NCBI GenBank assembly: GCA_040902005.1
Contig: JBBDYA010000006.1
Span: 1-45,043 of the forward strand
Reading direction: 5' to 3'
From: Gemmatimonadaceae bacterium
Lineage (GTDB): Bacteria > Gemmatimonadota > Gemmatimonadetes > Gemmatimonadales > Gemmatimonadaceae
Length of the DNA: 45,043 nucleotides
The position numbers and the translations under genes were made by a program. Numbering within the stretch: position 1 is the first letter of the stretch; the number at the start of each line of letters is the position of its first letter. Positions 1 to 45,043 of the stretch are shown here, in pieces. Under the pieces are notes generated by a model. It did no database searches and was not told the DNA's origin. It was given only the letters and a program-made list of their open reading frames with translations.

Positions 1-148
1 GGGGGCCGTTCGACAAGAAGCGCACGCTAGGTGGGTGCGGCGGCCCGCGCGAGGAGCGCGGGCCGCTTTGCTTTATTGCCGCGGTGAAACGCTGGCGCAC
101 GCGTCATTTTGGTGACGTCCTCGCACATCGCGCGCGTTATGCTGCCGC

Positions 149-1225
149 ATGATCGGCATTGCCCCCGACGAACGGCTTCTCACCCGCATGCGGCGGATCC
201 TGCGGATGCGGCACTACAGCCGACGGACCGAGGCCGTCTACCTGGGCTGGGTGCGGCGATATGTGGAGTATCATCGGATGCAGCATCCCCGCGGGCTTGC
301 GGAGCCTGAGGTGGCGGATTTTCTGACTTCGCTGGCGGTGGACGGCGCCGTGGGAGCGGGGACACAGAACCAGGCGCTGGCGGCGATCCTCTTTCTGTAC
401 CGTCACGTCCTCGGCATTCCCCTGTCGCTCGGGCGCCAGGTGGTGCACGCTCGGCGAACGCGGCGGCTTCCGGCGGTGCTGACCCGGGACGAGGTGTGGC
501 GCGTGCTGTCGCACCTCGATGGACCGACTCGCGTGGCCGCGCTGCTGATGTACGGGAGCGGGCTTCGGCTGATGGAGTGCCTTACGCTCCGTGTGAAGGA
601 CCTGGACTTTGCGGGTCAGGAGGTCACGGTCCGGGGCGGCAAGGGGAACAAGGATCGACGGACGATGATGCCCCGCAGCGTGGTGCCGGAGCTGGAGGCG
701 CAGCTGCGCCGGGCGCGGCGGTTATTCCAGCTGGATATGAAGGGTGGCGGCCCGGGCGTTCCCCTGCCGGACGCACTTGGCCGGAAGTATCCGAACGCGG
801 CGAGGGAATGGGGCTGGCAGTGGGTTTTTCCAGCGTCGCGCGTGTATCGGGACGCCGCTGGCGATCGCCATCGTCACCACATCCACGAGAGCGTGGTGCA
901 GCGGGCGGTGCACGAGGCCGTTCGGGACGCCGGGCTGACGAAGCGCGCGACCTGTCACACCTTCCGTCATTCCTTTGCGACCCACCTGCTGGACGCCGGG
1001 TACGACATCCGGACCGTGCAGGAGTTACTGGGTCATACGGACGTGCGAACGACGATGATCTACACGCATGTGCTGAACAAGGGCGGCCGAGGGGTGCGGA
1101 GTCCGGCGGACGTTGGGACAGATGCGACCCTTCCCGCATCTTCGCACGCAATGCCTTCAGGGGCACTGAGGCGCCAAGTTGGGGTGGTGCGGGGAGATAC
1201 GGACCCTGACCGGGGCGAATCTTAG
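149..1225 (+). CDS. intI: Integron integrase (tyrosine recombinase)
   Basis: Catalytic motifs GLR, GKGNKDR, HTFRH, LGH and TMIY. Carries the IntI-specific insertion [25 protein letters not shown] and the typical ending [17 protein letters not shown]. Confidence 0.97.
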
Positions 1226-1270
1226 ACGAGGTTGCAGCACCGCTCTCGGCCATTCACATTCCTTCTTGAC

Positions 1271-1289
1271 GTTCTAATTGGCGTTAGGC
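1271..1289 (+). other. Putative attI recombination site
   Basis: GTTCTAATTGGC-GTTAGGC: a GTTRRRY core at 1283-1289 preceded by a CTAA L-box-like half. The core is the exact complement of R'' (GCCTAAC) in the downstream attC. Confidence 0.65.
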
Positions 1290-1432
1290 GTACGCTCGAA
1301 ACGCTTCAGAGGACAACCAGCGCTGCATCGGTGACCGGCATTCTCGGCGCTTTGCCCTTCGTGGTGGACGGATATGAGCTACTGCAGTACCTTCGCCGAC
1401 CGTCTGACGCAGTGCCCCTCTACGGCTAGTTG

Positions 1433-4105
1433 ATGGACGCCTTCGCCCGCGCATTGTCCAACCGCTACCGCCTCGAACGCGAGCTGGGGGTAGGCGGTAT
1501 GGCACATGTGTATCTGGCGCATGATCTCAGGCATAACCGCAAGGTCGCGTTGAAGGTTTTACGCCCTGAACTCGCGGCCAATGTCGGCGTGCAGCGGTTT
1601 CTCAACGAGATTAGGACCGCGGCCAACCTCCAGCATCCGAACATTCTTCCGCTGCATGATTCCGGTGAGGTGGATGGCGTCGCGTTTTACGTGATGCCTT
1701 TCGTCGCCGGAGAGTCCCTCCGCGGCCTTCTGCAGCGCGAGAGCCAACTATCGATTGAACAAGCCATTGGAATCGCGACGGACGTCGCGGGCGCACTCGA
1801 CTACGCGCATCGTCATGGCATCATCCATCGGGATATCAAACCCGAGAACATCCTTCTTCAGGACTCGCGAGCGATCGTGGCAGACTTCGGGATCGCGCTC
1901 GCGCTGTCGCATACCAGCGGCGAGCAACGCCTCACCGCGACCGGCCTTGCCCTTGGAACGCCGCAGTACATGGCGCCGGAGCAAGCAACCGCAACCCGTC
2001 AGATAACCTCGAAAGTCGACATTTACGCGCTTGGCTGCATCACATACGAGATGCTCATAGGCGAGCCACCGTTCGTCGGCGGCACGCCTCAAGCAATGAT
2101 CGCACGCATGCTGGCTGAGGATCCCCGATCGCTGGTGACCCAGCGTCGCACCGTTCCACCTCACGTCGAAGCGGCGGTGCTTCGCGCACTGGCCAAAGTG
2201 CCGGCCGACCGCTTCTCGGATGCAGCAGAGTTTGCACGAGCATTGACGACGCCTCCTCACGCGCTTTCACCAGTCCAGGCGCTGCGACGCTGGTTCACGT
2301 CTACGCGCATTGTAATTGCCGCTGGCGCTTTGGCCACGGTTGGCCTGGTGAACGCGTCGCTGCGCGACTCGCCCGACTCGGGACCTACCAGGTACACGTT
2401 GGCGCTGCCGCCGTCGCAGACACCCGACGTGGACTTTCCGATGAGGGTGTCTCCAGATGGATTTTATCTTCTGTTTGCCGCACGCGCTGCACCGGTCACA
2501 CCGCCGCAGCTTTGGATCAAGGCGCGTGATCGCTTTGATGCCCGGCCTCTCGCGGGCACGAGTGGAGCCGGCAGCTTCACGTTTTCGCCTGACGGAAGGT
2601 CCATTGCGTTCGTCCAGGATCGCCTTGTGAAGCAGCTCTCGCTTCGGGGTGGCCCGCCGGTCGTCGTTGGAGATTCTGCCGCCCCTTTTCAGTGGCTTGG
2701 CATTGCCTGGCTCGACGACGGGAGCATCGTGTACGTCCACGAGGACAATCAGCAGCTCCGCCGGATTACGGCGGCGGGAGTCCGAACGAAGGTCTTCCAA
2801 TCGGATTCGGGATTTCTGACTCACCTGGTCCCCCTTCCAAACGCGCGCGGTGTGCTCTTCGTTCGATGCCACGGATCGACCTGCGAGAACGAACAGGATC
2901 TATGGGTCGTTCGACTGTCTGATGGTGCCGCGTCGCGCCTCGAGAAGGAAGTCGCTCGCGCTGTCTACGCGCCCACGGGCCACTTGCTGATGTTGCGACG
3001 TGACGGCGTCGTTCAGGCTGCCGCTTTCGATCTGCGCCGTCTCACCATGTCGAACACGCCCGTCTCTGTTCTCGACTCAGTCCACGTTCGCGGAGCGCGA
3101 GCCGCGTTCGACATCTCCGCGTCAGGCACCCTCATCACACGCCGCGGTCCTTCGACCTTCGCGCCGCAATTCCAGATGGTGTGGATCGATCGGTCCGGTC
3201 GCGAGTTGCCCGTCGACACCGGCTGGACCTTCCGGTTCAGCAGTTTCAGTCCCGGGGCGTCGGAAGGCGGCTGGTCGCTTTCGCCCGATGGCCGTCGCCT
3301 CGCCGTTGGGCTGCGGACTTCATCTGGCGATGACCTCTGGATCAAAGAGCTGCCGGACGGGCCGCTCTCCCGCGTGACATTCAGCCAGCGCCCCCATTTT
3401 CGTCCGCGGTGGGCGCCGGATGGGCGATCACTCACCTTCATCTCGCTGGCGAACGGACGGATGGCGGCATTCGAGGTGTCTGCGGACGGATCAGGCGACG
3501 AACGTGTGATTCTCGAACACGATCGGCATGTTGCGGAGTTCGGTATTTCGAATGATGCGCGCTGGATCGTCGCTCGAGTCGGTTTCGGCGGCAACGAATT
3601 CAATCGCGACATTGTTGCCAAACCGCGAAACAGCCCCGACACCGTCAGGGAACTGATCGCAACGCCGTTCGTCGAAACCGCCTTCTCTTTGTCCCCAGAC
3701 GGCCGGTGGATTGCATATCAGTCCAACGAGACGGGAAGGTTGGAGGTATACGTCCGCTCGTTCCCGGAAGCGGGAAGGATCAAACGGCAAGTATCTGTCA
3801 CCGGCGGCTATTCTCCTCTTTGGTCACGCGACGGTCGGGAACTGTTCTACATGACCAGTGCCGGGAACATGACGGCCGTTCAGATCCTCGATCGCGGCAC
3901 AATCGGCGACAAGAAGCCGCTATTCGACCGCGGGTCTGCTCTCTATGGTGGTCCCAGTGATGCCTACACGCCTTGGGATATTTCCCTCGATGGGCAACGT
4001 TTCATTATGGCGAAGAGAGTCCTGAGTGCGAACTCGGTCGCCGGCCCGGTGCTGGTTGTTGACAATTGGTTCGGCGAGTTGCGCAGATTCGTCGACTCTC
4101 GCTGA
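1433..4105 (+). CDS. Hanks-type Ser/Thr protein kinase with hydrophobic segment and TolB/PD40-like beta-propeller domains (integron cassette 1)
   Basis: LGVGGMA, VALK, HRDIKPEN, DFG and GTPQYMAPE kinase motifs; repeated SPDG propeller motifs in the C-terminal part. Confidence 0.93.
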   Translation: MDAFARALSNRYRLERELGVGGMAHVYLAHDLRHNRKVALKVLRPELAANVGVQRFLNEIRTAANLQHPNILPLHDSGEVDGVAFYVMPFVAGESLRGLLQRESQLSIEQAIGIATDVAGALDYAHRHGIIHRDIKPENILLQDSRAIVADFGIALALSHTSGEQRLTATGLALGTPQYMAPEQATATRQITSKVDIYALGCITYEMLIGEPPFVGGTPQAMIARMLAEDPRSLVTQRRTVPPHVEAAVLRALAKVPADRFSDAAEFARALTTPPHALSPVQALRRWFTSTRIVIAAGALATVGLVNASLRDSPDSGPTRYTLALPPSQTPDVDFPMRVSPDGFYLLFAARAAPVTPPQLWIKARDRFDARPLAGTSGAGSFTFSPDGRSIAFVQDRLVKQLSLRGGPPVVVGDSAAPFQWLGIAWLDDGSIVYVHEDNQQLRRITAAGVRTKVFQSDSGFLTHLVPLPNARGVLFVRCHGSTCENEQDLWVVRLSDGAASRLEKEVARAVYAPTGHLLMLRRDGVVQAAAFDLRRLTMSNTPVSVLDSVHVRGARAAFDISASGTLITRRGPSTFAPQFQMVWIDRSGRELPVDTGWTFRFSSFSPGASEGGWSLSPDGRRLAVGLRTSSGDDLWIKELPDGPLSRVTFSQRPHFRPRWAPDGRSLTFISLANGRMAAFEVSADGSGDERVILEHDRHVAEFGISNDARWIVARVGFGGNEFNRDIVAKPRNSPDTVRELIATPFVETAFSLSPDGRWIAYQSNETGRLEVYVRSFPEAGRIKRQVSVTGGYSPLWSRDGRELFYMTSAGNMTAVQILDRGTIGDKKPLFDRGSALYGGPSDAYTPWDISLDGQRFIMAKRVLSANSVAGPVLVVDNWFGELRRFVDSR

Positions 4106-4130
4106 AATCTCGCCGCTAGTGAATTGAGAC

Positions 4131-4241
4131 GCCTAACGGGGAGTTGCACCTGACCGGCGCTCTGTGGCGGCGGCTCGCTCGCGGACCTCGCGAGCCGCAT
4201 TTTGTTGGAAGCGCCGGCAGGTGAACTCCGGCGCGTTAGGC
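4131..4241 (+). other. attC site (111 bp)
   Basis: R'' GCCTAAC 4131-4137, L'' GTTGCACC, L' GGTGAAC, R' GTTAGGC 4235-4241. The arms pair with unmatched bases (GTT[G]CACC, TG[A]CCGGCGC) around an inner GCGGCTCGC/GCGAGCCGC stem. Confidence 0.93.
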
Positions 4242-4269
4242 TGACTACAGGGTTGTCATGGAGGGAGCC

Positions 4270-4682
4270 ATGTCTCTTATCCCCTACCTCTATTACGAAG
4301 ACGTGGGCCGGGCGAGGACATTCCTGTCCAAGGCGTTCGGCTTTCGATCATTCGGCGCCAGTACACGCAACAAGGAGGGCCAGCTGAATCACGCTGGCAT
4401 GCGCCTTGGGAGCAGTGTGGTCATGATGGGCTGCCCAACAACCGCCTACCGCAATCCAAAGACTCTCGGGCAGGCGACACAGTGTCTTGTGATGACCGTG
4501 CGCAACGGTATTGACAACCACTTTCGCCGCGCCGTAACGGCCGGTGCTCGTATTTTGCAGGAGCCTGCGGACAATCCGTTCGGCACGCGCCGGTATGGTG
4601 TTGCCGATCCCGAAGGGCACGAGTGGTACTTCTCGCAACGCATCGGTCGCAAGCCACCCGCAAGGCGCAAGCGACCGGCGCG
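4270..4682 (+). CDS. VOC/glyoxalase-bleomycin resistance family protein (cassette 2); native 3' end probably disrupted, ORF reads on to 4962
   Basis: GGAGGGAG RBS directly after attC. Motifs LIPYLYYED, AFGF, PADNPFGTRRYGVADPEGHEWYF. Confidence 0.85.
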
Positions 4683-4734
4683 TGAACAGTCGGGAACATC
4701 GGTAACACTTCAGTCTAAGGACATCGGTAACACT
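4683..4734. mobile_element. Probable IS481-family terminal remnant
   Basis: Starts TGAACAGTCGGG and carries two direct copies of ACATCGGTAACACT (4696-4709, 4721-4734), resembling the repeated transposase-binding motifs of IS481-type ends. No transposase is present. Confidence 0.55.
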
Positions 4735-4747
4735 GGCCGGGAGCGCA

Positions 4748-5287
4748 CTAGCCTCCGAACGATATGTCCGCCCCGGACGCAGGTGGTTCGTTCGCTGCCG
4801 CCTCGCGCGACGCCGCCCGGAACAGTGGCGCCACCGCCATCGGCGTCCGACGCTCCGCCGGTGCCCGCTTCACGTCGAAGTGCTTTGACGTCACGAAGTA
4901 CCGCGCGCCGACACGGCGGCACGCCACGAACTGGATCGCGTCCTCAAAGTCCACGTCACTGAAGTACAGGGCCGACAGGTAGTCCATGTTGTCCAGCGGC
5001 GCCACGCGCACGAGTCGCAGGAGGTCTTGCACCACCCCGAACGAAACGGCGGAGCGCGGACGAGAGTCCGACAGGTGGTAGAGCAGCGGTACCGTGAGCG
5101 GTGAAATCCAGGCCGGAACACGCATGGTGCCGCTCTCGACGTCCGCCGCGATCGCCTCGAACAGCTCCTCTGCGCCGTTGCCGCGCCTGCCCCCGATTCC
5201 CACGAGATCCATGATCACGTCCGCGCCCACCACGATGGGCGTCGGCGTGATTTGATAGTCGGCGCGAGGTGGACGCCTAATACGCAT
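4748..5287 (-). CDS. PIN-domain (VapC-like) toxin, divergent
   Basis: VVGADVIMDL, WISPLT and DFEDAIQFVAC..ARYFVT motifs. The start overlaps the antitoxin stop. Confidence 0.75.
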   Translation of the reverse strand: MRIRRPPRADYQITPTPIVVGADVIMDLVGIGGRRGNGAEELFEAIAADVESGTMRVPAWISPLTVPLLYHLSDSRPRSAVSFGVVQDLLRLVRVAPLDNMDYLSALYFSDVDFEDAIQFVACRRVGARYFVTSKHFDVKRAPAERRTPMAVAPLFRAASREAAANEPPASGADISFGG

Positions 5288-5552
5288 TGCCGCGATCCTC
5301 GAGTCGCCTGCGATGCCGGCTGACGTAGGCCGCAAACGCGTCTGATCCGTCGATCATTCCATCGTGCCGCGCCCTGTGCAGGCGCGCCACGAGCGGCGAC
5401 CTGAGCCTCATCACGGCTCCCTCCCTGGGCAGGGTACCGAGAAAGTCCTCGACCAGTTGGGACAGGTTCGTCCCGGCCATCTCGCAGAACCGTTCGGCGC
5501 GCTCCACCACCGCAGGCGCGAGGAAGAGGTTCTTCGCCCGCCGGCGTGCCAT
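5277..5552 (-). CDS. Putative antitoxin (RHH-like, DUF6364-like)
   Basis: 91 aa with KNLFL...AERFC...NLSQLVEDFL, directly upstream of and overlapping the PIN gene. Confidence 0.72.
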   Translation of the reverse strand: MARRRAKNLFLAPAVVERAERFCEMAGTNLSQLVEDFLGTLPREGAVMRLRSPLVARLHRARHDGMIDGSDAFAAYVSRHRRRLEDRGNAY

Positions 5553-5876
5553 GTGTCCTCCATTTCATGCGCACGCCCAACATATGACCATACGCATTGG
5601 CCGCAAGTGGGGGGCCTGGTGACTGTCGCCTGGAGTGGCCGTAACTGCCTGAGTAACTGCGTGTTGCGCGCAGCGAAGGCCCGCTCAGCCAAAACCGAAC
5701 AAGACCTGAATTAGTCATTTTTGCGGATATAGACGCTGATATGGGTAGAGGGGACTCGACACGACACGCAGGAAGCGCGGCTGCGCGGGCCACCATCATT
5801 GCCGGCTTCTCCAGCGAATTGCTTAGTAGGGACCACACACATCGCAATGAGGTTGCACGGAATTCCGGCACCGCAA

Positions 5877-6296
5877 CCGGAATCGCTTCCCCGGAGCCGG
5901 GAATCGTTTCACCAGGAGAGCGAATCGTTTCACCAGGAGAGCGAATCGAATGGAATGTTGAGAACGTCGGCGCACCAGAGTTCGGAATCGTTTCCCCACA
6001 TCCGGGAATCGATTCCCGAGACTCCGGAACGCCTTCACCACACACCGAAATGCAGTTCGCAGCACCCGGAATCGTTTCCGCGGCGCACGGAATCGGTTCC
6101 GGACGACCCGACGCCGGGTCACCACGCGTCAGAACGCGCGCATTCAGACGCGGATGGCAGAGCGGCAACATCGAAATCCGCCTCGTTGGCCACGGCACGG
6201 GTTCCGACACGCCGACAACCGACTCAGGACACTCCGGAGTGCACGCCGGACAATCCGGAATCGGTTCACCAGGGAAGGAAATCCACATTTCACACT
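5877..6296. repeat. Degenerate tandem array, about 20 x 21 bp, with internal dyad (consensus near CCGGAATCGNTTCNCC)
   Basis: Unit starts at 5877, 5898, 5919, 5940, 6003 ... 6255, 6276 are all in exact 21-bp phase. Perfect palindrome CGGGAATCGATTCCCG at 6003-6018. Confidence 0.85.
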
Positions 6297-6311
6297 CGAG
6301 AGGAGGGAGTC

Positions 6312-6995
6312 ATGAACCGGGAAGGACGCAGTACGCTGAGTGCGCTTCAGCGCGTGCAGGAATTTCTCAGGCAGCATCCGACGCTCAGCGCGCCGGAGTT
6401 GGGTGAGCAGGTGCAGGAGCTGGACGAGGTCGTCCGGCAGTTGCTCGCCGAGTCGGTGGACCAGGCCAGGGGGATGCGCTTCGCTAGCGCGCAGGTGAAG
6501 TCGACGGAGATGGTCCGGCAGGCGCTGTATCTCGACCACATGAAGCCGTTGGCGCAGGTGGCTCGCGAGATCTTCAGCGGGTCGGGGTTGGACCGCGCCT
6601 TTCGGCTGACACAACCGCCGACGTCCGAACAGGCGCTGCTCGCGGCCGCGGGCGCAATGGTCGTGGCGGCGGAACAACAGAAGGACGCATTTCTCCGGCG
6701 CGGCTTGCCGGCGGGCTTCATCGAGCAGCTGGAGGCCGCGGCGACCGCCGTCGCGGAGGTGCAAAGGGCCAAGGTGGAGTATCGGCGGCAGCACATCGCC
6801 GCCACGGCCGCGGTGAAGCGGCTGCTCCGTCATGGGCTTCGGGCAGTGCGTCTCCTGAACGCAATCCTGTCGCCGAGGCTGGCGAAGGATCCGGTGTTGC
6901 TGGCCGCGTGGAGAAGCGCCAAGCGCGTTCGGCCGACGTCGGCCGCCGGCGATGGTGAGGGCGCGACGACGCCGGTGCTGGAGAAAGTGGCGTAG
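6312..6995 (+). CDS. Uncharacterised alpha-helical protein (227 aa)
   Basis: Strong RBS GAGGAGGGAG before ATG 6312; GC3-rich codon usage; amphipathic helical sequence. Confidence 0.8.
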   Translation: MNREGRSTLSALQRVQEFLRQHPTLSAPELGEQVQELDEVVRQLLAESVDQARGMRFASAQVKSTEMVRQALYLDHMKPLAQVAREIFSGSGLDRAFRLTQPPTSEQALLAAAGAMVVAAEQQKDAFLRRGLPAGFIEQLEAAATAVAEVQRAKVEYRRQHIAATAAVKRLLRHGLRAVRLLNAILSPRLAKDPVLLAAWRSAKRVRPTSAAGDGEGATTPVLEKVA

Positions 6996-7003
6996 ACGCA
7001 CGT

Positions 7004-7048
7004 GGCAGGACGCTGCCCGGTGCCGATGCTGGCGCCGGGCAGCTTGCC
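7004..7048 (+). terminator. GC-rich hairpin after the helical-protein gene
   Basis: GCTGCCCGGTGCC pairs with GGCGCCGGGCAGC, with flanking GGCAG/TTGCC. No clear U-tract. Confidence 0.45.
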
Positions 7049-7163
7049 TCTCGTCCTACTTCCGAACCGGAGGTCGCCCGGTTGCCTGCTGCTGACGGGC
7101 GGTCTATGATAGGCGCGCGCTGCACGCGCGCCCGCCCGGTCGCCGACCTCAGCTGAGACACAC

Positions 7164-7730
7164 ATGAAACGCGCACCTGCCCTGAAAGCCGCCGAGCAGA
7201 AGAAGCTGCTCGCCACGCTGCAGGCGCGCTTCGGGAAGCACCCGAAGCGTCACGAGGGTCTCGACTGGGCGAGCGTCCAGAAACGGCTCGATTCCAACGC
7301 CGACGCGCTGTGGTCACTGAACGAAATGGAGCGCACCGGCGGAGAACCGGACGTCGTGGGCCGCGACGCGAAGGAGGGGGGGCAGTACGTGTTCATGGAC
7401 TGTTCAGCGGAAAGCCCGTCGGGCCGGAGAAGTCTCTGTTACGATCCCGAGGCGCTGAAGGCGAGGAAGGAAGCAAAGCCAAAGGACAGCGCCGTCGGCA
7501 TGGCCGCCGACATGGGCATCGAGCTGCTGACGGAAGCCGAGTATCGCGAGCTGCAGACGTTCGGGCCATTCGACACGAAGACCTCCAGCTGGCTCGCGTC
7601 ACCGTCAGACATTCGCAAGCTCGGCGGCGCGATCTTCGGCGATTACCGGTATGGTCAGGTCTTCGTGTATCACAACGGCGCGCAGTCCTACTATGCAGGG
7701 CGGGCGTTCCGGGGTTCGCTGAAAGCCTGA
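7164..7730 (+). CDS. DUF4256 family protein
   Basis: LWSLNEMERTGGEPDVVG, RRSLCYD, DTKTSSW and VYHNGAQSYY motifs. Confidence 0.88.
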   Translation: MKRAPALKAAEQKKLLATLQARFGKHPKRHEGLDWASVQKRLDSNADALWSLNEMERTGGEPDVVGRDAKEGGQYVFMDCSAESPSGRRSLCYDPEALKARKEAKPKDSAVGMAADMGIELLTEAEYRELQTFGPFDTKTSSWLASPSDIRKLGGAIFGDYRYGQVFVYHNGAQSYYAGRAFRGSLKA

Positions 7731-7755
7731 GTGCCTACTCACGCGGAGACGACAG

Positions 7756-8157
7756 ATGAAGCAGCGCGCCAGTGCCCGGTTCGCCATCACGAGCTGGGAT
7801 GAACAACCCTATAGCGAGGGCCAGGACCTGCCCAAGCTCACTCGAGCCAGCGTTACCAGGACTTATACCGGTGATATCGAGGGGGACGGGCAAGTCGAGT
7901 ACCTCATGATGTATCGCAGCAACGGCTCGGCTACCTTCGTCGGACTCGAGCGGATCGGCGGCCGGATTGCCGGCAAGACCGGCAGCTTCGTACTGCAACG
8001 CACGGGCGCCTTTGAAGACGGGCAGGCAAAGGAGTCCTATTCCGTGATCCCGGGGTCCGCCACTGGAGAACTGACCGGCCTGTTGGGGGACGGCACCTCC
8101 GCCGTCGGGCACGGCCTGGAGCATCCTTTCGCCCTGAACTACGAGCTGGCACAGTAG
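7756..8157 (+). CDS. DUF3224 family protein
   Basis: FAITSWDE, YTGDIEG, GSFVLQ and PGSATGELTGL motifs. Confidence 0.85.
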   Translation: MKQRASARFAITSWDEQPYSEGQDLPKLTRASVTRTYTGDIEGDGQVEYLMMYRSNGSATFVGLERIGGRIAGKTGSFVLQRTGAFEDGQAKESYSVIPGSATGELTGLLGDGTSAVGHGLEHPFALNYELAQ

Positions 8158-8202
8158 CTGCGAGCTCGCTCGACCATCCTCCCTCTTTTTCCAAGGCACC
8201 CC

Positions 8203-8988
8203 GTGCACCCGGTCAGCGATCGGCTTCTCACGCGCCTGGCGAGGCTCGCGTGCGCGTTTGCGCTCCTCCTCCTCGCTCCGCTCAGCCTGCTCTCGGCGCA
8301 AGCGCCGGCGACGCCCCCGGCAGCCGCGGCTCCGGCTCCGAAGCTCAAAGTCCAGTTGGAGCTTGGATTCCAGATGAGCATGACGAACAGTTACGCGATC
8401 GGGAACGTGGACCAGTGGTTCGAAGAGATCACCACCCCGGGCGAGGGACTCACTGACACGGCGCCCGGCTTCAATCAGATCGATGTGCGGCTCCTCCTCG
8501 GCACCGACGGCTCCCCATTTCGTATCGGAGTCGGGTTCGGCGGCTACCTCGGTTCGCCGCGCGCCCTCAATGGCCAATCGGCCGCTGCGCAAACACAATT
8601 CCACGCCACGCCGAGCATCGTCTTCCTTGCCCTCCCCATCCAGTTGCGCCTTGGCCCAGTCTCGTCCTCGACCTACGTGGCCCTGGAACCGGCGATGGGC
8701 ATCGGGTTCGTGAAGGAGGGCTCCCTCTCGATTTCGACCTCGACACGCCACACGCTCGCGCCGATGCCGACGTTCGGCTACCAGCTCGGCGCCGGTGTCG
8801 AGCACTATCTCGGGCGCGTGGCGATCCTCGGTCGAGTGGGATATCGCCTCCAGAAAATCGGGGCGGGGTACACCGACTCTTCAGGTGACGTGCTGCAGTA
8901 CCTTGTGCCGAGTACCGATGAGCTCGTGATGATGGACCTGTCGGGGGCCTATGCCACCCTTGGTGTGGTCCTGGTCCTCGCCCGCTGA
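8203..8988 (+). CDS. Secreted, probable outer-membrane beta-barrel hypothetical protein
   Basis: Signal peptide ending LSAQA; alternating amphipathic beta strands. Confidence 0.65.
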   Translation: MHPVSDRLLTRLARLACAFALLLLAPLSLLSAQAPATPPAAAAPAPKLKVQLELGFQMSMTNSYAIGNVDQWFEEITTPGEGLTDTAPGFNQIDVRLLLGTDGSPFRIGVGFGGYLGSPRALNGQSAAAQTQFHATPSIVFLALPIQLRLGPVSSSTYVALEPAMGIGFVKEGSLSISTSTRHTLAPMPTFGYQLGAGVEHYLGRVAILGRVGYRLQKIGAGYTDSSGDVLQYLVPSTDELVMMDLSGAYATLGVVLVLAR

Positions 8989-9275
8989 GTCAATGGCGGC
9001 ACGCCTGGTTTCAGGCTCATCGCCTCGACAACCAGGCGGGCGGATCGCAGGGACACCGGCTTGCCCCGTGAGGGAAGCGCCTCGCGGCAAGCCGCAAGAA
9101 GTCCAGCACAAGATCCGCTACGGCGCGCCGGGGGCGGGGATGAAGCCCACACACCCCTCACGCTCGCCGAGATGAAGCATCTCTACAAGTACCTCGCCGA
9201 CTCAGTCGCGATGCCCCGCCAGGACCACGTAGCACATTGGTGGAGAGATGAGCTTTACCCAGGCGACGGGATGGC

Positions 9276-10760
9276 CTAGCCGCCTGGGCGGCCGGGTATG
9301 GCGGTGCCGTGGCAGGCGATGCACACCGATGGGTTCTTCTCCAGCATCCGCGCGGCGTTGAATCCCGGCCCGTGCGGATTGAACCGGAACCCACCGCCCA
9401 CCGCGGAATGACACGCGGTGCAACTACGCTCGGCGTGGCACGATGCGCACGTCTCGAGGCTCTGCCGGGCGGCCTGTCCGTGGCCCAGACTGAAGCCGCG
9501 GAAGGCATCGTGGTATCCCTTCTGGCCGATACGCGACGCGGCCACGAGTCCCGCCTGCTGGTGGCAGCTCTGGCAGAACTGCGCCGGATTGTGACAATCG
9601 CTGCAGCTGGACTGGCGGGCATACGCCGCGCTGGGATGGCGCGTGAGGAATCCCTGAGGATGGTAGAGGCTCTGCCGGCCGCCGTCCGGCCGATGGCACT
9701 CGAGGCACGTCGAGCGCGCGTGACACGTCTCGCACGAGGCTGGCCGGGCATTGGCCTCCGGCCCGTGTCCCTCGCGGAACGCCAGCGTGTGGCTCGCCGG
9801 CGCGGCGCGCGTCGTTTGCGCGCCCGCGGCGCGCCCGGAGGACCCTGCCGGCAGGGCCGCCACGGCTGGTGGCACGTCCCGAACGTGGCAGGTCAGGCAG
9901 CTCTCCCGCGCGTGGCAGGTGGCGCAGGTGGCCGTCGCCCGCTGTGCGTCCCTGCCATGCTGCCGCAGGAAGCCCGCGGACGCATGACTCGCCGGCGCCG
10001 ATTGCGTTGACGCGTAGGTGGGTGACCGGTCGTCGAGCGCCAGCGCGCGAATCACGGGCGACTCGGGGGCATTCACGTGGCACCCGAGACACAGGTTGCG
10101 CGCGTGGCACGTGGCGCAGCTGGCGGCGATGGCGACGGCCCCCGGGTGCGCGCCGGGAACCCGCGCGGCACGGCCGTGGCCACCTTCCAGAAAATTGCGC
10201 TCACGATGCGACGCCGGCACGGGAAAGGTCCGGATGTCTTCGCGAGTCAGCGCCGGCGCGTCGGTGAGCCGCACGTGACAGGTCGCGCAGGCTTCAGCCG
10301 GAACGTCCACGTGCGACCCCGTGAGGCCGTGGCAGTCGAGGCACTGCCCTACCACGGCGTGGCGCACCGTCATCCGCGGCGCGTCCGGCTCGTTGTGACA
10401 CGAGGAACAGGTTCGGGCCCGCACGCTATCGGCCGGATCGGCGGCGGCCGACGCGCGACGGTGCCCGTCATGCGTGAACCTCAGGTTCCCCCCGCGCGGG
10501 CCGGTCCGCGGTTCCCACTCGACGCGCGGTTTCACCTCGCCGTCATGGCACGACGCGCACTGCGCCGGCTGCGGCCAGAGCGGCTGCCCGGGCTCGACGA
10601 TGCCCGCGTGACAGGTGGCACAGAGTGGAAACAGCTTCTCGTGCTTGTCGTGAGGGAATCCGGCGCGTTCCTGGCGCACAGCAGCCGGCGCGGCGAACAC
10701 GGTGCCGGCGACCAGCGCCACGACGATCACGGCCGGGAGCACACGCCACCGATGATTCAT
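9276..10760 (-). CDS. Multiheme cytochrome c, 16 CxxCH motifs, signal peptide
   Basis: Start MNHRWR at 10760 overlaps the porin stop. 16 CxxCH motifs counted, many in paired CxxCH-x4/5-CxxCH modules. Confidence 0.92.
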   Translation of the reverse strand: MNHRWRVLPAVIVVALVAGTVFAAPAAVRQERAGFPHDKHEKLFPLCATCHAGIVEPGQPLWPQPAQCASCHDGEVKPRVEWEPRTGPRGGNLRFTHDGHRRASAAADPADSVRARTCSSCHNEPDAPRMTVRHAVVGQCLDCHGLTGSHVDVPAEACATCHVRLTDAPALTREDIRTFPVPASHRERNFLEGGHGRAARVPGAHPGAVAIAASCATCHARNLCLGCHVNAPESPVIRALALDDRSPTYASTQSAPASHASAGFLRQHGRDAQRATATCATCHARESCLTCHVRDVPPAVAALPAGSSGRAAGAQTTRAAPASHTLAFREGHGPEANARPASCETCHARSTCLECHRPDGGRQSLYHPQGFLTRHPSAAYARQSSCSDCHNPAQFCQSCHQQAGLVAASRIGQKGYHDAFRGFSLGHGQAARQSLETCASCHAERSCTACHSAVGGGFRFNPHGPGFNAARMLEKNPSVCIACHGTAIPGRPGG

Positions 10761-12238
10761 CGTCCCATCCTGCGCGCGGGCGGCAAGGGGGTTCGATCGG
10801 CACCGGATCCGAACGCCAGGCTCACGCCGGCGCGGAGTCGCACCTGCGACAGCGACGATGCACTCGCGTCGGGCCGCTCGCGTTGATCGTCGACGAACGC
10901 CACGTCGCTCCACACGCGCCGCTGCACCGTGGGCTTCCACTCCACGCGACCGCCGATCCAGTGACTCGTCGCGTCGTAGTACCGCAGCTCGAGGGGCCGC
11001 GCCATCGTTCCGCCGTACACATCCACCGACAATCGCTCGCCGAGCGTGCAGGTCACGGCACCATCGGCGAACCGACCCGCGGCGCCCGGCCCGTGTTCCA
11101 GCCCATAGTTGCCGTCCAGTACCCAGCGCGACCCCACCGTGGCGCGAGCACCGACGCTGGCGCGCCACCCGCGATCCTCCAGCAGGGGCACGAGCCCGGT
11201 GGACACGTTCGCTGACTCGTAGCGATACCGTTCGCCGCGCCCGTGCAACGAGAGCCGGCCGGACGGCCGCACTTCCACGGACGCGTTCAGCGCGTTGTAG
11301 GGCACGGGACTGAACGCGCCCCACAGCGTCCACAGACTGAAATACGGACGATACCGCCGCGCGCCGCCCGACACGGCGAAGCGCGGTTGCAGGTATGTGA
11401 GCGTGAGGTCCGCCGACCCGAGATGACCCTCCGCGATGTTGTAATCCAGTCCGCCGGCCGCCCGCACGGAGGCGGTGCGCGCCACGAGCGAGATCGCGGT
11501 GCGTTCGGAGACGAAGTAGTCGTCCTGTGGATCCACCTCCCGGCGGTACTCCGCGCGCACGTCCACATCGCGGCGCCGCCACGACGCCTCCGCGCCCGCC
11601 ACGAGTTGCCGGTCGCGCGGCCGCCACTCGTCGAGCGGGTTGAGCGCGGGGCTCGTCACCGGCAGCGCGGCGGCCTGCCCGAGCCCCCAGCCTCCGTACG
11701 CCGCGAAGTCGAGCGAGGCCTTGTCCCAGCGAGCGCCGAGCCACCCGCCGTCGAACCCCAGCCGCTCCAGTCGCGATGACAGCAGCTGACGACCGGCGCG
11801 CCCCGTGAATGCCGGACGTTGGTACTCGAAGTATCCCTCGATGAGCTGACCCGCCGGTTCCACGCCGGGCCACACCCGATCGCGCCCGAGGTCCGCCAGC
11901 AGCCGGCCGGTTGCGCGCAGCGTCAGCCCGGGAACGCCCAGCCCCCACATGACCATGCTCGCGGAGGTCGTCACCGGCACGCCGCGCAGTTCGGGGCCCG
12001 GCCGGAAGTAGTGGCAGTACTCCCCTGCCCCGCACCGCACCGCGTAGCCATCCGGGGTCTGCAATCCGCCGCTGGTGGAGGGCACCACCGCTCCGACCGC
12101 GATGCTGTCGGCGACGAGGCCGCGAAACGAGACCGCTTGGGTGCCCGCATCCAGACGAACGCGATAATTCTGCGCCGAGACCGGAGCGGTCCCCGTTACC
12201 ACGAGGGACACGATCGTCAGTCGGCGCCACTGCGTCAT
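10757..12238 (-). CDS. Outer-membrane beta-barrel porin-like protein of a porin-cytochrome module
   Basis: Signal peptide (VSAQ); long run of amphipathic, aromatic-rich beta strands; translationally coupled between two multiheme genes. Confidence 0.78.
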   Translation of the reverse strand: MTQWRRLTIVSLVVTGTAPVSAQNYRVRLDAGTQAVSFRGLVADSIAVGAVVPSTSGGLQTPDGYAVRCGAGEYCHYFRPGPELRGVPVTTSASMVMWGLGVPGLTLRATGRLLADLGRDRVWPGVEPAGQLIEGYFEYQRPAFTGRAGRQLLSSRLERLGFDGGWLGARWDKASLDFAAYGGWGLGQAAALPVTSPALNPLDEWRPRDRQLVAGAEASWRRRDVDVRAEYRREVDPQDDYFVSERTAISLVARTASVRAAGGLDYNIAEGHLGSADLTLTYLQPRFAVSGGARRYRPYFSLWTLWGAFSPVPYNALNASVEVRPSGRLSLHGRGERYRYESANVSTGLVPLLEDRGWRASVGARATVGSRWVLDGNYGLEHGPGAAGRFADGAVTCTLGERLSVDVYGGTMARPLELRYYDATSHWIGGRVEWKPTVQRRVWSDVAFVDDQRERPDASASSLSQVRLRAGVSLAFGSGADRTPLPPARRMGR

Positions 12239-14301
12239 CGCGGGATCGGCATGGTGAGTTTCGCCCGGTACGCGTCGGGGTCAGTGAGGAAGTGGCACAC
12301 GCTGCATTCCTGGCGGTCGTAATGGTTCGTCGCCTTCGCCGTGTGACAGGTGCCGCAGAAGGCCCGCACCGGCGTGAGCCCCGCGATCGTGGCCGGCGTG
12401 TGGCACGCGTCGCAGCGCTGGTGCGCCACCTCCAGGGTGGTATGCGCGACGCGCGGATCGGCGATCGCATGACACGCGGAACACGTTCGGCCCACGGCGT
12501 GATGCTCGCTGTGGCAATCCTGGCAGAGGGTGCGCGGCGGCACCAGGGTGACCGGAGTGGTGTGGCATTCCATGCACGACCGGGTCTCGTGGCGCGCATG
12601 CAGAAAGTCTATCGGTCGTGTCGCCGGTGATCGGCCGGGGACCGTCACGGTGATGACCGCCGGTTGTGGTGGTACGTACTCGGCGGTACGGTGACACGTG
12701 GCGCACCGGGCCGGTGTCGGCGCCTGGTGATGGCAGATTGCGCAACCGCGCGGCGGCTCGAACGTCAGTCGGCCATGGCCGTCCCCCGTCTGGTGACAGA
12801 CGAGACACGCGAGCCGCGTGTGCCTCGCGTGGGGGAACGTGTCGGCCAGCGCGGCCGGTGCGGCCGGCAGGTATGGCCCGGCGCGAGCGCTCTCTTCCCC
12901 CCCCCCTACCCCCCGGGCGTGCCCGAACCGAGCGTCATCATCGGCGTCGCTAGGGGGGGGGGACGGACCGCCGCCCCGGGCCGATCCCGAGATGACCGAG
13001 TGACGCGGCGGCGGGGACAGGGCATGCGGCGCTGGTGCGGGGGGGGGGGCTGCCGACGGCGGGGTGGGGCGGCGCAGTGCGCTGCTGGTGTCGAAGGGAA
13101 GAGGCGGGCGCAGCCGGCTCCGGGATCGCACGGTGAGGTGGCACGCCTCGCAGCTGCTGGCGTCCACCTTGGCGGCGTGCGGCGCGTGGCAGAGAACGCA
13201 CTGCCGGCCAACGTTGCGATGGCTGGCGCCCCTATGGAACGCCTCGTCCTGCCAGTTGGAATGGCACCCCGATGTGGCGCAGGTCGCGGCCGCCTCTGCG
13301 GTGCTCTTCTGCACGTGCGGGTTGTGGCACATGCCGCACGTGCCGCCGTGCGGATCCCTGTCCTCGTTGAAGTCCGCCAGCACCTGGCGCATCTCGTGGC
13401 ACCCGAGACACTCCGCCCTGCCGGGCACCAGGGTTCCGCGCGCGGAATCGCGCGTGGCGAGTGCGGGAACGTCCGCGGTGAAGCCGTGACAACTCGTACA
13501 GTGGCGAACGGTCTGGCCGGCCATCTTGCCGAGCACGATCCCCGTCTCTTCCGGCTCATGGCAACCGCTCTGGCCGCACGTTGCGGCGACTGGCTGGAAT
13601 CGATGCACCTCGACGCCGTGGCATGACACGCATTGCAGCTCGGCGAGGGCGCTGGAGTCCGACTCCAGATGCACGCGGTGGCCCGCCGTCGCCGCAATGC
13701 GCTGCCAGGTGGCCGTGTCGCCTGTGACATGGCAGCTGGCACACACGCGATCCGGCACCTTCGCGTGTTCGCCGATCTCCTGCGGCCGCTCCGCCACCCA
13801 GAGGTAGAGTTGCCGCATGCTGGCCGTCAGCGGCTGCTGATGGCACGCGTGGCACGACAGCTCGGCGTGCTTGTTCTCGAGATTGGCGAACTTCTGGAAC
13901 GCGGGGTTCATGACGTGACACCCGATGCAGAAGTCGTTCGAGTGCTGCGTATAGTTCCAGGTGGCAGCGCCCATGATGCCGGTACCGATGAGCAGCGCGA
14001 CACCGGCGGCCGCGAGCGCGAATCGAACGGCAGGGGTGCGCGACACCAGCCATGCGCGGATCTCAACGCGGCGCCGGTACAGGAACCGGAGGACGATGAG
14101 AGCAACGGCGGCGCCGACGACGACCCCGCCCATCTGCACCCACGACGGGACCGTGTTCAACAGGAAACGGACGACCTCCGCGACTCCGCCGGGGAGTGGC
14201 GACTCGACGACCACCGTGTCGAGGGTCGCGCCGTGCGTTTGTTGAAGCGCCGCTGCCGGTTGCATGACCCCGGCGGCGACGCCGGGTTGCGTGCCGATCA
14301 C
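12235..14301 (-). CDS. Membrane-anchored multiheme cytochrome c with NapC/NirT-like N-terminus (18 CxxCH + 2 CX4CH)
   Basis: Two TM helices, then YTQHSNDFCIGCHVM...CHACH. A Pro-rich linker separates 11-heme and 9-heme blocks. Confidence 0.9.
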   Translation of the reverse strand: MIGTQPGVAAGVMQPAAALQQTHGATLDTVVVESPLPGGVAEVVRFLLNTVPSWVQMGGVVVGAAVALIVLRFLYRRRVEIRAWLVSRTPAVRFALAAAGVALLIGTGIMGAATWNYTQHSNDFCIGCHVMNPAFQKFANLENKHAELSCHACHQQPLTASMRQLYLWVAERPQEIGEHAKVPDRVCASCHVTGDTATWQRIAATAGHRVHLESDSSALAELQCVSCHGVEVHRFQPVAATCGQSGCHEPEETGIVLGKMAGQTVRHCTSCHGFTADVPALATRDSARGTLVPGRAECLGCHEMRQVLADFNEDRDPHGGTCGMCHNPHVQKSTAEAAATCATSGCHSNWQDEAFHRGASHRNVGRQCVLCHAPHAAKVDASSCEACHLTVRSRSRLRPPLPFDTSSALRRPTPPSAAPPPAPAPHALSPPPRHSVISGSARGGGPSPPPSDADDDARFGHARGVGGGEESARAGPYLPAAPAALADTFPHARHTRLACLVCHQTGDGHGRLTFEPPRGCAICHHQAPTPARCATCHRTAEYVPPQPAVITVTVPGRSPATRPIDFLHARHETRSCMECHTTPVTLVPPRTLCQDCHSEHHAVGRTCSACHAIADPRVAHTTLEVAHQRCDACHTPATIAGLTPVRAFCGTCHTAKATNHYDRQECSVCHFLTDPDAYRAKLTMPIPR

Positions 14302-14320
14302 AACTTATAACGTAATCGAG

Positions 14321-15874
14321 TCACCTACCTGACGGCGTGCGGACCACATGCATTGCGCTGTAGAACGCTTCCTTGTTCAGCCCGTCCAGCCGGGCCTGCT
14401 CCGCGGCGGACGCAGGCAGCCCATAATAACTCCTGATGTAGTCGATCGTGGCGATCATCAGCGCCCGGCACAAGAACGGGTTGTGGACCCCCTTGGAGTT
14501 GTCGGCGGTGGACTGCCCGTACTCGCCACAGAGGCGCGCATTGAACTCGGCGCCCTCGGCTGGCGTGATCGTATTGTCGCTGTTGCTCCATTCCGTCGGA
14601 GTGCTCGCCCGCACCGTGGGCAGCAGTCCGGCGTCCGTGGGCGATGCCTGCATCGAGCCGTTGGCGTTCGAGTCCAACCAGAGCTGGTCCGTGAAGGACT
14701 TCATCAGCGCGCGGGAGTCGTTGAAGATGGTGGCGGCCACACTGGCGTTGGCGTGACAGCCCGCGGTGGTGCAAGTCTGCCACGACCGCGCCGTGGCCGT
14801 GTAGGCGCACGTCTTGTCGGCTATCGGCTTGCCATCGGCGTCCAGGCATGGCACCGGGCGCATGAGGTGACCCGTTGCCTGGAACGAGAATGCCCCAGTG
14901 AGCTGATCGGTCACGGTGAATTTGGCGACGTGACATCCCGCGCAGAGCTTGGGGTTCGCCGTGGTGGCATGCGAGCCGAAGATGCGAGCGGTGTCGTAGG
15001 TGAACCCCGGCGGCCGCCAGCCGGCGAAGCCCAGCAGCATCGCCCCCTGCGGCGCATGGGGTGAGCTGGTAGACACCGTCGGCTCTCCCACGCGCAGATG
15101 GCATCGGATGCAGAGGTTCTCTTCCGGATCCGCGGCCGTCACCGCGAAGCGCAGTTGCCCGGGGTTGTTCTTCGCGTGCGGGTCGTGGCACACCGCGCAC
15201 GTCGTCGCCTGATACGCGGTCGGGTCGTCCCGCTCGATGTAGTTGTCATCGACGCCCCACTTTGCAAGCGCCTTGCGGCCGTCGTGGCAACCGGCGCAGC
15301 TCGCGTTTGCTGCCCGCGACGCGCTGACGTTCGCGTGTCTCGAGGCTGCCCATTCCTCGGCGTACGGCTGATGCGTTCCCGAGTGGCAGTCGCCGCAGTT
15401 GCCGGTGCCCGTCATGCTGAGCTTCGCGAGTGGCCGCACGAGCGAACCCTGACCGACACCCTCTACGTGCTCAAGGCCGGGTCCATGGCAGCTCTCACAC
15501 TGCACGTCGTAGTAGGTCGCTTCCTTGATCGCATCGTGTCCAGCAGTCGTCCCGGAGGCCACGTTCCCCTTGCCCGTGACCGTGTGGCACGCGTAACAGA
15601 AGTCCGCCGCCGCCGTGCTTGAGTTCAGCGTCGTGTAGGCACTCGCGTGCGCCGTGCCTTGCCAGCTTCCCTGAAAACCGGCGTGACAGTTTCCGCACGT
15701 CGTCTGCTTCGTGGCCGCGTCATAGTAGCCGAGGAATCCGGCGGCGGCGGCGTCCGGCTGATTGAACGGCGCCCGATCGCGGAACACAATCTTCTCATCC
15801 GTGCAGCCGTTCAGGAACGTCGCGACGACCAGTGTCGTCAATCCAGCCCGCGTGGTCCAGCGCGCATTGCGCAT
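14321..15874 (-). CDS. Multiheme cytochrome c lipoprotein (8 CxxCH + 1 CX4CH)
   Basis: GAGAGGGA RBS, lipobox FLNGC, heme motifs and C-terminal SKGVHNP. Confidence 0.9.
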   Translation of the reverse strand: MRNARWTTRAGLTTLVVATFLNGCTDEKIVFRDRAPFNQPDAAAAGFLGYYDAATKQTTCGNCHAGFQGSWQGTAHASAYTTLNSSTAAADFCYACHTVTGKGNVASGTTAGHDAIKEATYYDVQCESCHGPGLEHVEGVGQGSLVRPLAKLSMTGTGNCGDCHSGTHQPYAEEWAASRHANVSASRAANASCAGCHDGRKALAKWGVDDNYIERDDPTAYQATTCAVCHDPHAKNNPGQLRFAVTAADPEENLCIRCHLRVGEPTVSTSSPHAPQGAMLLGFAGWRPPGFTYDTARIFGSHATTANPKLCAGCHVAKFTVTDQLTGAFSFQATGHLMRPVPCLDADGKPIADKTCAYTATARSWQTCTTAGCHANASVAATIFNDSRALMKSFTDQLWLDSNANGSMQASPTDAGLLPTVRASTPTEWSNSDNTITPAEGAEFNARLCGEYGQSTADNSKGVHNPFLCRALMIATIDYIRSYYGLPASAAEQARLDGLNKEAFYSAMHVVRTPSGR

Positions 15875-16212
15875 AGCGTCCCTCTCGAGAGGCGTGCGAA
15901 ACGGACATCTGTGCGACCAGGCCGGGATTCGGCCTGGCTCAATAAAACGGCCCAATGAACGATCGCTCTGTCAGGGACTTCCCGGAAGCCTCTGGCCGAG
16001 TTGCACCCACATGGCCGACAAGAAATAATCCTAAGGCGCAACAGTGTGTATGCATGTAGGGCAATACCTGACAAGGTGCCGGGAGAACCGCCCTGCTTCT
16101 TCCGAGCTTTCCACCATGTCCGGCCAGGCACCGCCGACGTAACGATCAGCCGTCCGGCCTGTGCGGCAGAGGTCGTGCCACGAACCGCGCCGCGTCACCC
16201 CTCTGGAATGCG
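15875..16212. promoter_or_regulatory. Divergent promoter region between the cytochrome operon and the NapA-like operon
   Basis: Intergenic and more AT-rich; contains inverted TGTCAGG (15969) and CCTGACA (16067). Confidence 0.5.
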
Positions 16213-18549
16213 ATGAGCACTGTCGATCGGAGGTCGTTCCTGAAGGAGATGGCGGCCGCCACGGCGGGCACAGCCGCGGTTCCCGGCATGCTCGCCGGGT
16301 CCGCGACAACGTCGAAGCACTCGAGCTCGTCGGCTCCCGTCTGGGAGAAGGCGCCCTGCCGGCTCTGCGGCGTCGGTTGCGGACTCCGGGTGGCCATCGA
16401 GGGCGGTCGCGCCGTCGCCGTGCAAGGCGATCCCACGTCGGCCGTGAGCGGTGGGCTCGCGTGCGCGAAAGGTTACTACTCGATCCAGGCACTGTACGGA
16501 CGCGATCGCATCACCCGGGCGTTGATCCGTCGCGATGGTCGGCTGGTCCAGGCGCCGATCGCCGAGGCGCTCGACCTGGTCGCCAGCCGGCTTCGGGAGA
16601 CGGTTCGACAGCATGGCAAGGACAGCGTTGCTGTCTACGGCTCAGCGCAGTGGACCATTCCGGACGCCTACGTCGCCTCGAAGCTGTTCAAGGGTGGGCT
16701 CGGCACGAACAACGTGGAGACCAGCACGCGGCTGTATGGGGCAAGCGCGATGGCGGGGCTCGAGACCAGCTTCGGCCTCGACGGCGCGATCGGCTGCTAT
16801 GAGGACGCGGACCACGCCGACGCATTTGTCATCTGGGACGCCAACCTCGCCGAAACCGACCCGGTGTTCTTCTCGCGCATGCTGGACCGTCGGCGGAACG
16901 ACCCTGCCGTGCGTATCATCGATCTGACGACGCGCACCACGCGCACCAGCTACGCCTCGGATCACGTCCTGCTGCACGCGCCGCACTCGGCGATGGCGAT
17001 CGCGAACGCCATCTGCCGCGAGATCATTGCCCGCGGATGGGAGCGCCGCGATTTCGTGGACCGACACGTCGCCTTCACGCGGGGCAGTACGGACATCGGT
17101 TACGGCCGCCCCGATGACGCGCTGCTCGTTGACGAGGCCACCACCGTTTCGTTCAGCGAGTACAAGGCGTTCCTCGACTCGTCCACGCCGGCGCGCGCGC
17201 AATCGCTGTCTGGCGTACCGGCGGAGCGCATCCAGTGGCTGGCATCGGTGTACGGCGACCCGACGCGCCGGGTGATGTCCGTCTGGGGACCGACCGCGAA
17301 CCAGCACGCGCGCGGCACGTGGTTGAACAACCTGCTCTACAACATCCACCTGCTGGTCGGGAAGATCGCGGCGCCCGGGAACAGCGCGTTCTGCATCGTT
17401 GGGCAACCCAACGGTGGCAGCAGCGTGCACGACGCGGGGACGTTGACGCACACCTTGCCGCGCGGCGTCGTGACCAGCGAGGAGGACCGCCGCCGGGCCG
17501 CAACGATCTGGGACGTGCCGGTGGAGCGGATCGACGCGCGCCCCGCGCACCCCGCCCTGGGCATGCTTCGCGCGCTCGAGCGGGGCGACATCCGCTTCCT
17601 GTGGATTCAGGCGACCAATCCGATGGTGAGCCTGCCCGACATGGGACGGTACCGTCGCGCGCTGGCAAGCGACGATCGCTTCGTGGTCGTCTCTGAGGCC
17701 TATCCCACGCCGACGACGGACCTGGCAGACGTGGTGCTTCCCGCCGCGCTCTGGATCGAGCGAGAGGGCATCTACGCCAACGCCGAGCGGCGCACGCAAC
17801 ATTTCGAGCAGCTCGTCGCGCCACCGGGCGACGCGATGAGCGACGCCTGGCAGATGATCGAGGTCGCGCGCCGGCTGGGACTGTCGCGGCTCTTTCCCTG
17901 GGATCGTCGCGGGCACGTCGCGCACATCTGGGAGGAGTATCGGCGATTTCACATCGATCCGCGCAGCGCGCTCCCGCCGATCGACGAGCTGCGCGCGAAA
18001 CCCGGCGTGATGTGGCCCTTCGTGCATGGTCGCGAAACCAGGTGGCGGTACAACACCGCGCACGATCCGGCGGCAAGCCGCGCGCGCGGCGCCTTCGACT
18101 TCTATGGGTATCCGGACGGCCGCGCGCGGATCTGGCTGCGACCCCACGAGCCGCCGGCGGAATCACCGGACCGCCAGTATCCGTTCTGGCTCAGCACCGG
18201 TCCCGTGCTCGAGCACTGGGGCGGCGGTTCCCTCACGCAGCGGATCCCCACCCTGCATCGCGCGGTGCCCAGTGCGTACGTCGAGATCCACCGCGACGAC
18301 GCCCGGCGCCTGGGCATTCGTCAGGGCGAGGTCGTGCGCCTCGTGAGCCGCCGCGGCGCGCTCGAGATCGACGCGCGCATCGACTACCGCTCGCAGCCGC
18401 AGCGCGGCCAGCTCTTCGTGCCGTCGTTCGACGAATCGTTGCCAGTCCGGCGCCTGTTGTCCGACGCGTCGTGCCCCCTGTCCGGACAACCCGACCTGGG
18501 ACCGTGCGCCGTTCGCGTAGAGCGGATCGCGCAGAAGGGTAGCGCATGA
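16213..18549 (+). CDS. Tat-exported NapA-like molybdopterin oxidoreductase, atypical active site
   Basis: DRRSFLK Tat motif; CRLCGVGCG...CAKG Fe-S motif; overall NapA-like layout. The expected RxCMASA appears as RLYGASA. Confidence 0.88.
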   Translation: MSTVDRRSFLKEMAAATAGTAAVPGMLAGSATTSKHSSSSAPVWEKAPCRLCGVGCGLRVAIEGGRAVAVQGDPTSAVSGGLACAKGYYSIQALYGRDRITRALIRRDGRLVQAPIAEALDLVASRLRETVRQHGKDSVAVYGSAQWTIPDAYVASKLFKGGLGTNNVETSTRLYGASAMAGLETSFGLDGAIGCYEDADHADAFVIWDANLAETDPVFFSRMLDRRRNDPAVRIIDLTTRTTRTSYASDHVLLHAPHSAMAIANAICREIIARGWERRDFVDRHVAFTRGSTDIGYGRPDDALLVDEATTVSFSEYKAFLDSSTPARAQSLSGVPAERIQWLASVYGDPTRRVMSVWGPTANQHARGTWLNNLLYNIHLLVGKIAAPGNSAFCIVGQPNGGSSVHDAGTLTHTLPRGVVTSEEDRRRAATIWDVPVERIDARPAHPALGMLRALERGDIRFLWIQATNPMVSLPDMGRYRRALASDDRFVVVSEAYPTPTTDLADVVLPAALWIEREGIYANAERRTQHFEQLVAPPGDAMSDAWQMIEVARRLGLSRLFPWDRRGHVAHIWEEYRRFHIDPRSALPPIDELRAKPGVMWPFVHGRETRWRYNTAHDPAASRARGAFDFYGYPDGRARIWLRPHEPPAESPDRQYPFWLSTGPVLEHWGGGSLTQRIPTLHRAVPSAYVEIHRDDARRLGIRQGEVVRLVSRRGALEIDARIDYRSQPQRGQLFVPSFDESLPVRRLLSDASCPLSGQPDLGPCAVRVERIAQKGSA

Positions 18550-19358
18550 CGTCTCGCGGCCGGGGATCCGGCGTTTCGCCGATGCGCGTTTTCCTGCTCG
18601 TGTCGGCGGCCGTGGCGATCGTCGCCGTAGCGTTCGCGTCCCAGCGGGTGGCAGCGGAACGTGGGGCCGGAACGCGCGCCGCGCCCGTGGCGTTACTGGC
18701 GTCTCCCGACGTGCCGATCGCCGCCGAGGCGCAGGTGTTTCGCACCGCCGCCGGGATGCTGGCGATCGAACCGGCCCTTGGCCCGCGGCGAGCAGCGCAT
18801 CCGAGATCACTGGCCACGTGGCGATCGCTGCGCGCGTACCCGGGCGCGCCGCCGCGCATTCCGCACGGGCTCACGCCTACGGAGTTCCGCACGGGCGGTT
18901 GCACGACGTGCCACGAGCGCGGGGGGTACTCGCAGCGGTTCGGGGCCTATGTGCCGATCACGCCGCACCCCGAGATGGGCGCGTGTTTGCAGTGCCATGT
19001 GGGCGACGCCACGCTCATGGCGATCGGGCTTCCGAGCACCGATCCGAGTGCACGGTGCCGGCAGTGTCACGCGGAGGGCGCCACGCGCTGGACGGAGTCG
19101 TCGGCGTGGACCACGCTGGAGTGGCCCCAGACGGTGACGACCACGCCCGGCCAGAGCCCGCCACCGATTCCGCATACCCTGCACCTGCGCGGCAACTGCC
19201 TGGCCTGTCACGCGCCGCCAACCGCCGTCGCGGAGATCCGGACCTCGCACCCGGAGCGAGCCAACTGCCGGCAGTGCCACGTGACGGCTGCGCCGAACGG
19301 CGCGGTGTTCGTCCGTCCGGCGCCGCCCACGGCTGCCCAGAGCGGGGGGGCGCCGTGA
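18546..19358 (+). CDS. NapB-like pentaheme cytochrome c
   Basis: YPGAPPRIPH and a second PPPIPH motif; 5 CxxCH; ATGA overlap with the upstream stop. Confidence 0.85.
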   Translation: MTSRGRGSGVSPMRVFLLVSAAVAIVAVAFASQRVAAERGAGTRAAPVALLASPDVPIAAEAQVFRTAAGMLAIEPALGPRRAAHPRSLATWRSLRAYPGAPPRIPHGLTPTEFRTGGCTTCHERGGYSQRFGAYVPITPHPEMGACLQCHVGDATLMAIGLPSTDPSARCRQCHAEGATRWTESSAWTTLEWPQTVTTTPGQSPPPIPHTLHLRGNCLACHAPPTAVAEIRTSHPERANCRQCHVTAAPNGAVFVRPAPPTAAQSGGAP

Positions 19359-20074
19359 TGCGCCGCCGTGGGGCCGCGACGATGTGGCGTGTGGCGCTGC
19401 TCGCGACGGCCGTGGGCTGCGGCGATCTCCGCCGTGCGTCGGTCACCGATACCGCGCGCGCGATCGCGCCGGCGGCAGCGATGATGGATACGCTGGCCAA
19501 TGCGACGCGCGAACCTGGCGCGCTCGCGACCGTGCTGGCGGCGCCAGTGCAACACTGGAGCGGGCCCGGCGCGCGGCCATTCGAGGTCACGCTCCGAACG
19601 GCCGATCCCACCACCGCACTCTCGCGCCGGTTCGGGATGATCACGCTGCGAACGTCGCTGCGGACGCGCGCGCCCGACCTCAACCAGTACCCGTGCACGT
19701 CGTGCCACCTGGGGAACACGATCCTGGCGGACCGGCGCGCGGCCGGCGCACATGAGAACATCCGGCCGGTGCACCCGGCGCAAACCGGCGCCGTCTGCTC
19801 GACCTGTCATGCGCCAGGCAACGTCGACTTGCTGGCGCTCAGGAGCGGTGAGCGCGAGACGCTGGATCACACCTACCGGCTGTGCGCGCAATGCCACTTC
19901 TCGCAAGCGGAGTCGTGGGCGGGTGGCGCCCACGGCAAGCGGCTCGACGGCTGGCAGGGTCGTCGCGTGCTGATGGGCTGCGCCGACTGCCATGATCCGC
20001 ACAAGCCCGCGCTGGAACCGCGTATCCCATTCCGCGCGCCGCAGCTCGAACGCGCTGGAGGCCGCTCGCCATGA
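19358..20074 (+). CDS. Tetraheme cytochrome c, probable lipoprotein
   Basis: AVGC lipobox-like motif; CTSCH, CSTCH, CAQCH, CADCH. Confidence 0.85.
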   Translation: MRRRGAATMWRVALLATAVGCGDLRRASVTDTARAIAPAAAMMDTLANATREPGALATVLAAPVQHWSGPGARPFEVTLRTADPTTALSRRFGMITLRTSLRTRAPDLNQYPCTSCHLGNTILADRRAAGAHENIRPVHPAQTGAVCSTCHAPGNVDLLALRSGERETLDHTYRLCAQCHFSQAESWAGGAHGKRLDGWQGRRVLMGCADCHDPHKPALEPRIPFRAPQLERAGGRSP

Positions 20075-21054
20075 CGATCGAACGCCCGGCTCCCCCCCCG
20101 GGGCCGAACGAGACCGACGACGGCTCGGTGATGCAGAAGCGCATGGACCGACGCCGGGCGCTGGGCGTGCTCTTCGGCGGGATGGCCGCCGGCGCGCAGG
20201 CCGTGAGCGCGTGCGCGCCGATCAGCGCCATGTCAGACGAGGAGCGGGAGGTCAAGCTGCTCGCGTGGCGGGAGTACATCAAGGGAAACTATCAGTTCAT
20301 GACGGAGGCCGAACGGGCGGAGACCATCGCGCGCCTCGAACGCCTTGCGCAGGTGAAGCGCGGCCTCGACGTGACGATCCAGTCCACGGGCGCCCAGCCG
20401 GGTGTCGTCTTCGGCTACGCCTTCAACATCTCGAAGTGCAAGGGGTTTCGCAGCTGCATCGAGGCGTGCATCAACGAGAACAACCTGGACCGGCGCGCCG
20501 CGACTCAGTACATCCGCATCTTCGAGATGGCGGATGGTGTGATCGACCTCGATCACGCCGATGCCACGTTCCAGCACGAGGTGCCTGCCGAGGGACACTT
20601 CTACATGGGCACGCAGTGCTTCCAGTGCGCGGATCCCCCGTGCGTGAAGGTCTGCCCCGTTGGCGCCACCTGGCAGGAGCCGGACGGCATCACCGTCATC
20701 GACTATGACTGGTGCATCGGCTGCCGCTACTGCATGGCGGCCTGCCCGTACTGGGCGCGCCGCTTCAACTGGAGCGAGCCGGAGGTGCCCGCCGCCCTGG
20801 TGAATCCGAATCAGCACTACCTGGGCAACCGCCAGCGCAAGATGGGCGCGGTCGAGAAATGCCACTTCTGCATTCATCGCACGCGCCAGGGCCGGCTGCC
20901 GGCGTGCGCGGAGGCATGCCCGACCGGCGCGCGGGTATTCGGCAACCTGCTGGATCCGAATTCGGAGATCCGGTGGGTGCTCGCCAACAAGCGCGTGTTC
21001 CGGTTGAAGGAAGATCTCAAGACGGAACCGCGGTTCTGGTACTACACGGACTGA
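20071..21054 (+). CDS. NrfC/DsrO/PsrB-like four-cluster Fe-S protein, Tat-like signal
   Basis: MDRRRALG; CKGFRSCIEAC, CFQCADPPCVKVCP, CIGCRYCMAACP and CHFC..ACAEACP. Confidence 0.92.
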   Translation: MTIERPAPPPGPNETDDGSVMQKRMDRRRALGVLFGGMAAGAQAVSACAPISAMSDEEREVKLLAWREYIKGNYQFMTEAERAETIARLERLAQVKRGLDVTIQSTGAQPGVVFGYAFNISKCKGFRSCIEACINENNLDRRAATQYIRIFEMADGVIDLDHADATFQHEVPAEGHFYMGTQCFQCADPPCVKVCPVGATWQEPDGITVIDYDWCIGCRYCMAACPYWARRFNWSEPEVPAALVNPNQHYLGNRQRKMGAVEKCHFCIHRTRQGRLPACAEACPTGARVFGNLLDPNSEIRWVLANKRVFRLKEDLKTEPRFWYYTD

Positions 21055-21061
21055 GGCCCTC

Positions 21062-22272
21062 GTGCACCTTCGACCCTTCGCGCGACACGCGCTGCACACG
21101 GCGACCTCCGGGGGACGGCGCTATCACCTGTGGATGGGCACCCTGACGCTCATCATGCTCGCGGGGGCGTACGCGTACGGCATTCAGCTGCGCTACGGTC
21201 TGGGCGTCACCGGGATGAACGACCACGTGAGCTGGGGACTCTACATCTCCAACTTCACGTTCCTGGTCGGGCTGGCGGCGGCCGCCATGATGCTCGTGCT
21301 TCCCGCCTACATCCTCCACGACGTGGATTTCAGTCGCGCCGTGCTCATGGCGGAGGCTGTCGCGGTGGCCGCGCTGGTCATGTGCCTCACCTTCGTGGTG
21401 GTGGACATCGGCAACCCACTGGGCGGCTGGCATCTCATGCCAGGCATCGGCTACCTGAACTGGCCGCGGTCGCTCCTGGCGTGGGACGTCCTGGTGCTCA
21501 ACGGCTACCTGGCGCTCAACCTCGCCATCCCATTCTACATCCTCTACACCCGGTACAGCGGGCGGACACCCGACAAGAAAAAGTACCTCCCCTGGATGTA
21601 CATCGCCGTCATGTGGGCGGTGAGCATTCACCTGGTGACGGCATTTCTGCTCGCGGGACTGCCCGCGCGGCCGTTCTGGAACACGGCGCTGCTGGGCCCC
21701 CGGTTCCTCGCCTCGGCATTCACCGCGGGTCCGGCGTTCGTGATTCTTCTGTTGTGGTTCATCCGGCGCGAAACGAACTACGAGATCGCCGACGGCGCGT
21801 TCACCAAGCTCGCGGTGGTCACGACGGTGGCGGCGCAGATCAACATCGTGATGCTCGGCTCGGAGCTGTTCTACAAGTTCTACTCGCCGACGCACCACGG
21901 CATCAACGCGAAGTACCTCTTCTTCGGCCTCGATGGCCACACCGCGCTGGTGCCGTGGATCTGGTCGGCGATTGGCCTGAACGTGCTCGCGACGACCGCC
22001 CTGATGATCCACCCCCTGCGCCGCAATCCGCAGTGGCTGATGCCCGCCTGCGCGGTGCTGTTCTTGAGCATCTGGGTCGAGAAGGGCCTGGGGCTGGTGG
22101 TGCCGGGGTTCATCCCGTCACCGCTCGGGGAGATCGTCGAGTACACGCCGAGCCTGGTCGAGCTGGGCGTCACGGCAGGCATCTGGGCGCTCGGCATGTT
22201 CGTGCTCACGGTGCTCGTGCGAGTGGCCCTGCCCATCGAACTGGGCGAGGCCCGCAGTCCCTACATCGATGA
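21062..22272 (+). CDS. NrfD/DsrP/PsrC-like membrane subunit; true stop uncertain (frame stays open to 24199)
   Basis: GLGVTGMNDHVSWGLYISNFTFLVG, VDIGNP, WPRSLLAWD, GPRFLASAF and YTPSLVE motifs; multiple TM helices. Homology-like sequence ends near 22270. Confidence 0.85.
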
Positions 22273-22400
22273 CGCACGGGTCACGACGATCGTGCGTCCG
22301 CGCAGCAGACGGTCCAAGCCGAAGGACACGCGCCCCGTGCGAACAGGGGGACCACGGCCGCGGGCGGCCGCCAGCGCATTCCCTCAGAGAGGTGATCGAC

Positions 22401-23357
22401 ATGACGCGACACAATCCGAACGACACCCGCTACTCGGTCGCCGCGCTCGCCGCGGGGCTGGTGGGCGGCGCCGGGCTGGCCGGCGCGCTGTTCCTGGTGG
22501 GCGCTCCGCTGCCGCTCGTGGCGGTCGCGGGCGTCGCGCTGTGGATGTTCCTCGCCGCAGCCATCAAGTACACGGACCAGTGGGAAAAGGCCGTGCTGAT
22601 GCGGCTCGGCCGCTACCGCGGACTGCGCGGCCCCGGCTATTTCACCGTCATCCCGATCCTCGATCGGATCGCGTACACCATCGATCGGCGCATCCGGACC
22701 ACCGCGTTCGGCGCGGAATCATGTCTCACGCGAGACACCGTGCCCGTCAACGTCGACGCCATCGCGTTCTGGATCGTCCGCGACGCGGAGCGCGCCGCCC
22801 TCGAGGTGCAGGATTACGACGAGGCGGTGATTCTGTCGGCGCAGACCGCGTTGCGCGACGCCATCGGCAAGCACGACCTCGCGGAGTTGATCCAGTCGCG
22901 CGTCGAGCTCGGGCACGGACTCAAGGCGGCGCTCGAGGTCAAGATGCAGAATTGGGGGATCGAGGTGCAGTCGGTCGAGATCCGCGATGTCATCATCCCG
23001 GCCGCGCTCGAGGATGCCATGTCGCGTCAGGCGCAGGCCGAGCGCGAGCGGCAGGCCCGCATCATCCTCGGCACCGCGGAGACCGAGATCGCGCACAAGT
23101 TCGTCGAAGCGGCGGACGCGTACCGCGACCATCCCGTCGCGCTGAACCTGCGCGCCATGAACATGTTGTACGAAAGCATCGTCAAGCGCGGCTCGCTGAT
23201 GGTCGTGCCGTCGGGGCTGGCCGATTCGCTGAACGTGCCCTCGCTGCTTGGTGTCGCGGGCGCGAGCGGACTCGTGCCGAAGGAGGGCCTCGATGGCACC
23301 GTTGCCCCAGCCGGGGGGGGGGGGGGGCCAGGGTCGAAGCCCGCGCCGCTGGCGTAG
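22401..23357 (+). CDS. SPFH/band 7 (slipin) family protein
   Basis: RBS GAGAGGTG; QWEKAVLMRLGR, LTRDTVPVNVDA and QAQAERERQARII. Confidence 0.92.
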   Translation: MTRHNPNDTRYSVAALAAGLVGGAGLAGALFLVGAPLPLVAVAGVALWMFLAAAIKYTDQWEKAVLMRLGRYRGLRGPGYFTVIPILDRIAYTIDRRIRTTAFGAESCLTRDTVPVNVDAIAFWIVRDAERAALEVQDYDEAVILSAQTALRDAIGKHDLAELIQSRVELGHGLKAALEVKMQNWGIEVQSVEIRDVIIPAALEDAMSRQAQAERERQARIILGTAETEIAHKFVEAADAYRDHPVALNLRAMNMLYESIVKRGSLMVVPSGLADSLNVPSLLGVAGASGLVPKEGLDGTVAPAGGGGGPGSKPAPLA

Positions 23358-23383
23358 GCGACTGGAGTCGACTGGCGACGTGG

Positions 23384-24109
23384 TCAGCGTGGCCGCGCGA
23401 GCTCCACGGCCGCGCGGATATCGGCGTCGTGGTCGGCGTACTCGGGGAGGGCGCGCGCCCGCTCCGTCGGTTCCGCGGCGACCAGTCGCCGGCGGAGGGC
23501 GGCCGCCGCCGGGGCATCCCCGCGCGCGTCGGCCACGCGCGCGGCGAGCGAGAGTCCCAGCAAGTGGTCGCGGTGGCGCGCAAGAATGGTGTCGGCCTGC
23601 GCAGCCGCGCGCGCTGCGTCACCCATGACGAGCGCCACGAGTCCCATGTCGTAGCGCCGGTGGGCGTCCAGCGGCGTGAGGACCTCGAGCGCGCCCAGTG
23701 CCATCGACCCGAAGAACGCGGCGCTGTCCGCCTTCCCTTCGCTGGAGAGCCGCATGACACGGTTGAACAGCCGATCGGCCTGTTCCTCCGGCGACATGGA
23801 CGAAATGTCCGGCGCCTGCATGGGCCTCGCGCCAAGCGGCATCGCGCCCGCGGGGCCTTGCCGCGTCTCTGCCTCGCGCGAATCGAACCCGGCCACGGTG
23901 AGCGCGACGAGCGCGAATACCGCGATCGCCGGCAGTCCCCACCGCAACGCGGGCGCGAGCGCCGACGCAGATGGCGTGGCGGCGCGCGGCCCCCCCCCCC
24001 CGTGCATGGGCAGCCCGCACTCATGACAGAAGCGCGCGTCCGGATTGAACCGCGTACCGCATTCATTGCAGAATTTCGGCGTGGGCGGCGTGGAGTTCGC
24101 CTGCGTCAT
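23384..24109 (-). CDS. Zinc-ribbon, TM and helical (TPR-like) protein, last gene of the ccm operon
   Basis: FCNECG...FCHECG, one TM segment, Ala-rich helical C-terminus. The start overlaps the ccmH stop. Confidence 0.75.
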   Translation of the reverse strand: MTQANSTPPTPKFCNECGTRFNPDARFCHECGLPMHGGGGPRAATPSASALAPALRWGLPAIAVFALVALTVAGFDSREAETRQGPAGAMPLGARPMQAPDISSMSPEEQADRLFNRVMRLSSEGKADSAAFFGSMALGALEVLTPLDAHRRYDMGLVALVMGDAARAAAQADTILARHRDHLLGLSLAARVADARGDAPAAAALRRRLVAAEPTERARALPEYADHDADIRAAVELARPR

Positions 24110-24564
24110 TGTATTCCTGCCTCCGGCGTCGTCCATCGCCGTACGAGGTACGCGACGAAAGCCAGTCCGCCGACCATGAGCAGCACCGGAAGCACGTAGA
24201 GAGCGATGTTGAGCCCCGACATCGCGGGCTCGAGCAGAATCCATTCGCCGTACCTGGAGACGAAATACGCCTTGATCTCGTCCGGTGATTCGCCCGCGCG
24301 CAGCCGGTCGCGAACCACCGCGCGCATCTGCTGGGCGAGTTCGGCCGGTGAATCCTGGATGGACTCGCCCTGGCACACCGGGCAGCGGAGCGTGGACGCC
24401 ACGGCGGTCGTCCTCGCCTCGAGTTCGTCGTCCGCAGCAGTCGGCGTCGCCGCCGCGTGAGGTATCGCGCCCAGGGCCGCGGTATCCTGCGCGAACGCAG
24501 TCGTGGCGCCGCCGAGCGCCAGGGACGACGCCGTGACTATCAGCGCGAGTGATGCATGTCTCAT
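24106..24564 (-). CDS. ccmH: Cytochrome c biogenesis protein CcmH (CcmL-type)
   Basis: LRCPVCQGESIQDS and FVSRYGEWILLEP. Confidence 0.92.
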   Translation of the reverse strand: MRHASLALIVTASSLALGGATTAFAQDTAALGAIPHAAATPTAADDELEARTTAVASTLRCPVCQGESIQDSPAELAQQMRAVVRDRLRAGESPDEIKAYFVSRYGEWILLEPAMSGLNIALYVLPVLLMVGGLAFVAYLVRRWTTPEAGIQ

Positions 24565-25154
24565 GGGGCCGAGTCGCGCGGTGTCATGCCGGTGGGCATC
24601 GCCGCCGGCAACAGGGAATCGATCTTCGAGCGCAGCACCCTCGCGGAAATCGGTCCGAGGTGCTTGTACGCGATGCGCCCGGCCGGATCCACAATGAACG
24701 TCTCGGGCACGCCGTACAACCCGAAATCGATCGCCGTGAGCGAGCCCCGGTCCGTCACGGACGGATAACTCTGCCCGCCCATGCCCTCGATCCAGCGGAG
24801 GCCGAGATTCTGGCGGTCGTTGTAGAGCACGCCGATGAACTGCGTCGGCCGGTCGGCGTACTCCCGGGCCGTTTCGCTGAGCGCGACGTGCTCGTCGCGG
24901 CACGCCACGCACCACGACGCCCAGAAATTGACCACCACCACCTTGCCCGCGAGATCACGGAGGCGAATGCTGTCTCCGACGGATCGGCTCAGCGTTCCCT
25001 CGCCGGGCGCGAAGACCGCGAGCGAGAAATCCGGGGCGGGATTCCCCGGAAGGGGCGATGGGATCTCACCCGGATCGCGAGTGAAGCCAAAGGCGAACAG
25101 CGCGATCACCGGCACGGCGGTGAGCACGGCGACGGTGGCGCGCCCCCAATTCAT
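24561..25154 (-). CDS. ccmG: CcmG/DsbE thiol-disulfide oxidoreductase
   Basis: VNFWASWCVAC and YGVPETF; position in the operon. Confidence 0.9.
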   Translation of the reverse strand: MNWGRATVAVLTAVPVIALFAFGFTRDPGEIPSPLPGNPAPDFSLAVFAPGEGTLSRSVGDSIRLRDLAGKVVVVNFWASWCVACRDEHVALSETAREYADRPTQFIGVLYNDRQNLGLRWIEGMGGQSYPSVTDRGSLTAIDFGLYGVPETFIVDPAGRIAYKHLGPISARVLRSKIDSLLPAAMPTGMTPRDSAP

Positions 25155-27208
25155 GCGTCCACCCCCACCCCCACCCCCACCCCCACCCCCACCCCCATCC
25201 GCGCGACGTCCGGCGCCGCGGGCAGCGCGCCGCCCGCGATGGCTCGTGCCTCCGCGCTGCGCCGCCCGCCGTGGAACATGCCGATACCGGCCCCAAGCAC
25301 CATGACGAACCCACCAAACCAGATCCACGGCACCAGCGGCTCCACGATCACCTTGACCGTGGCGTGGGCGCCGTTTGCATCGAATGCCTGGAGGTTGATG
25401 TAGAGATCCCCCTTGATGCTGCTGCGCACGTCCGGCGTGGGCACCGGCTGGTCGGACACGTGGTAATAGTTCATGCGCGGCTCGACGGACGCGATGACCG
25501 CGCCGTCGTTCCCGAGTACGTCCATCGTGGCGCCGATCACCGAGCGCTGCGGCTCCTCGCGTCCCCACACGTTCTTCAGTCGCACTGTGTGGCCGGCCAC
25601 GGTGAGCGTTTCGCCCGGCCGGAGGGTGGCCTCGCGCTCCGACCTGAACGTCGAGGAGGCCGTGACGCCCAGGGCGACGAACAGGATGCCGATGTGTGCC
25701 ACGTAGCCGCCGTAGCGACGCCGGTTGCCGCCGACGAGTCGCGCCAGTGCCGTGGGCCACACTTCCCCATGCGCGCGATGCCGGGCGCGCGTGCCGGTCC
25801 AGAACTCGCGCACGTTGGCCATGGCCGCGTACCCGACGCATGCGAACGCGAGAATCGCGTACACGCTGCGGGCGCCGGCCAGCACGCCGGCCGCGGCGAG
25901 CAGCACCGCGGCCACGAGGGGCGGCAGCAGCCGTTTGCGCGCCTCGGGCCACGACGTACTTCCCCACGGCAGCGACGGGCCCACTCCCATGAGAAACACC
26001 AAGGCCACCATCGCCGGAATCGTCATCCGGTTGAAGAATGGCTCACCCACGCTGACCTTCACGCCGCGCACCGCTTCGGCGATGAGCGGGTACAACGTGC
26101 CCACCAGAACGGTCAGCGTGACGGCGGTGAGAAACAGGTTGTTCAGGAGGAACACGGTCTCACGCGACGCCGCCCCGCCCAGGTTCCCCCGGGAACGCAG
26201 GTGCTCCGAGTTCCCCGCGACCAGCACCAGCGCCAGCACCAGCACGATCGCGATGAGCGCGAGAAAGTAGTAGCCGATGGTGCCGGTCGTGAACGCGTGC
26301 ACCGACGAGAGGATTCCGGATCGGGTCAGGAAGGTGCCGAGAATCGTCAGGACGAATGTCGAGATGCACAGGTTCAGCGTCCACAGCCGGATCATGTTGC
26401 GCCGCTCCTGCACCATCACCGAGTGGAGGTAGGCGGTGGCGGTGAGCCACGGAAGAAACGACGCGTTCTCCACCGGATCCCACGCCCAGTACCCGCCCCA
26501 CCCGAGCACCTCGTACGACCACCACATGCCCGCGATGATCGCGGCCGACAGGAACCCCCACGACGCCAGCATCCAGCGCCGTGACAGGTAGGACCAGTCG
26601 TTCGATTGCGCCTCGCCGGACACGATGGCGCCGAAGGCGAACGCAAAGGGCACCGTCATGCCCACGTAGCCGAGGTACAGCAGCGGCGGGTGTACGGCCA
26701 TCAGGACGTGGTTCTGCAGCAGTGTGTTCGGCCCTGGCCCGTCCAGCGGCACGGGAAACACGGGACGAAACGGATCGGCCGGTCCCACGAGGAGCACCGC
26801 GAAAAACGCCGCGGTGGCGAGCAGGACCATCGTGGCATACGGCACCAGGTTGCCCGCGCGGCCATGGTGGAACCACACGACCGCCGCGGCGTAGAGGGCC
26901 AGCACCCACGCCCAGAAGAGAATCGAGCCCTCGAGCGCGCCCCACAGCGAAATGACCGTGAACAGCAGGGGCGTGGCGCGGCTTCCAACCGCCGCCACGT
27001 ACGAGACGGAAAAGTCGTGCGTGACGAGCGCCACGATCATCAGCCCGGTGGCGATGCTCACGAGCAGGAAATTCGTGTAGACCGCGCCGTACACCAGCTG
27101 CAGCCATTCGCGCCGGCCGGTCCGGATCGCGATCGGCGTCAGGATCGCCCCCAGCGCGACCGTGGCGACCGACACCAGCAGCGCGTTGTGCGCGAGGAGA
27201 CCGATCAC
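25151..27208 (-). CDS. ccmF: Heme lyase CcmF
   Basis: HPPLLYLGY, WGGYWAWDPVENAS and SVHAF. GTG start overlaps the ccmE stop. Confidence 0.96.
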   Translation of the reverse strand: MIGLLAHNALLVSVATVALGAILTPIAIRTGRREWLQLVYGAVYTNFLLVSIATGLMIVALVTHDFSVSYVAAVGSRATPLLFTVISLWGALEGSILFWAWVLALYAAAVVWFHHGRAGNLVPYATMVLLATAAFFAVLLVGPADPFRPVFPVPLDGPGPNTLLQNHVLMAVHPPLLYLGYVGMTVPFAFAFGAIVSGEAQSNDWSYLSRRWMLASWGFLSAAIIAGMWWSYEVLGWGGYWAWDPVENASFLPWLTATAYLHSVMVQERRNMIRLWTLNLCISTFVLTILGTFLTRSGILSSVHAFTTGTIGYYFLALIAIVLVLALVLVAGNSEHLRSRGNLGGAASRETVFLLNNLFLTAVTLTVLVGTLYPLIAEAVRGVKVSVGEPFFNRMTIPAMVALVFLMGVGPSLPWGSTSWPEARKRLLPPLVAAVLLAAAGVLAGARSVYAILAFACVGYAAMANVREFWTGTRARHRAHGEVWPTALARLVGGNRRRYGGYVAHIGILFVALGVTASSTFRSEREATLRPGETLTVAGHTVRLKNVWGREEPQRSVIGATMDVLGNDGAVIASVEPRMNYYHVSDQPVPTPDVRSSIKGDLYINLQAFDANGAHATVKVIVEPLVPWIWFGGFVMVLGAGIGMFHGGRRSAEARAIAGGALPAAPDVARMGVGVGVGVGVGVDA

Positions 27209-27645
27209 GGCGTGGACTGCTTGATGAGCGTCTTGTACTTCTCGTGCGCTTCCTCGCCGGGCTTGGGCGCGCGGTACTCGTTCGAGTGCTTCACCATGAG
27301 CTCCGACGCCTGGAACACGCCGCCCCCACCGACGCGTCCTTCCACGATGACGCCCATCCCGTCGCGGAACATCTGCGGCGGAGCGCCCGTGGAGCGCACC
27401 GGCATCTCCTGCGCGCCATCGGTGACGGTGAAGCGCAGGTCGAGCGTCTCCGCGTCCCACACCACGGAGCCGGGCTTCACTTGCCCGCCCAGGCGCACGG
27501 GCACGCCTACACCGTCAGCGCCCTTCGCCAGCAACTCCTGTGGCGTGAGAAAGAACACCACGTTCTCCTGCAGGCCTCCGAACAGCAACCAGGCGAAAAC
27601 CGCGAGGATCGCGCCTGCACCCCAGAGCACCGGTGCGCGTTTCAT
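27205..27645 (-). CDS. ccmE: Heme chaperone CcmE
   Basis: VRLGGQVKPGS, PPQMFRDG and KHSNEY heme-binding motif. Confidence 0.95.
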   Translation of the reverse strand: MKRAPVLWGAGAILAVFAWLLFGGLQENVVFFLTPQELLAKGADGVGVPVRLGGQVKPGSVVWDAETLDLRFTVTDGAQEMPVRSTGAPPQMFRDGMGVIVEGRVGGGGVFQASELMVKHSNEYRAPKPGEEAHEKYKTLIKQSTP

Positions 27646-27798
27646 CTACTCATTCTCCTTGACGTGCTCCTGCCGCGAACGCGCGGCGGCGGCGTTGACC
27701 CGTCCGGCCGCGCGCGCAAGACGCACCATATAGCCAAGCAGGACCATCCACATCACCGCGTACGCCGCGATGATGAACGTCTGGTTCGACGCGATCAT
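27646..27798 (-). CDS. ccmD: Heme exporter protein CcmD (50 aa, not in the ORF track)
   Basis: MIASNQTFIIAAYAVMWMVLLGYMVRLAR...: a single TM with conserved AY and a basic tail, located between ccmC and ccmE. Confidence 0.85.
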   Translation of the reverse strand: MIASNQTFIIAAYAVMWMVLLGYMVRLARAAGRVNAAAARSRQEHVKENE

Positions 27799-27800
27799 CG

Positions 27801-28490
27801 TCAGCGCCCCCCCCCCATGGCAGCCGCTTCAGCGGCGTGTTCGATGGCTCGCTCGAGCCGCGCAATCTGGTAGCGCCTTCGGATAAAATAGACCGTGACC
27901 AGCAGCAGCGCGATTGCGTTGAGCCGCAACCCGAGTGTATACGCCGGGTCGAGCGTGGCCGGACTGGATGGGGGCTGATGGAGTGTTCGCCACCACAGCA
28001 CGGACATATAGACGATCGGCACGTTGATGGCGCCGATCGCGCCCACCGCCGCGCTCCATCGCGCCCGCTGGTCGGCGTCATCGACGTACGCGCGCAGCGC
28101 CAGGTAGCCGACGAAGATGAGGAACAGGACGAGCGTGGAGGTGAGGCGCGCGTCCCACACCCACCACACCCCCCAGGCCGGCCGGCCCCACAGCATGCCG
28201 AGCATGAGGGTCAGGCCGGTGAACATTGCTCCGACCTCGGCCGCCGACGCGGCGAGCAGGTCGTCGTTCTCCCTGCGCCGCCACAGATAGCGGAGGCTGA
28301 AGACGAGCACGACGAAAAAGGCGATGAACGCCATCCACGCCGCCGGCACGTGCACGTACATGATCTTCTGGAGATGCCCCATGTCGGCATCGGCGGGCGA
28401 CGTCAGGATGGCATGCGTCTGGGCCGCGATCAGCGCGCCGAAACTGACCAGCGGCAGCCAGCGACTGTTGCCCTCAGGCTTCAATGACAT
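27801..28490 (-). CDS. ccmC: Heme exporter protein CcmC
   Basis: IMYVHVP, WGRPAWGVWWVWDARLT and TLHQ. Confidence 0.95.
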   Translation of the reverse strand: MSLKPEGNSRWLPLVSFGALIAAQTHAILTSPADADMGHLQKIMYVHVPAAWMAFIAFFVVLVFSLRYLWRRRENDDLLAASAAEVGAMFTGLTLMLGMLWGRPAWGVWWVWDARLTSTLVLFLIFVGYLALRAYVDDADQRARWSAAVGAIGAINVPIVYMSVLWWRTLHQPPSSPATLDPAYTLGLRLNAIALLLVTVYFIRRRYQIARLERAIEHAAEAAAMGGGR

Positions 28491-29160
28491 GTTCGAACGC
28501 CAGGAAGGTGGCAATCAGGAAAATTAGGTCGTACGCCGCGAGGAGACGAATCCAGGCGCCCGCCTCGTGCATCAGATCCGCGCCCAACAGGGCCCTGGAC
28601 GCCGTCGTCGCCGCGAGCAGCACCGGCACCAGCATGGGAAAGAGCAGCAGCGGCAGCAGGACCTCGCGCGCGCGGCTTCGGCTGGCCATCGACGCGTAGA
28701 ACGTGCCCAGCACGACCAGCCCCACGATGCCCAGCGCCGTGACGCCGACCAGCGAGGGCCACGCCGCCGGAATGCGAACGCCGAACAACACGATACCCAC
28801 GGCCACGACGATCGTGACCATGAGCGTCACGAACAGGAGGTTGGCCAGCAGCTTTCCCGCGAAGATCGTCCACCGCGGCCCGGGATACTGGAGCAGTGAT
28901 TCGAGCGCGCCGCTCTCGAGTTCCACCTGAAATGACCGGTTGAACGCGAGCACGCCGGAGAACAGCGTGGCAAGCCACACGGCGCCGACCGCCGCCCGGT
29001 TCAGCGCGTCCGCATTCGGACCGAGCGCCAGCCCGAGCAGGACGAGGATGGTCACGCCTAGCGACGCCACACCATTGAATCCCGCCTTGGCGCGCAGCTC
29101 CGTGGTGAGATCCTTTTTCGCGATGGCGCGCACACGCCGCCAGTCCTCCCGCCACGCCAT
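28474..29160 (-). CDS. ccmB: Heme exporter protein CcmB
   Basis: KDLTTELR, E..SGALE and LLPLLLFPMLVPVL; six TM helices. Confidence 0.92.
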   Translation of the reverse strand: MAWREDWRRVRAIAKKDLTTELRAKAGFNGVASLGVTILVLLGLALGPNADALNRAAVGAVWLATLFSGVLAFNRSFQVELESGALESLLQYPGPRWTIFAGKLLANLLFVTLMVTIVVAVGIVLFGVRIPAAWPSLVGVTALGIVGLVVLGTFYASMASRSRAREVLLPLLLFPMLVPVLLAATTASRALLGADLMHEAGAWIRLLAAYDLIFLIATFLAFEHVIEA

Positions 29161-29831
29161 CAGTGCGCTCCCGCGGTCTGCGGGGACTCGATGCGTCCGT
29201 CCGCGAGGGTGAGGGTGCGATCGAGCATCGTGCCGGCCGGCGCCAGTTCGTGCAGGACGACAAGCGCCGCGCCGCCGGTTCGCACGACGTCGCCGATCGT
29301 CGCGTTCATGAGCGCGACGCCCTCGGCGTCCAGATTGGCGTACGGCTCGTCCAGCAGCAGCACGCGCGGGTTCCGCAGCATGAGCCGCGCGAGCGCGAGC
29401 CGGCGCTGCATGCCGGCCGAGAAACCGCGCACGCGGTCGTCCGCGACACGGGCCAGTCCGACGCGCTCGATCAGGCCGTGGACCGGCGCATGCGCCAACC
29501 CCAGCATGTCCGCCGCGAACACGAGATTCTCGCGCGCCGTCAGGTCGTCGTACAACCCCGGGGTGTGCGCCAGGTAGCCGACGTGCGCGCGGACGGCGCC
29601 GGCGTCGCGCACCACATCGAGCCCGTGCACATACGCCGTTCCGGCGCTGGGTCGGAGCAGAGTTCCGGCGATCCGCAGCACCGTGCTCTTCCCACTGCCG
29701 TTCGGCCCCATCAGCCCCACGGCTTCGCCGGCCTGCACGTCGAGCGTCACGCCGCGCAGCACCCATCGGGCGCCGAATCGCTTCCCCACCCCGCACACGT
29801 CGATCGCGCGACCGGATTGACCGCTGGACAT
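29160..29831 (-). CDS. ccmA: Heme ABC exporter ATPase CcmA
   Basis: GPNGSGKS, FSAGMQRR and LLLDEP; first gene of the ccm operon. Confidence 0.92.
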   Translation of the reverse strand: MSSGQSGRAIDVCGVGKRFGARWVLRGVTLDVQAGEAVGLMGPNGSGKSTVLRIAGTLLRPSAGTAYVHGLDVVRDAGAVRAHVGYLAHTPGLYDDLTARENLVFAADMLGLAHAPVHGLIERVGLARVADDRVRGFSAGMQRRLALARLMLRNPRVLLLDEPYANLDAEGVALMNATIGDVVRTGGAALVVLHELAPAGTMLDRTLTLADGRIESPQTAGAH

Positions 29832-29865
29832 GGGAGGCAAGATAGCGCTTGCGCGCGGAACGGCC

Positions 29866-30092
29866 GGACGTGACTGCGGACTCAAAAACGGACGTGACGG
29901 CGGACGTGACGGCGGACTAAAGAGCGGACGTAAAGGCGGACGTGACGGCGGACTAAAGAGCGGACGTAAAGGGCGGACGTAAAGGCGGACTTGCCGGTGG
30001 CGTCCCGCGGTTACGTCCGCCGGGAAGTCCGCCGTTATGTCCGCCGTTATGTCCGCCGTCAGAGTCCGCCGTCAGAGTCCGCCGTCACGTCC
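29866..30092. repeat. Head-to-head 12-bp tandem repeats (GGCGGAC core) forming a large imperfect inverted repeat
   Basis: About 11 forward GGAC-core units followed by about 7 reverse GTCC(GCC) units. Confidence 0.85.
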
Positions 30093-30912
30093 CTCCAATC
30101 GCGCGGCATCGCGCCACAAGTCGCGGTTCACCGATCTTCTCGGCCCACGCCGCGAACGCCGGCGTCGCGCCATTCCAACGCAGTTCGTCCACATTCCGGA
30201 ACAGGGGCGCGTCATCCCGCAGTGTCGCCAGGCGCTTGAACAGCAGCGCGACCTCACGCTTCGCGCCGAGCACCTCGGCCGGAAACGCTTCGATGGGGCC
30301 GTGCCGGTTCAGCAGGCGCGCCGCCGTCGTCGCGCCGATCCCCGGTACGCCGGGATAGCCGTCCGCGGCGTCGCCCACCAGCGCAAGAAAATCGGGAATC
30401 AACGGCGGCTCGACGCCGAACTTCTCCCGGATGACGGCGGCGTCGCGAATCCGGTCCCCGCGACGGTCCACCTGCACCACGCGCGTGCCGCGGACGCACT
30501 GGCCCAGGTCCTTGTCCGGCGTCCAGATGCACACCTTGTCCACGCGCTGGTCCGCTGCCGCGAGGCGCGCCCCCGAGGCCAGGGCGTCGTCCGCCTCGAG
30601 TTCCACCATCGGCCAGACCGCGACGCCCATCGCGGCGAGCGCCTCCTCCAGCGGATGGAACTGCGCCCACAGCGCGCGCTCCATGCCCTCCCCCGTCTTG
30701 TACCCGGGCCACAGGCGGTTGCGAAACGACTCGATGACGTGATCGGTGGCGACGCCCATGTGCGTCGCCCCGCTCTCCAGCATCTGCACCACCGTGCGCA
30801 GCACCCCGACCACGGCGCCGAACGGCGGATCCGGCTTCCCCTTCGTGAACCGCCGCAGGCCGTAGAAATGGCGGAACAGCTCGTAGGTGCCGTCCAGCAG
30901 GTGCACGACCAT
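30085..30912 (-). CDS. Standalone 5'-3' exonuclease/flap endonuclease
   Basis: HLLDG, SFRNRLWPGYK, EADD, DKDL and LALVGDAADGYPGVPGIG. Confidence 0.92.
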   Translation of the reverse strand: MVVHLLDGTYELFRHFYGLRRFTKGKPDPPFGAVVGVLRTVVQMLESGATHMGVATDHVIESFRNRLWPGYKTGEGMERALWAQFHPLEEALAAMGVAVWPMVELEADDALASGARLAAADQRVDKVCIWTPDKDLGQCVRGTRVVQVDRRGDRIRDAAVIREKFGVEPPLIPDFLALVGDAADGYPGVPGIGATTAARLLNRHGPIEAFPAEVLGAKREVALLFKRLATLRDDAPLFRNVDELRWNGATPAFAAWAEKIGEPRLVARCRAIGGT

Positions 30913-30921
30913 CAGGTGATG

Positions 30922-33363
30922 CTACTGCCCTCGCATCGTGATCGCCGGGTCGATCTTTGCCGCGCGCAGCGCCGGGAGCCAGCAGGCAGCCAGGCCGATG
31001 AGCAGCATGAGGGCCGCGACGGACACGAGCGTCATCGGATCGTGCGGCGCCACGCCGAAGAGCAACCCCTTTATGAGACGCGCGGCGAAGAACGCGCTCG
31101 CCACGCCGAGCGCCAGTCCGGTCACGAGCAGCACGCCCCCCTCCATCAGGACCATCCGCTGCACCCGCGCGCTGTCCGCGCCCAGGCTCATGCGAATGCC
31201 GATCTCCGTGGTGCGCGCGCTCACCGAAAACGCCAGCACCCCCGCGATGCCGACGGCCGCGATGAGCACCGCGAGAATGCCGAACGACGAGATCAGCACG
31301 GCATTGAGCCGGCGCGGCGCGATGCTCTGGTCCTTGATCTGGCCGATGGTCAGCACGTTCTCGATGGGATCGGTGGGTACGATGCCCCGCACCAGCCGCG
31401 TGGTGGCCCCCACGAGGGCGGACGCATCCGCGGCAGCACGAATCACGATCCCGCCCGACCAGGCCTGCTCCTGCGTGAACGGCATGAACACCACCGGCCG
31501 TGGGGCGGCGTCCAGTCCGCCGTCCCTGGTGTCGCCCACGACGCCAACGATGGTGCGGTAGTCGCCGCTCACGCCGATGAAGCGCAGCACGTCGCCGGTC
31601 CAGGCGATGCGCTGCCCCACCGGATCCCGGTCGGGATAGAACCTGTCGGCGAGCGTCTTGTTGATGATCACCACGCGCTGGCCGTCCTGGCGGTCCGTGG
31701 TGAAGAACTCGCGGCCCCGGAGCAGCGGAATGCCGGCGGCGCGAAAATACTCCGGGCTCGCCGTGCGAAACTCCGCACGCGGCATCGCTTCTCCCGGCGC
31801 GAGCGTCTGCCCCTCCGCCTTTACGTCGAGCTGGAACCCCGTGGACCGCAGCGGCATGGTGGAGCCGACGCCCACCTCGCTCACGCCGGGCACCGCAGCA
31901 ATCTCCAGCTTCATGCGCTCGTACAGCTCCTTGGTCGCGGCGTCGCTGCGACCGGGCACGTTCAGCGGCACCTCCATGGTGAGCACTTCCTCCGAGGCCA
32001 GCCCCGTGTTCACCTCGGCCAACTGGAGCATGGTGCGGGTGAGCAATCCCGCGCCGGCCAGCAGCACGACGGACACCGCGATCTGCGCCACGACCAGCCC
32101 GCGCTGGAGCCGCTGCCTGGCGCCGCTCGCGCTCATGCGATTCGCGCCAGCGGAGATCCATCTGCCCAGCGTGCCCTCGCGCGGCAGCGAGGCAACGAAG
32201 GAGAGCAGCAGCGCGACCGCGACGCTCAGGAGCAGGGTGAAGCCCAGGACCATGCCGTCGAGCGCGATTTCATTGGCGCGCGGGGAATACCGCTCCGCGA
32301 GTGAGATGAGCAGGCGTACGCCGGCAACCGCCACGAGCAGGCCCAGCACGGCGCCCATCCCGGCAAGCACCAGGTTCTCGACGAGCAGCAGCCGCCGCAG
32401 TCGCCCGATGCCGGCGCCGAGCGCCGCCCGGACCACCAGCTCGTGCTCGCGACGCACGCCGCGCATGAGCGTGAGATTCGCGACGTTGGCGGCGGCGATG
32501 ATCATCACGAATGCCGCCGCGCCCATCAGGAGCCAGAGCGTCAGCCGCGCGCGTTCGCCAAGCACCTCGTGAAAGGGAATGACGGAGACGCGATACCCCG
32601 ACCCCGGGTCGTACGCTTCCTTGAACTCATCCTGGATGCGCGTGCGGATCGACGCCACCTCGGTGCGTGCCTGATCGACCGTGGTGCCGGAGGCAAGCCG
32701 CGCGACCATCTCCGTCATGCGGTGCGTGCGCCCCTGCACCATCATCGCGCTCGTATGGTGCTCGCTGATCACCATGTTCATGATCGCGTCCATGCGGTTC
32801 GGAAAGGACGGCGCCGACTGCATCACGCCGACCACTTCCACCGCGCGACCATCCAGCTTCACGGTCGTGCCGATGATTCCCCGGTCGCCGCCGAACCGGT
32901 TCATCCAGTACTCGTGCGTCAGGACCATCACGGGGGGCACCCCGGTGCCGTCGTCGCTGGAGTTCAGCAGGCGTCCCGCCACCGCCGAGAGCCCCATGAC
33001 CTGGAAGTAATTCCCGGTGACCAGGCCGACGCTGATCCGGACGGCGTCGTCGTCTCCCTGCAGCGTGTACGTCATCTGGGAGTATTCGGCGATGCCGCCC
33101 AGCGACGTCGCGCTCTCCCGGAAATCGGTGATCTCGGGAACCGAGAACAGGACGTTGTCGCCGCCGGGGCCGTTGATGGACTGGCGCAGGTAGACGAGCC
33201 GGTCGCCGTCGCGATGCGGCAGCGGCTTGAGCAACACGCCGCGCACCACGCTGAAAATCGCGGTGTTGGCGCCGATGCCGAGTCCGAGCGTCAGCACCAC
33301 GGCGATGGTGAACCCGCGGGCGCGGGACAGGCTGCGGAGAGCGTAGCGAAGATCGGGGAGCAT
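30922..33363 (-). CDS. Duplicated MacB/FtsX-type ABC transporter permease (ADOP-like)
   Basis: DLRYALRSL..GF..VLTLGLGIGANTAIFS; two FtsX domains; EIGIRMSLGA. Confidence 0.93.
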   Translation of the reverse strand: MLPDLRYALRSLSRARGFTIAVVLTLGLGIGANTAIFSVVRGVLLKPLPHRDGDRLVYLRQSINGPGGDNVLFSVPEITDFRESATSLGGIAEYSQMTYTLQGDDDAVRISVGLVTGNYFQVMGLSAVAGRLLNSSDDGTGVPPVMVLTHEYWMNRFGGDRGIIGTTVKLDGRAVEVVGVMQSAPSFPNRMDAIMNMVISEHHTSAMMVQGRTHRMTEMVARLASGTTVDQARTEVASIRTRIQDEFKEAYDPGSGYRVSVIPFHEVLGERARLTLWLLMGAAAFVMIIAAANVANLTLMRGVRREHELVVRAALGAGIGRLRRLLLVENLVLAGMGAVLGLLVAVAGVRLLISLAERYSPRANEIALDGMVLGFTLLLSVAVALLLSFVASLPREGTLGRWISAGANRMSASGARQRLQRGLVVAQIAVSVVLLAGAGLLTRTMLQLAEVNTGLASEEVLTMEVPLNVPGRSDAATKELYERMKLEIAAVPGVSEVGVGSTMPLRSTGFQLDVKAEGQTLAPGEAMPRAEFRTASPEYFRAAGIPLLRGREFFTTDRQDGQRVVIINKTLADRFYPDRDPVGQRIAWTGDVLRFIGVSGDYRTIVGVVGDTRDGGLDAAPRPVVFMPFTQEQAWSGGIVIRAAADASALVGATTRLVRGIVPTDPIENVLTIGQIKDQSIAPRRLNAVLISSFGILAVLIAAVGIAGVLAFSVSARTTEIGIRMSLGADSARVQRMVLMEGGVLLVTGLALGVASAFFAARLIKGLLFGVAPHDPMTLVSVAALMLLIGLAACWLPALRAAKIDPAITMRGQ

Positions 33364-33677
33364 GGCGGGTTTGGGGGGGGGGGGGGGGCGGGGGCCGGGG
33401 GGGGGGGGGTTGCGGGCGCGGGGGGGGGGGGCGGGGGGGGAGCGACCGTCGTCGCTGGTGCGACGCTGGTGACGGGCGCTACGACTGAGGCGGCGCGTCG
33501 GCAAGCGGCCCTGCCCACCAACTTACCGCATCGGCACGCGCGATGCAGAGCGCGTGAACGGCAGGCGGTGCCGAGTTCCCTCCGAGCTCGGGGCACGGTT
33601 GTGCGCGCGGCGGGTATGAAGGAAAGGTCACCGGCATACCGCCGATTCCTCAGTTTGACAGAACGGACCAAGCCATA

Positions 33678-34601
33678 GTGACTCGCAGAGTTTTGCTGAT
33701 CGGCGTCGCCGTGATGGTGGCGGGTACCGCCGCCTTCGGGATGTATCTCCTGCGCGACCCGCGCGCGCGCTTCGAACAGCGTCGCTCCACGCTGGCCGTC
33801 GTCGAGGAGAGCGCCCCGATCGTCGAGGGCACCTCCACGCTTCAGCGGGTTCGTCTGGTGGCCACGAGCGGACTCACGGTGGAGCTGAACGTGCGGCGCG
33901 AAGTGGCCGACAGCAGCGGCCGATTGCCGACGATGGTGATACTCGGCGGGCACTTCACGGGTGCGGAGGCTGCCCGGATGGTGGGCGCCACGCCCGGCGT
34001 GATCGTCGCGGCGATGTCTTACCCGTTCGCCGGCAACCCCAGGCCGAGCGCCACCACCTTCCTGCGCGAGATCCCGACGATCCGCGGCGCGTTCCTGGAT
34101 ACGCCCCCCGCCCTGATGCTCGTCGCGGACTACCTGTTTCGGCGCGCCGACGTGGACACGACGCGCATGGAGGGCGTGGGCGTCAGCCTCGGCGCACCGT
34201 TCGTCACGATCGCGGGCTCGCTCGATCCCCGGTTCAGCCGCATCTGGGCGATTCACGGATCGGGCGGGTCGTACGGGCCGCTCGAGGCGAGCATGAGGCA
34301 CTCGATCGGATTCGGGCCGCTGCGCGCGGTGACCGCGGCCGTGGCCAACGTCATCATCGCCGGTCCGCGTTTGGCCCCCGAGCGCTGGGCGGCGGCAATC
34401 ACTCCGCGCCCGTTCATCATGGTCAACGCGGAATCCGACGAGCGACTGCCACGCGCCTCGGTTGACGCCCTCTTCCGGGGCGCGTCCGAGCCCAAGGAGC
34501 AGATCTGGATGACCGGCGGCCACGTGCACGGCGACGCGCCCACGATCCAGCGTCTCGTCGCCATCGTGCTGTCGCGGCTGGCCGCAGAAGGCACCTCATA
34601 G
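33678..34601 (+). CDS. Membrane-anchored alpha/beta-hydrolase-fold protein
   Basis: N-terminal TM, GVSLG nucleophile elbow, DERLP and C-terminal GGH. Confidence 0.7.
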   Translation: MTRRVLLIGVAVMVAGTAAFGMYLLRDPRARFEQRRSTLAVVEESAPIVEGTSTLQRVRLVATSGLTVELNVRREVADSSGRLPTMVILGGHFTGAEAARMVGATPGVIVAAMSYPFAGNPRPSATTFLREIPTIRGAFLDTPPALMLVADYLFRRADVDTTRMEGVGVSLGAPFVTIAGSLDPRFSRIWAIHGSGGSYGPLEASMRHSIGFGPLRAVTAAVANVIIAGPRLAPERWAAAITPRPFIMVNAESDERLPRASVDALFRGASEPKEQIWMTGGHVHGDAPTIQRLVAIVLSRLAAEGTS

Positions 34602-34630
34602 CCGAGGGCTAGGGAACCTAGATTGCCGGG

Positions 34631-35854
34631 ATGCCCGTCCCCCGCCGGATCCTGCTCGCCGACGCCGACGCGTTCTTCGTCGCGGTCGCCCGGATGGTGG
34701 ATCCTGAGGGCGCCGGAAAAACCCCCTTGCTGATCGTCGGCGGCACGCGCGAGAGCCGCGGCGTGGTGTGCTCAGCGTCGTACGAGACGCGCAAGTTTGG
34801 CGTGCGCTCCGCGATGCCCATCTCGCAGGCGCTGCGCCTGTGCCCCGACGCGATGTGCGTGCCCGTGCCGCGTCGCGCCTGCTCCGAGAAAAGCGCGGAG
34901 ATCCGCGCCGTGCTCGAGGAGTATGCCCCCGTGGTCGAGGGGGCGAGCATCGACGAGTGGTACATGGACTTGGGGGGCACGGAAGGCGTGTACCACCACG
35001 AGCCGCTGGCGACCACGGCGCGACGTATTCGCGACGCCGTGCGCGGCGCCACCCAGCTTTCCGTCTCGATCGGCGGCGGCACGAACCGGCTGGTCGCGAA
35101 ACTCGCCGTCGAGCGCGCCAAGCCAAAGCCGGGCGCCGGCGCCGACGGCGTGCATGCGGTGGAACCCGGCGCGGAGCAGGAGTTCCTTCGCACCTTCAGA
35201 CTCGCCGAGCTGCCGATGGTGGGACCGAAGTTCCAGGAACGCCTGGCCGCGCTCGGAATGATCACGGTTCCCGACGTGCTCCAGTACGACCTGCCGACGC
35301 TGCACCGGTACCTGGGCGAACGCGAGGCCGATTGGCTCTGGGACCGCGTGCGCGGCGTGGACGATTCCGCGGTCGAATCACACGGCGAGGCGAAGAGCAT
35401 CAGCCGTGACGAAACGTTCGCCCAGGACATTCACGACGACCAGGAACTCGAGCGCGAGCTGCTGGCGCTGGTGACTCGCGCGGCGTTCGACCTTCGGAGC
35501 GACGGCGTCGCGGCGCGGACCATCACCGTGCGCATCCGCGACATGGACTTTCGCAACCGCTCGGCGCGGCGTACGCTGGTGGAGCCGGTCGTGTCGGACC
35601 GGGTGATCCTTGGCGTCGCGCGCGCCCTTCTCGTCAAGCTCCGCTCAGCCCGCCGCGTGCCCGCCCGGCTGCTGGGGGTTGCCCTCTCGTCCCTGGCCCA
35701 GGACCCGACGGCGGATCAGCTCGCGCTATTCGACCGGGACCCGGATCCCCTGTCGGAAACGGATCGGGACCGAACGCTCGCGCGGGCGGTAGACAGGGTA
35801 CGGGAGAAGTTCGGCGACCGGGGGCTCATCCCGGCTTCGCTCGCCCGAGACTGA
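34631..35854 (+). CDS. dinB: DNA polymerase IV (Y family)
   Basis: ADADAFFVAV, SYETRKFGVRSAMP, SIDE and KSISRDETF. Confidence 0.93.
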   Translation: MPVPRRILLADADAFFVAVARMVDPEGAGKTPLLIVGGTRESRGVVCSASYETRKFGVRSAMPISQALRLCPDAMCVPVPRRACSEKSAEIRAVLEEYAPVVEGASIDEWYMDLGGTEGVYHHEPLATTARRIRDAVRGATQLSVSIGGGTNRLVAKLAVERAKPKPGAGADGVHAVEPGAEQEFLRTFRLAELPMVGPKFQERLAALGMITVPDVLQYDLPTLHRYLGEREADWLWDRVRGVDDSAVESHGEAKSISRDETFAQDIHDDQELERELLALVTRAAFDLRSDGVAARTITVRIRDMDFRNRSARRTLVEPVVSDRVILGVARALLVKLRSARRVPARLLGVALSSLAQDPTADQLALFDRDPDPLSETDRDRTLARAVDRVREKFGDRGLIPASLARD

Positions 35855-35931
35855 ATACTCGACTCGACAAACGGCTCCACCCGCCGTAGGGTGAAGCAGC
35901 CTACACCCCCCACCTTTCCGAGGAATTTCGC

Positions 35932-36630
35932 ATGCGCGGTCTGAATCGATTCGCAGTGGCAGTACTCGTGCTCGGCGTCGCCAGCGTCGCCAGCGCGCAA
36001 GATGAGTCCGTGAAGGTCGCCGACGGCGGCATCAAGATCGCCGGCTGGGCCGGCAAGGTGGACGCCAGCGAGGCGGCCCGCGGAAACACCATCGACAACG
36101 CGAAGCTCGTGACGATGGGAAGCGGCATGCACGTGACGACCGGCCCCTCCGTGGCCTACTGGAATCCCGCCAACACCGCGAGCGGCGATTACACCGTGAA
36201 GGCGACCTTCGCCGAGCGCGAGTACATGTCCCTCAACAACCATCCGCACCCGTATGGCGTGTTCATCGGCGGGAGCGACATGGGCACCGACACGCAGAGC
36301 TACCTGTACTGCATGGCGTATGGCAGCGGGACCTTCATCGTGCGCGGGTTCGGCGCCGATACCACGTTCCGGCTGAACGGCAATCGTCCGGAGGCCCATG
36401 AGGCGATCAACAAGGCCGCGGGCAAGGGGCAGCCGGTGACGCAGGAGATTGCGCTCTCCGTGAAGGGCGACAAGATCGAATGCGCGGTCAATGGCTATGT
36501 GGTCGGCAGCTACGACAAGGCCGCGGCCATCGGCCCCCGGAGACTCAAGTCCACCGACGGCGTGTACGGCATCCGCTTCGGCCACAACACCGATGCGCAC
36601 GTCAGCGGCTTCACGATGACGAAGCCGTAG
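35932..36630 (+). CDS. Secreted hypothetical protein (beta-sandwich-like)
   Basis: GAGGA RBS, signal peptide ending ASAQ, strong codon bias. Confidence 0.8.
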   Translation: MRGLNRFAVAVLVLGVASVASAQDESVKVADGGIKIAGWAGKVDASEAARGNTIDNAKLVTMGSGMHVTTGPSVAYWNPANTASGDYTVKATFAEREYMSLNNHPHPYGVFIGGSDMGTDTQSYLYCMAYGSGTFIVRGFGADTTFRLNGNRPEAHEAINKAAGKGQPVTQEIALSVKGDKIECAVNGYVVGSYDKAAAIGPRRLKSTDGVYGIRFGHNTDAHVSGFTMTKP

Positions 36631-36641
36631 CGAAAGTGGGC

Positions 36642-36724
36642 TGTCATCCCGAGCGCAGCGAGGGACCTGCAGTTTATTGAGGATTGATTGCAGATTCCTC
36701 GTGGCTGCGCGACTCGGAATGACA
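36642..36724. repeat. REP-like palindromic element
   Basis: TGTCATCCCGAGCGCAGCGAGGGACCTGCA...TGCAGATTCCTCG...CTCGGAATGACA; long imperfect inverted repeat between convergent genes. Confidence 0.8.
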
Positions 36725-36759
36725 TTCTTCAGAGCTTCCTTGGCAGCGTACCGGCCGCC

Positions 36760-37530
36760 CTATTGTACCTGGGGCGGCCGGTCGTCCATGGGGACGAAGT
36801 TCGAGAGGAAGAGACGTTCCTGCGGCGTGAGGGAACTCAATCCCTGCGCGTTGATCTTGTCCAGGATCCGATTGACTTCGTCCCGATTGACCGCGTGCAC
36901 GCTGGCGACATCGATCGCCTTGTAGTCCTCGGCGCGCTTCAGTGCCTCGGGTGGCGCGTCCGTCGCCTTCTTCCTGAACTGCCCGCGCGCGCGGTCCAGC
37001 CACTTGAGGTACAGCCAGGCACCGGCGTAGCCGCCCAGGTGGGCAAAGTGCGCGACGTTGCCGCCGCGCCCCCCGAAGCCGAACCAGAAGGCCATGAGCG
37101 TGGTGAGGATCACGAGCATCCGCGCCGGCACGGGGATGATCCCCCAGATGTGGATCACCGCGTGCGGCCAATAGTACGCGAAGCCCATCATCACGCCGAA
37201 CACGCCGGCCGACGCGCCGATGATCGGCGAGTTGGGCGAGAAGACGAACGACAGCATCGCCCCCGAGACGCCGCTCAGGAAATACATGATCGTGAAGCGC
37301 TTCGAGCCGATGCGCTCTTCCACCCGCGGGCCAAAGAAGAAAAGCGCGAGCATGTTGAACCCGATGTGCGTCAGGCTGCCGTGGAGGAACATGTACGTGA
37401 TCACCGACCACGGGCGGTACAGGATGAGCCGGGGGACGAAGACGAACCAGTTCGCCAGCACAGGCATCGTGTACTGCACGAAGAACGCGGCCACGTTGGC
37501 GATCAGCAGGGCACGCACGACAGGTGTCAA
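36760..37530 (-). CDS. Rhomboid family intramembrane serine protease
   Basis: HIGFNM, GASAG and AHFAHLGG. Confidence 0.93.
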   Translation of the reverse strand: MTPVVRALLIANVAAFFVQYTMPVLANWFVFVPRLILYRPWSVITYMFLHGSLTHIGFNMLALFFFGPRVEERIGSKRFTIMYFLSGVSGAMLSFVFSPNSPIIGASAGVFGVMMGFAYYWPHAVIHIWGIIPVPARMLVILTTLMAFWFGFGGRGGNVAHFAHLGGYAGAWLYLKWLDRARGQFRKKATDAPPEALKRAEDYKAIDVASVHAVNRDEVNRILDKINAQGLSSLTPQERLFLSNFVPMDDRPPQVQ

Positions 37531-37643
37531 ATTCCGGCTCTCCCGATGGCTGGGTCCGACTCAAGATAGCAGGACCCGCTCGTCCCACGACCCGCGCGGC
37601 CCTGCTCTTTCTGCATCCGCGTGGCTGCGTTAAATCTTGGCGT

Positions 37644-38630
37644 ATGACATTCCGCTCCCTGAGCCGCGCGCGCCCGATGCTGGCGGCCGCGCTCCTCGCG
37701 ACCACGGGTGGCTGCGCGCCCGCGGCCGTTCCCGCCACTGGAGGCACCACCGCGGTGATTGCAGCGGACGCGCTGATGGCGCACGTCTCGGTGCTGGCGG
37801 CCGATTCCATGGAAGGGCGGCTGATCGGCACGCCGGGGAACGCCAGGGCCCGCGCGTATCTCGTGCGGGAGTTCGCCGGCGCCGGGCTCCAGGCGCTCGG
37901 AACGGGGGGGAGGTTCGAGTTGCCGGTCCATGTGCGGAGCGGTCGTGACAGCGCGGTGCGCACCGCCATCAACGTCGTGGGGATGATTCGGGGGCGCGTG
38001 AATCCCGACCGGTACATGGTGGTCACCGCACACTACGACCACCTGGGTATCCGGAACGGGGAGATCTACAACGGCGCGGACGACAACGCGTCCGGTACGG
38101 CTGCGCTGATCGAGATGGCGCGCTGGTTCGCGGCGAATCCGCCGGCCCATTCGCTGATCTTCGCGGCGTTCGACGGCGAGGAGGGCGGCCTGCTGGGCTC
38201 GCGCGGATTCGTGGCCTCGCCCCCCCCCCCGGTGCCCGCGGCTGCGATGGTGCTCAACGTGAATCTCGACATGGTGGGGCGGAATACGAACGGCGAGCTG
38301 TATGCCGCGGGCACGTCGCATTACGCATTTTTGCGTCCCTACCTCGATTCGGTCTCGGCGCGCGCGCCGGTGACGCTGCGCCTGGGACACGACGATCCCG
38401 GCGGACCGCGTGCCGACGACTGGACCACCCAGTCGGACCACGCGTCATTCCATCGCGCCGGTATTCCATTCGTCTACTTCGGCGTCGAGGATCACCCCGA
38501 CTACCACCGTCCCACGGACGACACCGAACGCCTGATGCCCGACTTCCATGCGGGCGCGATCACCACGATCCTGGACGCGATTCGCGTGTTCGACAGGAAC
38601 CTCACGATCATCGCCACGCACAGGCCGTAG
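37644..38630 (+). CDS. M28 family metallopeptidase (probable lipoprotein)
   Basis: AHYDHLG, GADDNASG, GEEGGLLGS, SDH and YHRPTD. Confidence 0.93.
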   Translation: MTFRSLSRARPMLAAALLATTGGCAPAAVPATGGTTAVIAADALMAHVSVLAADSMEGRLIGTPGNARARAYLVREFAGAGLQALGTGGRFELPVHVRSGRDSAVRTAINVVGMIRGRVNPDRYMVVTAHYDHLGIRNGEIYNGADDNASGTAALIEMARWFAANPPAHSLIFAAFDGEEGGLLGSRGFVASPPPPVPAAAMVLNVNLDMVGRNTNGELYAAGTSHYAFLRPYLDSVSARAPVTLRLGHDDPGGPRADDWTTQSDHASFHRAGIPFVYFGVEDHPDYHRPTDDTERLMPDFHAGAITTILDAIRVFDRNLTIIATHRP

Positions 38631-38648
38631 CACGCACGGGAGCCCGAG

Positions 38649-39074
38649 ATGGCCAAGGCAGCGCTCAAGACGAAGCCCACGAAGGTCAGCGTCAGCAGCT
38701 TTCTCGCCAAGCAGGAGAAGGAGCGCCGGCGAGAATGTGAGACCGTCGCGAAGATCATGAAAACAGCCACGGGCGCACAGCCGCGCATGTGGGGGCCCAG
38801 CATCGTGGGGTTCGGCACGTATCACTACTCGTATGCCAGTGGGCGCGAGGGGGAGTGGATGGTGACGGGCTTCTCACCACGCAAGAGCGACCTGACGCTG
38901 TACCTCATGCCCAGCGTCAACACATTCCCGTCACTGCTGAAGCGCCTTGGCAAGCACAAGACGGGAAAGTCGTGCCTGTACATCCGGAAGCTCGACGACG
39001 TGGACATCGACGTGCTGACGGAGCTGGTAAAGCAGTCCGTCGCGCGCATGGCCGACAAGCGAACTGACCGGTAG
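38649..39074 (+). CDS. DUF1801 (YdhG-like) protein
   Basis: MWGPSIVGFG.YHY, GFSPRK and LGKHKTGKSCLYI. Confidence 0.9.
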   Translation: MAKAALKTKPTKVSVSSFLAKQEKERRRECETVAKIMKTATGAQPRMWGPSIVGFGTYHYSYASGREGEWMVTGFSPRKSDLTLYLMPSVNTFPSLLKRLGKHKTGKSCLYIRKLDDVDIDVLTELVKQSVARMADKRTDR

Positions 39075-39108
39075 CTGCTGACCCGAAACCGACACCACAA
39101 CCCCACCC

Positions 39109-40449
39109 ATGGTCGACACGATCACGCAGTGGAACGGCTGGCTGAACGGCATCGTCTGGGGACCGCCGATGCTCATCCTGCTCATGGGCACGGGCGTCCT
39201 GCTCACGATCATCACGGGCGCCGTGCAGTTCCGCCACCTGCATACGGCGCTGCGTGAGGTGCTCGGCAAGATCCTCCACAAGGGGCATGGCGAAGGCAGC
39301 GTCTCCCCGTTCCAGGCGGTGGCCACCGCGCTCGCGTCCACGGTCGGCGTCGGCAACATCGCCGGCGTTGCCACGGCGCTCATGCTGGGCGGACCGGGCG
39401 CGCTCTTCTGGCTGTGGGTGTCGGGCATCCTGGGCATGGCCACCAAGTTCTCCGAGATCGTGGTGGCGCTGCATTATCGCGAGCGCGACGCGAATGGCGT
39501 GATGCGCGGCGGCGCGATGTACACGCTGAAGAAGAAGGGGCTGGGCTGGCTGGGCGGCATCTTCGCGGCGTTCACCGCCCTCGCCGCCTTCGGCATCGGC
39601 AACATGGTGCAGGCCAACTCCGTGGCGCAGAGCCTGGAAGCCAGCTTCGGGCTCTCCCCCATGATCGTTGGGATCGCGCTGGTGGTCGCCGCCGGCGCGG
39701 TGATCGTCGGCGGCATCAAGCGGATCGCGGCGTTCGCCGCCATCCTGGTCCCCTACATGGCGGTCATCTACCTCACCGGCGGCATCATCGTCATCCTGCT
39801 GAATGCCGGAGCGATACCGGCCGCGCTCGGCCTGGTGTTCGAGGGCGCGTTCACCGGCACCGCCGCGACCGGCGGGTTCGCGGGCGCCACGATCATGCTG
39901 GCCATGCGGTTCGGCGTCGCGCGCGGACTGTTCTCGAACGAGGCCGGTCTCGGCAGCGCGCCGCTCGTGCACGCCACCGCCACGACAGACCATCCCGTTC
40001 GCCAGGGCATGTACGGCATCTTCGAGGTCTTCGTCGACACCATTCTGATCTGCACGGTGACGGGGCTCGCGATCCTGGTGACGGGAGCGTGGGACGATGG
40101 GCCGACCGGCGCGGCGCTCACCGCGCGCGCCTTTCAACTGGGGCTGCCGGGCGCCTGGGGTGACATCGTCGTGACCAGCAGTCTCGTGCTGTTCGCCTTC
40201 TCCACGATTATCGGCTGGAGCTATTACGGCGAAACGGGAGTCGTCTACCTGCTGGGCGCGCGGGCGGCGGTTCCCTACCGGGTGGCGTGGCTGGTGTTCA
40301 TCTACCTTGGCGCGATCGGTTCGCTGCACCTGGTCTGGGACGTGGCCGACACGCTCAACGGCCTGATGGCGATTCCCAACCTCGTGTCCGTCCTGATCTG
40401 CATTCCACTGATCCGGCAACTGCAGAGGGAGTTTTTCGAGCGGCAATAG
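39109..40449 (+). CDS. Sodium:alanine/glycine symporter (AGCS family)
   Basis: GVGNIAGVA, GGPGALFW, RGLFSNEAGLGSAP and EVFVDT. Confidence 0.95.
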   Translation: MVDTITQWNGWLNGIVWGPPMLILLMGTGVLLTIITGAVQFRHLHTALREVLGKILHKGHGEGSVSPFQAVATALASTVGVGNIAGVATALMLGGPGALFWLWVSGILGMATKFSEIVVALHYRERDANGVMRGGAMYTLKKKGLGWLGGIFAAFTALAAFGIGNMVQANSVAQSLEASFGLSPMIVGIALVVAAGAVIVGGIKRIAAFAAILVPYMAVIYLTGGIIVILLNAGAIPAALGLVFEGAFTGTAATGGFAGATIMLAMRFGVARGLFSNEAGLGSAPLVHATATTDHPVRQGMYGIFEVFVDTILICTVTGLAILVTGAWDDGPTGAALTARAFQLGLPGAWGDIVVTSSLVLFAFSTIIGWSYYGETGVVYLLGARAAVPYRVAWLVFIYLGAIGSLHLVWDVADTLNGLMAIPNLVSVLICIPLIRQLQREFFERQ

Positions 40450-40661
40450 ACGCGCGGTCGGGTTCTGTTGACTCCGCCTGGGCGACGAGCGGCTTGATGT
40501 GATGGAGGTCCTCCTTGCGAGGTGATGTACCGCACCGCAGCGTTTCCGTCCGGCCGCCCATGGTCACGGAGCAGTAGATCTCCCTCGCGTCACCGCCGTG
40601 CCTGCCTTAGTGTTAGGGATGGCGCGATGTGGCGCCAGCCCGCCTCAGGAGCACTCCAGTC

Positions 40662-42098
40662 ATGAATCGCGTTCGCTCTATCGCCATCCTTGGCGTGATC
40701 GGCCTTGCCGCGTGCGCTGAACCGCCCGTTTCGCCAATTCCATCCGCCGCGGCGCATCTCGTTACCCGGTCCATTCAGGGTGCCGGCGACGGCTATGTCA
40801 TCATTGGTAAGTCCGAGAAGCTTCCCTCGACCCTCGCGGCGGACGTCGCGGCGGCGGGCGGGGTACTCGTTTCCAGCCATCCGGACATCGGAGTTGCGTA
40901 CGCGCAATCCTCGTCCACGAACTTCCGCCGGTCGCTATCGAAGCACGGCGCCATCGAGTCCGTGACTCCCGACCACGTTCTCGAGTGGGTCAGCCCCACC
41001 GCGGCCCGCGAAAGCGCAGACGTCTCGGCCGAGGTAGCCAGCATCGGCGACAACGAAGGGTTGTACCCGCTCCAGTGGGCTCCGGCCGCGGTACAGGCCC
41101 CCGAAGCCTGGAACGCCGGATACACAGGTCGAGGCGTCCGCGTCGCAATTCTCGACGGCGGAATTCACAGTGCCCACATCGATCTCGCGTCGAACCTCGA
41201 TGTGGCCGCATCGAAATCGTTCGCCGAGGGGGCGTACAACGAGGACGTTGGCACGTTCTGGCACGGAACGCACGTCGCCGGCATCGTTGCGGCGGCGGAC
41301 AACTCGTTCGGCACGATCGGCATCGCGCCGAACGCCACGCTCATCGGCGTGAAGGTGCTGCACAATGGGTCGGGCGCCTTCAGCTGGATCATCAATGGCA
41401 TCATGTACGCGGGCACGCCGCAATCCGAGGGCGGCGCCGGCGCGAACATCATCAACATGAGCCTTGGGGCGAAACTCGATGACAAGGACAAGGAGACGAA
41501 GGCGGACATTCGCGAGCTGAAGAAAGCGGTGGATCGCGCGATGAAGTACGCGCATCAGCGTGGAACCACGATCATCGTATCAGCGGGCAATGGTGGCCTG
41601 AACTACGATGACGAGAAGAACCTGTTCAAGACGCCGGCGCAGAATGACTACGCGATCTCGGTCTCGGCGACCGGCCCGCACGGTTGGGCGCTGGGCGCCA
41701 GTAACTTCGAGCGTCCCACGTACTACACGGACCATGGCAAATCACTCGTGACGCTCGCGGCTCCGGGCGGCACGGATGGACTCTTCGTGGTGGACGGCGT
41801 GGATCAACTCTGTGTCGTGGGCGGCATCCAGCGCTTCTGCGAGGTGTTCGACATGGTCTTCAGCACTGTCCGGGGCGGTGCGTCATCGACTGGCGCATAC
41901 AACTGGGCGTACGGTACGAGCATGGCCGCGCCAATGGTGTCCGGCATCGCCGCGCTGATCATCGAGAAGAACGGCGGCCGCATGCATCCGGAGCAGGTAC
42001 GTACACGACTGGAGCAGTCGGCGCTGGATCTCGGCAAGCCGGGGAATGACAAGTACTACGGAGGTGGCTGGGTGAACGCGCTCCGCGCCATTCAGTAG
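40662..42098 (+). CDS. S8 subtilisin-like serine peptidase, lipoprotein
   Basis: LAAC lipobox; catalytic triad motifs ILDGG, HGTHVAG and GTSMAAP. Confidence 0.95.
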   Translation: MNRVRSIAILGVIGLAACAEPPVSPIPSAAAHLVTRSIQGAGDGYVIIGKSEKLPSTLAADVAAAGGVLVSSHPDIGVAYAQSSSTNFRRSLSKHGAIESVTPDHVLEWVSPTAARESADVSAEVASIGDNEGLYPLQWAPAAVQAPEAWNAGYTGRGVRVAILDGGIHSAHIDLASNLDVAASKSFAEGAYNEDVGTFWHGTHVAGIVAAADNSFGTIGIAPNATLIGVKVLHNGSGAFSWIINGIMYAGTPQSEGGAGANIINMSLGAKLDDKDKETKADIRELKKAVDRAMKYAHQRGTTIIVSAGNGGLNYDDEKNLFKTPAQNDYAISVSATGPHGWALGASNFERPTYYTDHGKSLVTLAAPGGTDGLFVVDGVDQLCVVGGIQRFCEVFDMVFSTVRGGASSTGAYNWAYGTSMAAPMVSGIAALIIEKNGGRMHPEQVRTRLEQSALDLGKPGNDKYYGGGWVNALRAIQ

Positions 42099-42121
42099 CT
42101 CGTCGCACGACTCGGTACGAC

Positions 42122-42156
42122 AACGGCCCGCGCATTTCGCGCGGGCCGTTTTTTTA
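42122..42156 (+). terminator. Rho-independent terminator
   Basis: AACGGCCCGCGC-loop-GCGCGGGCCGTT followed by a T-run. Confidence 0.88.
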
Positions 42157-42171
42157 TCGCCGCAGGGATCG

Positions 42172-42708
42172 CTACCTCGAATAGATCGATACGCCAAAGA
42201 GCGCGTTCAGATTCAGCCGCTCCGACGCATCGTTGTACGAGACATTCGCCTCGGCGCGGCCGGCCGCCCGGCCGTTCAGGATCGGGCGCTTCACGCCCAC
42301 GCCGGCGCCAACGGTGAGCGCCGCGTCACCCCCGCCCGACCCGTCCGCGATTTGGAGGAACGGGCGCAGAAAGAGCTGCTGCATCGTCCGATCGGCGCTG
42401 CGATGAAACAGAACGCCGACTCCAATCGTGTATGCCGAGAAACCGGTCGCCCCCTCGCTGCCGACTGAAAACCAGTTGAATACCGGCTCGATCGACACCG
42501 TGGGCGTGGTGAAGTAACCGGCGCGCACCAGAAAGGCGGGGATGGTGAGCGATACGAATCGGGGGTCGTCCAGGCCGAGGGTCAGGGCCGCATCGGTTCC
42601 AAACTCCCAGTAGCCGCTCGCTGCCGCCCCTGCCCGCTGCGCGGACGCCGTTGAAGCGGAAAGGGCCAGGGCGAGTACCGCGAGACCTGCCAGTCGTGCG
42701 TGACGCAT
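42172..42708 (-). CDS. Small outer-membrane beta-barrel protein
   Basis: Signal peptide ending ASAQ; about 8 amphipathic strands; aromatic residue near the C-terminus. Confidence 0.72.
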   Translation of the reverse strand: MRHARLAGLAVLALALSASTASAQRAGAAASGYWEFGTDAALTLGLDDPRFVSLTIPAFLVRAGYFTTPTVSIEPVFNWFSVGSEGATGFSAYTIGVGVLFHRSADRTMQQLFLRPFLQIADGSGGGDAALTVGAGVGVKRPILNGRAAGRAEANVSYNDASERLNLNALFGVSIYSR

Positions 42709-42861
42709 TTGGTTCTCCACAGGGAAGGGATTGCCGTGCCGAATCAGCGGCGCCGTCGCCGCGAATAGGACGAACGGGTGCGCCGGGGCGTCATTCCCCG
42801 GCCTGTGACCCACCGCACGTTTCTCTAGTGGGCGCCCGCGCCCGCGCTTACACTGGAAGGC

Positions 42862-43134
42862 ATGTCACGGGCGTTCGTGAACGAAGACGCGGGGGGCGGC
42901 GGACCGCGCCGCGATTATCACCTGCCGGAGCGGAATGCTCCGGACTTCGATCGCGTCGCTGCTTCCGTCCTGCTGGAAGCCGCCCGCGCGGGCGAAACGG
43001 CGAGCGCGGAGGAGGCCACGGGCTACCTGTGGGGCGAGCCGGCACTTGCCGCGCACGTGCGCCGTGTTCTCCGGGAAGCGAAGGCCAGCGGTGATGAACG
43101 ACTCGAGCAACTCGCCCGCCGATTCCTGGGATGA
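42862..43134 (+). CDS. Small protein with MSRAFVNED N-terminus (as in some GreA/GreB-like proteins)
   Basis: GGAAGG RBS; ATGA coupling to the next gene. Confidence 0.65.
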   Translation: MSRAFVNEDAGGGGPRRDYHLPERNAPDFDRVAASVLLEAARAGETASAEEATGYLWGEPALAAHVRRVLREAKASGDERLEQLARRFLG

Positions 43135-43973
43135 CCCTCCGCCACTCTCTCGCCAGACTGCGACCCCACATGTGGCTCCTCATCGCGGGCGTCCTCGCGG
43201 TCACGCTGGTGATCTGGTACTCCATCCGGCCCAGCAGCGACCGGCAGTGGATTCCCGAGCAGGCCGAGATGGCCAGCGCGACGTTCACGGCCGACACCGT
43301 GGCGATCCGGAACATCCGCAATTTCACCTATACCGCGCGCGGCGAGTTCCAGCCCGCCTACGCGGATCGGACGTACGACCTGAACGCCCTGACGTCCGTG
43401 TGGTACGTGCTGACGCCGTTCTCGCGCAACTGGCGCGGCCCGGCACACAGCTTCGTGAGCTTCGGATTCTCGGACGGCGAATACGTGGCCATTTCGGTGG
43501 AGGCGCGGCGGCAACCGGGCGAGGTATACGACGCGGTGAAAGGGCTGTTCAAGCGGTTCGAGCTGATCTACGTGGTAGGGGACGAGCGGGATCTCATCGG
43601 ACAGCGCGCGGCGTTCGGCAGCGATCCGGTGCACCTGTACCCCGTGCGCACCACGCCGGAGAAGATGCGCGCGCTGTTCGTCGGCATGCTGGAGCGCGCC
43701 AACCAGCTGCGCGAGCAGCCGGAGTTCTACAACACCCTGACCAACAACTGCACGTCGAACGTGGTCGCGCACGTGAACCGCATCACGCCCAGGAAGGTGC
43801 CATCCGGGCTCAAGACCATCCTGCCCGGCTACACCGACGAGGTGGCGCTGCGGCTTGGTCTCATCGACACGGAGCTGGATATCGCGCGAGCGCGCGAGCA
43901 GTATCGCATCAACGACCGGGCCCGCCGCTTCATTGGCGACCCGGCATTCTCCGCGCGCATCCGGGGCTTGTAG
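43131..43973 (+). CDS. DUF4105 (Lnb N-terminal-like) protein
   Basis: NIRNFTY, AHSFVSFGF, ISVEAR and FYNTLTNNCTSN. Confidence 0.88.
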   Translation: MTLRHSLARLRPHMWLLIAGVLAVTLVIWYSIRPSSDRQWIPEQAEMASATFTADTVAIRNIRNFTYTARGEFQPAYADRTYDLNALTSVWYVLTPFSRNWRGPAHSFVSFGFSDGEYVAISVEARRQPGEVYDAVKGLFKRFELIYVVGDERDLIGQRAAFGSDPVHLYPVRTTPEKMRALFVGMLERANQLREQPEFYNTLTNNCTSNVVAHVNRITPRKVPSGLKTILPGYTDEVALRLGLIDTELDIARAREQYRINDRARRFIGDPAFSARIRGL

Positions 43974-44122
43974 CGACCCGCGTGGCGTTCGTGCCGCCCA
44001 GGTGCCGTTCGTAACACGCACCGGACCCGCGCCCCCCGGCAGCCGTACTACAGGGCAGAACACCTCGGTCGAGTGCGCGCCATTCCGACGCGGCGACGGT
44101 GAGGTGCCTTGTGGAGAGAACC

Positions 44123-44632
44123 ATGCGCAAGAACATCATCGTTGGACTAGGATTGGCGCTTTCGCTCGCCGGCTCGGCGGCCGCGCAGCAGGGCGAGAAG
44201 CAGGGGCGCGAACGCGGCGCCGAACGCGGCGGCGACCAGCGGGGTCCGGGCATGCGCTCTGACCGCGGCGGACCCGACGGCTTGCTGCTCAAGGGCATCA
44301 CCCTGACCGAAGGACAGCGAGCGCAGATCGCGCAGCTGCGCAAGACGCAGCGCGAGCAGATGGCCACGGATCGTCCGGGGCAGGCGCGCGGTGGCGACAT
44401 GCGGGGCGGGGGGGCGCGCCAGCAGGGCGACACGGTGGCCGTTCGCGCGGCCATGCAGAAGAACCGTCAGGTCATGGAGCAGCAGCGCGCGCAGCACACC
44501 GCCGCGATCCGCGGCATCCTGACCGCCGACCAGCGGGTGCAGTTCGACAAGAACGTCGCCGAGCTGAATGCGCGTGAAGCCCAGCGCGCGGAGCGCGTCG
44601 GCAAGCGCGGCCCGGGCAAGTCTGGTCGCTAA
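44123..44632 (+). CDS. Spy/CpxP family periplasmic chaperone
   Basis: Signal peptide; LTEGQ and ILTADQR (LTxxQ) motifs. Confidence 0.85.
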   Translation: MRKNIIVGLGLALSLAGSAAAQQGEKQGRERGAERGGDQRGPGMRSDRGGPDGLLLKGITLTEGQRAQIAQLRKTQREQMATDRPGQARGGDMRGGGARQQGDTVAVRAAMQKNRQVMEQQRAQHTAAIRGILTADQRVQFDKNVAELNAREAQRAERVGKRGPGKSGR

Positions 44633-44647
44633 GGATCCTAAGGAAGC

Positions 44648-45005
44648 TCACCCGGACAACCCGAGCTTTTTCTCCAACGCTTCCAATCGAGAGCGGCTGA
44701 CGCGCAAGCGCCGGCCGCTCTTGAGCTGCACCTCGTAGTCGCCGCCCGCGCCCTTGTGCAGCGTCTCGATGAGATCCAGACGCACGATCACGGACCGGTG
44801 GACCCGAGTGAACGTGTCGGGATCCAGCCGGTCCTCGAGGTTCTGCATCGCCTCGCGAATCACGTATTTCCGCTCGCCGGAATACAGCTCCGCGTACGGC
44901 CCGCTGGCGATGATGAAGTCGATGTCACCCACCGGCACCACGCGCACCTTGCCGCGCATCTCCACGGGAATCCGCTGCATGTACTCGCTGCGACCGTCCG
45001 CGAGG
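44648..45005 (-). CDS. LytTR DNA-binding domain of a response regulator (5' part outside the window or lost in poly-G)
   Basis: IDFIIASGPY, LDPDTFTRVHRSVIV and LRVSRSR. Confidence 0.88.
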
Positions 45006-45007
45006 GA

Positions 45008-45043
<36 letters not shown>

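Follow-up and report, generated by a model that had tools for sequence, protein, structure and literature searches.

MtrB-family porins are described with 24-32 strands and PCC3 porins with up to 42, and a membrane protein with five helices and an HX13H motif is common to PCC3 and PCC4, PCC4 combining 4-, 5- and 10-heme cytochromes with no outer cytochrome in the available part of the source (PMC5566968). The Desulfovibrio ferrophilus cluster DFE_0461-0465 is reported to carry an NHL-repeat gene between its cytochromes and, in the accessible portion of the paper, no porin (PMC9769857). Clusters EET1-4 from peat, found in Acidobacteriota and Verrucomicrobiota, encode cytochromes of 8-13 hemes according to a preprint whose main text, as far as it is accessible, yielded no mention of Gemmatimonadota (bioRxiv 10.64898/2026.05.27.727921). 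Multiheme cytochromes may also act at the surface of Gram-positive iron reducers, where OmhA of Carboxydothermus (6QVM) and OcwA of Thermincola (6I5B) are described as cell-surface terminal reductases (PMC9250108, PMC12203936). The clade of these two proteins is reported to include the periplasm-type c554 and MccA, with reduction of nitrite or NO by its members observed in vitro (PMC9250108).

The Gemmatimonadota are described as cosmopolitan and mostly uncultured (PMC10581226). Published annotations for this phylum, each taken from the accessible part of its source, include FeGenie calls of three MtrABC operons, Cyc2 and DFE_461-465 homologs in marine lineages (PMC11316326), a genome with cytochromes of ten or more hemes (PMC9671151), 'multiple iron reduction genes' (PMC13055281) and three CbcL/ImcH homologs (PMC6295460). 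Some of these calls may be genes of the cassette described below under other labels. The terms 'extracellular electron' and 'iron' are absent from the main text of a 400-genome survey, and a Gemmatimonad term match was not found in three supplements of PMC11475568. Neither the cassette nor the cysteine-less NapA encoded beside it was found described in the literature searched, mostly without subscription papers.

A four-gene cytochrome cassette and its neighbourhood

The window, by which we mean the whole 45,043-nucleotide stretch of Gemmatimonadaceae DNA that was analysed, contains all four genes of the preliminary description: a 9-heme lipoprotein (A), a 20-heme membrane-anchored protein (B), a 493-residue protein (C) and a 16-heme secreted protein (D; Table 1). 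The ATGA coupling claimed for the last three genes holds at both junctions (B/C and C/D), and A and B are separated by 19 nt. Together, A, B and D carry 42 CxxCH and 3 CX4CH motifs, and since every CX4CH residue is unchanged across 69 homologs of A and 53 of B, 45 hemes is a fair count.

Table 1 Features of the cassette and the adjacent genes in the window.
Feature	Position	Strand	Characteristics
Gene A	14321-15874	-	517 aa, 8 CxxCH + 1 CX4CH, lipobox-type Cys24
Gene B	12235-14301	-	GTG start, 688 aa, 18 CxxCH + 2 CX4CH
Gene C	10757-12238	-	493 aa, zero heme motifs
Gene D	9276-10760	-	494 aa, 16 CxxCH
NapA-derived protein	16213-18549	+	NapA PDB match E 7e-193; Tyr at Mo-ligand Cys; twin-arginine-type leader kept
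5-heme (weakly NapB-like) and 4-heme cytochromes	18546-20074	+	PF03892 21.3 bits, below cut-off 25.1
DsrO/NrfC-like 4Fe-4S protein	20071-21054	+	Profile match
NrfD-family membrane protein	21062-22351	+	PF03916 E 5e-31
SPFH/Band 7 protein	22269-23357	+	PF01145; ends the accessory operon in many loci
ccm cluster: ccmH, redoxin, ccmF, ccmE, ccmC-like, ccmB, ccmA-like ABC ATPase	24106-29885	-	Pfam

In the host genome of 3.64 Mb (completeness 93%, contamination 2.5%), only 11 stop-to-stop frames carry at least three CxxCH motifs, and because 10 of them sit in the island or in its copy on contig C10, the clustering of heme motifs is not a matter of chance. This second copy spans the whole island, with A-D 69-77% identical between the two, and dN/dS values of 0.16-0.22 indicate that all four genes are under purifying selection. 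The tetranucleotide distance of C10 falls in the upper tail, and the copy may be an old paralog or lie on a contaminating contig. Homologs with names come from Gemmatimonadota.

A linked operon encoding a NapA-like protein without the Mo-ligand cysteine, an Fe-S protein and NrfD had been overlooked earlier, as had the ccm cluster; the operon starts divergently from A and the ccm genes come next. In the assembly the nrfD gene lacks its stop codon, and contigs of two runs read TGA at 22349-22351, one (X1) possibly from the source itself and ending 19 bases away, the other (X2) spanning the site and belonging to a related strain. Several cofactor-binding residues and the motifs TGR and WH are gone from the NapA-like protein, which keeps the 4Fe-4S motif and scores 744 bits with the NapA family model (cut-off 904) and 62.8 bits with the QrcB model (cut-off 440). 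A search of 401 genomes matched NapA-like proteins in 44, and 19 of the best 30 loci, all inspected, lack the catalytic cysteine (11 are intact), which advises caution over napA calls in this phylum. Cysteine-less and intact NapA of the same operon type are about 60% identical. The cysteine is replaced by Tyr, His, Ala, Phe, Thr or Ser in 40 of 51 aligned rows, and in a quick, midpoint-rooted tree of these rows one branch (SH-aLRT 100) parts the 40 from the 11 intact ones; because the two most distant NapAs group on the intact side, the Mo ligand was likely lost a single time. Two valid pairs gave dN/dS values of 0.19 and 0.125. In 25 of 58 loci the barrel gene has a NapA-like gene no more than 10 kb away, either upstream and divergent or downstream and convergent.

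Subunits of the cassette and their conservation

The preliminary description had read C as a porin-like barrel, and the gene does model as one: the AlphaFold prediction from 133 sequences (pLDDT 90.6, pTM 0.82) is that of an outer-membrane β-barrel with about 22 strands, counted from a list of 23 strand elements, without coordinates, by taking 74-86 and 88-98 as one strand. Strand 1 begins right behind the signal peptide, so the predicted barrel has no plug domain. The first loop is long, spanning residues ~37-86, and contains a conserved cysteine pair (Cys69, 119/133 sequences; Cys75, 118/133); by the usual topology of such barrels, this loop would face outward. Foldseek returned 371 matches at an E-value of 0.001; those listed were all outer-membrane barrels, none of them close (best query TM-score 0.47), and MtrB (6R2Q chain B) ranked fifth with a TM-score of 0.37 and an rmsd of 15.9. 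C matched no Pfam or NCBIfam family, and among 25 distant homologs none matched the MtrB family and one reached the Porin_4 cut-off.

Protein D has a hydrophobic N-terminus (residues 10-28) without a lipobox, starts with a c7/HmcA/ActA-like five-heme part and continues with paired CxxCH repeats. Its 16 conserved non-motif histidines for 16 hemes fit what is expected of a bis-His wire. Conservation peaks at residues 358-490 (0.64 vs 0.49-0.54 in other parts), and residues 358-460 give a poor fold when modelled alone. Since, in addition, the last heme of MtrA is described as pointing to the cell surface (PMC12203936), we infer that the C-terminal five hemes of D enter the barrel formed by C.

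The lipobox cysteine of A (Cys24) is conserved in 99% of 69 homologs, although a lipobox indicates neither which membrane nor which face the protein occupies. The protein also has nine conserved non-motif histidines and two further invariant cysteines (Cys343 and Cys356), and contains no CxxCK motif. The best of ten PDB matches are OmhA (E 1.5e-17) and OcwA (E 9.6e-15), a distant similarity over the multiheme core, and weaker structure matches include MtrA, c554, HAO and MccA. We therefore predict from sequence that A is a surface terminal cytochrome of the OmhA/OcwA type.

Protein B combines an NrfH-like N-terminus, a proline-rich linker and a 9-heme c7/c3-like C-terminal domain, with hydrophobic helices at 57-75 and 94-112. 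The N-terminus aligns with NrfH (2J7A, E 1.2e-11) up to heme 2, and a membrane helix followed by CxxCHxM recurs in 42 of 53 homologs. The quinol-site residues of NrfH, a Lys and an Asp/Glu that follow heme 2, have no clear counterpart in B, where the alignment ends at that heme; position 164, placed by eye, is Gln in 38 of the 53 homologs, Glu in 6, Lys in 6 and Met in 3. B is likely a quinol oxidase, judging by this architecture.

Profile matches to the barrel occur in 185 of 401 Gemmatimonadota genomes, related ones not being independent, including 26 of the 93 genomes of the host's family and 117 of 166 in a sister family. Synteny was followed in 98 loci, 58 from the first search and 40 regions picked for long contigs and spread among 150 profile matches listed, with two exact duplicates dropped and near-duplicates kept. 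All 91 assessable loci have D immediately behind C, as recognised by script in 88 and by inspection in three (one divergent, one 18-heme and one frameshifted D); another five loci are cut off by the end of their contig. The upstream gene A is present in 79 of 81. By contrast, B is full-length in 61 of 83 assessable loci, short in 12 and absent in 10. Because D is never missing after C whereas B so often is short or lost, C and D make up the core of the cassette, A joins them almost without exception, and the quinone link is the variable part. The four genes described initially are thus not an obligatory unit.

Short B is a separate 9-heme gene without the NrfH part, directly before C, and in locus L019 the NrfH half is a gene of its own nearby. 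Where B is absent, its place is taken in L093 by a 22-heme gene of NapC/NirT type within a three-gene set (PF03264 above cut-off), L112 and L121 have similar gene sets, and L103 carries a 19-heme/cytochrome b561 fusion (E 3.6e-5, below cut-off). For the other six (L089, L090, L104, L109, L124 and L126), a quinone module was not found in the B position. B is thus an optional subunit, and the quinone link is modular and swappable.

Proposed electron transfer and alternative readings

We hypothesise, with moderate confidence, that the four genes form an outward porin-cytochrome conduit. Quinol would be oxidised by B, or by a substitute module, and the hemes of B would pass the electrons to D, which, held in barrel C by its C-terminal five hemes, would carry them across the outer membrane. 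At the surface, A could take the electrons from D and deliver them to iron oxides, humic matter or other cells. Besides B, the quinone link could be provided by a different multiheme of NapC/NirT type, by a fusion of a multiheme with cytochrome b or, presumably, by the neighbouring NrfD/Fe-S complex, in which the Mo-less NapA subunit would serve as scaffold or Fe-S relay. The adjacent ccm cluster supports this conduit. The wire from quinone pool to surface envisaged earlier is accordingly plausible in view of the barrel prediction and the NrfH-like module of B, except that its four genes do not form an obligatory unit. Heme-copper oxidases are present in the host genome, as is moaA, and the oxidases count against an outward conduit. 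So do the nitrite and NO chemistry and the periplasm-type enzymes of A's clade, the lipobox that fits either membrane, the short NrfH alignment of B with its unclear quinol site, and the six B-less loci in which a substitute module was not found in the B position.

The direction of electron flow is not readable from sequence, and it is conceivable, though unlikely, that the same conduit runs inward, so that nitrate or oxygen respiration is fed with electrons donated by partner cells, Fe(II) or reduced humics. Inward porin-cytochrome pairs such as PioAB are known (accessible text of PMC12203936), and at locus L102 (G039) the cassette leads directly into an operon of intact napA, cytochrome, Fe-S and nrfD genes that has the strand of ABCD, a context that fits uptake equally. 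Moreover, 31 of the 32 genomes with the NapA clade also have the barrel. However, the reverse cross-count finds the NapA clade in only 31 of the 185 barrel genomes, so the module is accessory; both NapA-like copies of the host lack the Mo ligand, with no intact NapA found among its molybdopterin-family matches (93% complete genome); and OmhA and OcwA are described as reductases.

It also seems improbable that there is no trans-membrane wire at all, with A a periplasm-facing enzyme of the HAO/c554/MccA clade acting on nitrite, NO or sulfite, B and D feeding it or storing electrons, and C a solute channel or scaffold. The matches of A to c554, HAO and MccA would suit such an enzyme, B by itself could bridge the periplasm to A, and NrfA was not found in the host genome (93% complete). 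Against this, C is linked across loci to D and not to A, the nine conserved free histidines for nine hemes and the missing CxxCK leave no obvious open catalytic heme in A, and the most conserved part of D folds poorly alone. A conduit whose barrel is filled by the 9-heme C-terminal domain of B or by part of A, with D as an outer extension, is very unlikely, since that domain, although 12 loci retain it as a separate gene immediately preceding C, is missing there in 10, while D is never missing and has no lipid anchor to keep it outside.

If the conduit is real, its conservation in 185 of 401 genomes would bring the whole phylum into iron and humic redox cycling, and it would offer a porin-cytochrome design unrelated to Mtr that is open to expression and structure solution. 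More tentatively, we suggest that about half of the Gemmatimonadota genomes encode an independently built trans-envelope wire. Its barrel would represent a new family with 22 strands, its 16-heme cytochrome would have a fold not known so far, and a surface reductase of the Gram-positive OcwA/OmhA type would cap it. The quinone modules would be interchangeable, one being a nitrate reductase complex whose catalytic subunit lost Mo a single time and has since served as a scaffold for electron transfer. In that case electroactivity would be widespread in this phylum, a major group not recognised for it, and nitrate reduction could not be expected from many genes annotated there as napA.

Comparison with described systems

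The cassette belongs to none of the Mtr, PCC3/4 and DFE systems. It resembles MtrCAB with CymA in that a barrel gene is coupled to genes for two multihemes, one secreted and the other a lipoprotein, and in its NapC/NrfH-type quinone link. The difference from MtrCAB drawn in the preliminary description is borne out by the missing match to the MtrB and MtrA families and by proteins of 16, 20 and 9 hemes in place of decahemes, and its smaller barrel by the 493 residues of C against 649 in MtrB. In the MtrA/DmsE-family test (TIGR03508), A reached 42 bits against a cut-off of 192, and B and D gave no match. Membership in MtrCAB, MtoAB or PioAB was rejected, as an MtrA-family decaheme is absent and C has ~22 strands without an MtrB match. 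As to the Geobacter systems OmbB-OmaB-OmcB and ExtABCD, the family profiles searched gave matches to Geobacter models below cut-off only.

As in the PCC3 and PCC4 clusters of He et al. 2017 (PMC5566968, as described in its accessible part), genes for a porin, for large multihemes and for a link at the inner membrane lie together; however, the five-helix HX13H gene is absent among A-D, B having two helices, and membership was rejected. Membership in the DFE_0461-0465 system was likewise rejected on gene content, as the cassette has a barrel model. With the peat EET1-4 clusters, compared by description in the accessible part of the preprint only, it shares the pairing of porin and multiheme genes of divergent sequence in phyla without cultures, and some of the peat clusters also include cytochromes similar to OcwA.

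QrcABCD and alternative complex III combine multihemes with NrfD, an Fe-S protein and a subunit that resembles molybdoenzymes but has no Mo site; the accessory operon brings together the same four component types, but its Mo-less subunit is NapA-derived. A resembles OcwA in its nine hemes and in a weak match that reaches the C-terminal GVHN segment. OcwA and OmhA, which are marked by two penta-coordinate hemes and a surface location, are located at the cell wall of Gram-positive bacteria, where no porin is involved, whereas A is a lipoprotein encoded beside a barrel. Finally, where Shewanella MtrCAB uses two decahemes, the cassette has 16- and 9-heme cytochromes, and, unlike in the MtrCAB/CymA arrangement, its quinone module lies inside the operon, fused to 16 further hemes.

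Flanking genes of the island

The secreted protein encoded beside D, the 16-heme secreted cytochrome, has no Pfam family, and no second copy of it was found elsewhere in the host genome; it is possibly a small outer-membrane barrel. Towards the contig start, an integrase and a DUF6364/ORF pair may mark a mobile-element edge upstream of the island.

The NapA-derived protein forms a single conserved clade under purifying selection, and to label it a nitrate reductase would be a wrong annotation. As assembled, nrfD lacks a stop codon at 22346-22351, resulting in a 1045-aa read-through; contigs from two runs carry an in-frame TGA at this site.

Features of the window, host genome and compared loci
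Feature	Location	Strand	Remarks
Tyrosine integrase	window 149-1225	+	contig start
Unannotated ORF	window 4748-5335	-	adjoins DUF6364 gene
DUF6364 gene	window 5277-5552	-	
261-aa secreted protein	window 8203-8988	+	convergent with D; terminal hydrophobic strand
NapA-derived protein	window 16213-18549	+	Mo-ligand Cys and cofactor motifs missing
Molybdopterin oxidoreductase match	host C30 9290-10558	-	one internal TGA
Consecutive 5-heme cytochrome, molybdopterin-like and Fe-S matches	host C45 17888-21588		
Second multiheme gene pair	L053/L054 15600-19500; L094 14957-19901; L095 1757-5271; L115; L116		

Second island copy and other redox genes

Host contig C10 (1-16812) carries a second copy of the whole island, which aligns with window 9286-26078 at about 75-79% nucleotide identity and represents either a paralogue or a contaminant. 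Elsewhere in this genome, the molybdopterin oxidoreductase match possibly represents a selenocysteine formate dehydrogenase, and the C45 gene row is likely an alternative complex III.

Cassette variants in other Gemmatimonadota

Several genomes encode a second gene pair with 23 and 17-33 heme motifs, 3-8 kb downstream of the cassette. Three loci (L089, L090, L124) lack B, the 20-heme membrane-anchored cytochrome, and have two tandem paralogues of the 9-heme lipoprotein A immediately before the barrel. In genome G059 (L103, 10850-19900), a 19-heme/cytochrome b561 fusion and more multihemes accompany the barrel and D, replacing A and B, and at L057 (3589-11702) such genes occur alongside all four. 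We take both fusions to be CbcL-like.

What the first reader, a model, noticed from the sequence alone, without database searches (positions are those of the whole stretch)
16213..18549. NapA-like enzyme lacking the Mo-coordinating cysteine
Seen: NNVETSTRLYGASA, with Tyr175 (codon TAT, 16735-16737) followed by Gly. Known: NapA has RHCMASA or RLCMASA, where Cys ligates Mo. Other conserved motifs also deviate: GQPSACG appears as GQPNGGS, and TGRVLEHWH appears as TGPVLEHWG. The Tat signal, the Fe-S Cys motif and the full-length frame are intact. Inference: this is not an ordinary nitrate reductase. It may have a new substrate (AioA also lacks a protein Mo ligand), a new ligand, or be a cofactor-less scaffold like ActB/QrcB. 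Automated annotation would probably call it napA.
Basis: partly seen in the sequence, partly recalled or inferred. Interest (0 to 1): 0.88.

Follow-up and report, generated by a model that had tools for sequence, protein, structure and literature searches.

The report
NapA relative without its molybdenum ligand
This gene descends from a periplasmic nitrate reductase but belongs to a large group of soil-bacterium proteins that have lost the residues which hold molybdenum and bind nitrate, so it is very unlikely to reduce nitrate although gene surveys often count it as doing so.

Summary
ORF 16213-18549 is intact (778 aa) and keeps its Tat motif and Fe-S cysteines. Tyr175 (TAT 16735-16737) sits where five solved NapAs have the Mo-ligating Cys.

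It is neither an error nor decay. None of 129 close homologues has Cys there (Tyr 114, His 13). dN/dS is about 0.13-0.17.

The clade is nested inside true NapA. Its nearest sisters are Cys-bearing Gemmatimonadota NapAs in the same operon: NapA, five-haem NapB-like cytochrome, four-haem lipoprotein, NrfC-like and NrfD-like genes.

Several other things changed with the Cys:
- the active-site Arg became His;
- three of eight pterin-contacting residues changed;
- nine of 50 superfamily-invariant positions were lost;
- the chaperone gene napD disappeared (12/12 Cys-type loci against 0/12 Cys-less);
- the subunit evolves 1.5-2 times faster relative to its partners.

Best reading (about 0.5): a non-catalytic Fe-S subunit of a quinol:multihaem-cytochrome complex, analogous to QrcB or ActB. 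Main rival (about 0.3): it still binds a pterin cofactor and acts on a new, non-anionic substrate. Sequence alone cannot decide between them.

This scan has already noted the clade in other genomes (five earlier notes). Four literature searches found no paper on it.

The parts
16213..18549 (+). NapA-derived, Cys-less MopB-family subunit (778 aa)
   Evidence: The ORF is intact. Pfam finds Molybdop_Fe4S4, Molybdopterin and Molydop_binding. The best solved relative is NapA 3ML1, E 7e-193. The AF2 model has pLDDT 90.7, and Foldseek gives TM 0.91 to 3ML1.
16213..16326 (+). Tat signal region (residues 1-38; twin Arg at residues 6-7, 16228-16233)
   Evidence: The motif DRRSFLK is present. R6 and R7 are at least 90% conserved in alignment A1. 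AF2 pLDDT is below 50 for residues 1-4 and 14-38. The cleavage site was not predicted.
16357..16470 (+). [4Fe-4S] motif C49-x2-C52-x3-C56 ... C84, followed by Lys86
   Evidence: All four Cys are kept in 120 of 120 close homologues and Lys86 in 98%. A review describes this Lys as bridging the cluster and the proximal pterin in NapA (PMC13223375 section 7).
16735..16737 (+). Tyr175 codon (TAT), at the position of the Mo-ligating Cys
   Evidence: Clade counts: Tyr 109 and His 11 of 120. Ala, Gln and Phe occur in divergent members.
16834..16860 (+). Pterin patch 1 (W208-D216): WDANLAETD in place of WG(S/A)NMAEMH
   Evidence: E. coli Gly213 corresponds to Asp209, which is Asp in 125 of 129. The family His corresponds to Asp216, which is Asp in 123 of 129. 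Asn211 and Glu214 are kept. The patch is defined in PMC13223375 section 6, and I mapped it through the alignments.
17401..17439 (+). Remodelled active-site loop G397-G409 (GQPNGGSSVHDAG)
   Evidence: D. desulfuricans Arg354 corresponds to His406 and Asp355 to Asp407. His is present in 112 of 120. This is the least confident folded stretch of the AF2 model, with blocks at 75-77.
18196..18231 (+). Pterin patch 2 (T662-S673): TGPVLEHWGGGS in place of TGRVLEHWH(S/T)GS
   Evidence: E. coli Arg720 corresponds to position 664, which is Ala 75 and Pro 44 of 129. E. coli His726 corresponds to Gly670, which is 98% Gly. Val, His and Trp are kept.
18546..19358 (+). Five-haem cytochrome c, weakly NapB-like
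   Evidence: It has 5 CXXCH motifs. Pfam NapB gives E 3.1e-4 at 21.3 bits, below the 25.1 cut-off. All 17 Cys-less loci examined have 5 haem motifs. The gene is syntenic in 39 loci.
19355..20074 (+). Four-haem cytochrome c, probable lipoprotein (start uncertain)
   Evidence: It has 4 CXXCH motifs, and its N-terminus reads ...LLATAVGC. It is syntenic.
20071..21054 (+). NrfC/DsrO-like four-cluster Fe-S protein
   Evidence: NCBIfam DsrO gives E 4e-55 at 186.8 bits, below the cut-off of 200, and QrcC gives E 2.7e-44. Pfam finds Fer4_11.
21062..22351 (+). NrfD-like membrane quinone-interacting subunit. The expected end is about 22351, but the frame stays open to 24199.
   Evidence: Pfam NrfD gives E 1.8e-30. 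It is 93% identical to the C10 paralogue. The stop codon that relatives have is missing here.
22401..23357 (+). Band 7/SPFH (stomatin-like) gene that follows NrfD
   Evidence: Pfam Band_7 gives E 1.6e-36. It is syntenic in most Cys-less loci. I took the probable start.
14321..15955 (-). Multihaem cytochrome c (8 CXXCH), probable lipoprotein, divergent from the NapA-like gene
   Evidence: A homologue lies next to the NapA-like gene in 27 of 55 loci.
12235..14301 (-). Multihaem cytochrome c (18 CXXCH) with an NrfH-like N-terminal membrane segment
   Evidence: NCBIfam NrfH gives E 1.2e-7 over residues 99-155. Haem count; synteny.
9276..12599 (-). Multihaem cytochrome c (16 CXXCH); start uncertain
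24106..29796 (-). Cytochrome c maturation genes (CcmH, redoxin/CcmG-like, CcmF, CcmC-like, CcmB)
   Evidence: Pfam hits. They lie next to the cluster in 8-11 related loci.

Best explanation
The gene encodes a descendant of a genuine periplasmic nitrate reductase catalytic subunit (NapA) that can no longer reduce nitrate.

In one lineage of Gemmatimonadota the first shell around the molybdenum was dismantled:
- the Mo ligand Cys became Tyr or His;
- the neighbouring Met became Ala or Gly;
- the active-site Arg became His;
- three pterin-contacting residues and further superfamily-invariant residues were replaced;
- the NapA-specific chaperone gene napD was lost.

The protein kept its Tat signal, its [4Fe-4S] cluster, its NapA fold and all its operon partners.

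Most likely (inferred, not shown) it no longer carries a working Mo-bisPGD cofactor. On this reading it is a structural or Fe-S relay subunit of a membrane-anchored periplasmic complex. That complex would contain the NrfD-like quinone site, the NrfC-like Fe-S protein, the four-haem and five-haem cytochromes, and this subunit. It would pass electrons between the quinone pool and the adjacent multihaem cytochromes (about 42 haem motifs) rather than to nitrate. This is the role QrcB plays in Qrc and ActB plays in alternative complex III.

Shown here: descent from NapA, loss of the residues, loss of napD, purifying selection, conserved operon. Inferred: absence of the cofactor, direction of electron flow, and the cytochromes as partners.
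For: 1. Descent. In an IQ-TREE of 51 rows, the 18 Cys-less rows form one clade (SH-aLRT 100, stem 0.27). It is nested in NapA, beside the Cys-bearing NapAs L017, L029 and L036; L029 and L036 are from Gemmatimonadota. These sisters have the same operon and every canonical motif.

2. Loss of Mo-site residues. Dd Cys140, Met141 and Arg354 correspond to Tyr175, Gly176 and His406. E. coli Gly213, Arg720 and His726 become Asp, Ala/Pro and Gly; these are three of the eight pterin-H-bonding residues called conserved in PMC13223375 section 6.

3. Invariant positions. An independent panel of 99 Cys-bearing Nap/Nas/Fdh representatives gives 50 columns that are at least 90% invariant.
- The 9 sister NapAs miss 2-3 of them.
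- The 129 Cys-less proteins miss 7-14 (median 9).
- Nine are lost clade-wide: E150, C175, G209, H216, G361, G403, G445, R664 and K763. Most of these have become variable.
- Five of the nine (C175, H216, G361, R664, K763) are also lost in a bona fide NuoG (P0261), a member of a lineage known to lack the cofactor.

4. Variable ligand position. It holds Tyr, His, Ala, Gln or Phe in different members. Early-branching members lose further pterin-related invariants: N211D in L034 and Q398L in L047.

5. napD. It lies directly upstream in 12 of 12 Cys-type loci: 10 by Pfam at E<=0.01, and L028 and L029 by BLASTP. It is absent upstream of 0 of 12 Cys-less genes and from the window's own genome. Without NapD, NapA is inactive and degraded (PMC10609526 section 3.3).

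6. Relaxed rate. The divergence of the NapA-like subunit relative to NrfD is 0.7-1.0 in Cys-type pairs (28 pairs). In Cys-less pairs at matched NrfD identity it is 1.5-1.8 (133 pairs).

7. Partners intact. The cytochromes keep 5 and 4 haem motifs in 17 of 17 Cys-less loci. The Fe-S and NrfD partners are 82-84% identical across the clade.
Against: - Of 153 sites that are at least 90% conserved in 23 Cys-type NapAs, the clade keeps 122. Fifteen of the 31 changed sites switched to a new, highly conserved residue (Tyr175, Asp209, Asp216, His406, Asp407, Gly670 and others) rather than drifting. That looks like a remodelled site rather than an empty one.
- Five of the eight pterin-contacting residues remain conserved (Asn211, Glu214, Val665, His668, Trp669). 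So do the GQP motif (97%) and Lys86 (98%), which links the cluster to the proximal pterin.
- In the core clade the other 41 invariant columns show a median of 0 further losses.
- dN/dS in the closest pairs is 0.13-0.17, hardly above the 0.10-0.15 of Cys-type pairs.
- No coordinates or ligand model were available, so the pocket itself was never examined.
- The link to the multihaem cytochromes is by neighbourhood only. The Cys-type sister L017 already has a homologue of one of them upstream.
Confidence: 0.5

Rival explanations
1. The protein still binds a Mo- or W-bisPGD (or a single pterin) cofactor without a Cys ligand, either with no protein ligand as in arsenite oxidase or with Tyr-O/His-N nearby. 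It catalyses a new redox reaction. The pocket has lost Arg and Lys and gained Asp, so the substrate would be neutral or cationic rather than an oxyanion such as nitrate. Electrons would run through the same cytochrome/NrfCD chain.
For: - Fifteen changed sites are newly and strongly conserved.
- Five of eight pterin-contacting residues, the GQP motif and Lys86 are kept.
- 41 of 50 invariant columns are kept, with a median of 0 further loss in the core clade.
- Purifying selection is strong.
- The full electron-transfer chain and the Tat signal are kept.
- The genome has MoaA and other Mo enzymes.
Against: - The residue at the ligand position is not fixed: Tyr, His, Ala, Gln or Phe.
- Arg664 and Lys763, which are 90% or more invariant across enzymes with different substrates, have become variable, and a carboxylate replaces Gly in pterin patch 1.
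- napD is gone, and no other chaperone gene was seen in the cluster.
- Some clade members have lost Asn211 or the GQP Gln.
- The subunit evolves faster relative to its partners than in Cys-type operons.
- A NuoG also keeps 35 of the 50 invariant columns, so retention of most of them says little about the cofactor.
Confidence: 0.3
2. The former cofactor pocket has been rebuilt into a different metal-binding or cation-binding site, made of the newly conserved Tyr/His175, Asp209, Asp216, His406 and Asp407 and fed by the [4Fe-4S] cluster.
For: These five residues are typical metal ligands. They are 88-98% conserved in the clade, and all fall in segments that line the Mo/pterin site in NapA (PMC13223375 section 6). 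The cluster sits beside multihaem cytochromes of the kind used for metal redox chemistry.
Against: No test of spatial proximity was possible. Position 175 varies, and early-branching members replace His406 with Ala or Asn. I know of no precedent in this superfamily (from recall).
Confidence: 0.08
3. It is still a nitrate reductase that uses another residue, such as Tyr175 or the newly conserved Cys394, as the Mo ligand.
For: - The NapA fold is retained: TM 0.89-0.96 to solved NapAs.
- The partners are the same as in Cys-type operons.
- Ser394 has changed to Cys in 83% of the clade.
- Passages of PMC12769810 and the work it cites report that NapA variants with Asp or Ser at the ligand position keep some activity.
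Against: The nitrate-binding Arg and the neighbouring Met are also lost, as are pterin contacts and napD. The NapA equivalog models score below their cut-offs. Position 175 is not fixed.
Confidence: 0.05
4. It is a decaying pseudogene, or the Tyr codon is a sequencing error.
For: The stop codon of the neighbouring NrfD-like gene is missing in this window, and the assembly holds a second copy of the whole cluster.
Against: The frame is intact. None of the 129 homologues has Cys at position 175 (Tyr 114, His 13), and the other substitutions are shared across the clade. dN/dS is 0.13-0.17. The gene occurs in 12 of 151 family genomes.
Confidence: 0.01

Closest known systems
Periplasmic nitrate reductase NapA, specifically the ~770-aa Cys-type NapAs of the operon napD-napA-(double NapB)-tetrahaem-nrfC-like-nrfD-like (loci L017, L029, L036, L024-L026, L031, L039)
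   Same: - Direct ancestry: the clade is nested in this group at 58-64% identity.
- The fold is the same.
- The Tat signal, Fe-S motif and Lys are kept.
- The four downstream partner genes are the same and in the same order.
   Different: - The Mo-ligand Cys, the Met and the active-site Arg are gone.
- Three of eight pterin contacts and nine of 50 invariant positions are changed.
- There is no napD.
- The subunit evolves faster relative to its partners.
- Three large multihaem cytochrome genes are usually adjacent.
Cofactor-less MopB subunits: QrcB of Qrc, the ActB N-terminal part of alternative complex III, and NuoG of complex I
   Same: - It is a member of the molybdopterin-oxidoreductase fold without the Mo ligand.
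- It sits in a complex with an NrfC-type Fe-S protein, an NrfD-type membrane protein and multihaem cytochromes. The subunit composition of Qrc and ACIII is from recall.
- Five of its nine clade-wide losses are shared with a NuoG.
   Different: - It is not a member of those families by sequence: the QrcB model scores 62.8 bits against a cut-off of 440.
- It arose separately and much more recently, from NapA.
- It still keeps its own [4Fe-4S] motif and most pterin-region residues.
- Absence of the cofactor is not demonstrated.
Arsenite oxidase AioA (Mo-bisPGD enzyme with no protein ligand to Mo)
   Same: It has a non-ligating residue at the ligand position and is a periplasmic Tat substrate.
   Different: The relationship is only distant: the AioA model scores 105 bits against a cut-off of 359, and Foldseek ranks AioA 44th or lower. 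The partners are different. AioA keeps a working cofactor, which is unknown here.

Membership tests
NapA (periplasmic nitrate reductase catalytic subunit) | Cys thiolate ligand to Mo (D. desulfuricans Cys140) | tested here: not met
   Tyr175 aligns with the Cys of five solved NapAs. None of the 129 clade members has Cys.
NapA (periplasmic nitrate reductase catalytic subunit) | Active-site Arg above the Mo (D. desulfuricans Arg354) and the Met next to the ligand | tested here: not met
   Arg354 corresponds to His406 and Met141 to Gly176. The clade has His in 112 of 120 and Ala/Gly in 116 of 120. The role of Arg354 is taken from PMC13223375 section 6.
NapA (periplasmic nitrate reductase catalytic subunit) | Two pterin H-bonding patches (E. 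coli 212-219 and 718-729) with eight conserved residues | tested here: inconclusive
   Five are kept (Asn, Glu, Val, His, Trp). Three are changed: Gly to Asp, Arg to Ala/Pro, His to Gly. The patches are taken from PMC13223375 section 6.
NapA (periplasmic nitrate reductase catalytic subunit) | Score above the curated cut-off of the NCBIfam equivalog models | tested here: not met
   NF010055 scores 744.1 against 904, and TIGR01706 scores 730.6 against 930.55.
NapA (periplasmic nitrate reductase catalytic subunit) | Tat signal, N-terminal [4Fe-4S] motif and four-domain fold | tested here: met
NapA (periplasmic nitrate reductase catalytic subunit) | Dedicated chaperone NapD encoded with napA | tested here: not met
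   There is none upstream and none in the genome. It is present in 12 of 12 Cys-type loci.
NapA (periplasmic nitrate reductase catalytic subunit) | Nitrate reductase activity and Mo-bisPGD content | not testable with these tools
   This needs the purified protein.
Cofactor-less MopB scaffolds (QrcB / ActB / NuoG type) | No Mo ligand and no bound Mo-bisPGD | tested here: inconclusive
   The ligand is lost and nine of 50 invariant positions are lost, five of them shared with a NuoG. Many pterin-region residues are kept, and cofactor content cannot be measured here.
Cofactor-less MopB scaffolds (QrcB / ActB / NuoG type) | Subunit of a complex with an NrfC-like Fe-S protein, an NrfD-like membrane protein and c-type cytochromes | tested here: met
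   By gene neighbourhood only: the five-gene order is found in 39 of 55 loci.
Cofactor-less MopB scaffolds (QrcB / ActB / NuoG type) | Sequence membership of the QrcB, ActB or NuoG families | tested here: not met
   QrcB scores 62.8 against 440 and NuoG 97.3 against 470. The tree places the protein inside NapA.

The most novel reading that the evidence does not exclude
The clade is a working Mo/W-pterin enzyme of a kind not yet described. It would be a NapA-derived catalytic subunit with no cysteine ligand and an acid-rich, Arg-free pocket, acting on a neutral or cationic substrate such as a metal or metalloid species. It would be wired through a five-haem and a four-haem cytochrome and an NrfCD-type module to the quinone pool, and through about 42 further haems to the cell surface.
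Probability: 0.3. Interest if true: 0.85.

Novelty: new variant of a known kind. Interest (0 to 1): 0.62.

Why it matters
**Annotation.** By my count of the table, about 37 of the 120 listed homologues carry a JGI nitrate-reductase name. The clade is common in soil and sediment Gemmatimonadota: 12 of 151 family genomes sampled, and more than 100 clusters at 90% identity. Surveys of nitrate-reducing potential that count napA homologues therefore over-count.

**Evolution.** If the scaffold reading is right, this is a young, independent case of a molybdoenzyme subunit turning into a cofactor-less part of a quinone-cytochrome complex. Its Mo-bearing sister still lives in the same phylum and the same operon. 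That makes the long-discussed origin of QrcB, ActB and NuoG experimentally approachable.

**Enzymology.** If the rival reading is right, it is a new type of Mo/W enzyme.

Five earlier notes of this scan reached similar readings on other genomes, so this window adds a further instance and new controls rather than a first sighting.

Tried and rejected
- **Moco supply as a discriminator.** MoaA is found in 151 of 151 family genomes, so it says nothing. The tally includes G007 and G026, which are flagged unpublished; without them it is 149 of 149.
- **Conserved folding salt bridge.** PMC10609526 describes NarG R108-E794. By motif inference I mapped it to Arg99 and Glu516. Both are kept in the clade, but the NuoG P0261 keeps them too, so the pair does not discriminate.
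- **Other Cys-less panel proteins.** NCBIfam scans of P0239, P0252, P0226 and P0269 gave only Fdh-alpha or NuoG-like names and no known function.
- **Expression.** No RNA holder was listed for this stretch.
- **Outer-membrane barrel.** ORFs beyond the 16-haem cytochrome (7735-8805, 5215-6288, 5799-6995) had no Pfam hit and no tblastn match in the related loci.
- **ORF 9158-9751 (-).** It matched 14 loci, but it overlaps the cytochrome gene in another frame and is probably spurious.
- **Structure.** The model and Foldseek search confirm the NapA fold but give no coordinates, so the pocket was not inspected.
- **Alignment run.** A first MAFFT --auto run timed out. I repeated it with a faster setting.
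- **Binding prediction.** No complex prediction was run, and the report does not claim tested binding.
- **Supplements.** The supplementary files of the papers I read were not opened. A residue-by-residue cofactor contact table may lie there.
Full report
**1. Observation**

The ORF at 16213-18549 (+) is open for 778 codons. It has the three Pfam domains of a molybdopterin oxidoreductase. Its best solved relatives are periplasmic nitrate reductases, led by C. necator NapA 3ML1 at E 7e-193.

The HMMER alignments to five solved NapAs put Tyr175-Gly176 opposite the Cys-Met pair. Tyr175 is the TAT codon at 16735-16737. In the D. desulfuricans chain that pair counts out as Cys140-Met141.

The Tat motif (DRRSFLK) and the C-x2-C-x3-C...C cluster motif are intact. 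The two NCBIfam NapA equivalog models match strongly but stay under their cut-offs: 744 against 904 and 731 against 931 bits.

**2. It is a clade, not an accident**

The word-indexed protein search returned 2353 hits, and the best 120 are 70-83% identical to the query. In a MAFFT alignment of these 120, the key positions read as follows:

| Position | Residues |
|---|---|
| 175 | Tyr 109, His 11, no Cys |
| 176 | Ala 99, Gly 17 |
| 406 | His 112 |
| 664 | Ala 71, Pro 43 |
| 670 | Gly 118 |

The exhaustive representative search shows a gap. One full-length representative is 63% identical. After that come ordinary NapAs at 38-43%, all with Cys-Met, Arg and TGR...HWH. Divergent members of the clade carry Ala, Gln or Phe at position 175.

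Pairwise Nei-Gojobori dN/dS in the closest Cys-less pairs is 0.13-0.17 at dS 0.58-0.70. Cys-type pairs give 0.10-0.15. dS in such GC-rich genes is rough, but the gene is clearly under purifying selection.

In a sample of 151 genomes of the window's family, 12 carry the gene (8 of 60 genera). All of them have 61-77% identity to the query.

**3. Where it comes from**

A scan of one genome per species gave 55 loci.
- In 39 of them the gene is followed, in the same order, by a five-haem cytochrome, a four-haem cytochrome, an NrfC/DsrO-like Fe-S protein and an NrfD-like membrane protein. A Band 7 gene usually follows.
- Nine more loci are cut off by contig ends.
- Seven show no partner.

Reading the NapA-like gene in 25 of these loci shows that the same operon exists with a fully canonical NapA, carrying RLCMSSA, WGNNMAEMHP, GQPSACGTVREVG, TGRVLEHWHSGS and YKKCAV. 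This type occurs in Rokubacteria, a Desulfobacteraceae MAG, a Flavobacteriales MAG, two Gemmatimonadota MAGs and one unclassified MAG.

I built a maximum-likelihood tree of 51 rows (IQ-TREE quick search, LG+G4, SH-aLRT only). The 18 Cys-less rows form one clade with support 100 on a stem of 0.27. The clade sits inside NapA, beside exactly those Cys-bearing proteins L017, L029 and L036; L029 and L036 are from Gemmatimonadota. The simplest reading is a single loss of the ligand within Gemmatimonadota.

The fifth haem of the NapB-like cytochrome is older than that loss, because L017 and L029 have it too.

**4. What changed with the cysteine**

*(a) Published roles.* A 2026 review (PMC13223375; I read passages of sections 6 and 7) makes three points:
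- D. desulfuricans Arg354 lies above the catalytic pocket as the likely nitrate site.
- Two patches H-bond the pterins: E. coli residues 212-219, with Gly213, Asn215 and Glu218 conserved, and 718-729, with Arg720, Val721, His724, Trp725 and His726 conserved.
- A Lys links the cluster to the proximal pterin.

Through the alignments, these map as follows:
- Arg354 corresponds to His406.
- Gly213 corresponds to Asp209.
- Arg720 corresponds to position 664 (Ala/Pro).
- His726 corresponds to Gly670.
- Asn, Glu, Val, His, Trp and the Lys are kept.

*(b) An unbiased count.* I used 99 Cys-bearing Nap/Nas/Fdh representatives as a panel. None of them is a sister NapA. Fifty columns are at least 90% invariant in the panel.
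- The nine sister NapAs miss 2-3 of them.
- The 129 Cys-less proteins miss 7-14 (median 9).
- Nine are lost clade-wide: E150, C175, G209, H216, G361, G403, G445, R664 and K763.
- At the other 41 columns the core clade shows a median of 0 further losses. Early branches lose more, including N211D and Q398L.

*(c) Comparison with Cys-type NapAs.* Against 23 Cys-type NapAs, 153 sites are at least 90% conserved. The clade keeps 122 of them. Fifteen switched to a new conserved residue and 16 became variable. The changed sites fall in a few segments around the known Mo/pterin contacts.

*(d) A scale from a known cofactor-less protein.* A protein that NCBIfam scores as NuoG (P0261) keeps 35 of the 50 invariant columns. 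It shares five of the clade's nine losses: C175, H216, G361, R664 and K763. Retention of most 'invariants' is therefore no proof of a cofactor, and the losses overlap those of a lineage known to lack one.

*(e) napD.* A small ORF directly upstream of napA is NapD in 12 of 12 Cys-type loci.
- Ten were identified by Pfam at E<=0.01, seven of them above the cut-off.
- L028 and L029 were identified by BLASTP to the others.
- None of 14 upstream ORFs in 8 Cys-less loci is NapD.
- No tblastn match was found upstream of 12 Cys-less genes (best E 0.013, on the wrong strand).
- None was found in the window's genome.

According to PMC10609526 (passages of section 3.3), NapA is inactive and degraded without NapD.

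*(f) Rates.* I measured divergence of the NapA-like subunit relative to NrfD. In Cys-type pairs the ratio is 0.55-1.03 (28 pairs). In Cys-less pairs it has a median of 1.52 where NrfD identity is 0.7-0.8 (43 pairs) and 1.81 where it is 0.8-0.9 (90 pairs).

*(g) Fold.* An AlphaFold2 model built on a 64-row alignment has mean pLDDT 90.7 and pTM 0.91. Foldseek puts NapA structures first, with TM 0.91 to 3ML1 and 0.96 normalised on 2V45. The least confident folded stretch is residues 391-410, which is the remodelled loop. No coordinates were available, so the pocket was not inspected.

**5. Context in the window**

Divergently upstream lie three multihaem cytochrome genes:
- 14321-15955, with 8 CXXCH motifs, a probable lipoprotein;
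- 12235-14301, with 18 CXXCH motifs and an NrfH-like N-terminus;
- 9276-12599, with 16 CXXCH motifs.

Downstream, on the other strand, lies a ccm cytochrome-maturation cluster.

Homologues of the three cytochromes lie next to the NapA-like gene in 27 of 55 loci. Twenty-six of these are Cys-less, and the other is the Cys-type sister L017, which has one of the three. The association is therefore strong but not exclusive.

The assembly holds a second complete copy of the cluster on contig C10, at 61-93% identity per gene. Its NapA-like gene is also Cys-less.

The genome has no canonical NapA. Its other MopB proteins are:
- a Sec-type Fdh-like protein;
- a DMSO-reductase-like protein;
- an ActB-like fusion;
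- NuoG.

**6. Interpretation**

That the protein is not a nitrate reductase is, in my judgement, about 0.9 likely. What it does instead is open.

The data for loss of the cofactor are:
- a variable residue at the ligand position;
- loss of substrate-independent invariants that a NuoG has also lost;
- new carboxylates and lost Arg/Lys around an anionic cofactor;
- loss of napD;
- faster evolution;
- further decay in early branches.

The data against are:
- 15 newly fixed residues;
- retention of most pterin-region residues and of the cluster-to-pterin Lys;
- no further decay in the core clade;
- dN/dS near that of real NapAs.

I put the scaffold/relay reading at 0.5, a still cofactor-bearing enzyme with a new non-anionic substrate at 0.3, a rebuilt metal site at 0.08, residual nitrate reduction at 0.05, and decay or error at 0.01.

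**7. Known or new**

Four full-text searches found no paper that describes a Cys-less NapA clade. I also read passages of two phylogenetic studies, PMC12769810 and PMC10100899. PMC12769810 selected NapA homologues from isolated organisms and the PMC10100899 tree uses cultured genomes only. Neither mentions such a clade. The searchable library does not cover most subscription journals.

This scan has met the clade before. Notes e1-3653108, e1-5026248, e1-2391453, e1-3653109 and e1-5026249 describe it in other genomes with similar readings. Notes such as e1-770858 describe the Cys-type operon with NapD, and that gave me the lead to test napD.

- the independent-panel count of invariant columns;
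- the NuoG scale;
- the matched-divergence rate comparison;
- the 12/12 against 0/12 napD contrast;
- the point that the core clade is a stable remodelled state rather than a freely decaying one.

Noticed in passing
window 21062-24199 (+), around 22349-22354: The NrfD-like gene has no stop where relatives do. In 26 related loci the frame ends 26-29 codons after the shared end, with the tail ...RPVRT[RK]*. The C10 paralogue reads AAATAG there and the window reads GGGGGA. The frame then stays open for 1045 codons in all, running out of frame across the Band 7 gene. I could not tell whether this is a real stop loss or an assembly error.
   Followed up: partly
own genome, contig C10:2753-16803 (outside the window): A second complete copy of the nine-gene cluster is present: three multihaem cytochromes, the Cys-less NapA-like gene, two cytochromes, Fe-S, NrfD and Band 7. 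Per-gene amino-acid identity to the window's copy is 61-93%. It could be a true paralogue or a co-binned relative (the assembly's contamination estimate is 2.5%).
   Followed up: partly
proteins P0239, P0269, P0252, P0226, P0248, P0261 (representative library, not in the window): Other members of the Nap/Nas/Fdh superfamily also lack the ligand Cys. They carry Tyr, Tyr, Ser, Glu, Gly and Glu respectively. Four of them, together with the degenerate P0133, also lack the Arg of the TGR motif. P0261 scores as NuoG, and the rest score as Fdh-alpha-like with unknown function.
   Followed up: partly
window 12235-14301 (-) and 9276-12599 (-): Two very large multihaem cytochromes have 18 and 16 CXXCH motifs. 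The first has an NrfH-like membrane-anchored N-terminus, so it could be a second, independent quinol-oxidising entry point. The mechanical ORFs overlap by about 360 bases, so the start of the second is uncertain.
   Followed up: no
window 149-1225 (+) and 1430-4105 (+): A tyrosine recombinase (phage-integrase family) and a Ser/Thr protein kinase with PD40 beta-propeller repeats lie at the left end. They have no evident link to the respiratory cluster.
   Followed up: no
window 22401-23357 (+): A Band 7/SPFH (stomatin-like) gene follows the NrfD-like gene in most Cys-less loci. tblastn detected none in the Cys-type loci L017, L024-L026, L029, L031, L036 or L039. It may be a second acquisition specific to the Cys-less type.
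   Followed up: partly
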